64,000 bases of DNA, taken from positions 32,001 to 96,000 of the forward strand of contig CAWCFT010000001.1 in NCBI GenBank assembly GCA_963794945.1, read 5' to 3'. A program made the translations under genes and the position numbers. This document shows positions 1-64,000 of this stretch, piece by piece. The stretch's first letter is position 1. Every line of letters begins with the position of its first letter. The notes under the pieces were generated by a model. That model did not search any database and was not told the origin of the DNA. It saw nothing but the letters and a program-made list of their open reading frames with translations. The DNA comes from Endomicrobiales bacterium (GTDB lineage: Bacteria > Elusimicrobiota > Endomicrobiia > Endomicrobiales > CAWCFT01).

Positions 1-319
1 TCCAATCGTAGCTGAACACGCTGGTAAAATCTATCAGGTCGAGGCTTATCTGTTCCGGCGTACCGGTAACTTCCGATTTGCCATACCCCTCTTTAAGAAC
101 GCTGAGCCATTTGGTGTCCGTATAATCTTTCTCGGCTGAAGCGTCAAGGCTTACCCCCCAGCTTTTCGAGTCCTTTTCCTGCCCGGACCAGTTATCCGAT
201 ACGCCCGTCTGGTTATAAACCGCGCCGAAAATGCCTTTGAGTTTGAGGTCCTGGCTTACAGCCATAAGAGGGGAATACGATATAATACTGGCGGTCAAAA
301 GAATTATGATCTTTTTCAT
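1..319 (-). CDS. Secreted or outer-membrane protein, DUF3078-like (runs off the window edge)
   Basis: Not in the ORF track. Translating from the ATG at 319 gives MKKIIILLTASIISYSPLMA (signal-peptide-like), then ...YNQTGVSDNWSGQE...WLSVLKEGYGKS..., which resembles the N-terminal part of DUF3078 barrels. The frame stays open to base 1. Confidence 0.55.
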   Translation of the reverse strand, partial: MKKIIILLTASIISYSPLMAVSQDLKLKGIFGAVYNQTGVSDNWSGQEKDSKSWGVSLDASAEKDYTDTKWLSVLKEGYGKSEVTGTPEQISLDLIDFTSVFSYDW

Positions 320-484
320 GATCTGGGCCCGTCCGGCATGACACGCGGCTGCGCAAAAAGTCTTTGTTCTTACGAATACTTATCCACTTCATATTATACC
401 TTCTTGCCATCTTTTAACACTGACCCCAATCCCATTTTTACTACTCAAAATACAGGTCGCGGAAACCGCCCCAATAAACTTGCT

Positions 485-523
485 AAAAATAAAAAACCGC
501 ACCGGGCACAAACCCAATGCGGT
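485..523 (-). terminator. Rho-independent terminator after rpoD
   Basis: Minus strand reads ACCGCATTGGG-TTTGTG-CCCGGTGCGGT followed by TTTTTATTTTT. Confidence 0.75.
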
Positions 524-563
524 ATTTCTTTTACGAGGCTATTAGACTTATCTATCTATGTAT

Positions 564-2291
564 CTATTCCAGGTATTCCTTTAGTGTTTTGCTTCTTGAG
601 GGGTGGCGCAGCTTCCTTACTGCTTTCGCTTCTATCTGCCTGACCCTTTCCCTTGTTACGCCGAATATCTTGCCCACTTCTTCAAGCGTTCTTGGATAAC
701 CCACGCCTATGCCGTAGCGAAGCCTTATGATATCGGCTTCCCTGGGCGTCAATGTGCAGAGCACTTTTTCTATCTCGAGCTGAAGCCTGTACTGCTGGCT
801 TTTTTGCACGGGGTTCGGGTTGTTATGATCTTCTATGAAATCCTCAAGGCGTGAATCTTCTTCTTCACCAATAGGCGTCGCGAGCGATACCGGCTCCTGC
901 ATCATCTTGAGGACCCTTCTGACCCTGTCCGAAGAGAGCCTTAGGAATTTGCAGTATTCTTCAATGTTCGGTTCGCGGCCGTGCTCCTGCTGGTATTTCT
1001 TTTTTATTTTTGTGAGCTTGGATATCAGCTCTTTCATGTGCACGGGGATACGGATTGTCCTCGCCTGGTCGGCTATGGCGCGGTTGATCGACTGCCTTAT
1101 CCACCAGGTGGCGTAAGTGGAGAACTTAAAACCTCTTTTCCATTCGAATTTCTCTACGGCCTTTGAAAGGCCGAGGTTCCCTTCCTGTATCAGGTCGGAA
1201 AGTTCCAGGTTGCTCATACCGACGTGCTTTTTTGCTATCGATACCACAAGCCTGAAGTTCGCTTCGATGAGCTTCATCTTGTCGCGGTGGATGACCTCTT
1301 CGAGCTCCCGTATTTTCTTGTCGGTCTCGATGAGTTTTTCCCTGGTTATCGAGAATCCTTCCTCGAGGTTGAACTGCCGGTTTATAATGACCTCAAGGTT
1401 GACTACCAGCGCTTCGATCCCTGACGGAGTAAACCCCGTCTGCTTCTTGAATTCCTGGGCAGTCATTTTCCGGGCTTTCATCAATTTGTATAGATGGAGC
1501 AGTTTAGTGTACGGCATTTTGAGCCTGCGCTCGTAACGCTGTATCTCTTCCCCGATCTCGGTGAGTTTCTGGGCGGTTGTTTTGATCTTGTTGATGAGCC
1601 TCTTTATCTTGTCCTGGTTTAAGTTCAAACCCACAATAAGATTGATTATTTTTAAGCGCAGGCTCTCAACTATACCGGCAAGCTTTTCTTTTTTTACGTC
1701 GGTGAGTTTTCTTGAACGAAGTTTCTCTTCGGACTGCTTTATCTTTTTCTCAAGGCCTGTTATCTGGCGCACTGTCGTGCGTATCTTAAGCCTCATGCCG
1801 CGCAGCTGGGCCGTGGACTTGCGCCCCCTGGGCATGAGCTCCTTGGGGGTCATCTCCTGCTGGCTTATGAGAGTCTCCCAGTTGCGTATCTCCTTGATGA
1901 TCAGAGGAGATTCAAGCACAATATGTTTGAGTTTCTTTTCATTTTCGCGGATGCTTCTGGCAAGGTTGACTTCGGTGGCCCTGTCCAGCAGGGAAACCTT
2001 GGCCATCTCGCTAAGATACATCCTGACGGGATTTATGACATCGTCCTCACCGGATGATTTTATATGGGCCTCTTCCGCATGTTCACGTATTTCGTGGCTT
2101 TTACCGGCAAAATCTTTTTCCTGTTCCACGACCGAAATACCCATTTCGTCCAGCACGCCGAAAAATGAGTCTATTTCCTCAGCCGCTATCACCGCCCTCG
2201 GTATACCCTTGTTGATCTCGTCGTAGGTAAGGTAACCGTGCTCTTTCCCCATCTCGATCAAATCTTTAAACACATTGTTGTTAATTGGCAT
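564..2291 (-). CDS. rpoD: RNA polymerase primary sigma factor RpoD (sigma70)
   Basis: Region 1.1 (GYLTYDEIN), 1.2 (PVRMYL), region 2 ([25 protein letters not shown]) and region 4 (TLEEVG...TRERVRQIE). The likely start at 2291 overlaps the dnaG stop (TAATG). Confidence 0.97.
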
Positions 2292-4030
2292 TAGGATTTC
2301 CCCGACCCTTTTAGTTGAACGTTCAGATCGTTCCATTTTTGTCTTTTAAGTTCGTCCATAGGTATCTCGCCGGATAGCATTTTGTTGACTTCGCTTTCCA
2401 GCTTCCTGCGCTGTATCTCCAGCTCAGCTTTTTTTATGTCATTTACAAAGTTTCCCAGAATGTGCCCGGGATTTGTATACGGTTTATCTTCCATCAAAAG
2501 TTCCGTAAGCCAGTTCGAGTCTTCTTCCGTAAAGCTTTCAGGCACTTTCCCGGGAGCCATACCCGCTGCCAAAGACTCAAACACCTTCTTGCAGCGCTCG
2601 TCTTTAAATATATCTGCTTTCACCCGGACGGCAAGTTCCGGATACGCCGGCAACCAGCTGAATGCAGCTGCTCTTCGGCCGAACGGCTGCCCGCGTTCCT
2701 GGCCTCTTTGACCTTTGTTTCCCGGGCCGGCTTCAGGCTAATGGATTTTTTCCTTCTATTCCACTCGGAAAGGAACGCTTCTTCAGTGATACCCAGCCTT
2801 TCCGAAACGTATTTTATCCACTCGCTTCTCATCACCGCGTTCTTGATCTTTTCAAGGTACGGGATTATATCCGCCGCGGCTTTGACTTTCGAGTCTGGTG
2901 TTTTAACACTGTAAACTTTTTCCAACTGCGACACCAGGAAACCTTCAGCCGTCATGCTGCTTGCATTTACTAATTCAATGAACTTATCAAAACCGTTCCC
3001 GATAAGGTATTCGTCGGGGTCAACGCCGTCCGGCATGGCCGCGACCAATATGGCGAGCTCGGTCTCAAGCAAAGTGTCGATAGCCCTTTTCGCTGCATTC
3101 TCGCCGGCGCTATCAGAGTCAAACATCAGTATTACCTTATCAGAATATCTTTTTAGCAATTGCGACTGCTGCTGCGTCAAAGCCGTTCCGGAAGTCGCCA
3201 CGGTGTTCGTTGCCCCGAACTGATGAGAAACCACGACATCCATGTAGCCTTCAAGCACCATCACTTCGGCTTTTTTACGCAGCGTCGGCATGGCCTGAAA
3301 GAGCCCGTAAAGCTGAGCTGATTTGGAGTACACCGCCGAGTCGGGGCTATTGAGGTACTTCGGCTGGTCGTCTTTAAGCGTCCTGCCTCCGAACGCGACC
3401 ACCCTTCCCTGCGTGTCAAATATAGGAAAGACCAGCCTGTCCGACATGTATTCAAAGAACCTGCCGCGTTCGGTCTTTGTTATAAGCCCGGCGGCGGTGA
3501 GCTGTTCCGTCGAAATACCTTTCTTCGTGGTTTTTTCAATGAGCTTGCCCTGAGGGGCAAAACCTATTTTGAATTTCTCTATGCTTTCTTTGCTTACGCC
3601 GCGCTTCGCCAGGTATTTTCTAGCGTGCGCCGCGTCCGGTGAATCATTGAACACCCTGTGGTAAAAATCAGCGGTTTGTTCAAGTATATCGTATATGCCC
3701 TGTTTTTCCGAACGTTTTATTATGTTCTGTGAATGTCTCTTTGATCTCTATGCCGGCCCTGGCTGCGAGTTTTCGCACAGCTTCCGGCCAGGCGCTGGAA
3801 TCCATCATCATAACGAACTTGAACGCGTCCCCGCCTTCGTGGCAGCCAAAACAGTGGAATATGCCTTTCTCGGCGCTTACCATGAACGACGGCGTTTTTT
3901 CATTATGGAACGGGCAGTTGGCTTTCCAGTTCCGCCCAGACCGTTTAAGGCCTGGAACATATTCCTTCACAAGCTCAACTATATCTGTCGACAAACGTAT
4001 CTTGTCTATGGTCTCAACTGGGATTGTCAT
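2291..4030 (-). CDS. dnaG: DNA primase, split into three ORFs by two apparent frameshifts (~3720 and ~2660)
   Basis: CHC2 zinc finger ([11 protein letters not shown]...HCFGC), catalytic motifs (FGGR, PKYLNSP) and TOPRIM (EGYMDV, FDSD.AG). Directly upstream of rpoD. Confidence 0.95.
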
Positions 4031-4096
4031 GGTTCTCTGATTAGCGGCAGAAGAGTTTTGCGGTCAGCGCGGGATGATTCTTCTATCGCCGTGAAT

Positions 4097-5061
4097 CTAG
4101 TTCTTTCTGCGGAAACGGCGAAAACCCGAGCATTCTATAAAATCAATGGGGCCGAATTTTTTTTCTGCCGCGTCAAAAAGCAGGTTTAACCCAAGGTTGT
4201 CAGACGAAATATGGCCAGCTATCACAACGCGTATGTGAAACTTCTCCGCGTCTTTGTAGTGGTCCTCGCTCATGTGCATGCCGACTATTGTGCCCACGCC
4301 GGAATCGGCGAGGTGTTCCAGTATCTCTTTCGGCCCCTCGGTCCCGCCCGTCATGTCTACAAATACTTTGCCGGCGCTGTTCTCGTCCGATCCGGAAAAA
4401 ATGACCGGCCCCGCTCCGGAACGCGCTGCTTCCTGATATTCCGGAAGCCCTTTAAGTATTTTCATCACATCTTCAATGCGTTTAGGTTTCTGGCTGTCAA
4501 ACATGTCTTGAAGAAAGCTCGCTACCTGGTTATCAGCCACCGTGTGAGCGGACATGAAAGGAAAACCAAGAAGCCTTGCCGCGTCCGAGGCCCTGTTGTG
4601 GTTCTGGGGCATCACACTTCTTCCGACCTGCTTCATCCTTTTCTCGGTAAGCGACTCTGATATATTTATAGGCACGCCGTATTTAGTGAAAATATCAGAA
4701 CTGCATGTTCATCACGTTATAGAACGTCGCGTAAGCCTTGCCTTCCGGGTGATGCGTGAGAACAAGGTCTATCTTCTTTCCCGAAGACTTCAAGTTGGAG
4801 GCCAGCAGCAGTTTCCGGCGTTTCCATGTCTATCCCGGTAATGACGGTCTTTATTTCCTCGTCGCCGGAACCATTGAGTATTCGCGAATCGAGATAGGGG
4901 TTAGTAAGCCTGTCGCGGTCGTAATCTTTCTTCTCTTCGTCCGAGAGTTTTTCAAACTTTTTCTTTTCTTCCGTAAGCAGCCCGTTGACGGCTTCAATGC
5001 CTCGCGGGTCTTTACTGATACCCTGCTCAACGAAAAATTCGAACAATTCCCTGAGCTTCAT
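4097..5061 (-). CDS. NIF3/NGG1p-interacting-factor-like dinuclear metal protein, frameshifted near 4800
   Basis: DPRG, NPYLDSRIL, GID, HTVADN, DMTGGTEG, GMHMSE and AGHISSDNLGLN motifs are spread across two ORFs. Confidence 0.7.
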
Positions 5062-5077
5062 TTACCCTCTCACCATG

Positions 5078-5126
5078 AAAAAGAGACAGTGCAGTGCCTT
5101 GCGGCAAGGCCGCATGACACTACACT
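5078..5126 (-). terminator. Long hairpin plus U-tract between rpsU and the downstream genes
   Basis: Minus strand reads AGTGTAGTGTC-A-TGCGGC-CTT-GCCGCA-A-GGCACTGCACT followed by GTCTCTTTTT. Confidence 0.6.
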
Positions 5127-5182
5127 AAAAGAGAACAGTGGTTCCCTTACCCTTTTAAACGTAATATTATCGTCGGTCAAAA

Positions 5183-5389
5183 TTAACGAGCCCATCTGCT
5201 ATCCTTCATCATTCTGCGGCGTATCTTCCGTTTTGCTTCGGCAAGTTTTTCCTTGCGCACAACGCTGGGAGCTCTGTAATATTCTCTCTTCTTTATCTCC
5301 TGCATAATGCCATTGCGTTCGCATTCGCGTTTGAACCGCCTGATAGCTTCTTCGATGGATTCGCCTTCACGAACCCTTACATTAACCAT
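5183..5389 (-). CDS. rpsU: 30S ribosomal protein S21
   Basis: MVNVRVREGESIEEAIRRFKR...KREYYRAPS, with an AGGTGG Shine-Dalgarno-like sequence upstream. Confidence 0.95.
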   Translation of the reverse strand: MVNVRVREGESIEEAIRRFKRECERNGIMQEIKKREYYRAPSVVRKEKLAEAKRKIRRRMMKDSRWAR

Positions 5390-5437
5390 TTGTAAAAACA
5401 CCACCTTTCTTATATATTAAATTTCTTGTTTCCAATT

Positions 5438-5779
5438 TTATCCCGGAGGCCACTTGAATTTACGGCCTCCAAGCAGGTGATAATGTATGTGCGCCACCGC
5501 CTGCCCGGCGTTCTTCCCGCAATTCAACACCAGCCTGTACCCGTCTTCGCTGATATTTTCCGTTTTCGCGAGTTCTTTAGCCACATACTGGATCTGTCCG
5601 ATCAGCGCCGCGTCCTGCACCGTAACATCGTTGAGGCCTGGAATATGCTTTTTTGTAATGATCAGAATGTGTACCGGCGCCTGAGGGGCGATATCCCTGA
5701 ACGCAACGATATCTTTATTTTCAAAAACTATTTGCGCCGGTATCTCTTTGCCGGCGATCTTACAAAAAAGGCAATCCAC
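5438..5779 (-). CDS. Histidine triad (HIT) nucleotide-binding protein
   Basis: DCLFCKI, DIAPQAPVH, HIHYHLLGGR and C-terminal WPPG. Likely GTG start at 5779 after GGGAG. Confidence 0.93.
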   Translation of the reverse strand: MDCLFCKIAGKEIPAQIVFENKDIVAFRDIAPQAPVHILIITKKHIPGLNDVTVQDAALIGQIQYVAKELAKTENISEDGYRLVLNCGKNAGQAVAHIHYHLLGGRKFKWPPG

Positions 5780-5944
5780 TATTATCTCCCGGCCGGCCAT
5801 AAATATGCGCTATGAGCCAAGGCAGAAATAATTCCCCATCATGCACAGGACTGCGTTAAAAATCCTATACGAAAATACAGAAATACGTCCGAGCATTTCA
5901 AAGAACGGACGTTTTCTATGAAAATCTAAAATTCCTGTGGATTA

Positions 5945-5973
5945 ATTATATCAGAATCGGTTTTGAAAAGCAA
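5945..5973 (-). promoter_or_regulatory. sigma70-type promoter for hit-rpsU
   Basis: TTGCTT-17 nt-TATAAT with a TG extension (TGATATAAT) on the minus strand. Confidence 0.6.
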
Positions 5974-6082
5974 GTGTTTTAGCTGTTAATCCTTAGTTGA
6001 CTTGAAATTAATATGACAATACCAGCCATTTATTATAAAGTATCTTAATAATAATTATTAAGGCTGCATAACATTTTAAACA

Positions 6083-8657
6083 CTATTGAAATAATTTTTC
6101 CGCTAGTGATCCGCAAGCCGCTTTGAGTTCAACCGCGTTCTTTGCTTTTATGTCAGCGGATTTCAATATCTGGCCGGTTTCAACGTCTATCAAGTTCGCG
6201 GTTATAAAATAGGTATCCTCAAGTTTTGAAAGGCTGCCTACTACCATACGGTTTACATTAAGTATTTTCCCAAGTTTTACGGCGCAGTCTGATTCCGTGC
6301 ATCCGGTTTGCTGGAAACGCGGCCTCAGCGAGGATTTTATCCATGCTTGATTTTTCAACTACTGTCACCTTGCCCAACTTCACGATCTCAGTCCTAAGGA
6401 AATCAGATACAATTGAAGCGTTTGCCGGAGAGGTATTCTTGGCCGCAAAATCAGACACGGCGATATTCTGTTTATTTTCCTTTACTAACACCTGTTGTGT
6501 TTTCTGCGGGCGGATCTCAGTTCCGTCAGGCGAGACAAGGATGAATTCAACCCTGCGGTTTAAGCGGCGGCCTTCTTCTTTGTCATTTGTCGCTATCGGC
6601 ATCCTGCCGCCAAACCCCTGGGCCGTGATCTTGTCAGCGGAAATTCCCTTATTTATCAGGTAGTCCCTTACGCTGTCCGCCCGGTTTTGCGAAAGGTCAA
6701 AGTTATGCATGGCATCGCCCACATTATCAGTATGGCCTTCCACGTGTAAAGAATAACCATGGTTCCTTTTTATGGTTTGGGCTACCCTGTTGAGTACCGG
6801 CTTGTCCTCAGCACTAAGGTTGTATTTGTCCGTATCGAAGTTTATAAGGCTTGCCTCGGCCTGCAGCAGTTTAACGCTTGCGGCCAGCTGGGTCAGAGTT
6901 ACGCCGTCAGCGCGGTTAGACGCCGGGCCTTCGCCGTTTTGATTAACTACCTTTATAATGCGGCTGTATGTAGTACTTTCTTCAAGCGATTGTTCGAGCC
7001 AGGAACTTGTGTTTGCCTGAAGTTCCGCGAGCAGCCTGTTATCCTTGAAATCATATATACGGTAAGATGTTACGTATTTAGCATCCTGCCATTCCCACTT
7101 TATGGACGAAGTTGACACTCCAACCCCTGAAAACAATATGGGCTGATTTACGATCATAACGCAGTCCGCGCGGTTTGATGCCGGGCCTTCGCCGTCACGC
7201 GTAACAACTTTTACAATACGGCTGTATGAAATATTTTCCTGCAGGGATGATTCCAGCCAGAAACTCGTGCTTGGCTGAAGTTCCGCAAGCATCCTGTTAT
7301 CCTTGAAATCGTAGATGCGGTAAGATACCGCGTCTTTGACTACCGGCCATTGCCACATAATTGATGAGGTTGAAACAATTGTTCCTGAAAGCTGAACCAC
7401 AGGGAAGACCGGTAAAGGCATTGTCCTGCCTTTTGCCGTATTGGAATACCCCGAAACAGCGCCGTTTTTGCCAACTGCCCGGGCTTTGAACCAGTAATCC
7501 GTGTCCGGAGAAAGCCCGCTTATTACCGTTGATGTTTTGGTTAAATTATAGCTTTGGGAAACAGCTACAGCGGTATCGTTAAAGGTCTCGTACTTTGATT
7601 GTATAATCTCATACCGCGTATTACCGGGGTTTCCATGGGCGTCCCAGGCAAGCGTAGCCGTAGTTCTGCCTGTTTCCTTAACCGTAAGGTTCAGAGGTTC
7701 GCGCGCTTTGCTGACAAATGGCCCTAGGAATAACGTAAGCGTTATGCGCTGGGTATCTCCAAGAACATTGAAAGGCGCATAGGCATAATCAAAACGCATG
7801 TTCGCGTACGCTATGCCGAGGCCCGTTGTGAACCCATCAGTGTCATAATCAGCGCGATAACCGGCCCTAACGAATAATTGTTCTTTGTATGCATATTCCA
7901 GGCCTCCGCGGAAATGCGCGTTATCGTCAATGGGCTCGACACCGTCAACGGCCGCAAGCAGTGTTGACGGGCCAAAAGTGAACTTGTGAGAAACACCCAG
8001 GTCGAATTCCTGAGCCAGTTGTTCGTCTATCTGTTCAATTTTGTAAAGGCTGCCGAAATTACGTCCGGCCATGCCGACAACCGTATTTTTATCCAAATAG
8101 AAGCTCAAACCAGCGTCGCCGGCGCACCCTTGCGCCATATCCTGGTCTATGGCCAGGCGCATTGTTTTAAACGCCACGCCAGCGAGCAAGTCTTTGTGGA
8201 AAACTGAGTATTTTCTTGCGTAAGCCAGCGAAAGGTTCATGTCGGAGGCGCCGAATGTGCCGTCTTCAATGGGCAATCCGTACGGATCCTGTCCTGTTAC
8301 CCTTATCATCGGCCCGTAATCAAGATAGGTATAGCTTAACCCTAACCCCGCGCACTTGCCAATGGGCATCGCTATATCAATGTTGCCGTATTTGGTATCA
8401 GCGAACCAGTTGGCATATGTCGCGCTGACCTGCTCGTTTGGCATTACAGCTATTCCTGAAGGGTTCCAATCAATGCTTGCCGCTTCACCGGGGACTGCTG
8501 TATAAGCTCCACCGAAACCGCTGGCGCGCGCTGAGGGCCCTATAAGCAGAAATGCTCCTGCACGGGTTCCGGCATCCGGGTTTATTGCCGCGCCTGACGG
8601 GATTGTTAAGCTCATTAATAATAGTACAATGATGAAAAGCGACGTTTTATTTCTCAT
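6083..8657 (-). CDS. PorV/FadL-like outer-membrane barrel fused to 3 FN3-like domains, an OmpA-like peptidoglycan-binding domain and a CsgG/HfaB-like C-terminal domain (~857 aa; frameshift at ~6313)
   Basis: Signal peptide, then GPSARASGFGGAYTA...WNPSG and alternating beta-strand patterns (GLEY, RAGY, FDYAY). FN3 motif GLSPDTDYWFKARA. OmpA motifs VEGHTDNVG, LSQNRA, NRRVEF. Removing one base joins NIAVSDF...MDKILAEAAF to QQTGCTESDCAVKLGKILNV...LIDVETG. Confidence 0.8.
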
Positions 8658-11600
8658 TTTATTATTGCCAATTTCTGCAAGGTCTGGTTTGAGCCTAGTT
8701 TATAACGCACTATGTAAACGCCTTTTGCTATTTTGTTGTTGCTGCCTACTACCTCTCCATCAGAGGCGTCATATTCTCCGTTGCCGCCGTTCCACATAAA
8801 CTGGTGGCGCCCTTGAGTCCGCTCGCTGTTAACCAGGACTGCCACCTTTTCGCCCGCTATGTCGTAAATGTCTATAATGACCGGGCCGGCAAACGACATA
8901 TCGTAAACGAAAGTGGCATTGCCCTTAAGCGGGTTAAAGGGATTAGGCGACGGAACATAAGACTTTTGTTCAGTTACAGTGAAGATGTCGAGCAGCATAC
9001 CTCTTTGGGTCATAGTATTTAGTGTACCTGCCGCTGCCGTCCACGTCTATTCCCCAGTCAAGTGTGCCGTCGCCGCTATAATCGAACAACTTGATCGGCG
9101 TTATCAGCCCGCTGTTGGGGTTTACAAATTTATCCGGAATTCCTTTGCCTTTTGTGTCAATAAGGAACTCATTTTTTCCGTCCGTCAGGGCTGCCACGCT
9201 TACGACTGAATTGGTCTGGCCTGTCGAGTCGACATAGACATTGTAACCACCGGAGCCGCCGTTGAAATTAAGGAAGGTTCCCGGTACTGTGGGAACGCCG
9301 GTCACGGCTAAAGAATGCACAACAACCCCAGTCGCAGGGTTGAAATAGCTGTCAGGTATACCATCATTGTTTGAATCAAATATATAATCCATCACACCGT
9401 TTCCAAGCACATCTTTTGCTATAAGCTTGTATGCGAAATTGATGTCCGGGTCCCAGTAATATGTAGGGGTGTAGTTTCCCTGGGTAGAAATCAGGAAATC
9501 TGTCCTGCCGTTGCCTTCACCGTCAATCCTGTAAACCATTGTTGAACCGGCGGCAACGTAGTCGGAATAACCCTTTGATGGATTTAAGCTATCTGTGTAA
9601 GCGTAAGAAAGAACACCGTTGCCCGTAAGATTAATAACTTTGTAGGATTGCGAGGTAAAGAAATATTCAAGCATCGCAAAGTTTGAAGGGATAAGATTCT
9701 GGTTAAAAGCGCGCACTCTGAACCAGTAAGAAGTGTTTCCAGTCAGGTTCGAGATGATCGCGGAGACCGCCCCCGTAGAGGCCGAGACAGATACTGGTGT
9801 TGATATGGAAAGCACGAAGTTATCAGTAGAAATTGAAACCTCATAATGCGTGTAGCCGGGGTTGCCGTTGGCGTTCCACGAGAAGTTAGCGCTGGTTAAT
9901 GCCGCGGTGTTTGCCGCAAGCGATGTCGGCACGGCAGCTGGAGTCAATATTCCAGCCGGGACAAGGTTAGTATAAGTTGGCACGCCTGCGCCGTTTATCG
10001 CGGCCACACGGCCATAATAAGTTGTATTAGGCATAAGCCCTGCCGCAAGGCCACCATCCGCGGAGCGGACAGTCGCGCTTGAATATATCGTGCCTGAAAA
10101 ATCCTGCGCCGTAGAGACTTGGACAGCGTATATTGTATAGGCATGGTTACTGCTTGTGTCGGACCACACAATATAAATAGACGTGGCCGTTGTTGTACTC
10201 CAGATAATATTATTTGGAGTATCCGCAAGGGTTACACCTAAAACAGTATTCGACATGCTACCAGGCTGCCCGGAACTCTGGAAAGAGCGCACCTTGAACC
10301 AATAAGTCGTGTCCGGCATGAGGCCTGTAATTCCTGTAGTAACTGCCGTTAACCCTTGCGCGAAAACAACAGGGGTTGAAAACGCAAGGATAAAATTATC
10401 AGTCGAAACATACACCTCATAAATCGTGCCTGTTGGATTATTGTTAGCATTCCAACTAATAACGGCGGATGTCAGCGTTACACTGCTTACAGAAAGGTTT
10501 GAGGGAGCCGTTGAAAGTGTTCCTGTTGTTCCAAGTATTACCCAGGATGTATCCACGCCGGCATAGTTTGTCGCTTTAACCTGATATGAGTATGTTGTGT
10601 TCGGAGTTAACGAGCCTTGAACCCACGAAGTCAGATAAGTCGTTGAAGATGCCAGAGTGGTTAAATTTTCAACTGTGTAAAGCGTTCCCAAAGGATTGCC
10701 GTTTGCAAGCCATGAAACGGTTATGCTATTGGCAGAAACCGAATATGGCGACGCGACCGGAATATTCGCCAGCGTGATCGACGTAACCACGGCGCTAAAC
10801 GCTGTTCGTATTTGCTGCGAGTTTATAGCCGCTATACCAATTGTAAAAGTTGTGTTTGGCGTCAGGCTATTTAGCCACACAGACGATGACCAGGTTGTTG
10901 TGGAGGCAAAAACAGGTACCGCGCTGAAGCTGCCGGTTGTAGTAATGTAAGAAAACCAGCCTGAAGAAGCGATATTCACGGCATAATTAGTCCAATAAGG
11001 ATCCGCTCCGGAATTTATGGAAACAGATATACTTGATATAGCGACAGAATTTAAGTTTGGCGCGGGCGGCACGGCGGCTAGGGTTGCCGTGGGATTAAAC
11101 ACTGCCCAGGAAGTATCTATGCCTGACCCGTTGGTCGCTTTTACCTGGTATGTATAAGTAGTATTTGGTGTCAGGGCACTGTTTAGCCATGATGTCAAAT
11201 ATGTTACTGAAGACACATTCAAGGTGACATTCTGTACGGTGTAATATGTGTTCTGCGTGTTCCCTGACATTGTCCAGGATACGAGCACTGTATTTGTGGT
11301 TACAACCAGAGCGATAGGCATGGGTACTGCCGACAGCGTCACAGTTGACGCGACATTTGAGAACGCTGTAGGCGTTGCGGCATCATTGGACATAAAGGCC
11401 CGGACACGGGCGTAATAGGTTGTATTCGCAACAAGGTTATATATCGTTGTATTTGTCGATGTGAACGATGATGTAAGCGCCACAGGTGTCGAGAAGTTCA
11501 ATTCAAAACCATCAGTGGAAATGGACAGTTCATAGCGCGTGTTGACTGGATCTCCGTCAGCGTTCCATGAGAGTGTCCCCGTTGAAGACAACACGCTATT

Positions 11601-14600
11601 AAACACCAGTGAAAGCGGTACCGCCGCTGGCGTCATCATTGCTGAAGGCGAAAGGTTAGTATAAGTTGCCAGCCCGTCCCATGCAACAGCTTCTACTCGT
11701 CCATAGTATGTCGTATTTGGTGTAAGTGATTGATCAAGATCCCCGCCAGCAGACTTCACTGTTGAACTTGAATACACCGTACCGCTGAAATCAGGAGCCG
11801 TTGAAAGCTGAACTATATATACCGTGTTTGGCGGGTTAGCCGTAGTATCTGCCCAAGAAACTGCTATGGCGGTACTTATCACAGTTCCCCATGAAAGGCC
11901 ATTGGGCTGAGCGGTAAGCGTAACAGTTGACACTATGTTCGAGAAAGACACGGGAATTCCCGTGTCTTGGAACGAACGCACCTTGAACCAGTACGTAGTG
12001 TCCGGCATAAGCGAGTAAACTGTGGTAGTAACACTGGTAAGGTTTTGAGCGAATACCACAGGCGTTGAGAAGTTCATAGCGAAATTGTCAGTTGAACAGT
12101 AAACCTCGTAGCTGGTGTTTGGAGGGTTGCCGTTTGATGACCATAACAAAACCGCTGTTGAACCAGTTGTTCCTGTCACAGTAAGCCCCACAGGAGCCAC
12201 AGGTATGGTCATAGTGGTAATAACAGTTGAAAAACCAGATGGATTTCCTGAAGCGTCATAGGCCCTTATCCTGGCATAGTACGTTGTATCAGGCGTCAGG
12301 CTGTAGGCAGTTGTGTTTAAGGCCGTAAACCCGGAAGAAAGGGCTACAGGTGTTGAGAAGTTGGTATTGAAGTTATCCGTTGACAGCGACACCTCATAGC
12401 GGGTATTTGAAGGGTTGCTGTTGGCGCTCCAGGATATAACTGCGCTTGAAATATAAACATTGCTGAACACTGCTATCTGTGGAATCGCAGCTGGTGTTAA
12501 TATCCATGCTGGCGACAAAGATGTTGGTGAAGTTAATCCATCCCCTGATAAAGCCATAACACGGCCATAATACGTTGTATTCGGAATGAGAGGCTGAACT
12601 ATAGCGCCACTCGCAGATTTTATAGTTGAGCTTGAATATATAGTCCCTATAAAATTAGATGCTGTGGACAGTTGCACTATATATGTAGTGTAGCCAGGGT
12701 TATTGGTATTATCTGCCCATGAAACTGCAGCTGATGTGCTTATTATGGCTCCCCATGAAATATTGTTGGGTGCAGCTAGCAAAGTTACAGTAGACACGGT
12801 ATTGGAATAAGCAGAAGGAATCCCGGAATCCTGGAATGCCCTCAGCCTGAACCAGTAGGTGGTGTTAGGCGTCAATGTATAGACTGTGGTAGTTATAGCA
12901 GTAAGGCCTTGAGCGAATACTACCGGCGTGGAAAATACAGTATTGAAATTATCCGATGAATAGTAAACCTCGTATTTGGTGTTTGATGGGTTGCCGTTAG
13001 CGTTCCAGGTCAGGACTGTTGAAGAACTGCTAACAGCACCAGTGGCAAGTAACGTTGGGTTAGCTGCGTAAGTTGTAGTACTGATAGTCGTGCCGAAGGC
13101 TGTCGGGATATTATCAGAATTCATAGCTGAAAGGTTTATAGCAAATGTCGTGTTGGGTGTAAGGCCTGTTATCAAGTTTGATATTGAAGAGGTCCAGGTA
13201 GTGGTTGTGGCATAAACAGCGGCAGCAACAAACGCTCCGCTCGTGTTGAGGTATTTTGTCCAAGCGCCGGCATTCGAGCTTATCTGTATGGCGTAATTCG
13301 TATAGTACGGGTTTGCATCCGTATTAATAGTAAACCCTATAGTAGTGGAAGATACGTTGACTACTGACGGCGCTGGCGGCGTTACTGCCAGTGTCGATGT
13401 TGAATTGTAAATAACCCATGCCGTACTTATCCCGTTATTGTTTATTGCCTGAACTTCGTATTGATAAGTAGTATTCGGGCTGAGCGATGTTGTGTCAAGC
13501 CAATATGTGTTCGATGATGTCAAAGAATTACCTGTGGTGATATTCTTGGCTGTATAAAGTGTTCCCGCTGAATTGCCGTTTACTGTCCAGTTGACATTAA
13601 CAGTCCATGTCGACGTCTGTACAGAAGCCAGCACTGGCGGCATTGCCAGCGTCGATGTCGCGGCCATCATCGCAAATGCCGTGGGTATGTTGTTGATGTT
13701 ATATGCCCTCACGCGCGCGTAGTAAGTAGTATTAGCTGAAAGCGTAACGAGCGACGTGGTAAGTCCCGTAAGATTCGAAGATAGCCATGACGCCGTTGAA
13801 TAATTCGCCACGAAGTTGTCCGTTGAATAAGATACTTCGTATACAGTATATGTCGAATTGCCGTTAGACTGCCAGTTCACTGTCATTGAAGAGGTGTAAA
13901 CATTCCCAACTACAAATGATACAGGCACAGCTGCCAGTGTCGCGCTCGTGACAGAAGTGCTGAAGGCTGTGGGCTTATTGTATTGGTTAATGGCCTGGAC
14001 ACTGTAAGTTAAAGCGACGTTCGTGGACAGGTTCGTTACCCGAACACTGTTTGTCCATGTTGTTGTTGTGTTGTATACCGCCGTTGAACTAAATCCACCT
14101 GTTGGGCTTGCGACATAGCCTGTCCAGATCCCCCCAACATTGGAGCTTACCTGTATCGCGTACTGCGTCCAGTACGGGTTTGTTCCTGGATTGATAGTAA
14201 CTGTTGCGCTCGTTATATATACATTACCCATCGTAAGTGCCGGAGGCACCGCGGCAAGTGTCACGGTAGAACCGAGGCTGACCCAGCTGCTGGCTATACC
14301 TGAATAGTTCTGTGAATTCACCTGGAATTGATAGGTTGTATTAGGAATAAGGCCGGTGCTTATCCGGACATTGTTCATGGTTGTGGAAGAGTTGCCAATA
14401 GTCATATTCTGGGCAGTATAATATGTTCCAGCCGGGTTGCTATTGTTTTGCCAGTTCGCTGTAATGCTTGTCACCCAGACCCCGTAAGCTGAAGCCAGCG
14501 GCGGGTTCGATAACGTTACAGTTGTATACGAAAGGCTGTAGCCGGTAGTAACACCAAGAATGTTTTGGGCAATCGTGCTTATTGTATAAGTCGTGTTCGG

Positions 14601-17600
14601 CGTCAGCGGGTTATTTATCCAGAAAGGCGTGCCCCAGGTTGTAGTTGAAGCGAACATCAGCGTGCTGTTGAATGTCCCGTTAGTATAATTTAGATACTGC
14701 ACTAACGCGGAAGACGATATTTGCACGCCGTACTGCGTATAGTACGGGTTTGCGGGATTGGGCATGACTGTAATGCTTATACTGGATATCTGAACCTGAT
14801 TAACTACCGGCGCCGGCGGCAGCGAGCGCCCACGTGACAGTTGAAACCACGGAAGAATACGCGGAAGATATGCCCGTGGTCTGCTGGAAAGCGCACAGTT
14901 TGAACCAGTATGTTGTATTAGGTGTCAGCAAATATACCGCAGTTGTATTGGCGGTAAAGCCCTGCGCAAGCGCCACCGGCGTCGAAAATATATTAACGAA
15001 ATTGTCCGATGAGCAGTAAAGCTCATACCTAGTATTCGACGGGTTCCCGTTGGCATTCCACGATATCACCGTTGTCGAACTGCTAACAGCGCCTGTAGCA
15101 ATGTTTGATGGTATGGCAGCGTACGTTGCTGTGCTCGCCACTGCGCCGTATACTGTCGGCACAAGGTTCGAGTTCTGTGCCGATATCCCTATTGCGAACG
15201 TCGTGTTAGGCGTCAACCCGTTTATCAACCTTGACGCTGTCCATGTTGTGGTAGTGGCGTAAACGGCCGCGCCTACAAGCGCACCGCTCGTGTTTACATA
15301 ACCTGTCCATCCCCCCCCACGAACTTATCTGTATGGCGTAATTGGTGTAGTAGGGGTTTGCATCGGTATTAATAGCGATGCTTATGCCTGTAGAAGATAC
15401 GTTAACAAGGGAAGGCGCAGGCGGCGTTACAGCGAGCGTTGAAGTGGAATTATAAATAACCCATGCCGTGCTTATGCTGTTATTGTTAATCGCCTGGACT
15501 TCGTACTGATAAGTAGTATTTGGGCTGAGCGAAGTTGTATCCAGCCAATAGGTATTAGATGAGGTCAAAGAATTATTTGTAGTGATATTTTTAGCGGTGT
15601 AAAGTGTTCCAGCGGAATTGCCGTTTGCTGTCCAGTTGACATTAATCGACCAGGTGGATGTCTGGACAGAGCTTAGCACAGGTAAGTTTGCCAGCGTAGA
15701 GGTAGCAGTCATAAGAGCGAAGGCTGTTGGTATGTTGTTGATGTTATATGCCCTGACCCGCGCGTAGTAAGTAGTGTTGGCTGAAAGCGTCACGAGCGAC
15801 GTGGTAAGAGCCGTAAGGTTTGAAGAGAGCCACGAAGCGGTTGAAAAATTAGCCGCGAAGTTGTCAGTTGAATAGGAAACTTCGTATACGGTGTAAGTTG
15901 AATTGCCGTTAGACTGCCAGTTAACAGTCATGGAAGAAGTGTAAACATTGCCAACAACGAAAGATATCGGTACAGCGGCAAGCGTCGCGCTGGTGACAGA
16001 GGTGCTGAAGGCTGTAGGCTTATTATATTGGTTAATAGCCTGTACACTGTACGTGAACGCTACGTTCGTTGACAGGTTTGTTACCCATACACTGCTTGTC
16101 CATGTAGTTGTTGTGTTGTATACCGCCGTTGAGCTAAATCCGCCTGTAGGGCTTGCTACGTAACCTGTCCACGCGCCGCTTGCAGAGCTTACCTGAATGG
16201 CATACTGCGTCCAGTAGGGGTTAGTTCCTGTATTAATAGTAACTGCCGCGCTTGTTATGAATACTCCTCCCATTAGGGGAGCTGGTGGCACAGCGGCAAG
16301 TGTTACAGTAGAGCCGAGGCTGACCCAGCTGCTTGCTGTACCTGCATAGTTCTGTGAATTAACCTGGAACTGATAAGTGGTATTGGGAACAAGGCCGGTG
16401 CTTATCCGAGACATTGTACAGTGTTGTGGAAGAAGCGCCAATGGTCATGTTCTGGGCTGTATAATATGTGCCCGCTGGGTTGCCGTTGTTTTGCCAGTTA
16501 GCCGTGATACTCGTTATCCATACGCCGTAAGCAGAGGCCAGAGGCGGGTTAGAGAGTGTCACAGTAGTCGCGATTACGCTGTAGCTGGTCTGAACTCCGT
16601 TCAGATTTTCAGCAACAACACCGATATTAAAAGTAGTGTTAGGCGTAAGAGGGCCGGCCGAGGTGTACGTGTTCCATGCTGCGGTAGAAGCAAAAACCAG
16701 TGAAAAGCCCAGCGCGCCGGAAGTGTTGAGATACTGGGTTGGCCCTGAGGAAGTGAAAGCAACGGCGTATTGGGTGTAATACGGGTTTGAGGGATTTGGT
16801 AAGACAGTAATACTCATGCTGGAATTGACAACCTGATTGATAAGAGGCATCGGAGGCACAGCTGCAAGCGTTGTGCTGATCGCTGTAGACCAGGCGGTAT
16901 TGCGATTGTAAATATCAGTCGATTTAACCTGGTAAGCATAGGTTGTGTTTGGAGTAAGCCCAGTGACACCGCCGGTATCTATCCATGTTGTCAACATGGT
17001 AGTAGACGATGCCCCGAACGTAGTATCAGAAGATGTATAGGAGGTATAGGGCGGGTTGCCGTTCAGCCGCCCAGGTTACTGTAATACTGGTCTGGTTCAT
17101 TGTAAACGGCATAAAAGTAGGCTGCGCGGCATAGGTTATTGAGCTAACAATATTTGAGAATTGTGAAGGCACTCCGTCCAGGTTGAACGGCCTGATCTTG
17201 AACCACCAAGTAGTATTCGGCTGGAGCGAGTAGACCGCGGTTGTTAACGCAGTAAGGCCGCTGGTATATACAATCGGTGTGGAATAATTCAGGTTAAATC
17301 CATCAGTAGAGCTGTAGACCTCATAACGTGTATTAGCCGGGTTTGATGTTGCCCAGCTAATTGTCCCTGAAGTCACAAGAATACTGCCTAAAGATAAAAC
17401 AGTGTCGGACAGCGCTAATGTTGTTGTGGTCACCGTAGAGCTGTACGCGGTAATATTTCCGGCTGTATTGATAGCTCTGACCTTATAAGTATAAGAAGTA
17501 TTCGTTGAAAGGCCCACGGCATAGATGTTACCGGAACCTGACCAGGAAGTTGTTGTCAGGAAGACTTCAGAGCCGAATGGAAGGCCGCTGCCTGTACAAT

Positions 17601-20600
17601 AAGATGTCCATGCGCCGCTTGCCGATGAAATGTAAATGGAGTATTGCGTCCAGTACGGGTTGCTGCCGGTATTAATAGTAATGCTCATGCTTGAGGTAGT
17701 TACATTGCTTATTGAAGGCACAGGCGGCGCCTGCGCCAGTGTTACCGTAGTGCCTAGCACAGCCCAACCTGTAGCTCTTTGCGCGTAGTTTACCGCCTGC
17801 ACCTGGTAGGTGTATGTAGTATTAGGTGTAAGGCCTGAGTGAAGCCATTGGGCCAGAAGAGTTGTTGAAGAGCCGTGCGTAGTATATGTTTCAGTAGCAA
17901 TATAAACGGTTCCTGAGGGGTTTCCGTTAGCCAGCCAGTTAGGCGTTACGCTTGTTATATAGACGTTAAATCCGGAGGCAGTCGGGATAGCGGCTAAAGT
18001 TGGCGTGGAGAACGCCGCGCTGTAAGACGTGGCCACGCCTAACGTATTTTGCCCGACAGCGCTGAATGTGTATGTGGTATTCGGCAATAGGTTAAGCACC
18101 CAGGTTGCCGCTGTCCATGTAGCGGTTGAAAAATACTGCGCGCTCGCGCCGTATACGCCGCTGGTGCTCAAGTAATTTGTCCATCCGCCAGCGGATGATA
18201 TCTGCAGGGCGTAAGCTGTATAATACGGGTTATTGGCTCCGGGCAGAACGCTAACGCTCATGCTTGAAAGGTCAACTTCGTTCAATACCGGCTGTAAAGG
18301 AGCGTTGGCAAGGGTTTCAATTGTGGTTGAGATAATCACGGTGCTGAAACCGTTATTGCCTACGGCTTTTACCTGATACTGATAAGTTGTATTTGGCGTA
18401 AGGCCGCCGTTTGCCCAGGACTGCGCTATGGTGCTTGTGGACGCCGAGTTTGTTATATTCGTTGCGGAGTAAACTGTACCTGCCGGGTTTCCGTTGGCCT
18501 GCCAGCCAATTGTAGCGGTGCCGGCAAGAATTGTAAAAGAAGTAAATGAAGGCGTTATAGCATAAGTGGTTGTTGAAACCGTTGGAGAATAAGCCGCAGG
18601 AATGCCATCATTATTGAAAGGCCGCAACCTGAACCAGTATGTGGTGTTAGCCTGCAGAGAAATAAGAGTTGTAGTAGTAGCTGTAAATCCGCTCGCAAGA
18701 GCTATTGGAGTTGAAAAATTCGCCGCGAAATTGTCAGTTGATTCATAAACTTCAAAACGGGTATTTGAGGGGTCTGAGGACGCCCATGAAATGGAAGACG
18801 TTGAAATGTAGACAGAGTTAACTGTCAAACCGGCAACCGGTATCGCCAAGGTCGCGGATGAAACAGAAGCGCCGTATGCAGTTTGAACGCCTGACATATT
18901 CTGAGCGCTCACACTGAACGTGTACGCGGTATTGGTTGATAAACCAGTTACCCATATCGTTCCAGAGCCGGACCAGCTTGAAGTTGACTGGTAAACAGGG
19001 ACCCCACTTAACCCCATATTATTGCCCGCTACATACCCGGACCAGCCAGAAGAAGAAATTTGAATGGCGTATTTGGTAGGGAATGGGTCTGAGCCCAGAG
19101 AAATGCTCACGGAAATGCTTGTAACCGCTACCGCCGGAATAGATGGCGCGGGAGGCACTGCCGCCAGAGTTACTGTTGTCCCAAGTGTTGTCCAGCTTGT
19201 CGGTAAACCATTTGAATTCGATGCCTGCACTATGTAAGTATATGATGTATTGGGTGTCAGCCCCGTCTCGATCCATGCACTTAAGATAGTTGAACTTGAA
19301 ACCAATGAAACAGTGTCCGACGAGTTATAAACTGTCCCGGCCGGGTTGCCGTTTGTCCCCCAGTTTGCCGTGATACTGGTAGTATTGACTGTAAACGGCA
19401 GAGGCGTAGGAGGCGCGGCCGCTGTTACAGTGCTTATCTGAGCGGAATACGCTGTAATAACATTATCAAGGTTCATTGCGCTGATACTAAATAAATAAGT
19501 TGTATTAGGTATCAGGCCAATTGAAAGCACATTACCCCATGTAGTAGTGGTTTGATATACAGGTGTTGAGGCAAGTGTGTAGTTCGCCTGAGTCCAGAGC
19601 TGGCTGTTGGCGCTGGATACCTGTATAGCGTAACGAGTATTTGTTGGGTTAGAGGCAGTATTTATCGCAAGCACAGCAGTAGTGCTTGAAACAGAGATAA
19701 GCATAGGCGTTCCAGGCACTCCGGCAAGCGTATGAGTACTTACTACTGAAGAATAAGATGTCGGGATTGACTGGTAGTTAAACGCGCATACCTGAAAATA
19801 ATAGGTCGTATCGGTTGAAAGGCTGCCTGTGGTATACTGAAGCAGAGGGCCGGTATACGCTGTAACCCAATGGCTATTGTCCAGCGACTGCTGAATCTGG
19901 TATATGGTTCCGGCCGAGTTGTTATTTGCCTGCCAGCTTAGTGATATCGCGCTGGTTGACACAGAAACGAAGCTCAATGAAGTAGGCACAGCCGCCAGCG
20001 TAACAGTACTTACGACAGAAGTGTAGGCTGTATAAACATCAGTTGAATTCAAAGCTGTGTTCCTCGCGCGAATCTTATAGAAATAAGTAGTGTTTGGGAA
20101 TAAGCCCTGGGTGTCAGTAAAAGTCGTGCTTGAAAGGCCGACTTTTAAGTCCCAGCTTAGGCCGTCAACTGATTCATCAACTTCATAATTTGTCCATGGG
20201 GGGTTGCCGTCGGGATCCCAGGAAAGCGATAGGGAATTGGTGCCAGCCGAGGTAAACTGCAGGTTTACTGGAGCGGTCGCAAGCGTTGTGCCGTACGACA
20301 TACTGGAGTAACTTGAATACGTTCCGTATACATCTTGAGACCTGATACGGTAGAAATAGCAAGTGTTAGGAGAGATGCCTGCCGTTGTAAACGATAAAAG
20401 TGTCCCTGTGTATATATTAGACCAGTTAGTAGTATTTACAGATGACTGTTCAAGGTCAAATATAGTGCCCGGCGGATTGGTTGATGTCCACGATACCGAT
20501 ATTGAACTGACAGCTACAAAATTGAGGGTTGGTGTGTTCGGTACGCTGGTTTTCGTTGTTGACGAGCCGAAAGTGGACCAGGATGTCTGAACACCGGCTA

Positions 20601-23600
20601 CGTTTTGCGCCTTGCCCCTGAAATAATAAACGGTATTTGGTATAAGCCCGGTAGCGTTCCATGTGTATGATGTTATCCATCCGGAACTCGAGACAGCGAC
20701 TCCTCCTGCCGAAATACTTGAAGCTTCAACGTAAAATTGTGTTCCCGAAGGATTGGTGTTCGCGAACCAGGTTGGCACCAAATTAGTTGCGTTAATATTG
20801 GATATCTGGTTAACAAGCGGCAGCGCCGCGTTAGTAAATGTAGTTGAGCTTGTACTTGTTGGAGAAGCATTGCCGAAAGTATCAGCCGCTGTCACCATGG
20901 CAGTGTATGACGTATTGGGCGTAAGCCCCGTATAGGTGTAGGTAGATGACGCTATCCATCCCGAGTTCCCTGCTGTTCCGGTAAAGTCGTATAACACGCC
21001 GCTGGTATCAGTTTGAGGCACGGCCGTCCAGGTTATATTGGTTGAAGATATGGCGATAATACTTTGCAAAACAGAGTTAATGCCATTGGAAGGAGGCTGG
21101 TTGTAAACACTAAACTGCCCGGACACTGTGCTCATAGACAGCAGATAATCGTTCACCGTAACGCTCGTGTAAACAGTGTTATAAATAGTGTTTGGAAGCG
21201 ATGTGGTTGACTGCCATACAATCGTTAATGTATTAGTAGTATATGTGATAATCTGCTGGCTGGCCAGGTCGCCTACCTGAAAGGCTCCTGAATTGTTAAC
21301 TGCGGGACTTCCCCCAGTATCATTGTACGCAGCAGTCGAGATTAATATCTGAGCTTTAGTCCATGGGCCGGTGGCGCTTGTCGTAGAAAAATAAACGTTG
21401 ACGCGGCATTTCTTTTGTTCAATATCTGAAATAGACAGCGGAATGGTGATTCTCCCGTCTCCTGTGGTTCCCTCGTATGGGAGCGCGGTGTAAGCCGCAA
21501 CAGGACCAACCTCACTGCCGTAACCGTTAAAAGCGGCCGACGAATACGCAAGTGTCAGTGTATTGCCGTAAAGATCCTGCACATTGGTAGATACAAACAC
21601 AACATACGGAGCGCTCGATGTTTGAGGGCCTGTATACATTGTAAACGAATATCCATTTATATCATAGGCGGCGGCCGAACTGACCGAAAGCCCGGCTACA
21701 GTATAGTTTGCTGAATCTGTTGCGCTTGCCAATGTGGAAGTGCTTGTATCAACAAGATTATCGCTAAATGTCAGCACAACGCTTGTTGGATTTTCCGCCA
21801 CGGCGCTTATGAGATGAGGCCCGACAGTATCAAAGTTTATAGTGAAAGTGCTTGCCGAAGAACTTGGCACTCCATCCGGATTGAGGGCAACAACCTGAAA
21901 ATAAAAATTCATGCCAATCTGATTTGTCAGGTCAGCGCACGCAAGCCCCAAATTGGTCCCGTCCCAGAGTGTTCCGTTGGAGGCGATGTAGCCGGCGCTA
22001 TTAGTGCTTGTGCCCCATATATAGCGGAAATTTGTGTAATAAGCCGTCGGAGTGGAAATAAAAACAACTGAAGGATTATTCGAGCGGCCGTTGTTAGTCT
22101 GGCCTGACAGGCATTGTATCACTGGGTTACTCGGCAATACCATGTTAACGCCTAAATAGGTTGGAGCGGTAGGTATTGGGCTGCCGTTTTGAGCCTTTAC
22201 CTGCATATAATATGATGTGAACGGTGTCAGGCCGCCGAATGTATAGGCTGAAATACCAGTCTGCCAGTTTGAAGATGACTGAATAACTGCAAATGAAAGA
22301 GAAGTAGATAGATCAACTTCGTACTGTGTAGCAGATGGATTAACCCCGGTTGCCCAGCTGGCAGTTATCTGGGATGTTGAGATTGGCGTAGGCGTTTGCG
22401 CCCCCGGAGCTTGAGCAAGCGTGTAAGTGCTGCTTTGGGCTGAAAAACCTGTGTCTACCTGCTGAAGATTCATCGCGTCAACAGCAAAGCCGTATTGAAT
22501 GTTTGGGTTAAGATTAGGCATGACAATCGGGCTTCCCCATGTTGAGATACTCTGATAAACAGCTCCTGAATAAAACATACTGTTACCAAGCGATTTATCC
22601 TGCAGTAAATAATAAGTGTTTCCGCCGCTCAGGACCTCGATACCGTAGAGCGTTCCCGCAGAATTTCCGTTCGTATTTATAGTAAGAGAAATAGACGTAC
22701 TGCTGGGTGAAGTAAGCGAGGCTACACTCGCCATTGAAGCGTACGTTGAAGTATCTATAACATCAGTGTAGAAACTGTAAGCCCCTGTCAGGCCCTGCGC
22801 GCGGGCTCTGTAATAATAAAGAGTATTTGGGCTGAGACCGGCTGTGGTAAAAGCAAGAAGCGGGCCTGTATATATGCTTGCCCAGTTAACATTGTCGGCC
22901 GAGCCTTCCAGGTCGTAATTAGTCAGAGGGCTGTTGCTGTTGGGGTCCCAGCTGATCGAAACTGAACCGCTGGAAACGGAAACAGTTGTCAGATACTGTG
23001 GATAGTTTACCGCTGTAGCGACACTGTTAAGCGCTGAAAAGGTTGTTATCGCGTTTACAGAGTTCATTGCCTGAGCTTTGAAATAATATGTAGTGTTGGG
23101 GATCAGTCCGGAGAAAATATAGTTGTTATTAGTCATCCAGGAACTCGAACCCGCAATTACGCCGAACGCAGGATCTGTGGATGCTTCTACATTATATAAG
23201 GTGCCGCTGGGGTTATTGAATGTTCCAAGGAAAACACTGATCCTTTGTGTTTCAATGAACAGGTATGAAGCAACCACAGGTATCTGAGCGCTGGTGCAGG
23301 TGCTTATATATGATGAATAGGCAGTTTGCCTGCCCAGATAATCCATCGCGGCTACTGCAAAATAATAGGTAGCATTCACCTGTAGGTTCGCGGCGTTTAT
23401 GGTGGTTCCTCCCCATGTTTGTGTGGATTGAAACACCGCAGTCGAGCCAGGTGTACCGTTTGCCTGTAAGTAGTAGGTGGTACCTTGATATAATAATTCA
23501 ACCGCATATAAGGTACCGGCTGGGTTGCCGTTGCTTTGTATGCCAACGCTTATGCTGTTGGAACTGACGCTGACAATTGAAGGCGTAACAGCCGCCGCAT

Positions 23601-25191
23601 ACGTCAGAACTCCAGCTAACGATGACGAACTCATGTTTGCGCCGTTAAATGCTTCAACATAATTATAGTATGTTGTATTTGGAGCGAGCCCGCCTTCAAC
23701 CCAAGTTGTGGTATTTGAAGCCAGTGTGGAAGAAACCTGGCCAGAAGTTGAAGAGTAGACCTGGTAGCCGCTTGCCCCAATGGAATTCTGCCATTGCCAG
23801 ATGATTGAACCCGTAGACAGCACGGTGCCGGTAAAACCAGCGGGCACTGGAGGATTGCCTGTGTATTCATACGCTCCGATGTCGGGCAGGCTTATTCTGG
23901 CAATGCCTCTCTGGTCAATAGACGGAATAGAAACCGGGCCGTTTGCCGCGGCGTTGCCCGCGTTAGTGGCAACACTGCCTGCTGAAAGCGCTAGGGTCTG
24001 AGTGCCGTTTAAGGAGCCGTTAAGCGCAAGGGAACCGCTAAGGTTAAGGTTCTGCTGGACTCCGGTTATATCTCCTGTGCCTAAAAATGTGTAGCCGTTT
24101 GTTGATACTACAATATTATAGCCGTTATCAACAACGGTTCCGGCGCTATACCTAAAGTCATATTGAGTATTATTGGCAAGCAATGAATTCTTGATATATA
24201 GAATGCTGGCAGTATCCTCAAAAACGGCTCCTGGCGTTGTCGTGGCGGCATTGCTTGCTATTGTATCATTGGTCAGGTAAAGAATATCGTTATAATTATA
24301 TATACCTCCGCCTGATGTGGAAGCTGTATTGCCGAATATGGTGCAATTAGTTATATAGCAGCTGCCGTAGTTAAAGCAAATGCCGCCGCCCCTGCTGCCT
24401 GAAGCGTTGTTGTTTATAATTGTATTTGTTATATTCCCGAAACCTGTAGATGATGAAATATATATACCGCCGCCATCACTTGTAGATGTATTGTTCGAGA
24501 CAGTGCAGCTGCTCATTGTTACTGTTGTAGTAGATAAGTAAATCGCTCCGCCCTGGTAGCCTGAATTGTTATTAAAGACAGAATTCAGAATTGAAACTGA
24601 AGCCGCGCTGCTGACGAATAAAGCTCCGCCGCCGTAAGAAGCTGAGGTGCACTGGTTGGAATTAAACGAGCAGCTGCTTATCGTCAGGTTTCCCATGTTG
24701 TATGCGTAGACCGCACCGCCATAGGTGGCTTTTGAACCGCTTATTGCGCAGTTATTCAGTGTGATATTGCCGCTCGCAGTGCTTATATAAACGGCGGCGC
24801 CTGCGCTTGACGCACAGTTTCCGCCCAGTATAGTCATATTCTGAAGCGTGACCGTTTTACCTGAGGCCGGGGGCGCTATGAAAAGTTGTATGTTGGTTGT
24901 TCCAGGTGTAGTTACTTTAATAGTGACGGGGGTACCGCTTCCGGCAGTATTAGAACCATCGATCGTGACCGTATTAGTGCTTAAAGTCAATGAAGACAAT
25001 AATGTTATAGTTTCATTACCGGCAGAGAGGCTGAAATTTATAGAATCGCCGTCAGCATAGTTTGTGGTGGCCGCGCGCAGAGAACCACCGCCGCTGTCGG
25101 CATTAGTATTAACTGTCCATGTTGTGGCTTGCGCTAAGGAACTGAAAAAAAGAAAGAAGGTAAGAGAGATAAGAAATTTATGGAAAGCCAT
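8654..25191 (-). CDS. Giant (~5,500 aa) Ser/Thr-rich surface protein with a beta-helix-like head, ~46 FN3-like repeats, DxxGDG motifs and a T9SS/FlgD-Ig-like C-terminal domain; split into six ORFs by apparent frameshifts
   Basis: Six collinear ORFs (17026-25191, 16359-16997, 15206-16441, 14800-15228, 8970-14765, 8654-9013) continue the same repeat register. Signal peptide at the start. GGA(I/V)/N-rich beta-helix repeats end in DQRG...PDIGAYE. About 46 L-x-P-N-T-T-Y-type motifs counted by eye. C-terminus PNPFNP...IDIYDIAGEKV...WNG...GVYIV...KLAIIK. Confidence 0.8.
12785..16860 (-). repeat. Tandem intragenic duplication, two units of ~2.04 kb (7 FN3 domains each)
   Basis: Blocks such as LSNPPLASAYGVW, YVASPTGGFSSTAVYNTTTTWT and WLDTTSLSPNTTYQYEVQAINNN occur twice, about 2,040 bp apart. 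Confidence 0.85.
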
Positions 25192-25312
25192 AAGGTTTAA
25201 AGTTTAAATTCGTTTTAAAGGCATAGCTAAAATTAAAAAAGCACTGTATTTTAAAGTATCTATTTACAAAACTTTAAACAAATAAAAAAATTACCTGTAA
25301 TATTGCGTAACC

Positions 25313-25341
25313 AGTATACTATTTTAAGTTTCTAGTGTCAA
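25313..25341 (-). promoter_or_regulatory. sigma70-type promoter of the giant surface-protein gene
   Basis: TTGACA-17 nt-TATACT on the minus strand, about 120 nt upstream of the ATG. Confidence 0.7.
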
Positions 25342-25387
25342 GAGTCTGGATGGATGGATAGATGTATGGTAAAATTTTACAGTTAAT

Positions 25388-26596
25388 TTAAACGGCCCAG
25401 GGATGCCCGCGAATATCAGTAATTTTAATATCAACAATCTTATTGCAATATGAATGCATATTATTATCAGAATTGAGCCTAATATAATTGTCTGTCAAGA
25501 ATGTATTCTTGTTGCCCTCAATAACAGCCGGCCGGACAGTGCCTACGAATCTCTTCCAGAAAGATGTTTCAAGTTCGTTCCCAAGCTCCCTGAGAACCGC
25601 GGACCTGCCCTTGATCTTTTCAGCTGAAACCTCGCTCTTGAACCCTGCGGCAAGAGTTCCTTCTCTCTTGGAAAACCTGAACACGTGAAGCCGGCTAAAT
25701 TTCAGTTTTTTTGCGAGAGCATATGTCTCATTGAAATCCTTGTCCGTCTCGCCGGGAAAACCAACTATAATATCCGTTGAAATACCGGCATCGGGCAATA
25801 TCTTATATACCGACCTAACCTTAGCGGAGAACTGTTCCACCGTGTAAGGCCTTCTCATTTGTTTGAGAATTTTGTCGGAGCCTGATTGCAAGGGAAGATG
25901 AAGGTGCCTGCATAACCGCCTTGGATTTTCCTTCATAAGCCGCAAGAGTTTTCCGGAAACCTCATTAACTTCGAGGGACGAAAGCCGTACGCGAAATTCT
26001 CCTTTGAGTTCAAGTATACTTTTAATTAAGTTTTCTATCCCGCCCTTGTATTTTCCCAGCCTGACGCCCGTAAGAACGATCTCGGGGTAGCCTTGCTCAA
26101 CCAGTTTATTTATCTCGGATAAAACATCGTTTGCCGGCCGGCTGAGCATTTTGTTCCTCACGTAAGGAACGATACAATAAGAACAAAAAGCGTCGCATCC
26201 GTCCTGAATTTTTACGAAAGCCCGCGAGTGGGCATCGAACCGGTTTATGCCGGAGCCCGCTTTCAAGAACGGGCCTTTATCCAGTATCGCTACAGAGGGC
26301 GATATATTTTTCAGTTCCTCGGGTGACCTCAGCGCGTAACAACCTGACACCATTACTTCAATGCCGGGGTTTTTCTTAAGCGCCTGCCTTATCATCTGCC
26401 TGCACTGCCTGTCCGCTTCACCGGTGACCGTGCAGCTGTTTATCAGCAGTGCTCCGGCGCCTTCGATCGCGCCTGTAAGCTCGTAGCCGCTTTGTTTGAA
26501 GTTTTCGCTTAGGATCTGGGTTTCGTACTGGTTTACTTTGCAACCGAAGGAGTGCACATACAGTTTTTTTACGGCGGTGTTTTTACACTTTTTCAT
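25388..26596 (-). CDS. mtaB: tRNA methylthiotransferase MtaB (radical SAM)
   Basis: FGCKVNQYE, INSCTVT, KIQDGCDAFCSYC, HLPLQSGS, DIIVGFPGET; follows rsmE. Confidence 0.88.
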   Translation of the reverse strand: MKKCKNTAVKKLYVHSFGCKVNQYETQILSENFKQSGYELTGAIEGAGALLINSCTVTGEADRQCRQMIRQALKKNPGIEVMVSGCYALRSPEELKNISPSVAILDKGPFLKAGSGINRFDAHSRAFVKIQDGCDAFCSYCIVPYVRNKMLSRPANDVLSEINKLVEQGYPEIVLTGVRLGKYKGGIENLIKSILELKGEFRVRLSSLEVNEVSGKLLRLMKENPRRLCRHLHLPLQSGSDKILKQMRRPYTVEQFSAKVRSVYKILPDAGISTDIIVGFPGETDKDFNETYALAKKLKFSRLHVFRFSKREGTLAAGFKSEVSAEKIKGRSAVLRELGNELETSFWKRFVGTVRPAVIEGNKNTFLTDNYIRLNSDNNMHSYCNKIVDIKITDIRGHPWAV

Positions 26597-27328
26597 ATTC
26601 ACCCGACATGTTCATAACCAGTATCACCGACAACAAGCCGGCTGTTTCAACCCTGAGTATTCTTGAGCCCAGCGTAACAGGCTGAGCACGGAACTTTTTG
26701 CAAGTTCGATCTCTTTTACAGAGAACCCGCCCTCGGGGCCTATGAAAATATTAGCGGTGATAGCTTTTTCTGCCCCTTGAAATACTTCTCTTAAGGTTTT
26801 AGTATTTTCAGCTTCCCAGGGAATTATATTGTAAGTTGACGGCATATTCTGCGCCGCGACACAGCTTATGGCTTCTTTGAGCTCAACTGGCTTTTCTATC
26901 TTCATGAGCCCGGGACGGCCGCACTGCTGGCAGGCCGCTTTCGCCAGCCTTTCCCATCTATCGAATTTTGGCTCGGACGCTTCCCGTATCACACTGCGCT
27001 CGGTTATCAACGGAATGATCTTCGCAACACCCAGCTCGGCCGCCTTTTCGATAAGCCAGCCGAACCTCTCGCCTTTCGGCACGGCGTGATAAAGATTTAT
27101 CGTTGCCGCGGCCGTGCCGTTAGTTTCGGTCTTGATGAACGTTCCTTTTATCTCGTCTTTGGAAACCGTATCGATCACGCCGATCATGGTCCCGCCCTTG
27201 CCGTCAAAAAGCTTGAGCTTGTCGCCCTTGCTATAACGTCTTACAGTGACAAGATAATGTACATCTTCGCCGGTGATCCGGAAAGTGTTTTCGGAAATAT
27301 TCTCGAGAGGAACATAGAAGTGGGGCAT
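26583..27328 (-). CDS. rsmE: 16S rRNA m3U1498 methyltransferase RsmE (frameshift near the 3' end)
   Basis: HYLVTVRR, EKAAELGV, AACQQCGR and IGPEGGFS. The alternative frame gives LGSRILRVETA. Confidence 0.92.
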
Positions 27329-27422
27329 AATTAAAACCAAATTCAAAATTAAAAGATTTAAGATTAAAGATTCAAGGCTCTAATTTTCCAAATTTTTAAT
27401 CTTCTAATCTTAAATTTTGTTG

Positions 27423-28559
27423 CTAACCAAACACCTTTTTGAACACGCCGGGCTCTTCATTGGCAAACTCGCCTATCGATTGGCCGAACTGCTTAAGCGC
27501 GGCTTTCTGTTTTTCGGTCAGGTTCTTCGGCACGATGATATTTGACTTAACCAGCAAATCGCCTTTACTGCGCCTGCCAAGATGAGGGAACCCAGCTTCC
27601 TTTATGCGGAAAGTAGTGCCGACCTGTGTCCCGGGAGGAATTTTAAGCTTTACCTTGCCGTCGAGGGTCTCTACTTCAGCTTCTCCACCCAGCGCGGCTT
27701 TTACAAAACTGATATCTATTTCAGCGTGGAGATCATCTCCAACCCTGGTGAAACGCGCGTCTCTTTTCAAGTGTATGACGACGTAAAGGTCGCCGTGCGT
27801 GCCGCCTTTCGCTCCCATATCGCCCGCGCCCGTAACGCGCAGAGAGGTTCCCTCATCTACTCCCGGAGGGATGCGCACCGTAACTTTGTTAATGTCTTTT
27901 TTTCGGCCCTGGCCGTGGCACGCCTGGCACGGAGTATCAACAATTTGCCCTTCTCCCCCGCACTTGGGGCAGGTCTGAGAGAACGAGAAGAAACCCTGCG
28001 CGTACCGGACTTGACCCGAACCTTTGCACTGCGGGCAGGTCTTGGAACTCGTGCCAGGTTTCGCCCCCGTACCAGAGCAAACAGTACAGTTCTCTTGACG
28101 GGGTATCTCCAGCGGTATCTCTACACCCTTGGCCGCATCATCGAAAGAAAGCTCCAGATCGTACTGAAGGTCCGCTCCTTTTCTCCCGCGCGACCCCCCG
28201 CCTCCGGATGACCGCCTGGAGCCGCCTCCACCGCCAAAAATATCGCCGAATATATCGCCGAATATGTCTCCCGCGTTTGAGAAATCCCCCATGCCGCCGT
28301 AAGCGCCGTTACCGCCGCCGGGAGGCGGAGGAGCGGTGCCGACGCCGGCGTGGCCGTAGGCGTCGTACTGATGCCTCTTTCCAGGATCAGATACCATCTC
28401 GTAGGCTTCGTTTATTTCCTTGAACTTTTCTTCGGCGGATTTGTCGCCGGGGTTCTTGTCCGGATGGTACTTGAGCGCAAGCTTTCTGTACGCCGTTTTG
28501 ATGTCGTCCGGCGTCGCATTTTTGCCTACGCCCAATATCTCGTAATAATCGCGTTTCAT
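27423..28559 (-). CDS. dnaJ: Chaperone DnaJ
   Basis: J-domain with HPD, a G/F-rich region and four CxxCxGxG repeats. Confidence 0.97.
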
Positions 28560-28589
28560 AGTATATGTTTAGCCTGATCCTTTTGTTCC

Positions 28590-30484
28590 TTAATTGCTTG
28601 CTTTCTTGTCGTCTACAACCTCTGCGTCAACTACCTTTTCACCCTGAGCAGCACCCTGGGCCTGTTCTCCGCCCTGCGGTTGGCCCTGCTGCGGATTCGC
28701 CGCCCTGCGGGCCGGCTCCCTGCGACTTCTTCTGGGCTTCCTTATATATGGCCTCGGCAAGCTTGTGGGACGCCGCGGTGAGGTTTTCTTTGGCTTTTCT
28801 TATCGCTGCGGTGTCGCTGCCTTTAAGGGCCTCTTTGGCCTCGCCAAGCGCGCGCTCGATGTTGAGCTTCTCGTCGGCCGATATCTTATCGCCGTGGTCC
28901 TTGAGGCTCTTTTCAGTGGAATAGACCAGCGTATCGGTCTCGTTCTTGACCTCTATCTCTTCCTTGTGCGCCTTGTCGTCCGCAGCGAATTTCTCGGCTT
29001 CTTTTACGAATTTCTCGACTTCTTCCTTGGAAAGCTTCGTCGAAGCCGAGATCCTTATCGACTGTTCCTTGCCCGTGCCGAGGTCCTTGGCCATAACGTG
29101 AAGGATGCCGTTGGCGTCAATATCAAAAGTAACTTCTATCTGCGGAACGCCCCTGGGAGCGGGCGGGATGCTGTCGAGGAAGAATTTTCCTAACGAGACA
29201 TCGTCTTTGGCCATCGGCCGTTCGCCCTGAAGTACGTGTATCTCGACCGACGGCTGGTTATCAGCGGCTGTCGAGAATACCTGGGAGCGTTTTACCGGGA
29301 CGGTCGTGTTCCTGTCTATGATCGCGGTCCTTACTGCGCCGAGCGTCTCAAGGCCGAGCGTGAGAGGCGTGACGTCAAGAAGCAGTATATCCTTTACTTC
29401 GCCCGTCAGCACCGCAGCCTGGATGCTCGCTCCTATCGCTACGCACTCCATGGGGTCAATGCCGTGCTCGAGCTTCCTGCCCACATAGCCCTCAACGAAT
29501 TTCTGGACTATAGGCATTCTGGTAGGGCCGCCGACAAGTATTATCCTGGCGATAGCGTCAACAGAGAGTTTGGCATCGGATATAGCCTGGTCGATCGATG
29601 TTTTGCACCTGTCTACTATGGGCTTAACTATATTCTCAAGTGTTGCGCGCGAGAATTTCATTGTCAGATGTTTCGGCCCCGACGCGTCTGCCGTGATGAA
29701 CGGCAGGTTGAGGTCGGTCTCGAGCACGTTTGAGAGCTCTATCTTGGCTTTCTCAGCCGCTTCTTTTAGGCGCTGTACCGCCATCTTGTCTTTCCTGAGG
29801 TCTATCCCATTTGTCTTTCTGAAATCCTCAGCGATGTAATCTATCAGCGCGTTGTCCATATCGGTTCCGCCAAGCTGTGTGTCGCCTGATGTGGAAAGCA
29901 CTTCGAACGTTCCTTCCTTTCCCATTTCCATAATGGTGACATCGAGCGTTCCGCCGCCGAGGTCGAACACCAGTATCTTCTGCTCGGACCCTGCTTTGTC
30001 TATACCGAACGCGAGCGAAGCCGCGGTGGGCTCGTTGACAAGCCTCACAACTTCGAGGCCCGCGATGGCGCCGGCATCTTTCGTGGCCTGGCGCTGGTTA
30101 TCGTTGAAATACGCCGGCACCGTTATCACGGCCTTTGTAACTGGCTGGCCGAGATAAGCTTCGGCATCCCTCTTTATCTTCTGGAGGATAAAAGCCGAGA
30201 GCTGCTGCGGCGTGTATTCTTTGCCGTAAACGCTGTATTTGTGGTCAGTCCCCATCTTTCTCTTGAACGCCGTGATGGTGCCTTCGGTGTTCGTTACAGC
30301 CTGCCTGCGCGCCGGCTCGCCTATCAAGAGCTGTCCGTCTTTTGTGAACGCTACGACTGAAGGGAATGCCTTTCCGCCAAGCGTTGTGCCTTCGGCTGAA
30401 GGTATAATGGTCGCTTTTTCCGCCTTCCATAACCGCCGCAGCCGAGTTTGATGTTCCCAAATCTATACCAATGATCTTTGCCAT
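28590..30484 (-). CDS. dnaK: Chaperone DnaK (frameshifts near both ends)
   Basis: [25 protein letters not shown] and [16 protein letters not shown]. An alternative frame gives the C-terminus [14 protein letters not shown]. Confidence 0.97.
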
Positions 30485-30554
30485 AACACTTACCTCCGAT
30501 ATTTAACGTTAATAAAACTAAATTTCTTTTTTTGAGACTACTAACAAAAGCCCG

Positions 30555-31106
30555 TCAATTGATTGTCAGCGATGTTGAGGGTTTGGCAACCTTAACCTTC
30601 GCGTGCCTTATTACTCTTTCTTTAAGCATATAGCCTTTCTGAGTCACCTCTATTACCGTCCCTTCAGGGCGGTCGCTTTCCACCTGTTCTATAGCCTCCG
30701 CGAGAGCCGGATCGAACATTTTTCCCAGGCAGTCTATTTCTGTTATACCTTCGCTTGATAGCATCTTTACGAACTCCTGCTTTATAAGCTCGAGCCCTTT
30801 TTGTATACTTTCTATATTAGTTGTAGTAACTATGCTTGCCGACGCCTGCTCCATAACATCCAACAGGCCCACCTGTTTGAGAAGAATTTCCTCTTTTCCC
30901 CATATCATGTGGTTCTGCTTTTCTCTCTCTGTTCTTTTCCTGAAATTATCGAATTCTGCTTTGAGCCTAAGAAGCTGGTTGTAATAATCCTCCGCGGCCT
31001 GCTTCTTTTCTTCAAACGACTGCTTGAGTATATCCAGCTCTGACAGCTTGTCTTCTCTGGCGGCATCCAGGGTTTCACCTGTTTCGGAATTCTTGTTCTC
31101 GTTCAA
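30555..31106 (-). CDS. grpE: Nucleotide exchange factor GrpE
   Basis: AEFDNFRKR, FDP, QKGY...RVIRHAKVKV; lies between hrcA and dnaK. Confidence 0.95.
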   Translation of the reverse strand: MNENKNSETGETLDAAREDKLSELDILKQSFEEKKQAAEDYYNQLLRLKAEFDNFRKRTEREKQNHMIWGKEEILLKQVGLLDVMEQASASIVTTTNIESIQKGLELIKQEFVKMLSSEGITEIDCLGKMFDPALAEAIEQVESDRPEGTVIEVTQKGYMLKERVIRHAKVKVAKPSTSLTIN

Positions 31107-31116
31107 GGAATTTCTC

Positions 31117-32154
31117 CTATTTTTTTCCTGTTAATATCTTGTTGAGCATTTTTGAAACCGCGTTGACGATAGCCATCATCTTTGGGTATTCCATTCTTTT
31201 TGGGCCGATAATACCCAGCATCCCCACCGGGTTGTCACCGTTCTTGTAAACCGAACTTATAACGCTTAAATTCTTAAGCTCTTCGCACGATGATTCCGAA
31301 CCTATAACCACCCGCACCCCTTCACGGTTTATATCTTTTTCCAGCAGGTGCGTAAGTATGCCCTTATCCTCGAACAGTTTCAGTATGCTGCGCATGGGCT
31401 CGTAATCGTGGAACTCGGGCAGCGTAAGCACGCTTGCCGGGCTGTCGAGATACACCTCTTCTTCAAAATCGAACATCTCGCGGCTCATCCTCTTGAACAG
31501 AACGAAAATATCTTTTTCCTGGCGTTCTATCTCTTCTATCTCCTGCACGATCCTCTGTTTAGCCTCAACCAGGTTCAATCCCCTCAACCTCTGGTTTAAC
31601 ACGCGGCTAAGCTCAGTTAACCTTGCCTTTGGGACGCTCATTTCAATGATCTTGTGCTTAACCATGCCGGTCTCCGTGACCATTATGATGAGCACTCGTG
31701 TATCGGAAACGCCTATTAACTCAAGGAATTGCAGCTTGTTCCTGTCAACCTTCGGCGCCAGCACGAACCCGCTGAACTTCGAAAGGGCCGAAAGCACGTG
31801 CGAAGTCTGAGTAAGAATGTCTTCTATCTCTTTTAACCTTGTATCGTACTCCTGGCGGACCCGCTCTTCCTCTTCTATAGCGAGCCTCTGCAGCTCCATG
31901 AGAGAATCTACGTAATCCCTGTACCCCTTATCCGTGGGCATACGGCCGGCGGATGTGTGCGGGTGTGTCAGATAACCTTCTTCCTCAAGCTCCGACATAA
32001 GGCTTCTGATCGTAGCCGGGGAAAGGTCAAAATCGTAGTTCTCGCTCAAAACGTTTGAGGCGACCGGCTTAGCGGTCTTTATATAATGGTGTATGACCGC
32101 CTGCAGTATCTTGTTCTTTCGTTCCTCAAGTATTTTCGGGTTGACCTGTCTCAT
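31117..32154 (-). CDS. hrcA: Heat-inducible transcription repressor HrcA
   Basis: SPATIR, HPHTSAGRMPTDKGYR and GIIGPKRMEY. Confidence 0.96.
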   Translation of the reverse strand: MRQVNPKILEERKNKILQAVIHHYIKTAKPVASNVLSENYDFDLSPATIRSLMSELEEEGYLTHPHTSAGRMPTDKGYRDYVDSLMELQRLAIEEEERVRQEYDTRLKEIEDILTQTSHVLSALSKFSGFVLAPKVDRNKLQFLELIGVSDTRVLIIMVTETGMVKHKIIEMSVPKARLTELSRVLNQRLRGLNLVEAKQRIVQEIEEIERQEKDIFVLFKRMSREMFDFEEEVYLDSPASVLTLPEFHDYEPMRSILKLFEDKGILTHLLEKDINREGVRVVIGSESSCEELKNLSVISSVYKNGDNPVGMLGIIGPKRMEYPKMMAIVNAVSKMLNKILTGKK

Positions 32155-32241
32155 ATTATTCTCTTCAAAATCAAATATCAAATGTCAAATATTTTGATTT
32201 TGATATTTAACTTTTGATGTTTGAATATTATAAAAGTAATA

Positions 32242-32268
32242 TTAGCACTCTATTAGTTAAAGTGCTAA
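32242..32268. promoter_or_regulatory. CIRCE operator upstream of hrcA
   Basis: TTAGCACTC-N9-AAGTGCTAA, one mismatch from the TTAGCACTC-N9-GAGTGCTAA consensus. Confidence 0.93.
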
Positions 32269-32269
32269 T

Positions 32270-32298
32270 ATTATAGCACCAATTCAAATTCTTGTCAA
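32270..32298 (-). promoter_or_regulatory. Consensus sigma70 promoter of the hrcA-dnaK operon
   Basis: TTGACA-17 nt-TATAAT (extended TGCTATAAT) immediately upstream of the CIRCE. Confidence 0.88.
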
Positions 32299-32350
32299 GC
32301 AGGCTACTTATCGAGAGAGAATGGGTTCAGGCTGCCTGGCGGGCACGGGG

Positions 32351-33620
32351 TTATAGGTTCTTATCTACCCCGTGTTTTTTGAGCCTTTCGGAGAAGTCGT
32401 AAGCTCTGCATAGGGTACACAGGAAGGGTACTTTCGCGTCAGGGTTATTGACCGTAGCCCTGAACTTCTTGTATCTTTCAGAATTCCATATCTCTTTCAT
32501 GCTTTTCTCATAGATATTTCCAAAAGCGTGCTCCCTGAGCACGGTTCTTGAGTTAGACATCATTATCGCGCAATCCGGTATAACATACCCCCCCATCATT
32601 ATATAGGGTTCAAGCCAGGCGATGCATTGGTCTATGCAGGCGTTTTTCTGTTTCTCTATGTGGCTGAAGAACACGTTGACACCGTACTTTCTCGCGTTCT
32701 CCATGGTTTTGGCGATTATTTCTTCAGGCACCTTTTCTACGGTCAAAGACCTGGTCTCGGGGAACTCAAGATTACCTACAAAATCAAGCCTTGCTCCGCG
32801 GCCGATCAAGTCCTTATCAAGCGACCCGATAAGCTTAACAAAATCAGGCATTTCGGTTATGTTCGGCTGAAGCATGGTGTATCTGAAACTTAATTCGGGA
32901 AGCGGGCTTTTCTTTTCTTTCTTCATCTCAAGGAACCTGTTAAGGTTTTTTAAGACCCTGTCAAAACTGCATCCTATCCTTATCTTTTCGTAAGTCTGCG
33001 CCGTCGCAGCGTCTATGGAGACGTATATGCCTTCAAGCTTCAGATCTATCACCTTTTCCATTATATCTTCGGTGATCATGTCGAACGAGTCGACAAGATA
33101 TACCGCCGAGTGTTTGGCTTTAGCGTATTCAAGCATCTTAATGTAATCAGGGTTGAGGAAAGCCGAACCTTCCCCCGTAAGCTGGAGCCAGTGAATACCC
33201 GGGAAATTATCGACTATCTTCTTGAATTCTTCGAGGCTGAGATGCTTTTCTTCCTGGTCCTTCCAATAGGTATGCTCGCACATTATGCATTTCCTCGGGC
33301 ATATCGTGGTCACTTCTATCTCGATATATTTCGGGAACGGGGCGAGGAACGGGAATTTTCTAACCAGAGGGTTAAACGCGAAGTAAACGGCTGCTCCTGC
33401 GCCTTCGCCGGTAGGCACAAAGGCTTTTGTGTAAAAGAAGCTGTAAGCCTGTTTGACTCCCCTGTGAAATAAAATATAAAAGAAGGTCTTCAAATATTCA
33501 GAACAGGCTTTTAATTATCATGTTAAAAACATAGCCCGCGCCGAACAGCTTTATCGTCAAGTAAAGCCCTCCGGGCACGAATTTCATCCAGCCTTTTTTT
33601 TCAGGTTTGTTTTCAGTCAT
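32351..33620 (-). CDS. Radical SAM protein with a SPASM/twitch-like domain (likely start 33620; frameshift ~33510)
   Basis: CPRKCIMC and TGEG; C-terminal C...W...G.V.PDC...FGNI...IWN...CTLC. The upstream frame MTENKPEKKGW... joins if one A is removed. Confidence 0.85.
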
Positions 33621-33624
33621 TTGA

Positions 33625-35931
33625 TCATCCTTTTAACATTTTTTGCGCGGTATTTTCCAGCAATTCCCATCTATTCTGAGGGTAGTAATCCTTCATTAGC
33701 AGAAAGTCAGGCGGCTCAGGTTTCAGCTTCGCGGACTGTTCATCTATTATCTCATACAAATACACGTAGTTCTTGGGGTCCGACGAATACCTCTGCCACC
33801 ACTGTTCCTGCTGAAGCTTCATGGAATATATATCCCGGTTCGGTATTGATATATCGGCTATGTCGGCGTAGGCAAGGCGCACGTGATTTTTCCAGAACTC
33901 ATGGAAGGTCTTGAGGCCCTCGGCATCCCAGTAAATAGCATCGTACTGCGGGGTTCTTTTGAGCTCGTTCGAGTTTATCAAAAGATGCGTCACCCCTTCA
34001 CTTTTTAGTTTGGCATAGACGCCTTCCGCCCTCTTCTCTTTGTTAATAGTTTCGATAAGCGGACAGTAGTCGCCCTGGAGGTTAACTATGAAATTCCTCT
34101 TTATATAGTAACCCCTGGGGTCGCAGAATACCATCACCTTCGCGCTTTTAGGGAGGTTATCGTTTATCCATGCCGCGACGTTATAGTACGGCGAAACGTA
34201 GGATGGCCTCTGGGTAGAAAGGTAATCGTATTTTGACTCCATCCCCGTAACTACGCCCAGAGGGTCCTGAATGTTCTTTTGCACACCCATAGCGAACATT
34301 ATATTGATAAGACAAACGCAAGCTAAGGCTCCAAGGAAATATTTTCTGTGGGCCTGCGGCAGAAGCGCCACCGCTCGCCCCAATGGTATGGAAAACACGG
34401 CTACGGCCGATATAAAATACCGCAGGTAAGGCACTTCCGCGGTCCAGTACAAATAGTAAATTACAAAGTACACAAGCATGAACTTGATCTTTTTATCGGG
34501 TTTCCTGAGCATAAAAAGCAGCGGAAGTAACAAGAGGAACGCCGGGCCAATATACCCTTCCGCCCCGACGCTACCCATGGTCAGCTCCCACGGGAGCGTA
34601 AGCTTGCTTATCAATCCGGGTTTCACTGCCGCCATATCGGTCATAGGGGCCTTATGCCCGTGCACCATCATATTGAGGCCGGTATGCGCCTCATTGAAGA
34701 CAAAAGGGTAAAGAGGATGCCCGGTCTGCGCGTAATTCCTGATCATCCAGGGAGAAAACGCTATAGCTGCCGCGGCTGCCACTACGGGAAGCAATACAAG
34801 AAGCTTTTTGAACTGCCTGCCGGAAATGTAATAGTACGCAAGAGCCGCCGAAATTCCGAGCGCCGCTCCGCCGCTTGTATATTTGCTTGCAACCGCTATG
34901 CCTATAAAAACCCCTGACAAGATTGCCCATTTTATTCCTGGCTCGCCGGAGTCGGTCGATTCCACAAGCCGCAGCGCGAAGTAAACCGCCATCATTTCAA
35001 TGAAGATAAGAGGGTACTCGAGGCCGATCCTGGTAGACGCTATAACCACCAGCGGCACTGCGGCAAACAGCAGAAGGGACGCGACCGCTGTCTTGAGATC
35101 AAAATACCTTTTACATATGGCAAGCGCCGCGAAAGCGCTCATGACGGCGAACGAGAAGTTGATAAATTTCGCCGATATCTCATTGCCTAACATCAAAGCC
35201 GTGGCGTAAAGGGTGTGCACGTAAGTGACTATTGAAGACGATTCATAACCGAATATTGTTTTTATCGCGTGGACGTTCACCCAATACTGAGAAACGCTTA
35301 CGTGATAGGATATCGCGTCGTAAAACGTCTCGGGTGTGAGGCTGCCCAGCAGAGCGATAAAAGCGCAGGCCAACAGTATTGCCTTAGAGTACATCGGGGC
35401 GGTTTTGAACTGGTTTAAAAGGTATCCCGGTTCGAACTTGTCTTTGCTTATTTTATAAATGTTGACTGCGGCCAGGGCCACAAGCACGGACAGTATCAAT
35501 TGAATATAGAATAACCCCGCCATGCCCGCCGCAGTTATAAAGAACATTAGCCCCGCGAGCCCAACCGCGGTATCTACCGTGAACTTCTCGGCCTTGTCCG
35601 AGGTGTCCAGCCCCGCGGCTTCGGAGGCCAGCTTACCAAGCCCGTTCGCGGAGAAAAATATTAGAAGCGCAGCCGACGCGCTTAACAGGTTCTTAAGCGA
35701 TACAACCATGAATTTCATGAGCGAGAACGGCTCCTGGTAATTAGCCGAGAAATAAAAACCTATGACTCCCGGCGAAAAAGGGTAAACCTTCAAATACCCG
35801 GCCATCACAACTGCTGCCCAGACAACCATGAGGAATGATACGATCCAGGCCGGAACATAAAATGAATTCTGTATTTGCGCTTGTGGCGCGTTAGCGGCCT
35901 TTTGTTTGTATTTTTTCATATTACCTGCCAT
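33625..35931 (-). CDS. Polytopic membrane glycosyltransferase-like protein (GT-C fold, ArnT/PMT-like)
   Basis: Many hydrophobic segments, plus FYDAISYH, G.AVASKYT, PWMIRNY..TGHPLYPF, RYF and WINDNLP, a pattern typical of GT-C/PMT_2 proteins. Confidence 0.7.
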   Translation of the reverse strand: MAGNMKKYKQKAANAPQAQIQNSFYVPAWIVSFLMVVWAAVVMAGYLKVYPFSPGVIGFYFSANYQEPFSLMKFMVVSLKNLLSASAALLIFFSANGLGKLASEAAGLDTSDKAEKFTVDTAVGLAGLMFFITAAGMAGLFYIQLILSVLVALAAVNIYKISKDKFEPGYLLNQFKTAPMYSKAILLACAFIALLGSLTPETFYDAISYHVSVSQYWVNVHAIKTIFGYESSSIVTYVHTLYATALMLGNEISAKFINFSFAVMSAFAALAICKRYFDLKTAVASLLLFAAVPLVVIASTRIGLEYPLIFIEMMAVYFALRLVESTDSGEPGIKWAILSGVFIGIAVASKYTSGGAALGISAALAYYYISGRQFKKLLVLLPVVAAAAAIAFSPWMIRNYAQTGHPLYPFVFNEAHTGLNMMVHGHKAPMTDMAAVKPGLISKLTLPWELTMGSVGAEGYIGPAFLLLLPLLFMLRKPDKKIKFMLVYFVIYYLYWTAEVPYLRYFISAVAVFSIPLGRAVALLPQAHRKYFLGALACVCLINIMFAMGVQKNIQDPLGVVTGMESKYDYLSTQRPSYVSPYYNVAAWINDNLPKSAKVMVFCDPRGYYIKRNFIVNLQGDYCPLIETINKEKRAEGVYAKLKSEGVTHLLINSNELKRTPQYDAIYWDAEGLKTFHEFWKNHVRLAYADIADISIPNRDIYSMKLQQEQWWQRYSSDPKNYVYLYEIIDEQSAKLKPEPPDFLLMKDYYPQNRWELLENTAQKMLKG

Positions 35932-35991
35932 TTTATAGTATTGAACAGCGAAAATATATTCTAAAACCTCAGATATCCCAGGAGCATTCTG

Positions 35992-37473
35992 TCACAACCA
36001 TTTTTTTAAAAATATTCTCTGAAGGAGGCCCTGAAAAGCCGTGTAATACTGCCGCCAGCTGGTCTCTTTATCGAACAGGAACTTCCAAACTGCCCTGAAA
36101 ATGAACTTCCTGTTGAAAATAGTGACCTGTTTCCACGCCCACTTATAAAGCTCGAATATCCTCTCCTGTGAAAGGTTCTTGGTTTTGAAAAGCACCTTGT
36201 CGCTGTAGTTGTACTCGTTCCATTTTTCCGAAAGCAGGTTGCCATCGCTCTTGAGTATCTTGTAGAGAGGCGTCCCGGGGAACGGCGTGTTTATACCAAG
36301 CTGAACAACATCAACGTCGAGTGATTTCGCGAACCTGACCGTCTCCCTGATGTCTTCCTCTGTTTCCGTGTGGTGGCCTATAATGAAGTTTACGACTATA
36401 TTGAAGTTGTACTTGTTAGCCATAGCGATAGCCTGCAGCACCTGGGCTAGCGAGATGTTCTTGCCTATGCTGTCGATTATCTTCTGCACGCCGCTCTCTA
36501 TCCCGAAGTTGATGCGGTAGCAGCCGCTTTTTTTCATAAGTTTGTACATCTCATCATCTAGTATATCAACCCGGGTGTTCGAGCAGACCCACTTGATGCC
36601 GAGCTTTGCTTCAATGAGCAAACGGCATATCCTTTTTACCCTCTCCGGGTCGAACGTGAAAAAATCGTCCGACATCGAAATCTCGTTAATTCCGTATTTC
36701 TCCACGAGGTATTTTATCTCGCCGACAACGTTCTCCGGGCTCCGCGCGGTTATCATGGAGCCGAAAACCTGTTTGTTGCAGAACACACAGTGGGCGGAGC
36801 ACCCACGGCTGGGCACAATGGTCGTAGAGAGCCAGCCTTTTTTAAGGTCCAGCGGCAGCATGTTCTTGTATCTTTCGGGGTAGCCTTTGAAGAGGTGCCT
36901 AGCCGGCATAGGCAGGCTGTCGAGGTCGGTTATCCTTGGAGGCCTTGGGTTGTTCACGGTTTTTCCTTCAACCGTCATGTAAACCCCCGGCACCTTGGAT
37001 ATCGCGTCAACGTCGAAGTTGTAAAGATGCGGTAGCAGATCGTATATCACCTGCTCCGCTTCGCCTTTAATGGCGATATCCGCTCCGTTATCAAGCGCTT
37101 CCTGCGGGAGCACGGTCACGTGCGGCCCGCCCATTATAACTTTTATCTTGGGGTTTGCCTGTTTTACAAGTTTAGCGTTCCTATAAGCGGCGTAAATGTG
37201 AGGTGTAAAACCGCTTAAGCCCACTATATTTATGTCGTTCTCAAGGACAAGGGCCTTCAGGCCTTCCTCGGAAAAATCTTCAATGAGGTAGTTGACGCAT
37301 TTTACAAACACGCCGTTGGCCTCAAGCACAGCCGCGATGTAGGCTATGCCAAGCGGGACGTAACCGAAACGCTGGCTGGAATCAGTAGAGTTTATAAGCA
37401 GGAATCTCAGCTTGTTTACTTCAGGGTTATTCTTGTGTCCATCAAATCCCAAAATGTCCTCCAATAAATTCAT
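35992..37473 (-). CDS. Cobalamin-binding radical SAM protein (class B methyltransferase-like)
   Basis: PLGIAYIAA, GGPHVT, GEAE, SRGCSAHCVFC, GIESG and PFPGT. Confidence 0.9.
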   Translation of the reverse strand: MNLLEDILGFDGHKNNPEVNKLRFLLINSTDSSQRFGYVPLGIAYIAAVLEANGVFVKCVNYLIEDFSEEGLKALVLENDINIVGLSGFTPHIYAAYRNAKLVKQANPKIKVIMGGPHVTVLPQEALDNGADIAIKGEAEQVIYDLLPHLYNFDVDAISKVPGVYMTVEGKTVNNPRPPRITDLDSLPMPARHLFKGYPERYKNMLPLDLKKGWLSTTIVPSRGCSAHCVFCNKQVFGSMITARSPENVVGEIKYLVEKYGINEISMSDDFFTFDPERVKRICRLLIEAKLGIKWVCSNTRVDILDDEMYKLMKKSGCYRINFGIESGVQKIIDSIGKNISLAQVLQAIAMANKYNFNIVVNFIIGHHTETEEDIRETVRFAKSLDVDVVQLGINTPFPGTPLYKILKSDGNLLSEKWNEYNYSDKVLFKTKNLSQERIFELYKWAWKQVTIFNRKFIFRAVWKFLFDKETSWRQYYTAFQGLLQRIFLKKWL

Positions 37474-37513
37474 TTAAACTTGCTGTTGAGCCAATTAAAA
37501 AACCTTCCATGCG

Positions 37514-37642
37514 TGTCATCCCAAATCCAGCCTAATTGTCATCTCGAATCCCGCAAAGCGGGATGAGAGATCTGGTTATTTTTGACAGAAGATTTCTCTC
37601 CCGCCACAGCGGGATCGAAATGACAACAATGGATTATTCAAC
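37514..37642. repeat. Palindromic element, family A (TGTCAT...ATGACA)
   Basis: The segment AGATTTCTCTCCCGCC..AGCGGGATCGAAATGACA...TTATTCAAC is shared with the copy at 47787-47895. Confidence 0.8.
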
Positions 37643-38387
37643 GAAGTCTACTTAAGAGTCTCTCTGCCGTATCAAGGTCCTGCTTGTAATTAATATTTAA
37701 GTAACTGCCTTCCAGGGGGAACGCCCTTACGGTCTTACCGTCTTTAACCATCATCTTCATCGTATCGGCAAGCTCTTTTCTGCAGGACTTTTCCGAGACC
37801 GCCGTCTTCTTGATATATTCGAAAACCGAAGGTTTAAATATGTATGTCCCGCAGCCGATGAGGTTATTGAACGGCTTCTCGGGCTTTTCCACGAGATCAA
37901 GCACGTTCCAATTGCCGTCAACCTTCACGGTATAATTCTTCTTAATAGACTCAAGGTCTTCGGTAGCGTTCACCGCTATCATGCACTCGGGGCTATCGCC
38001 TATTTCGTAACTCTTTAGCATTTCAGCATGCTTAGTGTTTACATATATCTCGTCGCCAAGAATGGTAAGGAACGGCTCGTTAATTATGTCCTCAAGCAGG
38101 AGGACGGCATCGCTGAGCCCGCACTTCACCTTGCTGTCTATAAACTTATTCTCAAGATAAGTGATAGAGAGCCCAAACTTTTCGCCGCTTCCGAAATGCT
38201 GTTGTATAAGCTCTTTCTTATATCCGACAATGATATAGACTTTCTCAAAACCGAGCCCCTTAAGCATTGTAACGACATGCTCAAGTATCGGCTTTCCCCC
38301 GACGGGTATCATGGGCTTTGGCAGATCGTCAGCCAAAGGCTGAAGCCGTATCCCTTTCCCCCCCGCCAGCACCACCGCGTTCTTCAT
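37638..38387 (-). CDS. Sugar-phosphate nucleotidyltransferase (NTP_transferase family)
   Basis: LAGGKGIRL.P...PKPM, GD, VEKP and YIF. Confidence 0.88.
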   Translation of the reverse strand: MKNAVVLAGGKGIRLQPLADDLPKPMIPVGGKPILEHVVTMLKGLGFEKVYIIVGYKKELIQQHFGSGEKFGLSITYLENKFIDSKVKCGLSDAVLLLEDIINEPFLTILGDEIYVNTKHAEMLKSYEIGDSPECMIAVNATEDLESIKKNYTVKVDGNWNVLDLVEKPEKPFNNLIGCGTYIFKPSVFEYIKKTAVSEKSCRKELADTMKMMVKDGKTVRAFPLEGSYLNINYKQDLDTAERLLSRLR

Positions 38388-38422
38388 TTTGTTTTCCTAT
38401 GTCCTTGTGATTTTCTGTTTAA

Positions 38423-38533
38423 CCTCCTCTCCCTCAACGGGAGAGGATTGAGGTGAGGGTGAACTTATTCCCCCTCATCCTACCTCACCGGAGGTGAGTC
38501 GCCTCTGGAGACTTCTCCCACAAGTGGAGAAGA
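38423..38533. repeat. Palindromic element, family B (CCTCTCCC/GGGAGAGG)
   Basis: CCTCTCCC-TCAAC-GGGAGAGG...GGTGAGGG...CCCTCATCC...TTCTCCCACAAGTGGAGAAG. Confidence 0.7.
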
Positions 38534-38593
38534 AATAATAACAAGACACTATTATACCATAGAACCGAGCAATAATATTACTTTATCCCGCGT

Positions 38594-38928
38594 TTACCTC
38601 GACTTTATCATCGTAAGCATCATCTTGAACTTTTCTTTCGCCTGCAGGGCGTGCGGCTTGTTCGCGGGCAGTGTAATATACTCGCCTTTCTTAACGGTGT
38701 TTCGTTTACCGGAAATAGTTATCTCCGCTTCCCGTCTACGATATAAACGATAGCGTCAAACGGCGCAGTGTGCGTGCTTAAGCCCTGCCCTTTGTCAAAA
38801 GCGAACAACGTCACCGTGCCGGTGCTTTTCTTCAGTATCTCCTGGCTGACAATTGAATCTTTCTGGTACTTAACCGTCTTCTTGAGCTTTACCGCCACAC
38901 CGAGCTTCACTTTCTGTTTGATAGCCAT
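38594..38928 (-). CDS. Cupin-domain protein (frameshift ~38730)
   Basis: TLFAFDKGQGLSTHTAPFDA, continuing in another frame as AEITISG...LPANKPHAL. GGAGG RBS upstream. Confidence 0.85.
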
Positions 38929-38993
38929 TTTATCCTCCAAAGATTATGCAAATGCATTAGGACTTTTTGACTTATTATAGATTATGACTAAAC

Positions 38994-39800
38994 TTAACTA
39001 TCTCCTTCATTATTTCTTGTCTCATCTATCATTTTCACTAGCTCTTCCCTCTTTGCTTTTAATTTTGTTTCCAATCCAAATTTACAATAATCGTTAATCA
39101 CTTTAAGCATTGAGAGAAACAACAGTAAAGAATAATATACAGCTTCACCCTCACCTTCGCTGCTAGCCGAATTGCTGACATTAATTTGATTATTTGCAAC
39201 GTTTGAAAAATCACCAACAACATTAATATTCGGATGAGTAAACTGACACAAACGACTGTAAATCGTAGAATACAGTTGATTGTTGGTCAATTCACACAAT
39301 CTTTTCAAAGTTAAAAAACTCCAATTAGTATTCTTTGGTTTCTCACCCTTCTTGCATAATTTACATTTTTCTTCTTCGATAAGCTTATCTATTTCAGGCA
39401 AAGAAACAGAAAATTGCTGGATCCTCGATTTGAAAATATCTTTCATTTTATCATCTGTCAGCCGATTATATTCTTCACTTAAGTGCCTATATGTTTCTTT
39501 GTGCCCATGAGCAATAAACAATTTTGCTCGATCATGCTGCTCTTGTTCATTACCGTATAATATATATGAAAGCTGCAACATTGTTCTCAAAAACTACTCT
39601 TGAAAGACAGCAGGCATCTTCGTTGTGACCTATTTCAGCTAAATGCAATATTGAATGTAAAGATTTAGAACTTCTCCCTAACAAACCCATTACCACTTTT
39701 GCGACAATATCATTAAGATTTGTTTTTTTCCGTTAGTAGACTGTTTCCAATCGTTTTCAAACCAATTTATAAATGATTTGAAGTATTCAATTCTATTCAT
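38994..39800 (-). CDS. DUF5677/HEPN-like protein (two apparent frameshifts in the 5' part)
   Basis: Reconstructed EDACCLSRVVFE-TMLQLSYI...W...L......Y..IYSRLCQFTHPN, which contains an Rx5H motif. AT-rich coding sequence. Confidence 0.55.
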
Positions 39801-39989
39801 ATCTGTGTTTACCTGCCTTATTTCTAAACTTTTAGTCCTAGTGTATGTTATGTCTCTACATCATCCGATATTAATTACTACCGTCCCCATTATTCTATGT
39901 TATTACAAATATTTTGAATTATTATAACTTATGTCAACACTCCAGTTTTTAGTTCAACAGCTCAAGCCTGATAATACGTACGTATCAAG

Positions 39990-42804
39990 CTACTTGGGGA
40001 TACACATTAGTGAATACATATTTTTTGTTATTGACTTAAACTTCGCTTTTAATGTATCTGTGGTTTTTGTATATGTAAATAGTTCTACATGAGTCTTATT
40101 TTGAATATTTTGTTGCCATGCTTCAATTCGTTCTTTTATATCAGGATCGTTTTCCAATCCACTCGTTTTTGTTATTTCGATTAGTGTTTCAAAGGGCATG
40201 TACACCTGCGCAAATTTAATATTATCTCCTGCAATATGCCCTATAGTATATGGTTCCCAGTAGTCTCTGATTATGTTAGGATACTTAAGTAGGTTTCTCT
40301 TTGCGGCCTCACGGATTCTATTTATCTCTGCCGAATTGTTTTCTTCTCCTGACCAAGACTGCCAGAGAACAAATTGGTAGTTCTCTTCTTTTTCATATAT
40401 ATCTTCCTTAGCATAGTTCTGAAAAGTAGCGACTGTTTGCTTCATCTAAGACCGATTTAATTAGTCCCAATATCATATAATTATTATATCCTTCTCTTAT
40501 CTTTTGGATAACGAGTATATCTCTTGGTTCATTAGTTTCTAATAAATAATTAGAAAATGTATATTTAGCATAAGTAGAGACATTAGATGCGGTTAAGAAT
40601 TCCTTCAATGCATCACGAATAGTGTCAAGAGAATAATTTAACTCCACCAACAGTATCATTTTTTCTTTTAAATGATAAACAGCCGACCCAATTCGTGAAT
40701 CAATTCCAGAGTTAGATTTAAATTCAAAACTCTCATTTATCAAACGCTTCTTGATTTCCATAAATACATCATAAAGTATCTTATCATTATCAACCCCGAA
40801 ATCTTTCAAATAACCGGAATAATCTAATACATCCTGCGACTTCAATTGTTCAAGCTTAAGCTTACCTGCCTCATGCTCTTGGAGCCAAAGAATGGAATTC
40901 TCAAGACTATTTGCTGGGTCATCGGGACTAAACCCGACATATCTCCTCATTGTTTCCTGTAGAGAAAGGGAACCAAAGTATTCAGGTGCATGTGATATGC
41001 GAGATGTTTCTATTTTATCAATACAGAAATGACCAATGAGCCCTATCAATTCTTTAATTATCGGTTTATCATGCTCACTAACATCCTTGCCGGTTTCATC
41101 CTTTATCCACGTAAAAATGACTTTATCTTTATCCTTTTCGTCACCCAATATTCTTTTAAGTTCCCTATTTTCTTTCCAAGTTTCGTAAAAATAAACCGGT
41201 GAATCCTGGCAAATCGTTTCAAAAAATTCAAAAAGAACAGGATGTCTTATTTTTGCATATTCCATAAGTATAGTATCTGCAAGACGCACTTTAAATGCTT
41301 TACCAGCTTTCGCTTCTAGTGCTCCTAAAGTGAGTTTCCATCCCCCAAGCGTACGGTTTATCATTCGCGGTGATTCATCTGCCAGTATCTTTATAACGTG
41401 AAGCATAGCCACATCTGAATCTTCAGGCCATTTAATAAAAGGGTCTGCAACATCATACATTCTCGCTAAATCGATGCTTACATTTTTTTGCATACTTTGC
41501 GAGGTTCGCTCAATTTGTTTTTTCGCGAACTCCCGTCTTTTTGTGCGGTTTGGCATTGGGAGTTTAAATTTATGTGTAATATTCTTAGGATTCATGAAAA
41601 GAAAATCAGTTATAAGCATGGTCTTCGGCTCGCTTCGTTTGTGGGTTTTAAGGCGTGCCTGAAGGTCTTCGTTTGATATGCAAAGCACAAATATCATTTG
41701 TACCGGCAAACCGTAACACCCCAAGTTCTTAAAACGTTCTATTATTTCAATCATTCTGAATATCTCATCAAATTCCGCTCGATCAACTTCGTCAAAAACA
41801 AAAAGCCATCGTTTTTCCCTTATTTTATTAACATTGCCGAACAAGCGTGCTGTTTCTGGTGACACTTCCTTCGGACATTCTTTTACGGCATTTTTATCGT
41901 AACATCCTGTAAGAGTACTGATAAGACCTCTATCGCAACGCAGTAAAGGTTTCAACCATTCGTTACCTGTATCACGCAACACTGCTTCCATAAACGGTAA
42001 AAACTGAAACACTTGAAGCTTCGGATATCGTTCAGTCAGCGTTTCAGACCATCGTTCCGCGAAAAGTCTCTCTAAATCCCGTGCCTCATTTGTTTCAGTA
42101 AGTGACAAATAAGAGTAAAGTGTATCTTCAGCGTTGAAATTTTCTATTGTCATTCGTGCGAATGATGATTTGCCCCAACCCATGCCTGCCGATATTTCAA
42201 CTACAATAACATATTCTGCTAATTTCATCAGTTCGTCAGCGATCAATTTTGCTGCTGGGGCAATATTAAATTCATCATTTTCACTTCCAACCGTCTCGTA
42301 TGCAAACCTCCAATTTTTCTTCATTTCTTCGAATGAAAATGTTTTTATTAAAGGATATGTGATAATTAGAACCATGGAAGGGAATGCCAAATAGAATAGC
42401 CACCAAATAGGCAATATTTGCGATAGCCATTTCACAATTAAGTGAAACCTTACCAGAATATGCGCAGAAAAACCTATTTGAGGCATTGGAATATTAGTAA
42501 AGTAAATAATCGCAACAGCTACCGCATCAAAAAATAAGAGAACCATAAAAAACCTAACCCATGAAGGTGGTTTATACAGTTTTTGGACTTTCAGGGCACT
42601 ATGTAGACTAAACGGAATGTCCCAAAGAAGAGAGGTTAGAAAAAACACAAACAAGAGTATTGAAAGTATGTCGGGAAGCAACAGGGCTAATGGCGAAAAT
42701 AAACCCCACCCTCTTGTTGCAAAGAATAATTGTATGCACAATAAGATACTTAATGAAAACAACGCATAGAGAGTTAAGAAAAAAATATTTTTTAAGTTCT
42801 TCAT
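39990..42804 (-). CDS. KAP-family P-loop NTPase with N-terminal transmembrane helices (~937 aa; frameshift at ~40423)
   Basis: About four hydrophobic segments, then Walker A AGMGWGKSS, Walker B FVFDEVDR and a later SPR motif. One fewer T joins ...SRYF to QNYAKED. Confidence 0.78.
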
Positions 42805-42870
42805 AATGGTAAAGGTTTCACTAACTATTTTGCGTCATAATGTATCAATAGTCAAAATCGGCTAAATGAT

Positions 42871-44424
42871 TTAAGAAGCGGCCTGCACAACAACCGCGCT
42901 TGCTTCAATGACTTGGCCGTTTGGCATCAGGCAGGATACTGTCAGCTTGCCGGGCTGGGCAAGCGGCGCGGGCAGTTTTACGGTTACCTGCGGGCCCCAA
43001 TCTGGCGTTACTTCAACGCCTTCGCCATGCCACTTTATTTCCTTATTGCTTTTGTCCAGCGGAACCGGGTGTCCCATAACCTGCGCCGTTGCATATATTG
43101 GTTTGGATTCATTAAGCATGAGGCTTATTTCGGTTAGCTTTTCCGCTGGCGGTTTTGCCTGGTCGAAAGACAGCTTCAGTTCTATCAGGTCAAAGCCGGC
43201 GGTTGCGTTGTTGGCCGAAGGTAAGATCTCTCCCTGCGGGCTTGCAGCCCGCGGTCGAGATGACACATTGGACTGAGATGGCACTTGGGGTTGGGGTGAT
43301 ACCTTGAGCTGGGAAGACTGGCTTGGGGCTTGTTGAATGGCTGGCTTCTTGTGTTTGGCAGAGGCGGTTTTCAAGCCCTTCTCCGCTGATTTTATCTTGA
43401 GTTTTAACGCTTTAAGCTCGGCTTGTTTTTGCGCAATGTCCTGCCTGATGCCGGATGAATCACGCTTGATCTTCTCTAACCCTTTGGCGGCTGTTTCCAA
43501 GCCTTCAATCTCTTTCTCAAGGCTGGCCATGCTTGCCTTGTCGGCTTTAAGAGCGGCCCTTGCAGTCTTCAGTGCTTCAGGGTCAGGTTTTGGCTTCGCG
43601 GCGGCCTTTGCCTTCATGGCCTGTTCATCATCCCTCTGCTGAAATGCATCGTCTACGGCCTTATGAACGTCATCTTTGGTTGAGCCCTTGGGCAATATAC
43701 CTGGTAAAGTCATGCCTTTGGCAGACTCGACTATCCTTATGCCTGTGGGCTGGGCCTTATGAATGGCTGCGCTAGACACACCCCCCTCACCTATACCCGC
43801 CGATGAGGCGGGCCCACCTGCCTGTGGCTTCAAGGCCCTATTCACCAGAATTTCAAGCTGTTTTACTGAAAGGCCTTCCTTCTCGCACCGCTCAAGCATG
43901 GCTATTTTGGCCTCATCGCCCTCCAGGCGCACTATCTGGTTTATTATGCCAATACCGATTTCCAAACGTTTGGAAATTTCCTGAACAGGCACGGATAGCC
44001 TGCCGGCGGCTACATATTGGCCAACATAACTATCAGTTTTATTGATCCTTTTTGCCAGCTCACCATGGTTTATCTTTGCCGTTTCCATCAGCCATATATA
44101 TGATAGCCCGGTATCAATAGGAGACTCAGCAGCCCTTTCTCCATTCTCCGATATCATCAAACTGAGCCTCTGCTCTTCTGTCATGTTCTCTATTACAAGG
44201 CACCGGAACTGCGTACGCCCCAGCTTTTTTAACGCCGCGAGGCGCCTTCTGCCTACCGCAAGAGTATAACGGCCGTCTGCCTTTGACCCTACAACGCCAT
44301 CCTCTATAAGGCCGTTCTGTTCAATGTCTCTAGCCATTTCATCAATGCTTTCCTGGCTGTGCTTGCGCCCGCGCTCAGGCACATCAATAAGGCTGATGTC
44401 TATCATCCGCACTTCATCTGCCAT
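42871..44424 (-). CDS. ParB/Spo0J-family protein with a long C-terminal extension
   Basis: ParB N-domain (IEQNGLIE...LAVGRRRLAA..LG...ISEN), an HTH (HGELAKRINKTDSYV), then a Lys/Ala coiled coil, a Q/S/P linker and a beta-rich tail. Confidence 0.8.
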   Translation of the reverse strand: MADEVRMIDISLIDVPERGRKHSQESIDEMARDIEQNGLIEDGVVGSKADGRYTLAVGRRRLAALKKLGRTQFRCLVIENMTEEQRLSLMISENGERAAESPIDTGLSYIWLMETAKINHGELAKRINKTDSYVGQYVAAGRLSVPVQEISKRLEIGIGIINQIVRLEGDEAKIAMLERCEKEGLSVKQLEILVNRALKPQAGGPASSAGIGEGGVSSAAIHKAQPTGIRIVESAKGMTLPGILPKGSTKDDVHKAVDDAFQQRDDEQAMKAKAAAKPKPDPEALKTARAALKADKASMASLEKEIEGLETAAKGLEKIKRDSSGIRQDIAQKQAELKALKLKIKSAEKGLKTASAKHKKPAIQQAPSQSSQLKVSPQPQVPSQSNVSSRPRAASPQGEILPSANNATAGFDLIELKLSFDQAKPPAEKLTEISLMLNESKPIYATAQVMGHPVPLDKSNKEIKWHGEGVEVTPDWGPQVTVKLPAPLAQPGKLTVSCLMPNGQVIEASAVVVQAAS

Positions 44425-44446
44425 ACTTTTCCTCCAATTTCCATTC

Positions 44447-44568
44447 TCCCCTCTTTTAGTTCAAAGAGGGGCAGGGGGAGTTTTTGAGCTTCCGCCTTAC
44501 GTACTAATAACTCCCCTTTATCCCCTCCCGCAAAGATCGGATCTTCAACTTTGTGAATAAAGAGGGGA
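44447..44568. repeat. Palindromic element, family B
   Basis: TCCCCTCTTT...AAAGAGGGGCAGGGGGAGTT...AACTCCCCTTTATCCCCTC...AAAGAGGGGA. Confidence 0.75.
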
Positions 44569-44604
44569 AATATAACATTCCATGCTTGCACGTACAACTT
44601 TTAT

Positions 44605-45861
44605 TTATTTTAGTTTTTCGTAAAGCTCTATCATCTTCTTGTGCGGCTCGGAGGCTTTGGAAAGCTCGGTTATTCTCTTTTGCGCGGCCTCACCAAACTT
44701 ACGGGCCAGGGCCTTATCACGCAAGAGCGTCGATATCTTTTCTGCAAGCATTTTGGACGAATCGAAGTTGAACAAAAGCCCGGTTACGCCGTCCTCAATG
44801 AACTCGGGTATCCCTCCAAGTTCGGATGCAACGATGGCCTTATCCATGAACATGGCCTCGATAACCAGCAGAGGGGACATGTTTTCCCACTGCTCAGGTA
44901 TCGCGACTACTGCCGCGTCTTCCAGCGACTTCTTTATTTCCGCTCTCGGAACCTGTCCGGAAATGTATTCATACCTGGAGCTCTCAATTGTCTTCAGCTT
45001 TACGGCAACCTCTTTTTTGTAGCTGTCTTCCCATTTTACTTCCTGCGTTATTATTTTCAGTTTGGCATTCGGGAATTCTTTCCAAACCATTTCCATGGCG
45101 TCAAGAAGGGCCGAAAGGCCCTTTCTTTTTTGCAGCCAGCCTATAAAGAGTACGCTGTCTTCAAAACCTTCCGCCGTTTTTGCCGCGGCTCCGAATTCTT
45201 CCGGTATATCTACGGGGACAGTGTCAATTTTATCTTCTTTGATACCGTAGGCCTTCAATATATCGCGCGAGGACTTTGAGAGAACGACGAACTTGTCTAC
45301 CCTGCTAAGGAAAATATCAAATATTGTTTTGCGGAAAAAAAGCAGCGCCTTTTGCACGGGCATAAGCACCGGCGGCATGCACGGCCCGCAGTGGCTTCCG
45401 TGGAACTTCCGGCAGGCCGCGCTGTGTTCGCCCGAAAGAGTGCTCAAGGGGCAGAAATACCAGTAGTCGTATATTGAGAGCACAACAGGTATCTTAAGAA
45501 GTTTCGCGGCAACAAGCGGCGCGAACGTAAGAGTGTACATATTGTGCATGTGCACGGCGTCCGGCTTTGTTTTTTTGAACGCAATATAAGCCGCGATAAA
45601 CGTGAGCGGGTCGAACTGGAAAATGTACCACTTTAGTACGCTGACAAATCTCGCAAGTGGCCCCGAAAAATCCTCTTTGACCGGAAGAGCCTTTACATTG
45701 AATTCCTTTTCCTGTGGTTCACTCTCGAACTTTGTAGTGTAAATATCATTCTGCACACCGCTTTTTGCAAGCTTTCTTACAAGCCGGAGAGCGGCCTGCT
45801 CGCCGCCGCCGACGCGTTTGTGGTAGCCCGGGAAAGTATTTATTACGTGCTCTATTTTCAA
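44605..45861 (-). CDS. Glycosyltransferase family 4 with a Cys-rich insert
   Basis: GGGE, PDAVHMHN, GWLQKRKG, E...LLVIEAM and GGIPE. Insert YDYWYFCP...C.....C..C. Confidence 0.9.
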   Translation of the reverse strand: MKIEHVINTFPGYHKRVGGGEQAALRLVRKLAKSGVQNDIYTTKFESEPQEKEFNVKALPVKEDFSGPLARFVSVLKWYIFQFDPLTFIAAYIAFKKTKPDAVHMHNMYTLTFAPLVAAKLLKIPVVLSIYDYWYFCPLSTLSGEHSAACRKFHGSHCGPCMPPVLMPVQKALLFFRKTIFDIFLSRVDKFVVLSKSSRDILKAYGIKEDKIDTVPVDIPEEFGAAAKTAEGFEDSVLFIGWLQKRKGLSALLDAMEMVWKEFPNAKLKIITQEVKWEDSYKKEVAVKLKTIESSRYEYISGQVPRAEIKKSLEDAAVVAIPEQWENMSPLLVIEAMFMDKAIVASELGGIPEFIEDGVTGLLFNFDSSKMLAEKISTLLRDKALARKFGEAAQKRITELSKASEPHKKMIELYEKLK

Positions 45862-45874
45862 TTAATAATACCTC

Positions 45875-45971
45875 AAACTCCCCTCAATCCCCTCTTCATC
45901 TCAAGAGGGGATGCTCATTTTTTCGTCTTTTTATTCCCCTCTTTATGTTGAAAGAGTGGTTAGGGGAGTTT
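45875..45971. repeat. Palindromic element, family B
   Basis: AAACTCCCCTCAATCCCCTCTT...AAGAGGGGA...TCCCCTCTTT...AAAGAG...AGGGGAGTTT. Confidence 0.75.
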
Positions 45972-46043
45972 CTGATACAATTCCAATAAATTGACGTCGT
46001 GTAATCAAAATCCACCAAAAACTGACTATTTTCCTCTTATTCA

Positions 46044-46072
46044 TTGACAAGGCAACCCGCAAGAGATAGAAT
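46044..46072 (+). promoter_or_regulatory. sigma70-type promoter of the PilZ gene
   Basis: TTGACA-17 nt-TAGAAT. Confidence 0.65.
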
Positions 46073-46097
46073 TTTTCTGTACCCAGAGAGGCTCCTT

Positions 46098-46400
46098 ATG
46101 GACGAAAGACGATTATCTACCAGAAAACTTATGTCAAGCGCGCTTAAGATCTATTCGGAAGACGGCTGCCGAACAATCGGCTACGGGCAGATCGTTAATC
46201 TCAGCGAAGGCGGAATGCGCATGATCAGCGACAACAAACTCGGCGTGGGCGAAAAATTCAGCCTTCACTTCAGGATCCCCCACAGCTGGAATCTCGATTT
46301 CATCGGAGACGTCGTCCACAAAGAAGCCGCCATAGAATGCATCGCGTACGGCATAAAGTTCCAAGAAGGCCAGGACACGTTCATCCTTCAACTGCTATGA
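46098..46400 (+). CDS. Stand-alone PilZ-domain protein
   Basis: RxxxR (RLSTR) and NxSxGG (NLSEGG) motifs and C-terminal YGIKF. GAGG RBS upstream. Confidence 0.85.
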   Translation: MDERRLSTRKLMSSALKIYSEDGCRTIGYGQIVNLSEGGMRMISDNKLGVGEKFSLHFRIPHSWNLDFIGDVVHKEAAIECIAYGIKFQEGQDTFILQLL

Positions 46401-46432
46401 TCTGAGACCATTGAAAAACCTAAAATACTGCC

Positions 46433-46529
46433 GTCATTGCGAACCCAAGGGGTGAAGCAATCTCGTCTTTCCGATGCAACAACGAGATTGCCCGCGTCGT
46501 CCCGCAAGGCGGGACTCCTCGCAAAGACA
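46433..46529. repeat. Palindromic element, family A (GTCATTGCGA...CTCGCAAAGACA)
   Basis: Near-identical to 49122-49213. Internal stems GCAATCTCGT/ACGAGATTGC and GTCCCGC-AAG-GCGGGAC. Confidence 0.85.
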
Positions 46530-46549
46530 TTACAAAAAGAAGCACCAAT

Positions 46550-47909
46550 TCAAGATATCTCCCTCTTTAATACAAGAGAAAAACCTTTCCTGAACAAATT
46601 TATAAAATGCGTGAGCATGCTGTTTAAATTATAACTGGGAAGCCCTTTCAAAGTATACAGAAGCACATTGATAATCGTGTTTTCCTTAAGATAAAACCCC
46701 ACCCGCATTTTTCTAGAAAGCCTGTAAACTTCCCTCTGCTGTTCTTTTGGGTAAGCGTCCGAACCCGGCCCCGCGGAAACCCCGTAAAATATGCTGCCGT
46801 CTTTCCCGCCCGACACCTCGGGAACGAAATAGCTGAAATGGGCCCTTATACCTTTCTCAACCGCCCAAGCAAGCGTTGCCTTATCTTTTTCGTAAGTGGA
46901 GCCGGGAAGCCCGATTATAAAGAACGCGCTTACCATTTTGAAATGCTTTTTCGCGGTATCTATGGCGTTAGAAATATCATTGAAACTCTCGCCTTTGTTT
47001 ATGTTTTTCAATATTTCCGGGTCAGTGGTCTCGGCTCCGAACCCCGCGTGGTAACAACCGGCATCCTCCATGGCTATCGCCACTTCATTATCGAACCTGT
47101 CCGCCCTTATGCCGTTAGTGCACGCCCACTTAAGGCCCAGAGGTCTTATAAGCCTGCAAAACTCTACAACTCTATTCTTGTCTATATTAAAAGCGTCGTC
47201 GAGTATTTCGAAATATTTTATCCCGTATTTTTCCTTCGCCTGTTTAAGTTCCTCAAAGCAGTTCGCCGCGCTCCTGGAGAGCCACTTCCTGTTGCGCGAC
47301 GCGCAGAAGCTGCACTGGTACGGACAGCCCTGCGACGTCATTATAGGGTACGCCCAGAAGCCTGTCTGCCAGTTTGGTCTTGAGATAATTGTAAGAATCG
47401 AACAGCTCGTAATCCGGGAACGGATAGCTGTCGGAGAACGGCTCGGAAAAATCAAGCGAATCTTCCCACTTGATGTACGGGTAACAGCACTGCACATCAA
47501 CGAAACCCGTCACCGACCGGACCGCGGCCTTTGGAAACTTTGAGCTGTATATCCGCCGGGCGCGTTCCGCCTCACGCTCGGTAAATGACTTGACAGAAAT
47601 TCCCAGAACGTCCGCCTCAACTTTCAGGAACCGGTCCCTGGGATATGGCAGTATGTGCTGGTCTATCACTCTCGCCTTGTGGTACGTCGCGGCGTAGGCG
47701 AGGCCTATGTTAGGTATGTTAGAATTGACGTCCGTTTTTGGGTCTAGCAGAAGCAATTTGACATTATTGAAAGGTTCTTTAGATGCTGTCATCCCGAACC
47801 CTATTTTTGGAGTGAGGGATCTTGTTTCCGATGAAATAAAAGATTTCTCTCCCGCCGTAGCGGGATCGAAATGACACAATAGTGGGTTATTCAACTGACT
47901 CAATTTCAT
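46550..47909 (-). CDS. Radical SAM protein of the B12-binding class with a shortened N-terminal domain (frameshift ~47374)
   Basis: PNIGLAYAA, PFPDYELF, TSQGCPYQCSFC, DDAF, NGIRAD and IIGLPG across two ORFs. Confidence 0.8.
47787..47895. repeat. Palindromic element, family A, lying inside the 5' end of an ORF
   Basis: TGTCATCCCGAA...GAGGGATCT...AGATTTCTCTCCCGCCGTAGCGGGATCGAAATGACA. Confidence 0.8.
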
Positions 47910-49084
47910 ATATTGTTGTAATAATCCAAAAGCGCGGGGATCACCACGCTGTCCAGATCATATTTTGCCGCTGTCTTGTAACCTTCAGCTATCATTGTCT
48001 CGCGGAGCGCAGCTTCCGATAGTAGTTTGTTTAGAGCCGTTTTTAGCCCTTCTTTATCTTTAAAGAGGATACCGTCTTTGCCGTCCGTGATAATAGTCTT
48101 TACCGCTGAAAACTCGCTTTCCAGCGCAGCCACCGGGACGCCAAGCGCCATGGCTTCAACGACGATTATCGCAAAACCTTCTCTTTCCGACGGGATAACT
48201 AACGCTTTTGAGCCCTTGATAAGCCCGTAGAGCTCATCTTTTTTTAGAAAGCCGGTGAACTCCACTTTCTTTTCAACACCGAGCTTCGCGGCAAGCCGTT
48301 CAAGTTTTTCTTTTTCCGGGCCGTCGCCGACAATTTTAAGCACGGCACCTTCGCGCGCGATCTCGCTGAAAGCCTCAATAAGAAGGTCTACGCGCTTATG
48401 GCTTATCAGCCTTCCAGTAAATATTATTCTGACTGCGTCAGGGACAGAAGGCACTTTTTTTAAAATTTCCAACTCTATCGCGTTAGGAATGACTGTGATA
48501 TTACCGGGATCTATGCCCAGCATCTTAACGGCCCTTTCCTTTGTGAATTGAGAGTTCGCGATATTATTAGCGCTAACCTTCGCGCAAACCAGCTCGCTTA
48601 TCCAGCCGGCTACGCCCATTAGCTTCGCGTAAGATATCCAGTATTTTAACCCCCACACCTCGTGCCAAGTTACAACGAATTTTGTTTTCCTGAGTTTTCC
48701 TGACACTAAAAGAGCCAGCCAAGCGGATATGGCAGGAAGGTAGGGTATGTTTCCACAGTCTACTACATCATAAGTGTTACCCAGCAAATGTTTGAATACA
48801 TGGTATGCGAAGTATACAGTTTCGAACGCGGATCTCGTGCTGTTATTGCTATAAAGAGGGACAGCTTTGCATATGCCGATAAGGTTTATCCCATCTTCAA
48901 CTATCCGGTCGTCACCCTGCCAGTATTTCATGCCGACGAGCGCCGCTTCGTGGCCTTTTTTGGCGAGAGCGCCGGCGAACTCCCTGCATCTTTTTTCGGC
49001 GCCGCCTATGACGTACGGGTATATCGGGTCGTACACAAATGCTATCCTCAAATAAATACTCCATATTACGGCGACTAAGATCAA
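47906..49084 (-). CDS. Glycosyltransferase family 4
   Basis: GGAEKR, TWHE, GRLISHKRVD, VGDGPE and PSEREGFAIIVVEAMALG. The exact start codon is uncertain. Confidence 0.9.
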   Translation of the reverse strand: MILVAVIWSIYLRIAFVYDPIYPYVIGGAEKRCREFAGALAKKGHEAALVGMKYWQGDDRIVEDGINLIGICKAVPLYSNNSTRSAFETVYFAYHVFKHLLGNTYDVVDCGNIPYLPAISAWLALLVSGKLRKTKFVVTWHEVWGLKYWISYAKLMGVAGWISELVCAKVSANNIANSQFTKERAVKMLGIDPGNITVIPNAIELEILKKVPSVPDAVRIIFTGRLISHKRVDLLIEAFSEIAREGAVLKIVGDGPEKEKLERLAAKLGVEKKVEFTGFLKKDELYGLIKGSKALVIPSEREGFAIIVVEAMALGVPVAALESEFSAVKTIITDGKDGILFKDKEGLKTALNKLLSEAALRETMIAEGYKTAAKYDLDSVVIPALLDYYNNI

Positions 49085-49121
49085 AAATCAAATATTAAAT
49101 ATCAAAACTAAGATGTTCGCT

Positions 49122-49213
49122 TTGCGAACCCGAAGGGTGAAGCAATCTCGTCTTTCCAACGTAACAGCGAGATTGCCACGTCGTCCCGCAAGGCGGGACT
49201 CCTCGCAAAGACA
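49122..49213. repeat. Palindromic element, family A (direct repeat of 46433-46529)
   Basis: TGCGAACCC..GGGTGAAGCAATCTCGTCTTTCC...GAGATTGCC..CGTCGTCCCGCAAGGCGGGACTCCTCGCAAAGACA. Confidence 0.85.
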
Positions 49214-49239
49214 CCCACTATAATGCTTCTTCAGTGATC

Positions 49240-50385
49240 TCATCTTTGACTTTTAATCTTTGATTTTTGATATTTTTTGTTCTTGATTTTGATTATCCCC
49301 GGGAACATCTTTAACGCCTTAAAAAGGTTTTTCATGTCCATGGGGTTGCACTTGGCGCACGCGCGGAAAGCTTCATAGTTCTTCTTCGATTTAAAAAGTT
49401 TTCTGAGCGCCCTCATCTTCTCACCGTTCCATGCGGTGCCCAGTTCGCTTTTAAAGAGGTTACCCGTTCCGCCTTCCTCAAGCTTACCCGAAGGATAGAG
49501 GCTGCAGCACGGGCTAACGTCGCCCGAAACAGTTATAAAGAGCTGAAGCCACGGAAGCAGGCAAACACCGCGTTTCAGCGGGTTCAGGGGTGCCTTACCG
49601 CACGCTATCCTTATATAATCCGGGTTATCCAGAGTCTCTACGAGGTTTGTCTTTACTCCGGCGTCTTTGGCGTAAGCCAGCGCCTCGCGCATTTCTGTTT
49701 CGATGTCTTCGGGTTCGAACCCGCTGAGAAGCCCGCTCTTGACTTCGTCCTCTACGCGGGATGTATCCAGAAGCCTGAAAAGCACGGCGTCGGCTTTAAG
49801 CTCTTTTGAGAGGTCTATCATCGCTTTCATCTGATTGAGGTTTTCTTTCATCACAACGTAATCTATCCGCAGGGACGGCTTTGCCGAGCCTGTCCGTGTT
49901 TTAGCTTCATTGAGCGCTCGAATGTTTTCCAGCACTTTGAAAAGATAATCCTGCCCGCGGATGGCCTTGTAAGTAACCGCATCAGGAGAATCTATGGACA
50001 CTTTTAGTATGTCGAGGCCCGAGGAAATAATGTTTTCTATGGTCTTAGGTGTTACAGCGGTAAAATTGCTCGATGTAAGCGTTACCGCGCCGCTTTTCTG
50101 TTTTGAGTATTTTACCATTTCGAAAAAATCCGGGTGAATGAAAGGCTCGCCTGTCGCCGCGAGGTTGACCGAGCCCGGCATGATGTCGTCTATTAACTTC
50201 TTGAACACGTCAAGGCTTATCGATTTGTTCTGTTCCTCTTTTTCAAGGACATAGCGCGGGCACATTTTGCATCTGAGGTTGCAGGAGGTTGTGATATCGA
50301 CTTGTATGTTCTCGGGGTTGATGTTTACCGACTGCGGTTTTCGCAGGAGTGAGATTAGCTTGGGTATAGATCTGGTCAGGTTCAT
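49240..50385 (-). CDS. Radical SAM protein with a SPASM/twitch-like domain
   Basis: CNLRCKMC and GEP; C-terminal CLLPW...GDVSPCC...GNL...WNG...CAKC. Confidence 0.88.
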   Translation of the reverse strand: MNLTRSIPKLISLLRKPQSVNINPENIQVDITTSCNLRCKMCPRYVLEKEEQNKSISLDVFKKLIDDIMPGSVNLAATGEPFIHPDFFEMVKYSKQKSGAVTLTSSNFTAVTPKTIENIISSGLDILKVSIDSPDAVTYKAIRGQDYLFKVLENIRALNEAKTRTGSAKPSLRIDYVVMKENLNQMKAMIDLSKELKADAVLFRLLDTSRVEDEVKSGLLSGFEPEDIETEMREALAYAKDAGVKTNLVETLDNPDYIRIACGKAPLNPLKRGVCLLPWLQLFITVSGDVSPCCSLYPSGKLEEGGTGNLFKSELGTAWNGEKMRALRKLFKSKKNYEAFRACAKCNPMDMKNLFKALKMFPGIIKIKNKKYQKSKIKSQR

Positions 50386-50395
50386 TTGGTAGTGG

Positions 50396-51547
50396 TCAGC
50401 CGCTCTTCAGGAATTTTATCTGGAACATGCTTGAAAGGAACGCCGTAAAAGCCAGCTGTATGCCTATGTTTAGGAACGTCAGCGAAAATATAGCGAGTTT
50501 TATGGTGTCTATCTCGAAGATCTGAAGTTCGCCGAAACCTTTTTGCGCCCATATATAGAATATCCTTCCTATAGAAAAAAGGCCTACCAGAAAAATTATC
50601 AGCCCGATCACAAGCATTCTTTCAAGGCTGAAGAATTTTATGAATTTCTTAACAAAAGCACTGTCGAGGAGCCCTATGGAATCTGCGTAAACGACCGCGC
50701 AGAAACCCAGGTTTATTATCTGCCAGCCGAGAAGCGTTGTTATGCTCGCGAACACCATTGAGCGGATGTCCCAGGGATGCCCGAACAGCCAAACGGGCCC
50801 GAACAAAAACTTTATAAGCAGTATAACGCTCGGTACAAAAAGCACCAGCGCCGGAATGAAGTACAGGTAGACCGGGCTGTAGAGGAGCATGAAACGCATG
50901 TGTCTCCACGCGTCCCTGAAAGAGTCAAGCTTGGACTCGCCGCGCCTCGCGTAATAAACTATGGGTATTTCGGTGATCTTGAGTTTCTTCTTCAGGCTGT
51001 GTATGACCATTTCGGAAGCGAATTCCATCCCTGTGGTGTGAAGGTTCATCGTTCTGTAAGCATCCTTAGTAAAAGCGCGCAACCCGCAGTGCGAGTCGGA
51101 AACATTGCCGCCGAAAAAAAGCCTCAGGATCCCCGAAAGTATCGGGTTGCCTACATACCTGTGCGACCAGGTCATCGCGCCCGGAAGGATCTTACCTTTG
51201 AAACGCGACCCCATGACGAGGTCGTAACCCTCGCGCAGCGCGGCAACGAACTTGTGCGTTTCTGAGAAATCATACGTGTCGTCCCCGTCGCCCATGACGA
51301 TATATTTACCAAGCGCTTCTTCAATGCCGCGCCTCAAGGCGCTGCCGTATCCTTTCTGGGCCTCGCGTATAACCCGCGCGCCAAGGCTTGCGGAGATCTC
51401 TTCCGACCTGTCGGTCGAGCCGTTATCTACGATTATCACTTCGCCTTCGATGCCTGCCTGTTTGAACGAGCTTTGCGCCTTAGTTATGCAGGCAGCTATG
51501 GTTTCTTCTTCGTTCAGGCAAGGGATAACGACCAATACTTCTACCAT
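50396..51547 (-). CDS. GT2 glycosyltransferase, polyprenol-phosphate glycosyltransferase (DPM1/GtrB-like) with C-terminal TM helices
   Basis: IPCLNEE, VDNGSTD, GYG, DGDDTY, GSRF, DSHCGLR and R.GESKL, followed by a hydrophobic C-terminus. Confidence 0.88.
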   Translation of the reverse strand: MVEVLVVIPCLNEEETIAACITKAQSSFKQAGIEGEVIIVDNGSTDRSEEISASLGARVIREAQKGYGSALRRGIEEALGKYIVMGDGDDTYDFSETHKFVAALREGYDLVMGSRFKGKILPGAMTWSHRYVGNPILSGILRLFFGGNVSDSHCGLRAFTKDAYRTMNLHTTGMEFASEMVIHSLKKKLKITEIPIVYYARRGESKLDSFRDAWRHMRFMLLYSPVYLYFIPALVLFVPSVILLIKFLFGPVWLFGHPWDIRSMVFASITTLLGWQIINLGFCAVVYADSIGLLDSAFVKKFIKFFSLERMLVIGLIIFLVGLFSIGRIFYIWAQKGFGELQIFEIDTIKLAIFSLTFLNIGIQLAFTAFLSSMFQIKFLKSG

Positions 51548-52623
51548 CAGACGAACTCCTTCATGACGACGTTAGCAAGCAGGTACCCGCGGCGGGTGAG
51601 CCTCAAATTCTTGCCGCAGATCTCAAGCAGTTCATTGCTGACCAGCCGCTCTATCGCGCTGCCGTACTTATCGGTGACTTCCTTTGTCAGGCATATGCCC
51701 GGCATACAGCGCAGTTTAAGTATTATCTCTTCAGAGAGCTTTTTGTCGGAATCGATAACATCTATTTCGTCAGCCGGGTTCTCGCCTGAACCAATTTTGC
51801 TTATATAATTTTCTATACCTGCCATGTTCTTCCAGCGTTTGCCGTTCAGGTGCGAGGCCGCCGCGGCTCCAACTCCTATGTATTCCCCGTTCTGCCAGTA
51901 GATCATGTTGTGGCTGGAACGCCGCCCCGGCAGCGCCCAGTTTGATATCTCATAATGCTCGTAACCCGCGCTTTCAAGGAAATCCAGGGACCAGTCATAC
52001 ATATCGGCCTGGCTCTCTTCTTCGGTAGTGACGCATATCCTGTGGAATTCGGTGTTGGGTTCTATAGTGAGCGGGTAGATGGAAACGTGCTCGCTCCTTG
52101 CACAAAGGGCGCTTTTGAGGTTATTCTGCCATTCTTCGAGGGATTGTTTCGGCAGGCCGTAAATGAGATCGATATTTATGTTGTCAAAACCCAGCCTGCG
52201 GGCGTTATCGAGGCAATTCCAGAAGTCTTTAGATGAGTGGACCCTTCCCAGAAAGTCCAGCTCTTCCGTGCAGAAAGATTGGACGCCGATGCTCAGCCTG
52301 TTTACCCCGAGCGACCTGAGAGCCAGAAGCTTGTCCTCGTTTAGCGACTCCGGGTTGGCTTCAACCGTTATCTCGGAGAGTTTGCAGTCGAACCTGTCGT
52401 AAACATTCTTGAATATATCGGTAAGGTTTTCAATGGAAAGAACGCTCGGTGTCCCGCCTCCGACATAAAGCGTGGCAAGGGAAATGCCCTCGTACCTCTT
52501 CATCTCCCCTATAAGCGCGCTCGTGTAGGCGTCAGCCAGTTCTTTTTTGTACGGAACCGAGATGAAATCGCAGTACTTGCATTTCTTTTTACAGAAAGGA
52601 ATGTGCAGGTATAGCCCGTACAT
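51547..52623 (-). CDS. hemW: Radical SAM heme chaperone HemW (HemN-like)
   Basis: LYLHIPFC..KC.YCDF, GGGTPS, EANP, RLSIGVQS, DLIYGLP, YEISN and HN..YW. Confidence 0.9.
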   Translation of the reverse strand: MYGLYLHIPFCKKKCKYCDFISVPYKKELADAYTSALIGEMKRYEGISLATLYVGGGTPSVLSIENLTDIFKNVYDRFDCKLSEITVEANPESLNEDKLLALRSLGVNRLSIGVQSFCTEELDFLGRVHSSKDFWNCLDNARRLGFDNINIDLIYGLPKQSLEEWQNNLKSALCARSEHVSIYPLTIEPNTEFHRICVTTEEESQADMYDWSLDFLESAGYEHYEISNWALPGRRSSHNMIYWQNGEYIGVGAAAASHLNGKRWKNMAGIENYISKIGSGENPADEIDVIDSDKKLSEEIILKLRCMPGICLTKEVTDKYGSAIERLVSNELLEICGKNLRLTRRGYLLANVVMKEFV

Positions 52624-52642
52624 GTCGTGTTTTCCTTTACGC

Positions 52643-53536
52643 TTAAGCTTTGTTATCCTGCTTTTTGTCCTTAAATAGTTCAGCAACGCCTGCTATTGAA
52701 CCGAGCACGCCGCTGGTCTCTAGCGGAAGGAATATCTTTGTGGCCTGGCCGTTGGCAACCTTTTCCAAAGCTTCCAGGTACTTTATGGCGATAAGGTCGT
52801 TAGTAGGCCTGCCGGAATGTATCGCGTTGTAAACTATTTCTATCTGGTATTTATCCGCGTCAGCAACCTTTCTTATGGCTTCAGATTTTCCTTCGGCCTC
52901 AAGAATTACGGACAGCTTTGCTCCTTCGGCCTTAAGTATCGCCGCCTGGCGGAAGCCTTCGGCCTCAAGTATGTTGGCGCGTTTTTCACGTTCCGCCTTC
53001 ATCTGCTTGGACATCGCGTCCGTAATGTCGCGCGGAGGGTCTATTTTCTGTATCTCTACCCTTGTAACTTTTACTCCCCACTTGTCGGTAGCCTCATCCA
53101 GCACTTCTCTCAGCTGGTGGTTTATTTTTTCACGGGAGGTAAGCGTTTGGTCAAGTTCAAGGTCGCCTATAACGTTCCTGAGGTTGGTCTGGGCAAGCTT
53201 GAGCGAGGCCATGCCGAAATTGGCAACGTTGTAAACAACTTTGACAGGGTCGGTTATCTGGAAATATATTACCGCGTCAACAGTAACGAGCACGTTATCT
53301 TTTGTTATTACATCCTGCGGCGGCACATCAATGACTTGCTCCCTCATGTCTACTTTGCGCAGGCGCTGGAACGGCGGGAAAATTATAGCCATGCCCGCGT
53401 CCACCGACTTCGTGTACTGCCCCAATGTTTCAACGAGGCCCTTTTCAGCCTGCTGAACTATCCTAACGGCGCGGATAACGTATATCACGGCCAGGATAAC
53501 TATTACGGCTATCAATCCTTCAGGGGATGTTTGCAT
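52643..53536 (-). CDS. SPFH/Band 7 (stomatin, QmcA-like) membrane protein
   Basis: N-terminal [28 protein letters not shown] and QMKAERE. GGAGG RBS before the ATG at 53536. Confidence 0.92.
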
Positions 53537-53675
53537 ATAAGCCTCCGTTTTACTAATAAATTTAAATTTCAAACATCAAATATCAAAATTTAGGTTAACG
53601 ATCTTTAGGATTCTTTTCAATATATCTTTTAACTTTAATTTGTCATTTTGATCTTTGATTCTTGATATTTGATTT

Positions 53676-54095
53676 CTATGTCTTTTTAACTTTCAGCCTT
53701 GTACCTTCGACGGCAACGACCTCCACCATCGCGCCTTTTTCTATCTTTTCGGTGGATTCGATTCGCCAAATCTCGCCTTCGATCTTAGCCACACCAAGCG
53801 CAGGCGGATTTACCGGTTCAGTAACCTGAGCCAACTTACCTATAAGCGCGTCCACGTTTGATTTTTTCTCGCCTTTCTGGAAATATCTTCTCACTATGGG
53901 CCTTATGGAATATATCGATATCAAAGAAACCGCCGCGAATATTATCCACTGCCAAAGCTCGCTCTTTATGAACAAAGCGCCGAACGCCGTTATAAGCGCC
54001 CCGGCCCCGAGGCAAGCGAAGAAGAAACCGCCGGGAGTGATTATCTCAAAAACGAACAGTATTATCGAGCCCGTTATCCATATTGACCAATGCAT
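53676..54095 (-). CDS. NfeD-family membrane protein (short form)
   Basis: TM helices then LIGK.A.V...GEIW...V.VVAVEG..LKV; paired with the SPFH gene. Confidence 0.88.
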   Translation of the reverse strand: MHWSIWITGSIILFVFEIITPGGFFFACLGAGALITAFGALFIKSELWQWIIFAAVSLISIYSIRPIVRRYFQKGEKKSNVDALIGKLAQVTEPVNPPALGVAKIEGEIWRIESTEKIEKGAMVEVVAVEGTRLKVKKT

Positions 54096-54175
54096 CTTTA
54101 CGCCTCCAAAATCATATAGTTTCCAGCATTTTTCACTGGTTCATATTATATTACTTTTAGAGCTGATTGTAAAAC

Positions 54176-54207
54176 AAAAAAGCAGGCGTAAACTTCGCCT
54201 GCTTTTT
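54176..54207. terminator. Rho-independent terminator after lepB (symmetric)
   Basis: AAAAAAGCAGGCG-TAAACTT-CGCCTGCTTTTT. Confidence 0.8.
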
Positions 54208-54231
54208 CATATTTTTGTTTAGCAAAACTAA

Positions 54232-55080
54232 TTATTTTATCAGCCTTATCCTGTCCGGAGGCCAGTAGAGGAAAAGCGCCCTGCCTTTCATGTTCCTGTT
54301 TGGCAGCGGGCCCCAGAAACGTGAGTCGAAAGACCTGTCGCGGTTGTCACCCATGGCGAAATAGTACCCGGGAGGCACAATAACCGGCCCAAAATTGTCC
54401 CTTATGACACCTGCGGGAAGAGTGTCGAACTTACCTTCCTCCCACGCCCTTTGGTATTGTTCGGAAGTCGGGAATATTTTCACCGTGGGATAAACGTTTA
54501 TATCCGCGAAAACGGCGTAAGGCTCTACCAGCTGCTTGCCGTTAACAAAAACATTCTTGTTCTTTATCTCAACCGTATCGCCGCCAACAGCTATGCAGCG
54601 CTTGATGAAATCCTTGTCGATATTCTCGGCGCGTTCGGCCTGGGTGAGTGCTGACGGCGGGCACTTGAAAATAATTATATCGCCTCTATGAACCTGACGG
54701 AATGGCAGGACCCTGTTGCCGCCGCTGAAAGGTATGTGGATACCGTAAATAAACTTGTTAACGAAAAGGTGGTCGCCTTCAAGCAGAGTCATGCGCATGC
54801 TGCCGGAAGGGATCTTGAAAGCCTGCACAAGGAAATACATAAGGAACGCCGCGAGGATCACCGCTGACCAGCCGGTCTCTATCCATTCGAACAATTCCTT
54901 ATTGAGTTTCTTTTCTCCGGCCGCAGGGTTTTTCTTCATGTCGCGGCGCATCACCATCGAAAGCAGAAAAGCTACTAAACCCGTGATAAAAAGCTTTACC
55001 TCCATGGACATTACCGTGTTCATGAACACGGCCGTTATAATGCCGGCCGACACCAAAAGCGAAAGATATGTCAGTATCAT
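54232..55080 (-). CDS. lepB: Signal peptidase I
   Basis: IPSGSM, GD...VNKF, DFIKRC and MGDNRDRSFDSRFWG. Confidence 0.95.
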   Translation of the reverse strand: MILTYLSLLVSAGIITAVFMNTVMSMEVKLFITGLVAFLLSMVMRRDMKKNPAAGEKKLNKELFEWIETGWSAVILAAFLMYFLVQAFKIPSGSMRMTLLEGDHLFVNKFIYGIHIPFSGGNRVLPFRQVHRGDIIIFKCPPSALTQAERAENIDKDFIKRCIAVGGDTVEIKNKNVFVNGKQLVEPYAVFADINVYPTVKIFPTSEQYQRAWEEGKFDTLPAGVIRDNFGPVIVPPGYYFAMGDNRDRSFDSRFWGPLPNRNMKGRALFLYWPPDRIRLIK

Positions 55081-55232
55081 TTTTACTCCTTTTTAAATCC
55101 GGAAAACTGGGCACTTTAAACGATAAACTTTATTAGATCTGTTTACCCTCTAACTTTATCCTGTTGCCAGATATTTTTTAGACTTATTTTACTGCTTTGC
55201 CGTCCGCACACCGGCTTAGGTGATTTTCCCGT

Positions 55233-56266
55233 TCAAACGCTTTTAACAAGCCTTATTTTGGAAGGCTTGAATACGCCTTTTTCAGTAATTATCGCTGTTA
55301 TATTTTTTGCCGGTGTAACGTCAAAACCCGGATGCTTTGCTATTGTGCCTTCCGGGGCTATACATTTATTATTTAGATATAAGACCTCGTCTCCCGAACG
55401 TTCTTCGATGGCTATCTTTTCCCCGTTCGGAGTACTTTGGTCAACTGTTGAAACAGGCGCGGCTATATAGAAAGGGATTTTGTGGTACCTGGCAAGTATC
55501 GAAAGTGAGTAAGTGCCGATTTTGTTTGCTGTGTCTCCGTTGGCGGCTATGCGGTCGGCCCCGACTATGACCGCGTTTATTTTCCCTGTCTTCATGAAAT
55601 GGCCCGCCATGCTGTCCGTTATAAGGACATGCGGTATCTTTTCCTGCTTAAGCTCCCATGCCGTGAGCCGTGAGCCCTGAAGGTACGGCCTGGTCTCATC
55701 AACGTAGACGAGATTTATTTTTTTATGTTCGTGCGCCGAGCGTACGACACCGAGTGCCGTACCGTAGCCGGCGGTCGCCAGGGCTCCGGCGTTACAGTGC
55801 GTTAGAATCACAGAATGTTTCTTTAACAGTTTTTCGCCGTTCGAACCGATCTTTTTATTTATGGCTATATCATCCCGCAATATTTTCAGTGCTTCTTTTT
55901 CAAGAGCCTCGCATAGCGCTTTAACCCCGCGGTTCTTGTTTTTCTCTATAACCGCTTCCATCCTATTGAGCCCCCAGAAAAGATTAACAGCTGTGGGCCG
56001 CGTTAACAAGAGTTCCTTCCGCGCGGCCTCTAGGTGCCTGACCGTTCTTGGCACATCGGTTCCTTTTATTTCCCTGCATGCAAGCGCCATTCCAAAAGCG
56101 CCGCCACGCCAATAGCCGGAGCTCCGCGTATAGACATATCCCTTATGGCCTTTGATACATCCTTATACTTACGGCAGGGAATGTATTTGATCTTCGCCGG
56201 CAGAAGTAGCTGGTTGAGAATATAGAGTTTAGATTTTTTCCAGTAAAGGGTGTCTTTTCTCTTCAT
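55233..56266 (-). CDS. mtnA: Methylthioribose-1-phosphate isomerase (frameshift ~56100)
   Basis: IRGAPAIG, RPTAVNL, THCNAGALAT, ETRPYLQGSRLT and GADRIAANGDTANKIGTY. Confidence 0.93.
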
Positions 56267-56400
56267 AAAATTAGATCAAATATTAAATATCAAAAATCAA
56301 AATTAATGTGCCGCTTGCGCGGTCTATTTAAATTGTCCGCGTAAGCGGACACTACATTTTTGATTTTTGATATTTTATTTTTGATTTACCCGGATAGATA

Positions 56401-56664
56401 TCAAGGTATGGTTTCAAGTACTTCATCGAGTTCTTCTTCACTGCGCCCGCAGATCTCGATCGTTTTTTCCCTTCCGCGCTCGCCCTTACGAAGAAAGACC
56501 ATATTGCGCCTTACTTCAAAGAATTCGGCAAGGAAATAGCACAGCTCTTCGTTGGCCTTACCTTCAATTGCCGGGGCTGAAACCTTCACACGGAGTATTG
56601 ACCCGATCCTGCTTACTACCTCGTTCCTTTTTGCGTTCGGTATTACTCGGACTTTGATCATCAT
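56401..56664 (-). CDS. DUF167/YggU-family protein
   Basis: VRVIPNAK, APAIEGKANEEL and G...REK. Confidence 0.85.
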   Translation of the reverse strand: MMIKVRVIPNAKRNEVVSRIGSILRVKVSAPAIEGKANEELCYFLAEFFEVRRNMVFLRKGERGREKTIEICGRSEEELDEVLETIP

Positions 56665-56694
56665 AAAACCTAGCCCTCCTTTGAGGGTGTTCAG

Positions 56695-57510
56695 TTATTT
56701 CGAAAGCTCGCCCGCTCTTTTTTTTGCCTGCTTTACTGCCTCTATGAAAATCTTTGAAAAATGTTTTTGTTCAAGGTATTTGATGGCCGCTTCAGTGGTG
56801 CCCCCCGGCGAGGTCACGTTCTTCCTCATTTGCGACGCCGGGATATCCTTCTCCCTGAGCATCTTCCCTGCGCCGAATACGGTTTGGCGGGCGAGATTAT
56901 CGGACATATCTCCCGGCAGACCCATTTCGATACCCGCGCTTTTCAGCATTTCGGCAAGATAAAATACATAGGCCGGGCCGGACCCCGAGAGCGCGGTTAC
57001 GGCATTAATATTTTTTTCGGGCACTTCCACAACCACACCCGAAGCCGAGAATATCTTTTTAACGGTTTCTGCGTGAGATTTTTTTGCGTTCCGGCCACGG
57101 CACACACCGGCCGCGCCTTCGCCGGCAAGCAACGGCAGGTTGGGCATGACCCGGACTACAGCAACGCCGCGGGAAACCGATCTTTCAATAAAGTTTGTCG
57201 TAAGCCCTGCCGCGATGGTAACTACGAGCTGTGAAGGCTTTATAATGTGCCCTATCTCGCGCAACAGTTCTTCCATCGACTGCGGCTTTACGCTCAGGAA
57301 TATAATATTTGCTGCTTTTACCGCTGAAACGTTGCCGGCAGCAGCTTTGATACCAAATTTTTTATGGAGATAGTTGAGGCGGTCTTTCCGTACGTCAGAG
57401 GCCATTACGTTATTCGGCGCGGTAAGCTTGCTTTTTACGATGCCTGCGATTATGGCTTCCGCCATGTTGCCCGCGCCCAGAAAAGCTATCTTTTTGTTCA
57501 TTGTAGCCAT
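56695..57510 (-). CDS. proC: Pyrroline-5-carboxylate reductase
   Basis: GAGNMA, VKPQ, RVMPN, SGSGPAY and VTSPGGTT. Confidence 0.96.
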   Translation of the reverse strand: MATMNKKIAFLGAGNMAEAIIAGIVKSKLTAPNNVMASDVRKDRLNYLHKKFGIKAAAGNVSAVKAANIIFLSVKPQSMEELLREIGHIIKPSQLVVTIAAGLTTNFIERSVSRGVAVVRVMPNLPLLAGEGAAGVCRGRNAKKSHAETVKKIFSASGVVVEVPEKNINAVTALSGSGPAYVFYLAEMLKSAGIEMGLPGDMSDNLARQTVFGAGKMLREKDIPASQMRKNVTSPGGTTEAAIKYLEQKHFSKIFIEAVKQAKKRAGELSK

Positions 57511-57512
57511 AA

Positions 57513-58178
57513 TTATTTAAAAAGCGCAGTGCCAACCCTTATCATATTGGCGTGTTCTTCGATCGCGACCTCGAAATCGTCTGACATCCCCATGGAAAGC
57601 GTTGTCAGGCCCCTTCCTTTCAAGCTGTCAAATACCTCTCTGGCTTTCCTGAAGAATGGCCTCGCGAGTTCCGTGTCGTCAAAATATGGCGCCATGGCCA
57701 TTATACCCGTGATACAGATATTCTTGAGCTCTTTTGCGGTATTTAAAAAATTCTCGGCATTTTCAGGAGATAACCCGAATTTCGTTTCCTCTGGAGAAAC
57801 TTTAATCTCAAGGTAGCATTCCTGGATCTTCCCCATAGCGGAAGCGTGCCTGTTTATCTCGTGGGCGAGCTCGAACCTGTCAAGCGACTGAATAACGTCG
57901 AACAACTCAACCGCCTTTTTCGCCTTGTTCGTCTGAAGGTGCCCTATTAGATGCTTTGACACGCCCTTGAGAGCGAGCTTTGAGAATTTGGCGCAAGATT
58001 CCTGCACCTTGCTTTCGCCTATATCCCTGACGCCAAACTTCAATATATCGCGTATTTTATCATCGCTGACGGTCTTTGTGACCGCAACGAGCCTCACAGA
58101 AGCGGGATCAGCCCCCACGCGCCTGCAGGCAGAGATTATTCTTTCGTTAACAATTCTAAAATTTTCTTCAATCATCAA
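57513..58178 (-). CDS. yggS: PLP homeostasis protein YggS
   Basis: VAVTK, IGHLQTNK, LSMGMSDDF and RVGTALF. Confidence 0.93.
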   Translation of the reverse strand: MMIEENFRIVNERIISACRRVGADPASVRLVAVTKTVSDDKIRDILKFGVRDIGESKVQESCAKFSKLALKGVSKHLIGHLQTNKAKKAVELFDVIQSLDRFELAHEINRHASAMGKIQECYLEIKVSPEETKFGLSPENAENFLNTAKELKNICITGIMAMAPYFDDTELARPFFRKAREVFDSLKGRGLTTLSMGMSDDFEVAIEEHANMIRVGTALFK

Positions 58179-58214
58179 TAGTTTATTGAAAATAATTATA
58201 TCATATTTTTAAGG

Positions 58215-58254
58215 AAAAATAAAGCCCCCGGCTGCCTTTGGAGCATCCGGGGGC
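58215..58254 (-). terminator. Rho-independent terminator after groEL
   Basis: GCCCCCGG...CCGGGGGC stem followed on the minus strand by TTTATTTTT. Confidence 0.75.
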
Positions 58255-58367
58255 CATTATTAACAAACAAACTGCAAGTCAAATATCAAATATCAAAAAT
58301 ATAGTATCTTCAAACTCTTTTCTGGCAAATCCTTATTTTTGAATTTAGTTGTTTGACTTTTAAACTA

Positions 58368-60021
<1,654 letters not shown>

Positions 60022-60200
60022 TTAAATTCACCTCTCCTTAATGTCGCGTTCCGCTTATCGCGGAACTTATCCCGCATTGCGGGATTGTTCCGGCTATCGA
60101 CGCCGGAACGCTCCCGGAGGGAAACGTGGTTTCCCTTCCGCGCTCAGAAAAGCAGCTAAACTGCTTTTCATCGCTGAACCCTTCCATAATGACCATTTCC

Positions 60201-60491
60201 TTATTTCTCTACGACGCCGAGAATGTCTTCCTGGTGCATGATGAGATATTCAACATCTTCTATCTTGACTTCTGTCCCGGAGTATTTCCCGTAAAGGATC
60301 TTGTCTCCGACTTTGACGTCCATGGCGATAAGCTTTCCCTCATCGGTGGTCTTGCCTTTTCCCACGGCGATCACTTCACCTTCCTGCGGCTTCTCTTTAG
60401 CAGTGTCCGGAATGATAATGCCACCCTTTTTAACTTCCTTCTGCTCAAGGGCCTTTACTACTACTCTGTCTCCAAGCGGTCTAAGTTTCAT
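60201..60491 (-). CDS. groS: Co-chaperonin GroES
   Basis: [21 protein letters not shown] and KYSGTEVK. Confidence 0.97.
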
Positions 60492-60544
60492 ACAACTTCA
60501 CCTCCGTTTTTATTTTTTGGACCCATTCTAAAGCGCTAAAGATA

Positions 60545-60571
60545 TTAGCACTCGTATTTGGTAAGTGCTAA
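60545..60571. promoter_or_regulatory. CIRCE operator (proximal) upstream of groES
   Basis: TTAGCACTC-N9-AAGTGCTAA. Confidence 0.93.
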
Positions 60572-60599
60572 TTATAACAAAAGCCAAAATTTCTGTCAA
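60571..60599 (-). promoter_or_regulatory. Consensus sigma70 promoter of groESL
   Basis: TTGACA-17 nt-TATAAT on the minus strand. Confidence 0.88.
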
Positions 60600-60608
60600 G
60601 GGGTTTGT

Positions 60609-60648
60609 AAAAAAAAGATTAGCACTCGCCAAAGGCGAATGCTAATCT
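60609..60648. promoter_or_regulatory. Second CIRCE-like site that also has the form of a terminator
   Basis: TTAGCACTC-GCCAAAGGC-GAATGCTAA at 60619-60645. On the minus strand it forms a ~15-bp stem followed by a U-run. Confidence 0.75.
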
Positions 60649-60679
60649 CAAAATTAATGCTACTTTCAGTCGGTAAATA

Positions 60680-61429
60680 TCAGAACCACACTCCGAGACC
60701 GACTGTTGCGTTGGTACTTCCTCCGGCCACCGCGGCGCCGAGCTGAATGTAAGTGAACGGTATCAGCGTCAGGTCAATTCCTGCTTCAATGCGCATTCCT
60801 GAAGCGCTGCCAGTCATGCCGTTGCTGATGACAGTTGCATCCGGGTTAACGTTAGTTGAGTCGTAGCCAACACCCGCATAAGGCGTAATGATCGGGAGAT
60901 GATTAAACGAAACCGTCGCGCTAACGCTGGAATTTGAAGCTTTGAATTTGTTGGCATTCGCCGCCACGTTCAGGTCCGTCATAACCGCCTGAACCGAAAC
61001 CGAAGGCATACCCGGAATGCTGGGCTTGAATATCCCGTACCGCAAGCCATATCCTGTCAATGTAGAGTTTAGATAGGATGTGTAACGTCCTATAAGATCC
61101 AGGTTTGCCGGCAGGCCTATCTCAACCTGCACGATTGGTAGAGCTACGCTGCTAATCCCTGCGCTTTTCACTATGGTATCATCATTATTGATCTGCTTTG
61201 TTGGCACATGTATACCTATATTAAAGCCCGGAAACCCCAGTGACTTGCCATCATTATAGGTTCCGCCGCCTAAAAGTGCCCCTAAATCCTTCGCAAAGCT
61301 GTCCAAAGCCGTTTGCGCAGCGGCCCCACCAGCCGATATTTGAGTCTTAAAATTGTCGAACGGGTCTGTAGCAAAAACCGGCGAAGTCAAAAATGCAACA
61401 AAGATAGTATAAATCAATGCTTTTTTCAT
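60680..61429 (-). CDS. Secreted protein, probable outer-membrane beta-barrel
   Basis: Signal peptide, amphipathic beta-strands (GYGLRYG, TPYAGVGY) and a terminal aromatic residue (GLGVWF). Confidence 0.6.
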   Translation of the reverse strand: MKKALIYTIFVAFLTSPVFATDPFDNFKTQISAGGAAAQTALDSFAKDLGALLGGGTYNDGKSLGFPGFNIGIHVPTKQINNDDTIVKSAGISSVALPIVQVEIGLPANLDLIGRYTSYLNSTLTGYGLRYGIFKPSIPGMPSVSVQAVMTDLNVAANANKFKASNSSVSATVSFNHLPIITPYAGVGYDSTNVNPDATVISNGMTGSASGMRIEAGIDLTLIPFTYIQLGAAVAGGSTNATVGLGVWF

Positions 61430-61512
61430 ATTTTTTCTCCATTTTTATTCATATACTTAAAGTTAACCTTTAATTAGATATCAACAGTGTTATGCACAGT
61501 ATCAACAGATAT

Positions 61513-62295
61513 TCAATTATTCCTATCCCAGATAATGCGAATCCCTTCAAGCGTCAACTCAGGGATAATGGCTTTCACCTCCCTTATTTCCGGGACTATT
61601 AACCCTGCCAGCCCCCCCGTAGCAATAACCACCGGTGTTCCGTTAATCTCTTTTTTCACGCGTTTCAATATCTCTTTTATTAGGCCAATATAGCCGAAAT
61701 AGAGCCCCGAACGCATTGCGCTTGCCGTAGATTTGCCTACCGCTTTATCAGGTTTTGCTATCTCGACAACCGGCAGCTTCGCTGTGTATTTGGCCAATGA
61801 ATCAGCTGAAATGCCTGGTCCCGGTGCGATCGCGCCACCCAAGTATTCGCCCTTTCTAGACACGCAATCGAAAGTTGTTGCCGTGCCAAAATCAAGCACA
61901 ATGACCGGCCCTCCATAAGTAGCGTAAGCCGCGACAGCATTCGCCACACGGTCGGCGCCTATCTCTTCAGGATTCTCGTATAGTATATCAATTTTCGGCA
62001 TAGAACTTCCAGTTAAAAAGAATGGTGTCTTGGAAAAATATTTCTTTCCCATCTTATCGAATGCGGCATCAACCGATGGCACAACACTGGCTATGGCTAT
62101 ACCTTTTATTTCATCTTTTTCTATTAAAGAATAATGAAGCAGGTCGAGTATCTTTGTCCCATACTCATCTTCTGTCATATTCCTGTTAGTGGCAAGTCGC
62201 CATATATTTACCGGGCCCTTAATAGGTTTGCCTCCCGAATACTTGAAAATTCCCAGTGTAATATTGGTGTTGCCGATATCGATAGCGAGTAGCAT
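61513..62295 (-). CDS. coaX: Type III pantothenate kinase
   Basis: AIDIGNTN, SVVP, GADR, DFGTATT, GGAIAPG and ATGG. Confidence 0.95.
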   Translation of the reverse strand: MLLAIDIGNTNITLGIFKYSGGKPIKGPVNIWRLATNRNMTEDEYGTKILDLLHYSLIEKDEIKGIAIASVVPSVDAAFDKMGKKYFSKTPFFLTGSSMPKIDILYENPEEIGADRVANAVAAYATYGGPVIVLDFGTATTFDCVSRKGEYLGGAIAPGPGISADSLAKYTAKLPVVEIAKPDKAVGKSTASAMRSGLYFGYIGLIKEILKRVKKEINGTPVVIATGGLAGLIVPEIREVKAIIPELTLEGIRIIWDRNN

Positions 62296-62301
62296 AGTTT
62301 A

Positions 62302-62839
62302 TTATCCCTTATCCCTGATATAAACATCTCCACCCTTGCTGTCGCACGCGACCAGAAGAGGAAGGTCAATGAGTTCTAATTTGAACACAGCCTCCGGCCC
62401 GAGTTCCGGAAATGCTATGATATCCGCCTTTCTTACCTTCTTGCTAAAAAGCGCCGCGAACGCCACCCGTCAGCCAGCAAAATAAACCGCTCCGTTCTCG
62501 CAAATTGCCTCTTTAACTTCCGCGGATCTCGGCCCTTTGCCTATCAGCGCCTTTACACCCCTTGAAAGAATAAGAGGCGTGTAAGGGTCCATCCTTGAAG
62601 ATGTCGTGGGGCCGCACGAACCGATAACATCACGCGGTTTCGCGGGGCACGGCCCGCAATAATAGATCACTGAATCTTTAAGGTCGAACGGCAGGTGTTT
62701 GCCTTTTTCGATGAGCTCAACCAGTCTCTTGTGCGCCAGCATCCCTTGCTGTATAAACCGTACCTGACAAGAGTACCCTCTCGCCTGCCTTAAGTTCAGC
62801 CGCTTTATTAATAAGGTCTTTTACGTTTAAATTTTTCAT
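62302..62839 (-). CDS. Fe-S hydro-lyase (fumarate hydratase class I) beta subunit, frameshifted
   Basis: AHKRL, YYCGP, GPTTSSRMD and IGKG; other frames supply LSGTVYT and ELGPEAV. Confidence 0.88.
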
Positions 62840-63683
62840 TATATTTTTTCAGTCTTTCTGCGTAGCGAATGGCACTGCATGGAAACCGCGACCGGCAGCG
62901 ACGCGATGTGGCAGGGAGCAAACTCAATGTTTACTCCCAACGCCGTTGTCATGCCACCTAGGCCCATTGGCCCCATGCCCAGCGCGTTTATATCATTTAA
63001 GAGCTCCCGCTCTTTTCCTTCGTAGAAAGTGTCTTGCGATGAGATGTTCAGTGGCCGGAGCAGGGCTTTTTTCGCAAGCAGCGCTACGCTTGCAAGCTGC
63101 GGCCTATACCCACGCCAACAACCAGTGGCGGGCAGGCATTAATACCCTTCTTCATTACTGTATCTATTACGAAATCCTTGACACCCTGCCAACCGGCCTG
63201 AGGTGTTAGCATCATAAGCGCGCTCGCGTTCTCAGTACCGCCGCCTTTGGGAAGTACCGTTATCTCTATCCCGTCACCGGCCACCGATTCGATATATATG
63301 TTAGCAGGAGTATTGTCACCCGTATTCTTTCTGTCTTCAAGGGGCTCGGCGACTACGGACTTCCTAAGGTAACCTTTCGTATAGCCTTCGGCCACTCCTT
63401 TGTTTACGGCGCCGGTCAGCGTTCCACCGGTTATCATGGCGGCCTGTCCAAGCTTTATAAAGATATCTGCGATGCCCGTGTCCTGGCAGAGAGCAAGCTC
63501 TTTCTGAGCAGCGAGCCGCGCGTTCTGGAGTATCTGGTCTAGTATGTCCCTCGCGGTCTCGGACCCCTCTTTTTGATACGCAGCCTCGACAGAGCGCAGA
63601 ACGTCTTCCGGCAGGAAGAAATTGGCCTGCCTGCACAGCATAGCAACTGTCTCGGTAATTTTCGAAGCCTGTATCTCTCTCAT
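62839..63683 (-). CDS. Fe-S hydro-lyase (fumarate hydratase class I) alpha subunit, frameshifted
   Basis: CQDTG, YLRKS, NTGDNTPA, PKGGG.EN and NACPP..VGVGIG; the downstream frame has G.GPMGLGG and PCHIASLPVAV. Confidence 0.9.
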
Positions 63684-63780
63684 ATGGTTAAAATTATTAA
63701 AGATTTAAAATTTGAAAATTTAAAATTAATGACATCTAATCTTAAAATCTTTTAATCTTAAATCTTTAATCGTCCTGGTC

Positions 63781-64000
63781 TTATCCGATCTTGCTTTTCT
63801 TAATGAAACCTTTCTTCATCATGTCCTGAGTAAGTGATCTTGAACGCAGAATTATCTTCTTGGCTTCTGTATATATCGTTGACGTGGACAGTTTCTTCCC
63901 AGCTATCTTTTCCTTAATGGCTTTAGTTCCCACTGCCGCGGCTACCCTCGGAAAAAGCTCCCAGTCGTCCATTGTGGGCAGTATCCTGTCGCGCCTGAGT
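63781..64000 (-). CDS. C-terminal end of a probable NAD(P)-dependent malic enzyme
   Basis: ILPTMDDWELFPRVAAAVG..AI resembles malic-enzyme C-termini, and the gene is adjacent to fumarate hydratase. Only a fragment is visible. Confidence 0.65.
   Translation of the reverse strand, partial: LRRDRILPTMDDWELFPRVAAAVGTKAIKEKIAGKKLSTSTIYTEAKKIILRSRSLTQDMMKKGFIKKSKIG

Follow-up and report, generated by a model that had tools for sequence, protein, structure and literature searches.

How might a bacterium of the Elusimicrobiota hold a protein of some 5,500 residues on its surface? The question arises from a 64,000-nucleotide stretch of an Endomicrobiales genome (contig CAWCFT010000001.1; hereafter the window), for which a first-pass annotation had proposed a two-gene surface display system, with a giant type IX secretion system (T9SS)-like cargo coupled to a PorV-like barrel tethered to peptidoglycan. 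Reviews assign type IX secretion to the Bacteroidota, with other FCB phyla as possible additions, and describe its genes as absent elsewhere (PMC11285876). We followed up the proposal with profile searches, structure modelling, co-folding and a comparison with relatives.

A giant FN3-rich gene ends in a type-A-like sorting domain

The giant cargo gene (8654..25191, minus strand) runs from an ATG at 25191 to a stop codon at 8654-8656, spanning 16,535 nt. Read through five frame changes it comprises about 5,511 codons, and each piece of the protein has FN3 as its dominant Pfam family. The expected length and composition were thus confirmed, but the gene as assembled is not one open reading frame: it consists of six contiguous open frames (17026-25203, 16359-17075, 15206-16444, 14800-15324, 8970-14924 and 8654-9046). 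The protein begins with a signal peptide read from the sequence, MAFHKFLISLTFFLFFSSLAQA (25126..25191, minus strand; putative cleavage site), and its N-terminal head region (23863..24510, minus strand) matches the Chlam_PMP repeat and choice-of-anchor Q families (PF02415, 23.3 bits; NF041518, 44.8 bits, cut-off 25), suggesting a beta-helix-type, adhesin-like head. The promoter assigned to the pair, TTGACA-17-TATACT upstream of the giant gene (25313..25341, minus strand), is the best consensus match between 5700 and 25600, agreeing at 11 of 12 positions; such matches are, however, common in the region (43 found against 32.4 expected), and this consensus match is best regarded as a candidate promoter.

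At its other end, the giant protein carries the C-terminal domain that had been described, with PNPFNP...IYDIAGEKV...WNG...KGVYIV...KLAIIK in its last 110 residues (8657..8986, minus strand). We assign it as a type-A-like T9SS C-terminal domain (CTD) on three lines of evidence. It scores just below the TIGR04183 cut-off (22.1 bits against 23), a leave-out HMM of the CTDs of relatives matches it at 50.8 bits (E 1.6e-13), and it is 62% identical to the CTD of its orthologue in one relative (genome G014), which itself passes TIGR04183 at 24.2 bits and shares a 16-residue insertion with it. CTDs of relatives also hit the PorZ and PorU models, at the C-terminal end of each. PorU and PorZ are proteins that retain their CTDs.

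The downstream gene fuses a PorV/PorQ-family barrel to an OmpA domain

The cargo stop codon overlaps the start of the next gene in an ATGA at 8654..8657 (minus strand), an overlap that proved real. This second gene (6083..8657, minus strand; about 857 codons, read through one frame change) had been said to encode a barrel, three FN3 domains, an OmpA domain and a CsgG-like domain, and profile scores (NF033709, fn3, OmpA) together with a paralogue alignment bear this out. The fusion of barrel, FN3 and OmpA domains lies in one unbroken 799-codon frame.

The barrel (7731..8564, minus strand; residues 32-309) exceeds the cut-off of 90 for the PorV-family model NF033709 with 146.8 bits, in an alignment that runs from position 2 to position 324 of the 326 in the model. 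The best specific NCBIfam models after this one, PorQ proper (NF033711, 104.6 bits) and PorV proper (NF033710, 60.3 bits), stay under their respective cut-offs of 220 and 250, and gene 2 has no PorP_SprF match (PF11751, TIGR03519) at E values up to 0.01. A phmmer comparison with the PorV chain 6h3i_F gave an E value of 2.8e-4. The AlphaFold2 model (pLDDT 88.2, pTM 0.83) forms 14 strands, and the best Foldseek matches to it are two PorV chains from Flavobacterium johnsoniae, 8gl6_F (E 3.6e-15, TM 0.74) and 6h3i_F (E 1.5e-12, TM 0.71), with FadL-type barrels ranking after them (TM at most 0.60).

Three FN3-like domains follow (6888..7706, minus strand; fn3 57.9 bits in two stretches), the second and third of which correspond to a 258-nt repeat (1.9 copies, 76% matches); from the barrel topology, they are predicted to form a periplasmic spacer. 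The OmpA_C-like domain (6555..6839, minus strand; residues 607-701) matches PF00691 at 84.3 bits, against a cut-off of 27.2, over model positions 2-98 of 98 and, judging from its family, would bind peptidoglycan. It is also the only part of the protein matched by the PorE model (NF052230, 56.1 bits against a cut-off of 600). The C-terminal CsgG/LpoB/FlgO-like domain (6092..6467, minus strand) contains the one frame change of the gene, near 6308-6320, and scores 22.0 bits for FlgO against a cut-off of 22.6. Its two halves are collinear with an intact paralogous domain at G000:C5:22989-24479 (71% and 64% identity, junction at residue 418), which exceeds the cut-offs for both CsgG and LpoB.

A predicted docking face for the CTD on the barrel

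Co-folding of the CTD with the barrel yielded an ipSAE of 0.91, compared with 0.00 for the best of three controls, a predicted interface in which the model may be reproducing PorV-CTD complexes already solved, 8GL6 among them. Contacts agreed between runs to at least 96%, and partner pLDDT was at least 89. Of 157 solved complexes, 116 attain this docking mark, as do 2 of 215 mismatched pairs; these counts are only approximate because our own alignments were used.

On the barrel, the modelled contacts involve an N-terminal segment (residues 24-39), alternate inter-strand loops near residues 85-88, 124-128, 171-172, 203-216, 243-247, 270-274 and 297-299, and the adjoining strand ends, which places all of them on one barrel face. 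By the topology rule for outer-membrane barrels, this face would be extracellular. The CTD contributes its conserved motifs to the predicted interface. The docking result is a statement of likeness, from which neither actual binding by this barrel copy nor specificity for this cargo follows.

Cargo and barrel genes are paired across the genome and its relatives

Gene pairs of this kind recur. The genome contains 25 PorV-like barrel loci, 17 of them with a CTD within 600 nt upstream when only curated models are counted; conversely, 16 of its 27 TIGR04183 matches are followed on the same strand by a PorV_fam match within 600 nt, and 24 lie at most 4 kb from one. In 30 genomes from the same taxonomic order, we inspected the 40 best barrel matches: a CTD-ending ORF stands directly upstream of 29, is absent for 10 and could not be assessed for one at a contig end, giving 29 of 39. 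Since 10 of these 39 barrels and 8 of the 25 in the genome itself have no CTD gene directly upstream, the pairing is a tendency and not a rule.

The cargo, CTD and barrel-OmpA pair is likewise shared. G014 has an orthologous cargo that is 34% identical over 1,375 residues, its CTD and a barrel fused to OmpA that is 53% identical to the gene 2 barrel, and barrel-OmpA fusions with a CTD gene upstream occur in three relatives. Other barrels of the lineage bear LysM, OmpA, TPR, CarboxypepD_reg or CsgG/LpoB-like tails, a repertoire overlapping the domain set of PorE. Distance matrices of barrels and CTDs are correlated (Mantel r 0.78, a value reached in 0 of 2000 permutations), although the correlation is weak for distant pairs (r 0.17), and the signal may reflect merely a shared duplication history.

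A SprA-like protein is encoded elsewhere in the genome

The window contains no porK, porL, porM, porN or sprA gene, as had been stated, and the searches were extended to the whole genome. Another contig encodes a single-copy SprA-like protein of 1,767 residues, with two TIGR04189 matches of 58.6 and 57.4 bits (cut-off 200) and no match in Pfam or among PDB sequences. It is shared by 28 of the 30 relatives, with identities of 39-55%; SprA_N (PF14349) is found on 15 of its 120 listed homologues, and 25 of its 30 Atlas look-alikes belong to a SprA_N set. The named relatives of the lineage, taken from the homologues of this protein, are all Elusimicrobiota or Endomicrobia.

No match to GldK, GldL, GldM or GldN was found in the genome (85.9% complete), and across 31 genomes GldM matched in none and GldL in one, under the cut-off; the sensitivity of this search is limited, as control genomes gave GldK in three cases, below the cut-off, and GldL, GldM and GldN in none. 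Similarly, no PorU peptidase part was found: the PorU model exceeded its cut-off in 0 of 31 genomes, and the PorU matches listed are confined to the CTD-like C-terminal end (model position 836 or beyond). The type B CTD and PorP models each have one weak match in the genome, at other loci, that of TIGR03519 being at C11.

Alternative roles of the barrel and the integrity of both genes

The barrel might serve in export only, as a PorV-like shuttle or translocon partner that provides no permanent anchor, with the CTD removed later. We regard this as unlikely, though it is the alternative that survives best. PorV is the shuttle for type A CTDs in Bacteroidota according to the available text of PMC12618676 and PMC5562754, the closest fold match of our barrel is a PorV from a substrate-bound translocon complex, and two relatives encode, close to the SprA-like gene, a CTD-bearing M6-type metallopeptidase that could act as a CTD-processing enzyme and so weaken the case for permanent attachment. 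However, a barrel joined through three FN3 domains to a peptidoglycan-binding OmpA domain should be immobile, and this fits an anchor better than a shuttle; a PorU-type processing peptidase was not found in the 31 genomes, and one barrel per cargo would be wasteful for a general shuttle. Against an anchor stands that a wall-tethered barrel is unable to shuttle to a translocon as PorV does, which leaves the route of the cargo to the barrel unexplained.

If the frame changes are real, both genes could be decaying pseudogenes that make no functional pair. Six such changes fall within 19 kb: five in the giant gene, where neighbouring open frames overlap (17026..17075, 16359..16444, 15206..15324, 14800..14924 and, immediately 5' of the CTD, 8970..9046, all minus strand), and that in gene 2. 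Only one lies in a homopolymer of at least five, the run of eight G at 15318 within the third overlap, the first overlap being free of such runs, and none of the sites is covered by public reads. Yet the essential dnaK gene in the same window is frame-shifted too, dnaG is truncated and several other genes of the genome have internal stops. The pieces of the two genes are open for 130 to 2,725 codons each, free of the scattered stops of decay, and both halves of the last domain of gene 2 have kept 64-71% identity to the intact paralogue. A database gene call is 100% identical to gene 2 across the initial 588 residues, or 74% of the query, and then ends differently, which suggests assembly-specific errors. 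We therefore consider decay of the pair quite improbable.

There is very little probability that the barrel is a dedicated translocator of its neighbour in the style of two-partner secretion, independent of a common SprA-like pore. One barrel per cargo and the lack of a detected T9SS motor would agree with such a role, but the barrel has a 14-stranded PorV/FadL fold with its N-terminal segment among the modelled CTD contacts, is not of the POTRA-bearing Omp85/TpsB kind (TM 0.37-0.38 to CdiB and FhaC, far below its best matches) and coexists with a conserved, single-copy SprA-like gene. Least probable of all is a general OmpA- or Pal-like envelope tether unrelated to the giant gene, for although OmpA-domain outer-membrane proteins are common housekeeping tethers and the OmpA part alone matches many unrelated MAGs, the barrel is of the PorV/PorQ family and not the 8-stranded OmpA type, its start overlaps the cargo stop, the pair has an orthologue in G014 and the adjacency recurs in this genome and its relatives.

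A proposed cargo-specific anchor tied to the cell wall

We favour, with a probability of roughly 60%, a translationally coupled pair in which a giant FN3 cargo is held by its tail on a PorV/PorQ-family barrel, as predicted, and an OmpA domain would tie the complex to the wall. The best reading is of a cargo-specific surface anchor resembling PorQ-PorZ with a PorE-like wall tether built in. The cargo would be exported via its Sec-type signal peptide and would probably use the conserved, single-copy SprA-like protein as its path across the outer membrane; its CTD is then predicted to dock onto a single face of the 14-stranded barrel, where it would remain. As no PorU-type sortase was found, this anchoring would be non-covalent, as is that of PorZ on PorQ and PorU on PorV. 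Both barrel termini would lie in the periplasm, so that the FN3 domains could act as a spacer and OmpA could reach and bind peptidoglycan, with the terminal CsgG/LpoB/FlgO-like domain likely making a further periplasmic contact. The wall-tied barrel would thereby hold a very long adhesin in place as an immobile, load-bearing rivet.

The conditions that the first-pass annotation had named as refuting (no barrel fold, no predicted interface, no conserved adjacency, loss of the fusion) were each examined, and none spoke against its reading, which is thereby supported. Three of its elements need revision. The proposed fusion of receptor and wall anchor is present in one frame, whereas it is a prediction that the barrel binds the CTD, is tethered to the wall and serves a single cargo. 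The linkage of barrels with cargo and with a wall anchor already has published analogues made of separate proteins, taken up below. The minimal, self-contained two-gene system gives way to one of at least 17 cargo/barrel modules in the genome, presumably with a common SprA-like translocon elsewhere.

Relation to known systems and significance

The closest precedents for linking a barrel with cargo and with a wall anchor are PorQ-PorZ, PorV-PorU and PorE-PorP-PG1035, in which the partners are separate proteins. Porphyromonas gingivalis has a PorU-PorV-PorQ-PorZ attachment complex in its T9SS, according to the available text of PMC9143113 and PMC11285876. As in PorZ-PorQ and PorU-PorV, a type-A-style CTD protein is held, here by prediction, on a 14-stranded PorV/PorQ-family barrel. 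Unlike those pairs, each cargo here has its own barrel paralogue encoded directly downstream, this barrel is fused to FN3, OmpA and CsgG/LpoB-like domains, and neither a PorU peptidase part, PorK/L/M/N nor an A-LPS attachment route was found. In the PorE-PorP-PG1035 assembly of P. gingivalis, as presented in the available text of PMC9143113, a cargo CTD sits on a barrel for which an OmpA_C-like domain provides the tie to peptidoglycan; wall anchoring of non-mobile cargo via PorE-PorP is postulated by the authors, and in F. johnsoniae porP-like genes adjoin porE-like genes. The predicted CTD-barrel-peptidoglycan link is alike, but there a PorP/SprF-type barrel and a type B CTD work with a lipoprotein anchor, PorE, that is a protein of its own (PMC9143113), whereas here a PorV/PorQ-type barrel, a type-A-like CTD and a fused anchor are combined.

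A giant adhesin gene linked to its own barrel gene recalls SprB-SprF, with its type B CTD and PorP/SprF barrel (PMC12618676; PMC9143113, in the text available). Type A CTDs are, by the available account, all recognised by a single PorV shuttle (PMC12618676), in contrast to the private barrels of the type-A-like CTDs described here. The SprA-PorV complexes of F. johnsoniae (PDB 6H3I, 8GL6) supply the best barrel fold matches, and the genome has a SprA-like protein, but a divergent one (1,767 residues; 58.6 bits against 200), and no GldL/M motor was found. Our literature search found no published account of a module of a giant cargo and a barrel-OmpA protein.

The locus represents the cargo-recognition half of a T9SS, with CTD, PorV/PorQ-type barrel and SprA-like protein, in an Elusimicrobiota/Endomicrobia-related lineage in which neither motor nor sortase was found. 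Tentatively, and at slightly less than even odds, we suggest that Elusimicrobiota have a stripped-down type-IX-like system, with a SprA-like pore, no PorKLMN motor or sortase and a PorV-like dock for each cargo, the dock here being wall-anchored, so that one protein would rivet a 5,500-residue adhesin non-covalently across the outer membrane to peptidoglycan. One then has to ask how such a pore would be energised without PorLM. The one-barrel-per-cargo layout has so far been known only for type B CTDs with PorP/SprF. Finally, the barrel-OmpA fusion amounts to a naturally occurring single-chain form of the wall bridge proposed for PorP-PorE, and this makes the idea that fixed adhesins are wall-tied and mobile ones are not directly testable.

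A giant surface-protein gene is coupled to a PorV-like barrel fused to an OmpA domain

The giant FN3-rich gene and the gene downstream of it (gene 2) are coupled, and gene 2 encodes a barrel that belongs to the PorV/PorQ family by profile and by fold and is fused to an OmpA domain. The giant gene runs on the minus strand from an ATG at 25191 to a stop at 8654–8656 (16,535 nt, ~5,511 codons), and its product starts with a hydrophobic signal-peptide-like stretch. As assembled it is not one ORF but is broken into six frames that overlap one another and measure 2,725, 238, 412, 174, 1,984 and 130 codons. FN3 is the dominant match in each; the N-terminal part also matches choice-of-anchor Q (44.8 bits, cut-off 25) and the Chlam_PMP repeat. 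The final 110 residues carry the motifs PNPFNP, IYDIAGEKV, WNG, KGVYIV and KLAIIK, the ending that the first-pass annotation had reported. This C-terminal domain (CTD), which contains a 16-residue insertion, scores 22.1 bits against the curated type A model (TIGR04183), slightly below its cut-off of 23. The relatives' CTD HMM, which comprises 32 CTDs and leaves out the window CTD and its orthologue, matches it at 50.8 bits (E 1.6e-13, searched among the 22,718 ORFs of the genome); a PDB sequence search with the CTD returned no match. The segment that links the FN3 array to the CTD (9000–9600) contains repeated Asp/Gly-rich motifs, D-x-D-G-x-G, common to the cargo and its orthologue in G014, a genome from another family of the order; judged by sequence, they look like calcium-binding loops.

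The stop of the giant gene overlaps the start of gene 2 in an ATGA at 8657–8654, as had been noted on first reading. The open frame of gene 2 extends over 799 codons before a single frame change near 6308–6320; read through to the stop at 6083–6085, it spans ~857 codons. Profiles and alignment recovered all four domain types proposed for it: a PorV/PorQ-family barrel at residues 32–309 (NF033709, 146.8 bits, cut-off 90), three FN3-like domains at residues ~318–590 (domain matches and repeat), an OmpA_C-like domain at residues 607–701 (84.3 bits, cut-off 27.2) and, from residue 731, a CsgG/LpoB/FlgO-like domain (profile matches and alignment to an intact paralogue). Against the equivalog models it reaches 104.6 bits for PorQ and 60.3 bits for PorV, both below cut-off. 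An AlphaFold2 model of residues 1–320, built on 42 aligned barrels, has 14 strands and a pLDDT of 88.2, and Foldseek ranks the PorV chains 8gl6_F (TM 0.74) and 6h3i_F (TM 0.71) first, followed by FadL-type channels at TM ≤0.60. The expected PorV type of the N-terminal barrel is thus borne out by family profile and by fold. Outer-membrane barrels usually have both termini in the periplasm, so the part of gene 2 past residue 311 is predicted to be periplasmic.

We also considered two other secretion routes. A type B CTD served by a PorP/SprF protein was rejected by profile searches of gene 2 and the genome, and two-partner secretion by the PorV-type fold of the barrel in the Foldseek comparison.

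The pair lies among housekeeping genes, with rpoD and dnaG on one side and a MiaB-like radical SAM gene, rsmE, dnaJ, dnaK, grpE and hrcA on the other. The promoter proposed for it at 25341–25313 is present as TTGACA-17-TATACT, the strongest promoter-like match in the region (11/12 positions), but such matches are commonplace (43 found, 32.4 expected). Downstream of hrcA, three consecutive genes (32351–37473) encode a radical SAM/SPASM protein, a 768-residue glycosyltransferase of the PMT_2 type and a B12-binding radical SAM protein. The low-GC stretch at 38000–44424 (0.36–0.39) encodes a DUF5677 protein (38994–39590), a KAP-family NTPase (40408–42804) and a ParB-like protein (42871–44424), and resembles an inserted island that is perhaps defence-related.

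Frame changes in both genes are probably assembly errors

Only one of the six frame-change sites contains a homopolymer of at least five (eight G at 15318). Two housekeeping genes of the window are also affected: the essential dnaK (28639–30560) changes frame ~25 codons past its start, and the N-terminal part of dnaG (2620–4700) is absent in frame, which points to indel errors across the assembly; further genes of the genome contain internal stops. The terminal domain of gene 2, split by its frame change, aligns in two abutting parts with the intact paralogue (residues 368–418, 71%; residues 418–492, 64%), and a database gene call is 100% identical to gene 2 for the first 588 residues (74% of the query) and then ends differently. 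On these grounds, the frame changes in the giant gene and gene 2 are probably assembly errors. Repeat collapse was rejected as their cause, since a search inside the giant gene found no tandem DNA repeat. In the sole public read run found, 0.06 of the words sampled were present. The ten short contigs from it were all 100% identical, and none of the eight listed covers a frame-change site. Because the barrel, FN3 and OmpA domains sit in a single unbroken frame, their fusion is independent of the frame-change question.

CTD genes and barrel genes are paired across the genome and its relatives

We searched the host genome, a 2.9-Mb MAG of 19 contigs (85.9% complete, 5.9% contamination), and 30 genomes of the same order (nine other families, 20 genera). 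The host genome holds 33 matches to the PorV/PorQ family model in 25 loci, 11 of them above cut-off and one really FadL; the type A CTD model yields 27 matches, of which 20 exceed its cut-off. A barrel match follows on the same strand within 600 nt downstream of 16 of the 27 CTD matches and lies within 4 kb on the same strand for 24; conversely, 17 of the 25 barrel loci have a CTD within 600 nt upstream, counting the window's CTD, which was added by hand. Among the best 40 relatives' barrels, ranked by similarity alone, a CTD-ending ORF lies immediately upstream on the same strand in 29 cases and is missing there in 10 (loci L015, L016, L022, L023, L030, L031, L034, L040, L043 and L044); one barrel is cut by a contig end. 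The CTD HMM used for this search was built from barrel-adjacent CTDs of the host genome and could favour similar CTDs. The adjacency therefore recurs. Overall, what the first-pass annotation observed was confirmed, and its interpretation is supported with corrections: the pair does not stand alone, being one of many CTD/barrel pairs in the genome, and binding, wall tethering and service to a single cargo are predictions.

Across 31 pairs, barrel distances correlate with CTD distances (Mantel r 0.78, reached by none of 2,000 permutations), and in 26 of them the CTD of the nearest barrel is among the three nearest CTDs. The coefficient falls to 0.17 among pairs whose barrels share less than 40% identity, so the correlation mainly reflects co-inheritance within subfamilies.

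The closest counterpart is in G014: its barrel, 53% identical to that of gene 2, and an OmpA domain are connected by a short linker within a 502-codon frame that lacks FN3 domains and the last domain. The CTD directly upstream is 62% identical to the window CTD and shares its insertion, and the cargo is 34% identical to the giant protein over 1,375 residues. In two further relatives a barrel is likewise fused to OmpA (G003, 589-codon frame; G007, 674-codon frame), and a CTD-ending ORF precedes the fusion in both. Gene 2 has five protein homologues at E ≤1e-10, of which the G014 protein is the sole real orthologue; a related-locus search with gene 2 returned only OmpA-domain matches in Desulfobacteraceae, Methylococcaceae and Geobacter MAGs, which are uninformative on the gene pair.

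Twenty long barrel ORFs, 10 from the host genome and 10 from relatives, were scanned for tail domains: seven have a TPR tail, two a CsgG/LpoB-like tail, two CarboxypepD_reg, one LysM and seven no recognised tail, and one is FadL proper. Region 80922–83159 of host contig C12 contains, one after another, a CTD-ending ORF, a small ORF for a response-regulator receiver and a PorV-like barrel carrying a TPR tail, and a second barrel-TPR gene (C12:56509–58068) also follows a receiver-domain ORF. On contigs C15 (12972–19590) and C5 (22989–26428), two or three CTD genes surround a single PorV-like barrel, so some barrels may serve more than one cargo.

The CTD is predicted to dock on one face of the barrel

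We co-folded the barrel and the CTD with a separate alignment for each. An interface was predicted as proposed, with a docking score of 0.91 (best of three controls, 0.00), contact agreement of at least 96% between runs and partner pLDDT of at least 89. Of 157 solved complexes, 116 attain this docking mark, as do 2 of 215 mismatched pairs; these counts are approximate with custom alignments. Mapped against the strand list of the AlphaFold2 model, the predicted contacts involve the N-terminal segment 24–39, alternate inter-strand loops (near residues 85–88, 124–128, 171–172, 203–216, 243–247, 270–274 and 297–299) and neighbouring strand ends, and therefore fall on a single face, expected from the usual barrel topology to be extracellular. 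The CTD would contribute its conserved motifs. Because a similar complex, PorV bound to a substrate CTD, is among the solved structures (8GL6), the result may stem from model memory, and we read the score as indicating likeness to PorV-CTD complexes, not binding by this copy.

An SprA-like gene lies elsewhere in the genome

A genome-wide search for T9SS core genes identified an SprA-like protein of 1,767 residues on another contig, matching the SprA model weakly (58.6 and 57.4 bits, cut-off 200) and having no Pfam or PDB sequence match. Its gene is single-copy in 28 of the 30 relatives (39–55% identity). Of its 30 Atlas look-alikes, 25 fall in a set in which 20% of members carry SprA_N, and PF14349 is found on 15 of the 120 listed homologues, whose organism names are Elusimicrobia/Elusimicrobiota, Endomicrobiales, Endomicrobiia and Endomicrobium, with one simply "bacterium". 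The phylum named here is taken from these homologues of a single protein.

The GldK, GldL, GldM and GldN models gave no match in the 85.9% complete host genome; across all 31 genomes GldM matched none and GldL one, below cut-off (24.7 bits), with models whose sensitivity is unproven for want of a positive control (GldK matched three control genomes, all below cut-off, and the other three none). The PorU model matched only from position 836 on, its CTD-like end, with none of the 31 genomes above cut-off, and its peptidase part was not found.

The SprA-like gene adjoins lptF/lptG (host contig C5:39157–49880, loci L061 and L059; relatives' loci L062 and L063). In two relatives, G007 and G005, these genes have as neighbours an M6-type metallopeptidase of ~550 residues that carries a CTD, together with a DUF5723-like barrel of ~500–527 residues; in the host genome, the M6-type peptidase gene is absent from that place and a DDE transposase separates the SprA-like gene from lptFG. 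The PorU-model matches suggest that about a dozen relatives encode a similar-sized CTD protein close to the SprA-like gene.

A barrel that may tether its cargo to the cell wall

PorU and PorZ retain their CTDs. Here, since no sortase part was found, the CTD of the giant protein would likewise be kept, and the barrel would therefore serve as a non-covalent anchor. In Bacteroidota, two papers name PorU-PorV-PorQ-PorZ as the attachment complex (PMC9143113, PMC11285876), and a third has all type A CTDs recognised by PorV and type B substrates by cognate PorP/SprF shuttles (PMC12618676). PMC9143113 proposes PorE as a bridge from PorP to peptidoglycan, notes that six porP-like genes of F. johnsoniae adjoin porE-like genes, and postulates that non-mobile cargo is wall-anchored via PorP-PorE; the PorE domain set given there overlaps with the tail domains of this lineage's barrels. 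Unlike PorP/SprF, the barrel here is of PorV/PorQ type and private to a type-A-like CTD; unlike PorP-PorE, barrel and wall anchor are one polypeptide; and unlike the T9SS of Bacteroidota, motor and sortase were not found in the genome searches. T9SS genes are stated to be absent from phyla beyond the FCB group in PMC11285876, and our search of the openly available literature returned no account of T9SS-like components in Elusimicrobiota or of a PorV barrel fused to OmpA.

We propose that the cargo would leave through the SprA-like pore and that its CTD would dock on one face of the barrel, as the model predicts. The FN3 domains of gene 2 would cross the periplasm and the OmpA domain would hold peptidoglycan, so that the load on a very long adhesin would pass to the cell wall, an arrangement of solid interest to researchers of type IX secretion and the cell envelope.
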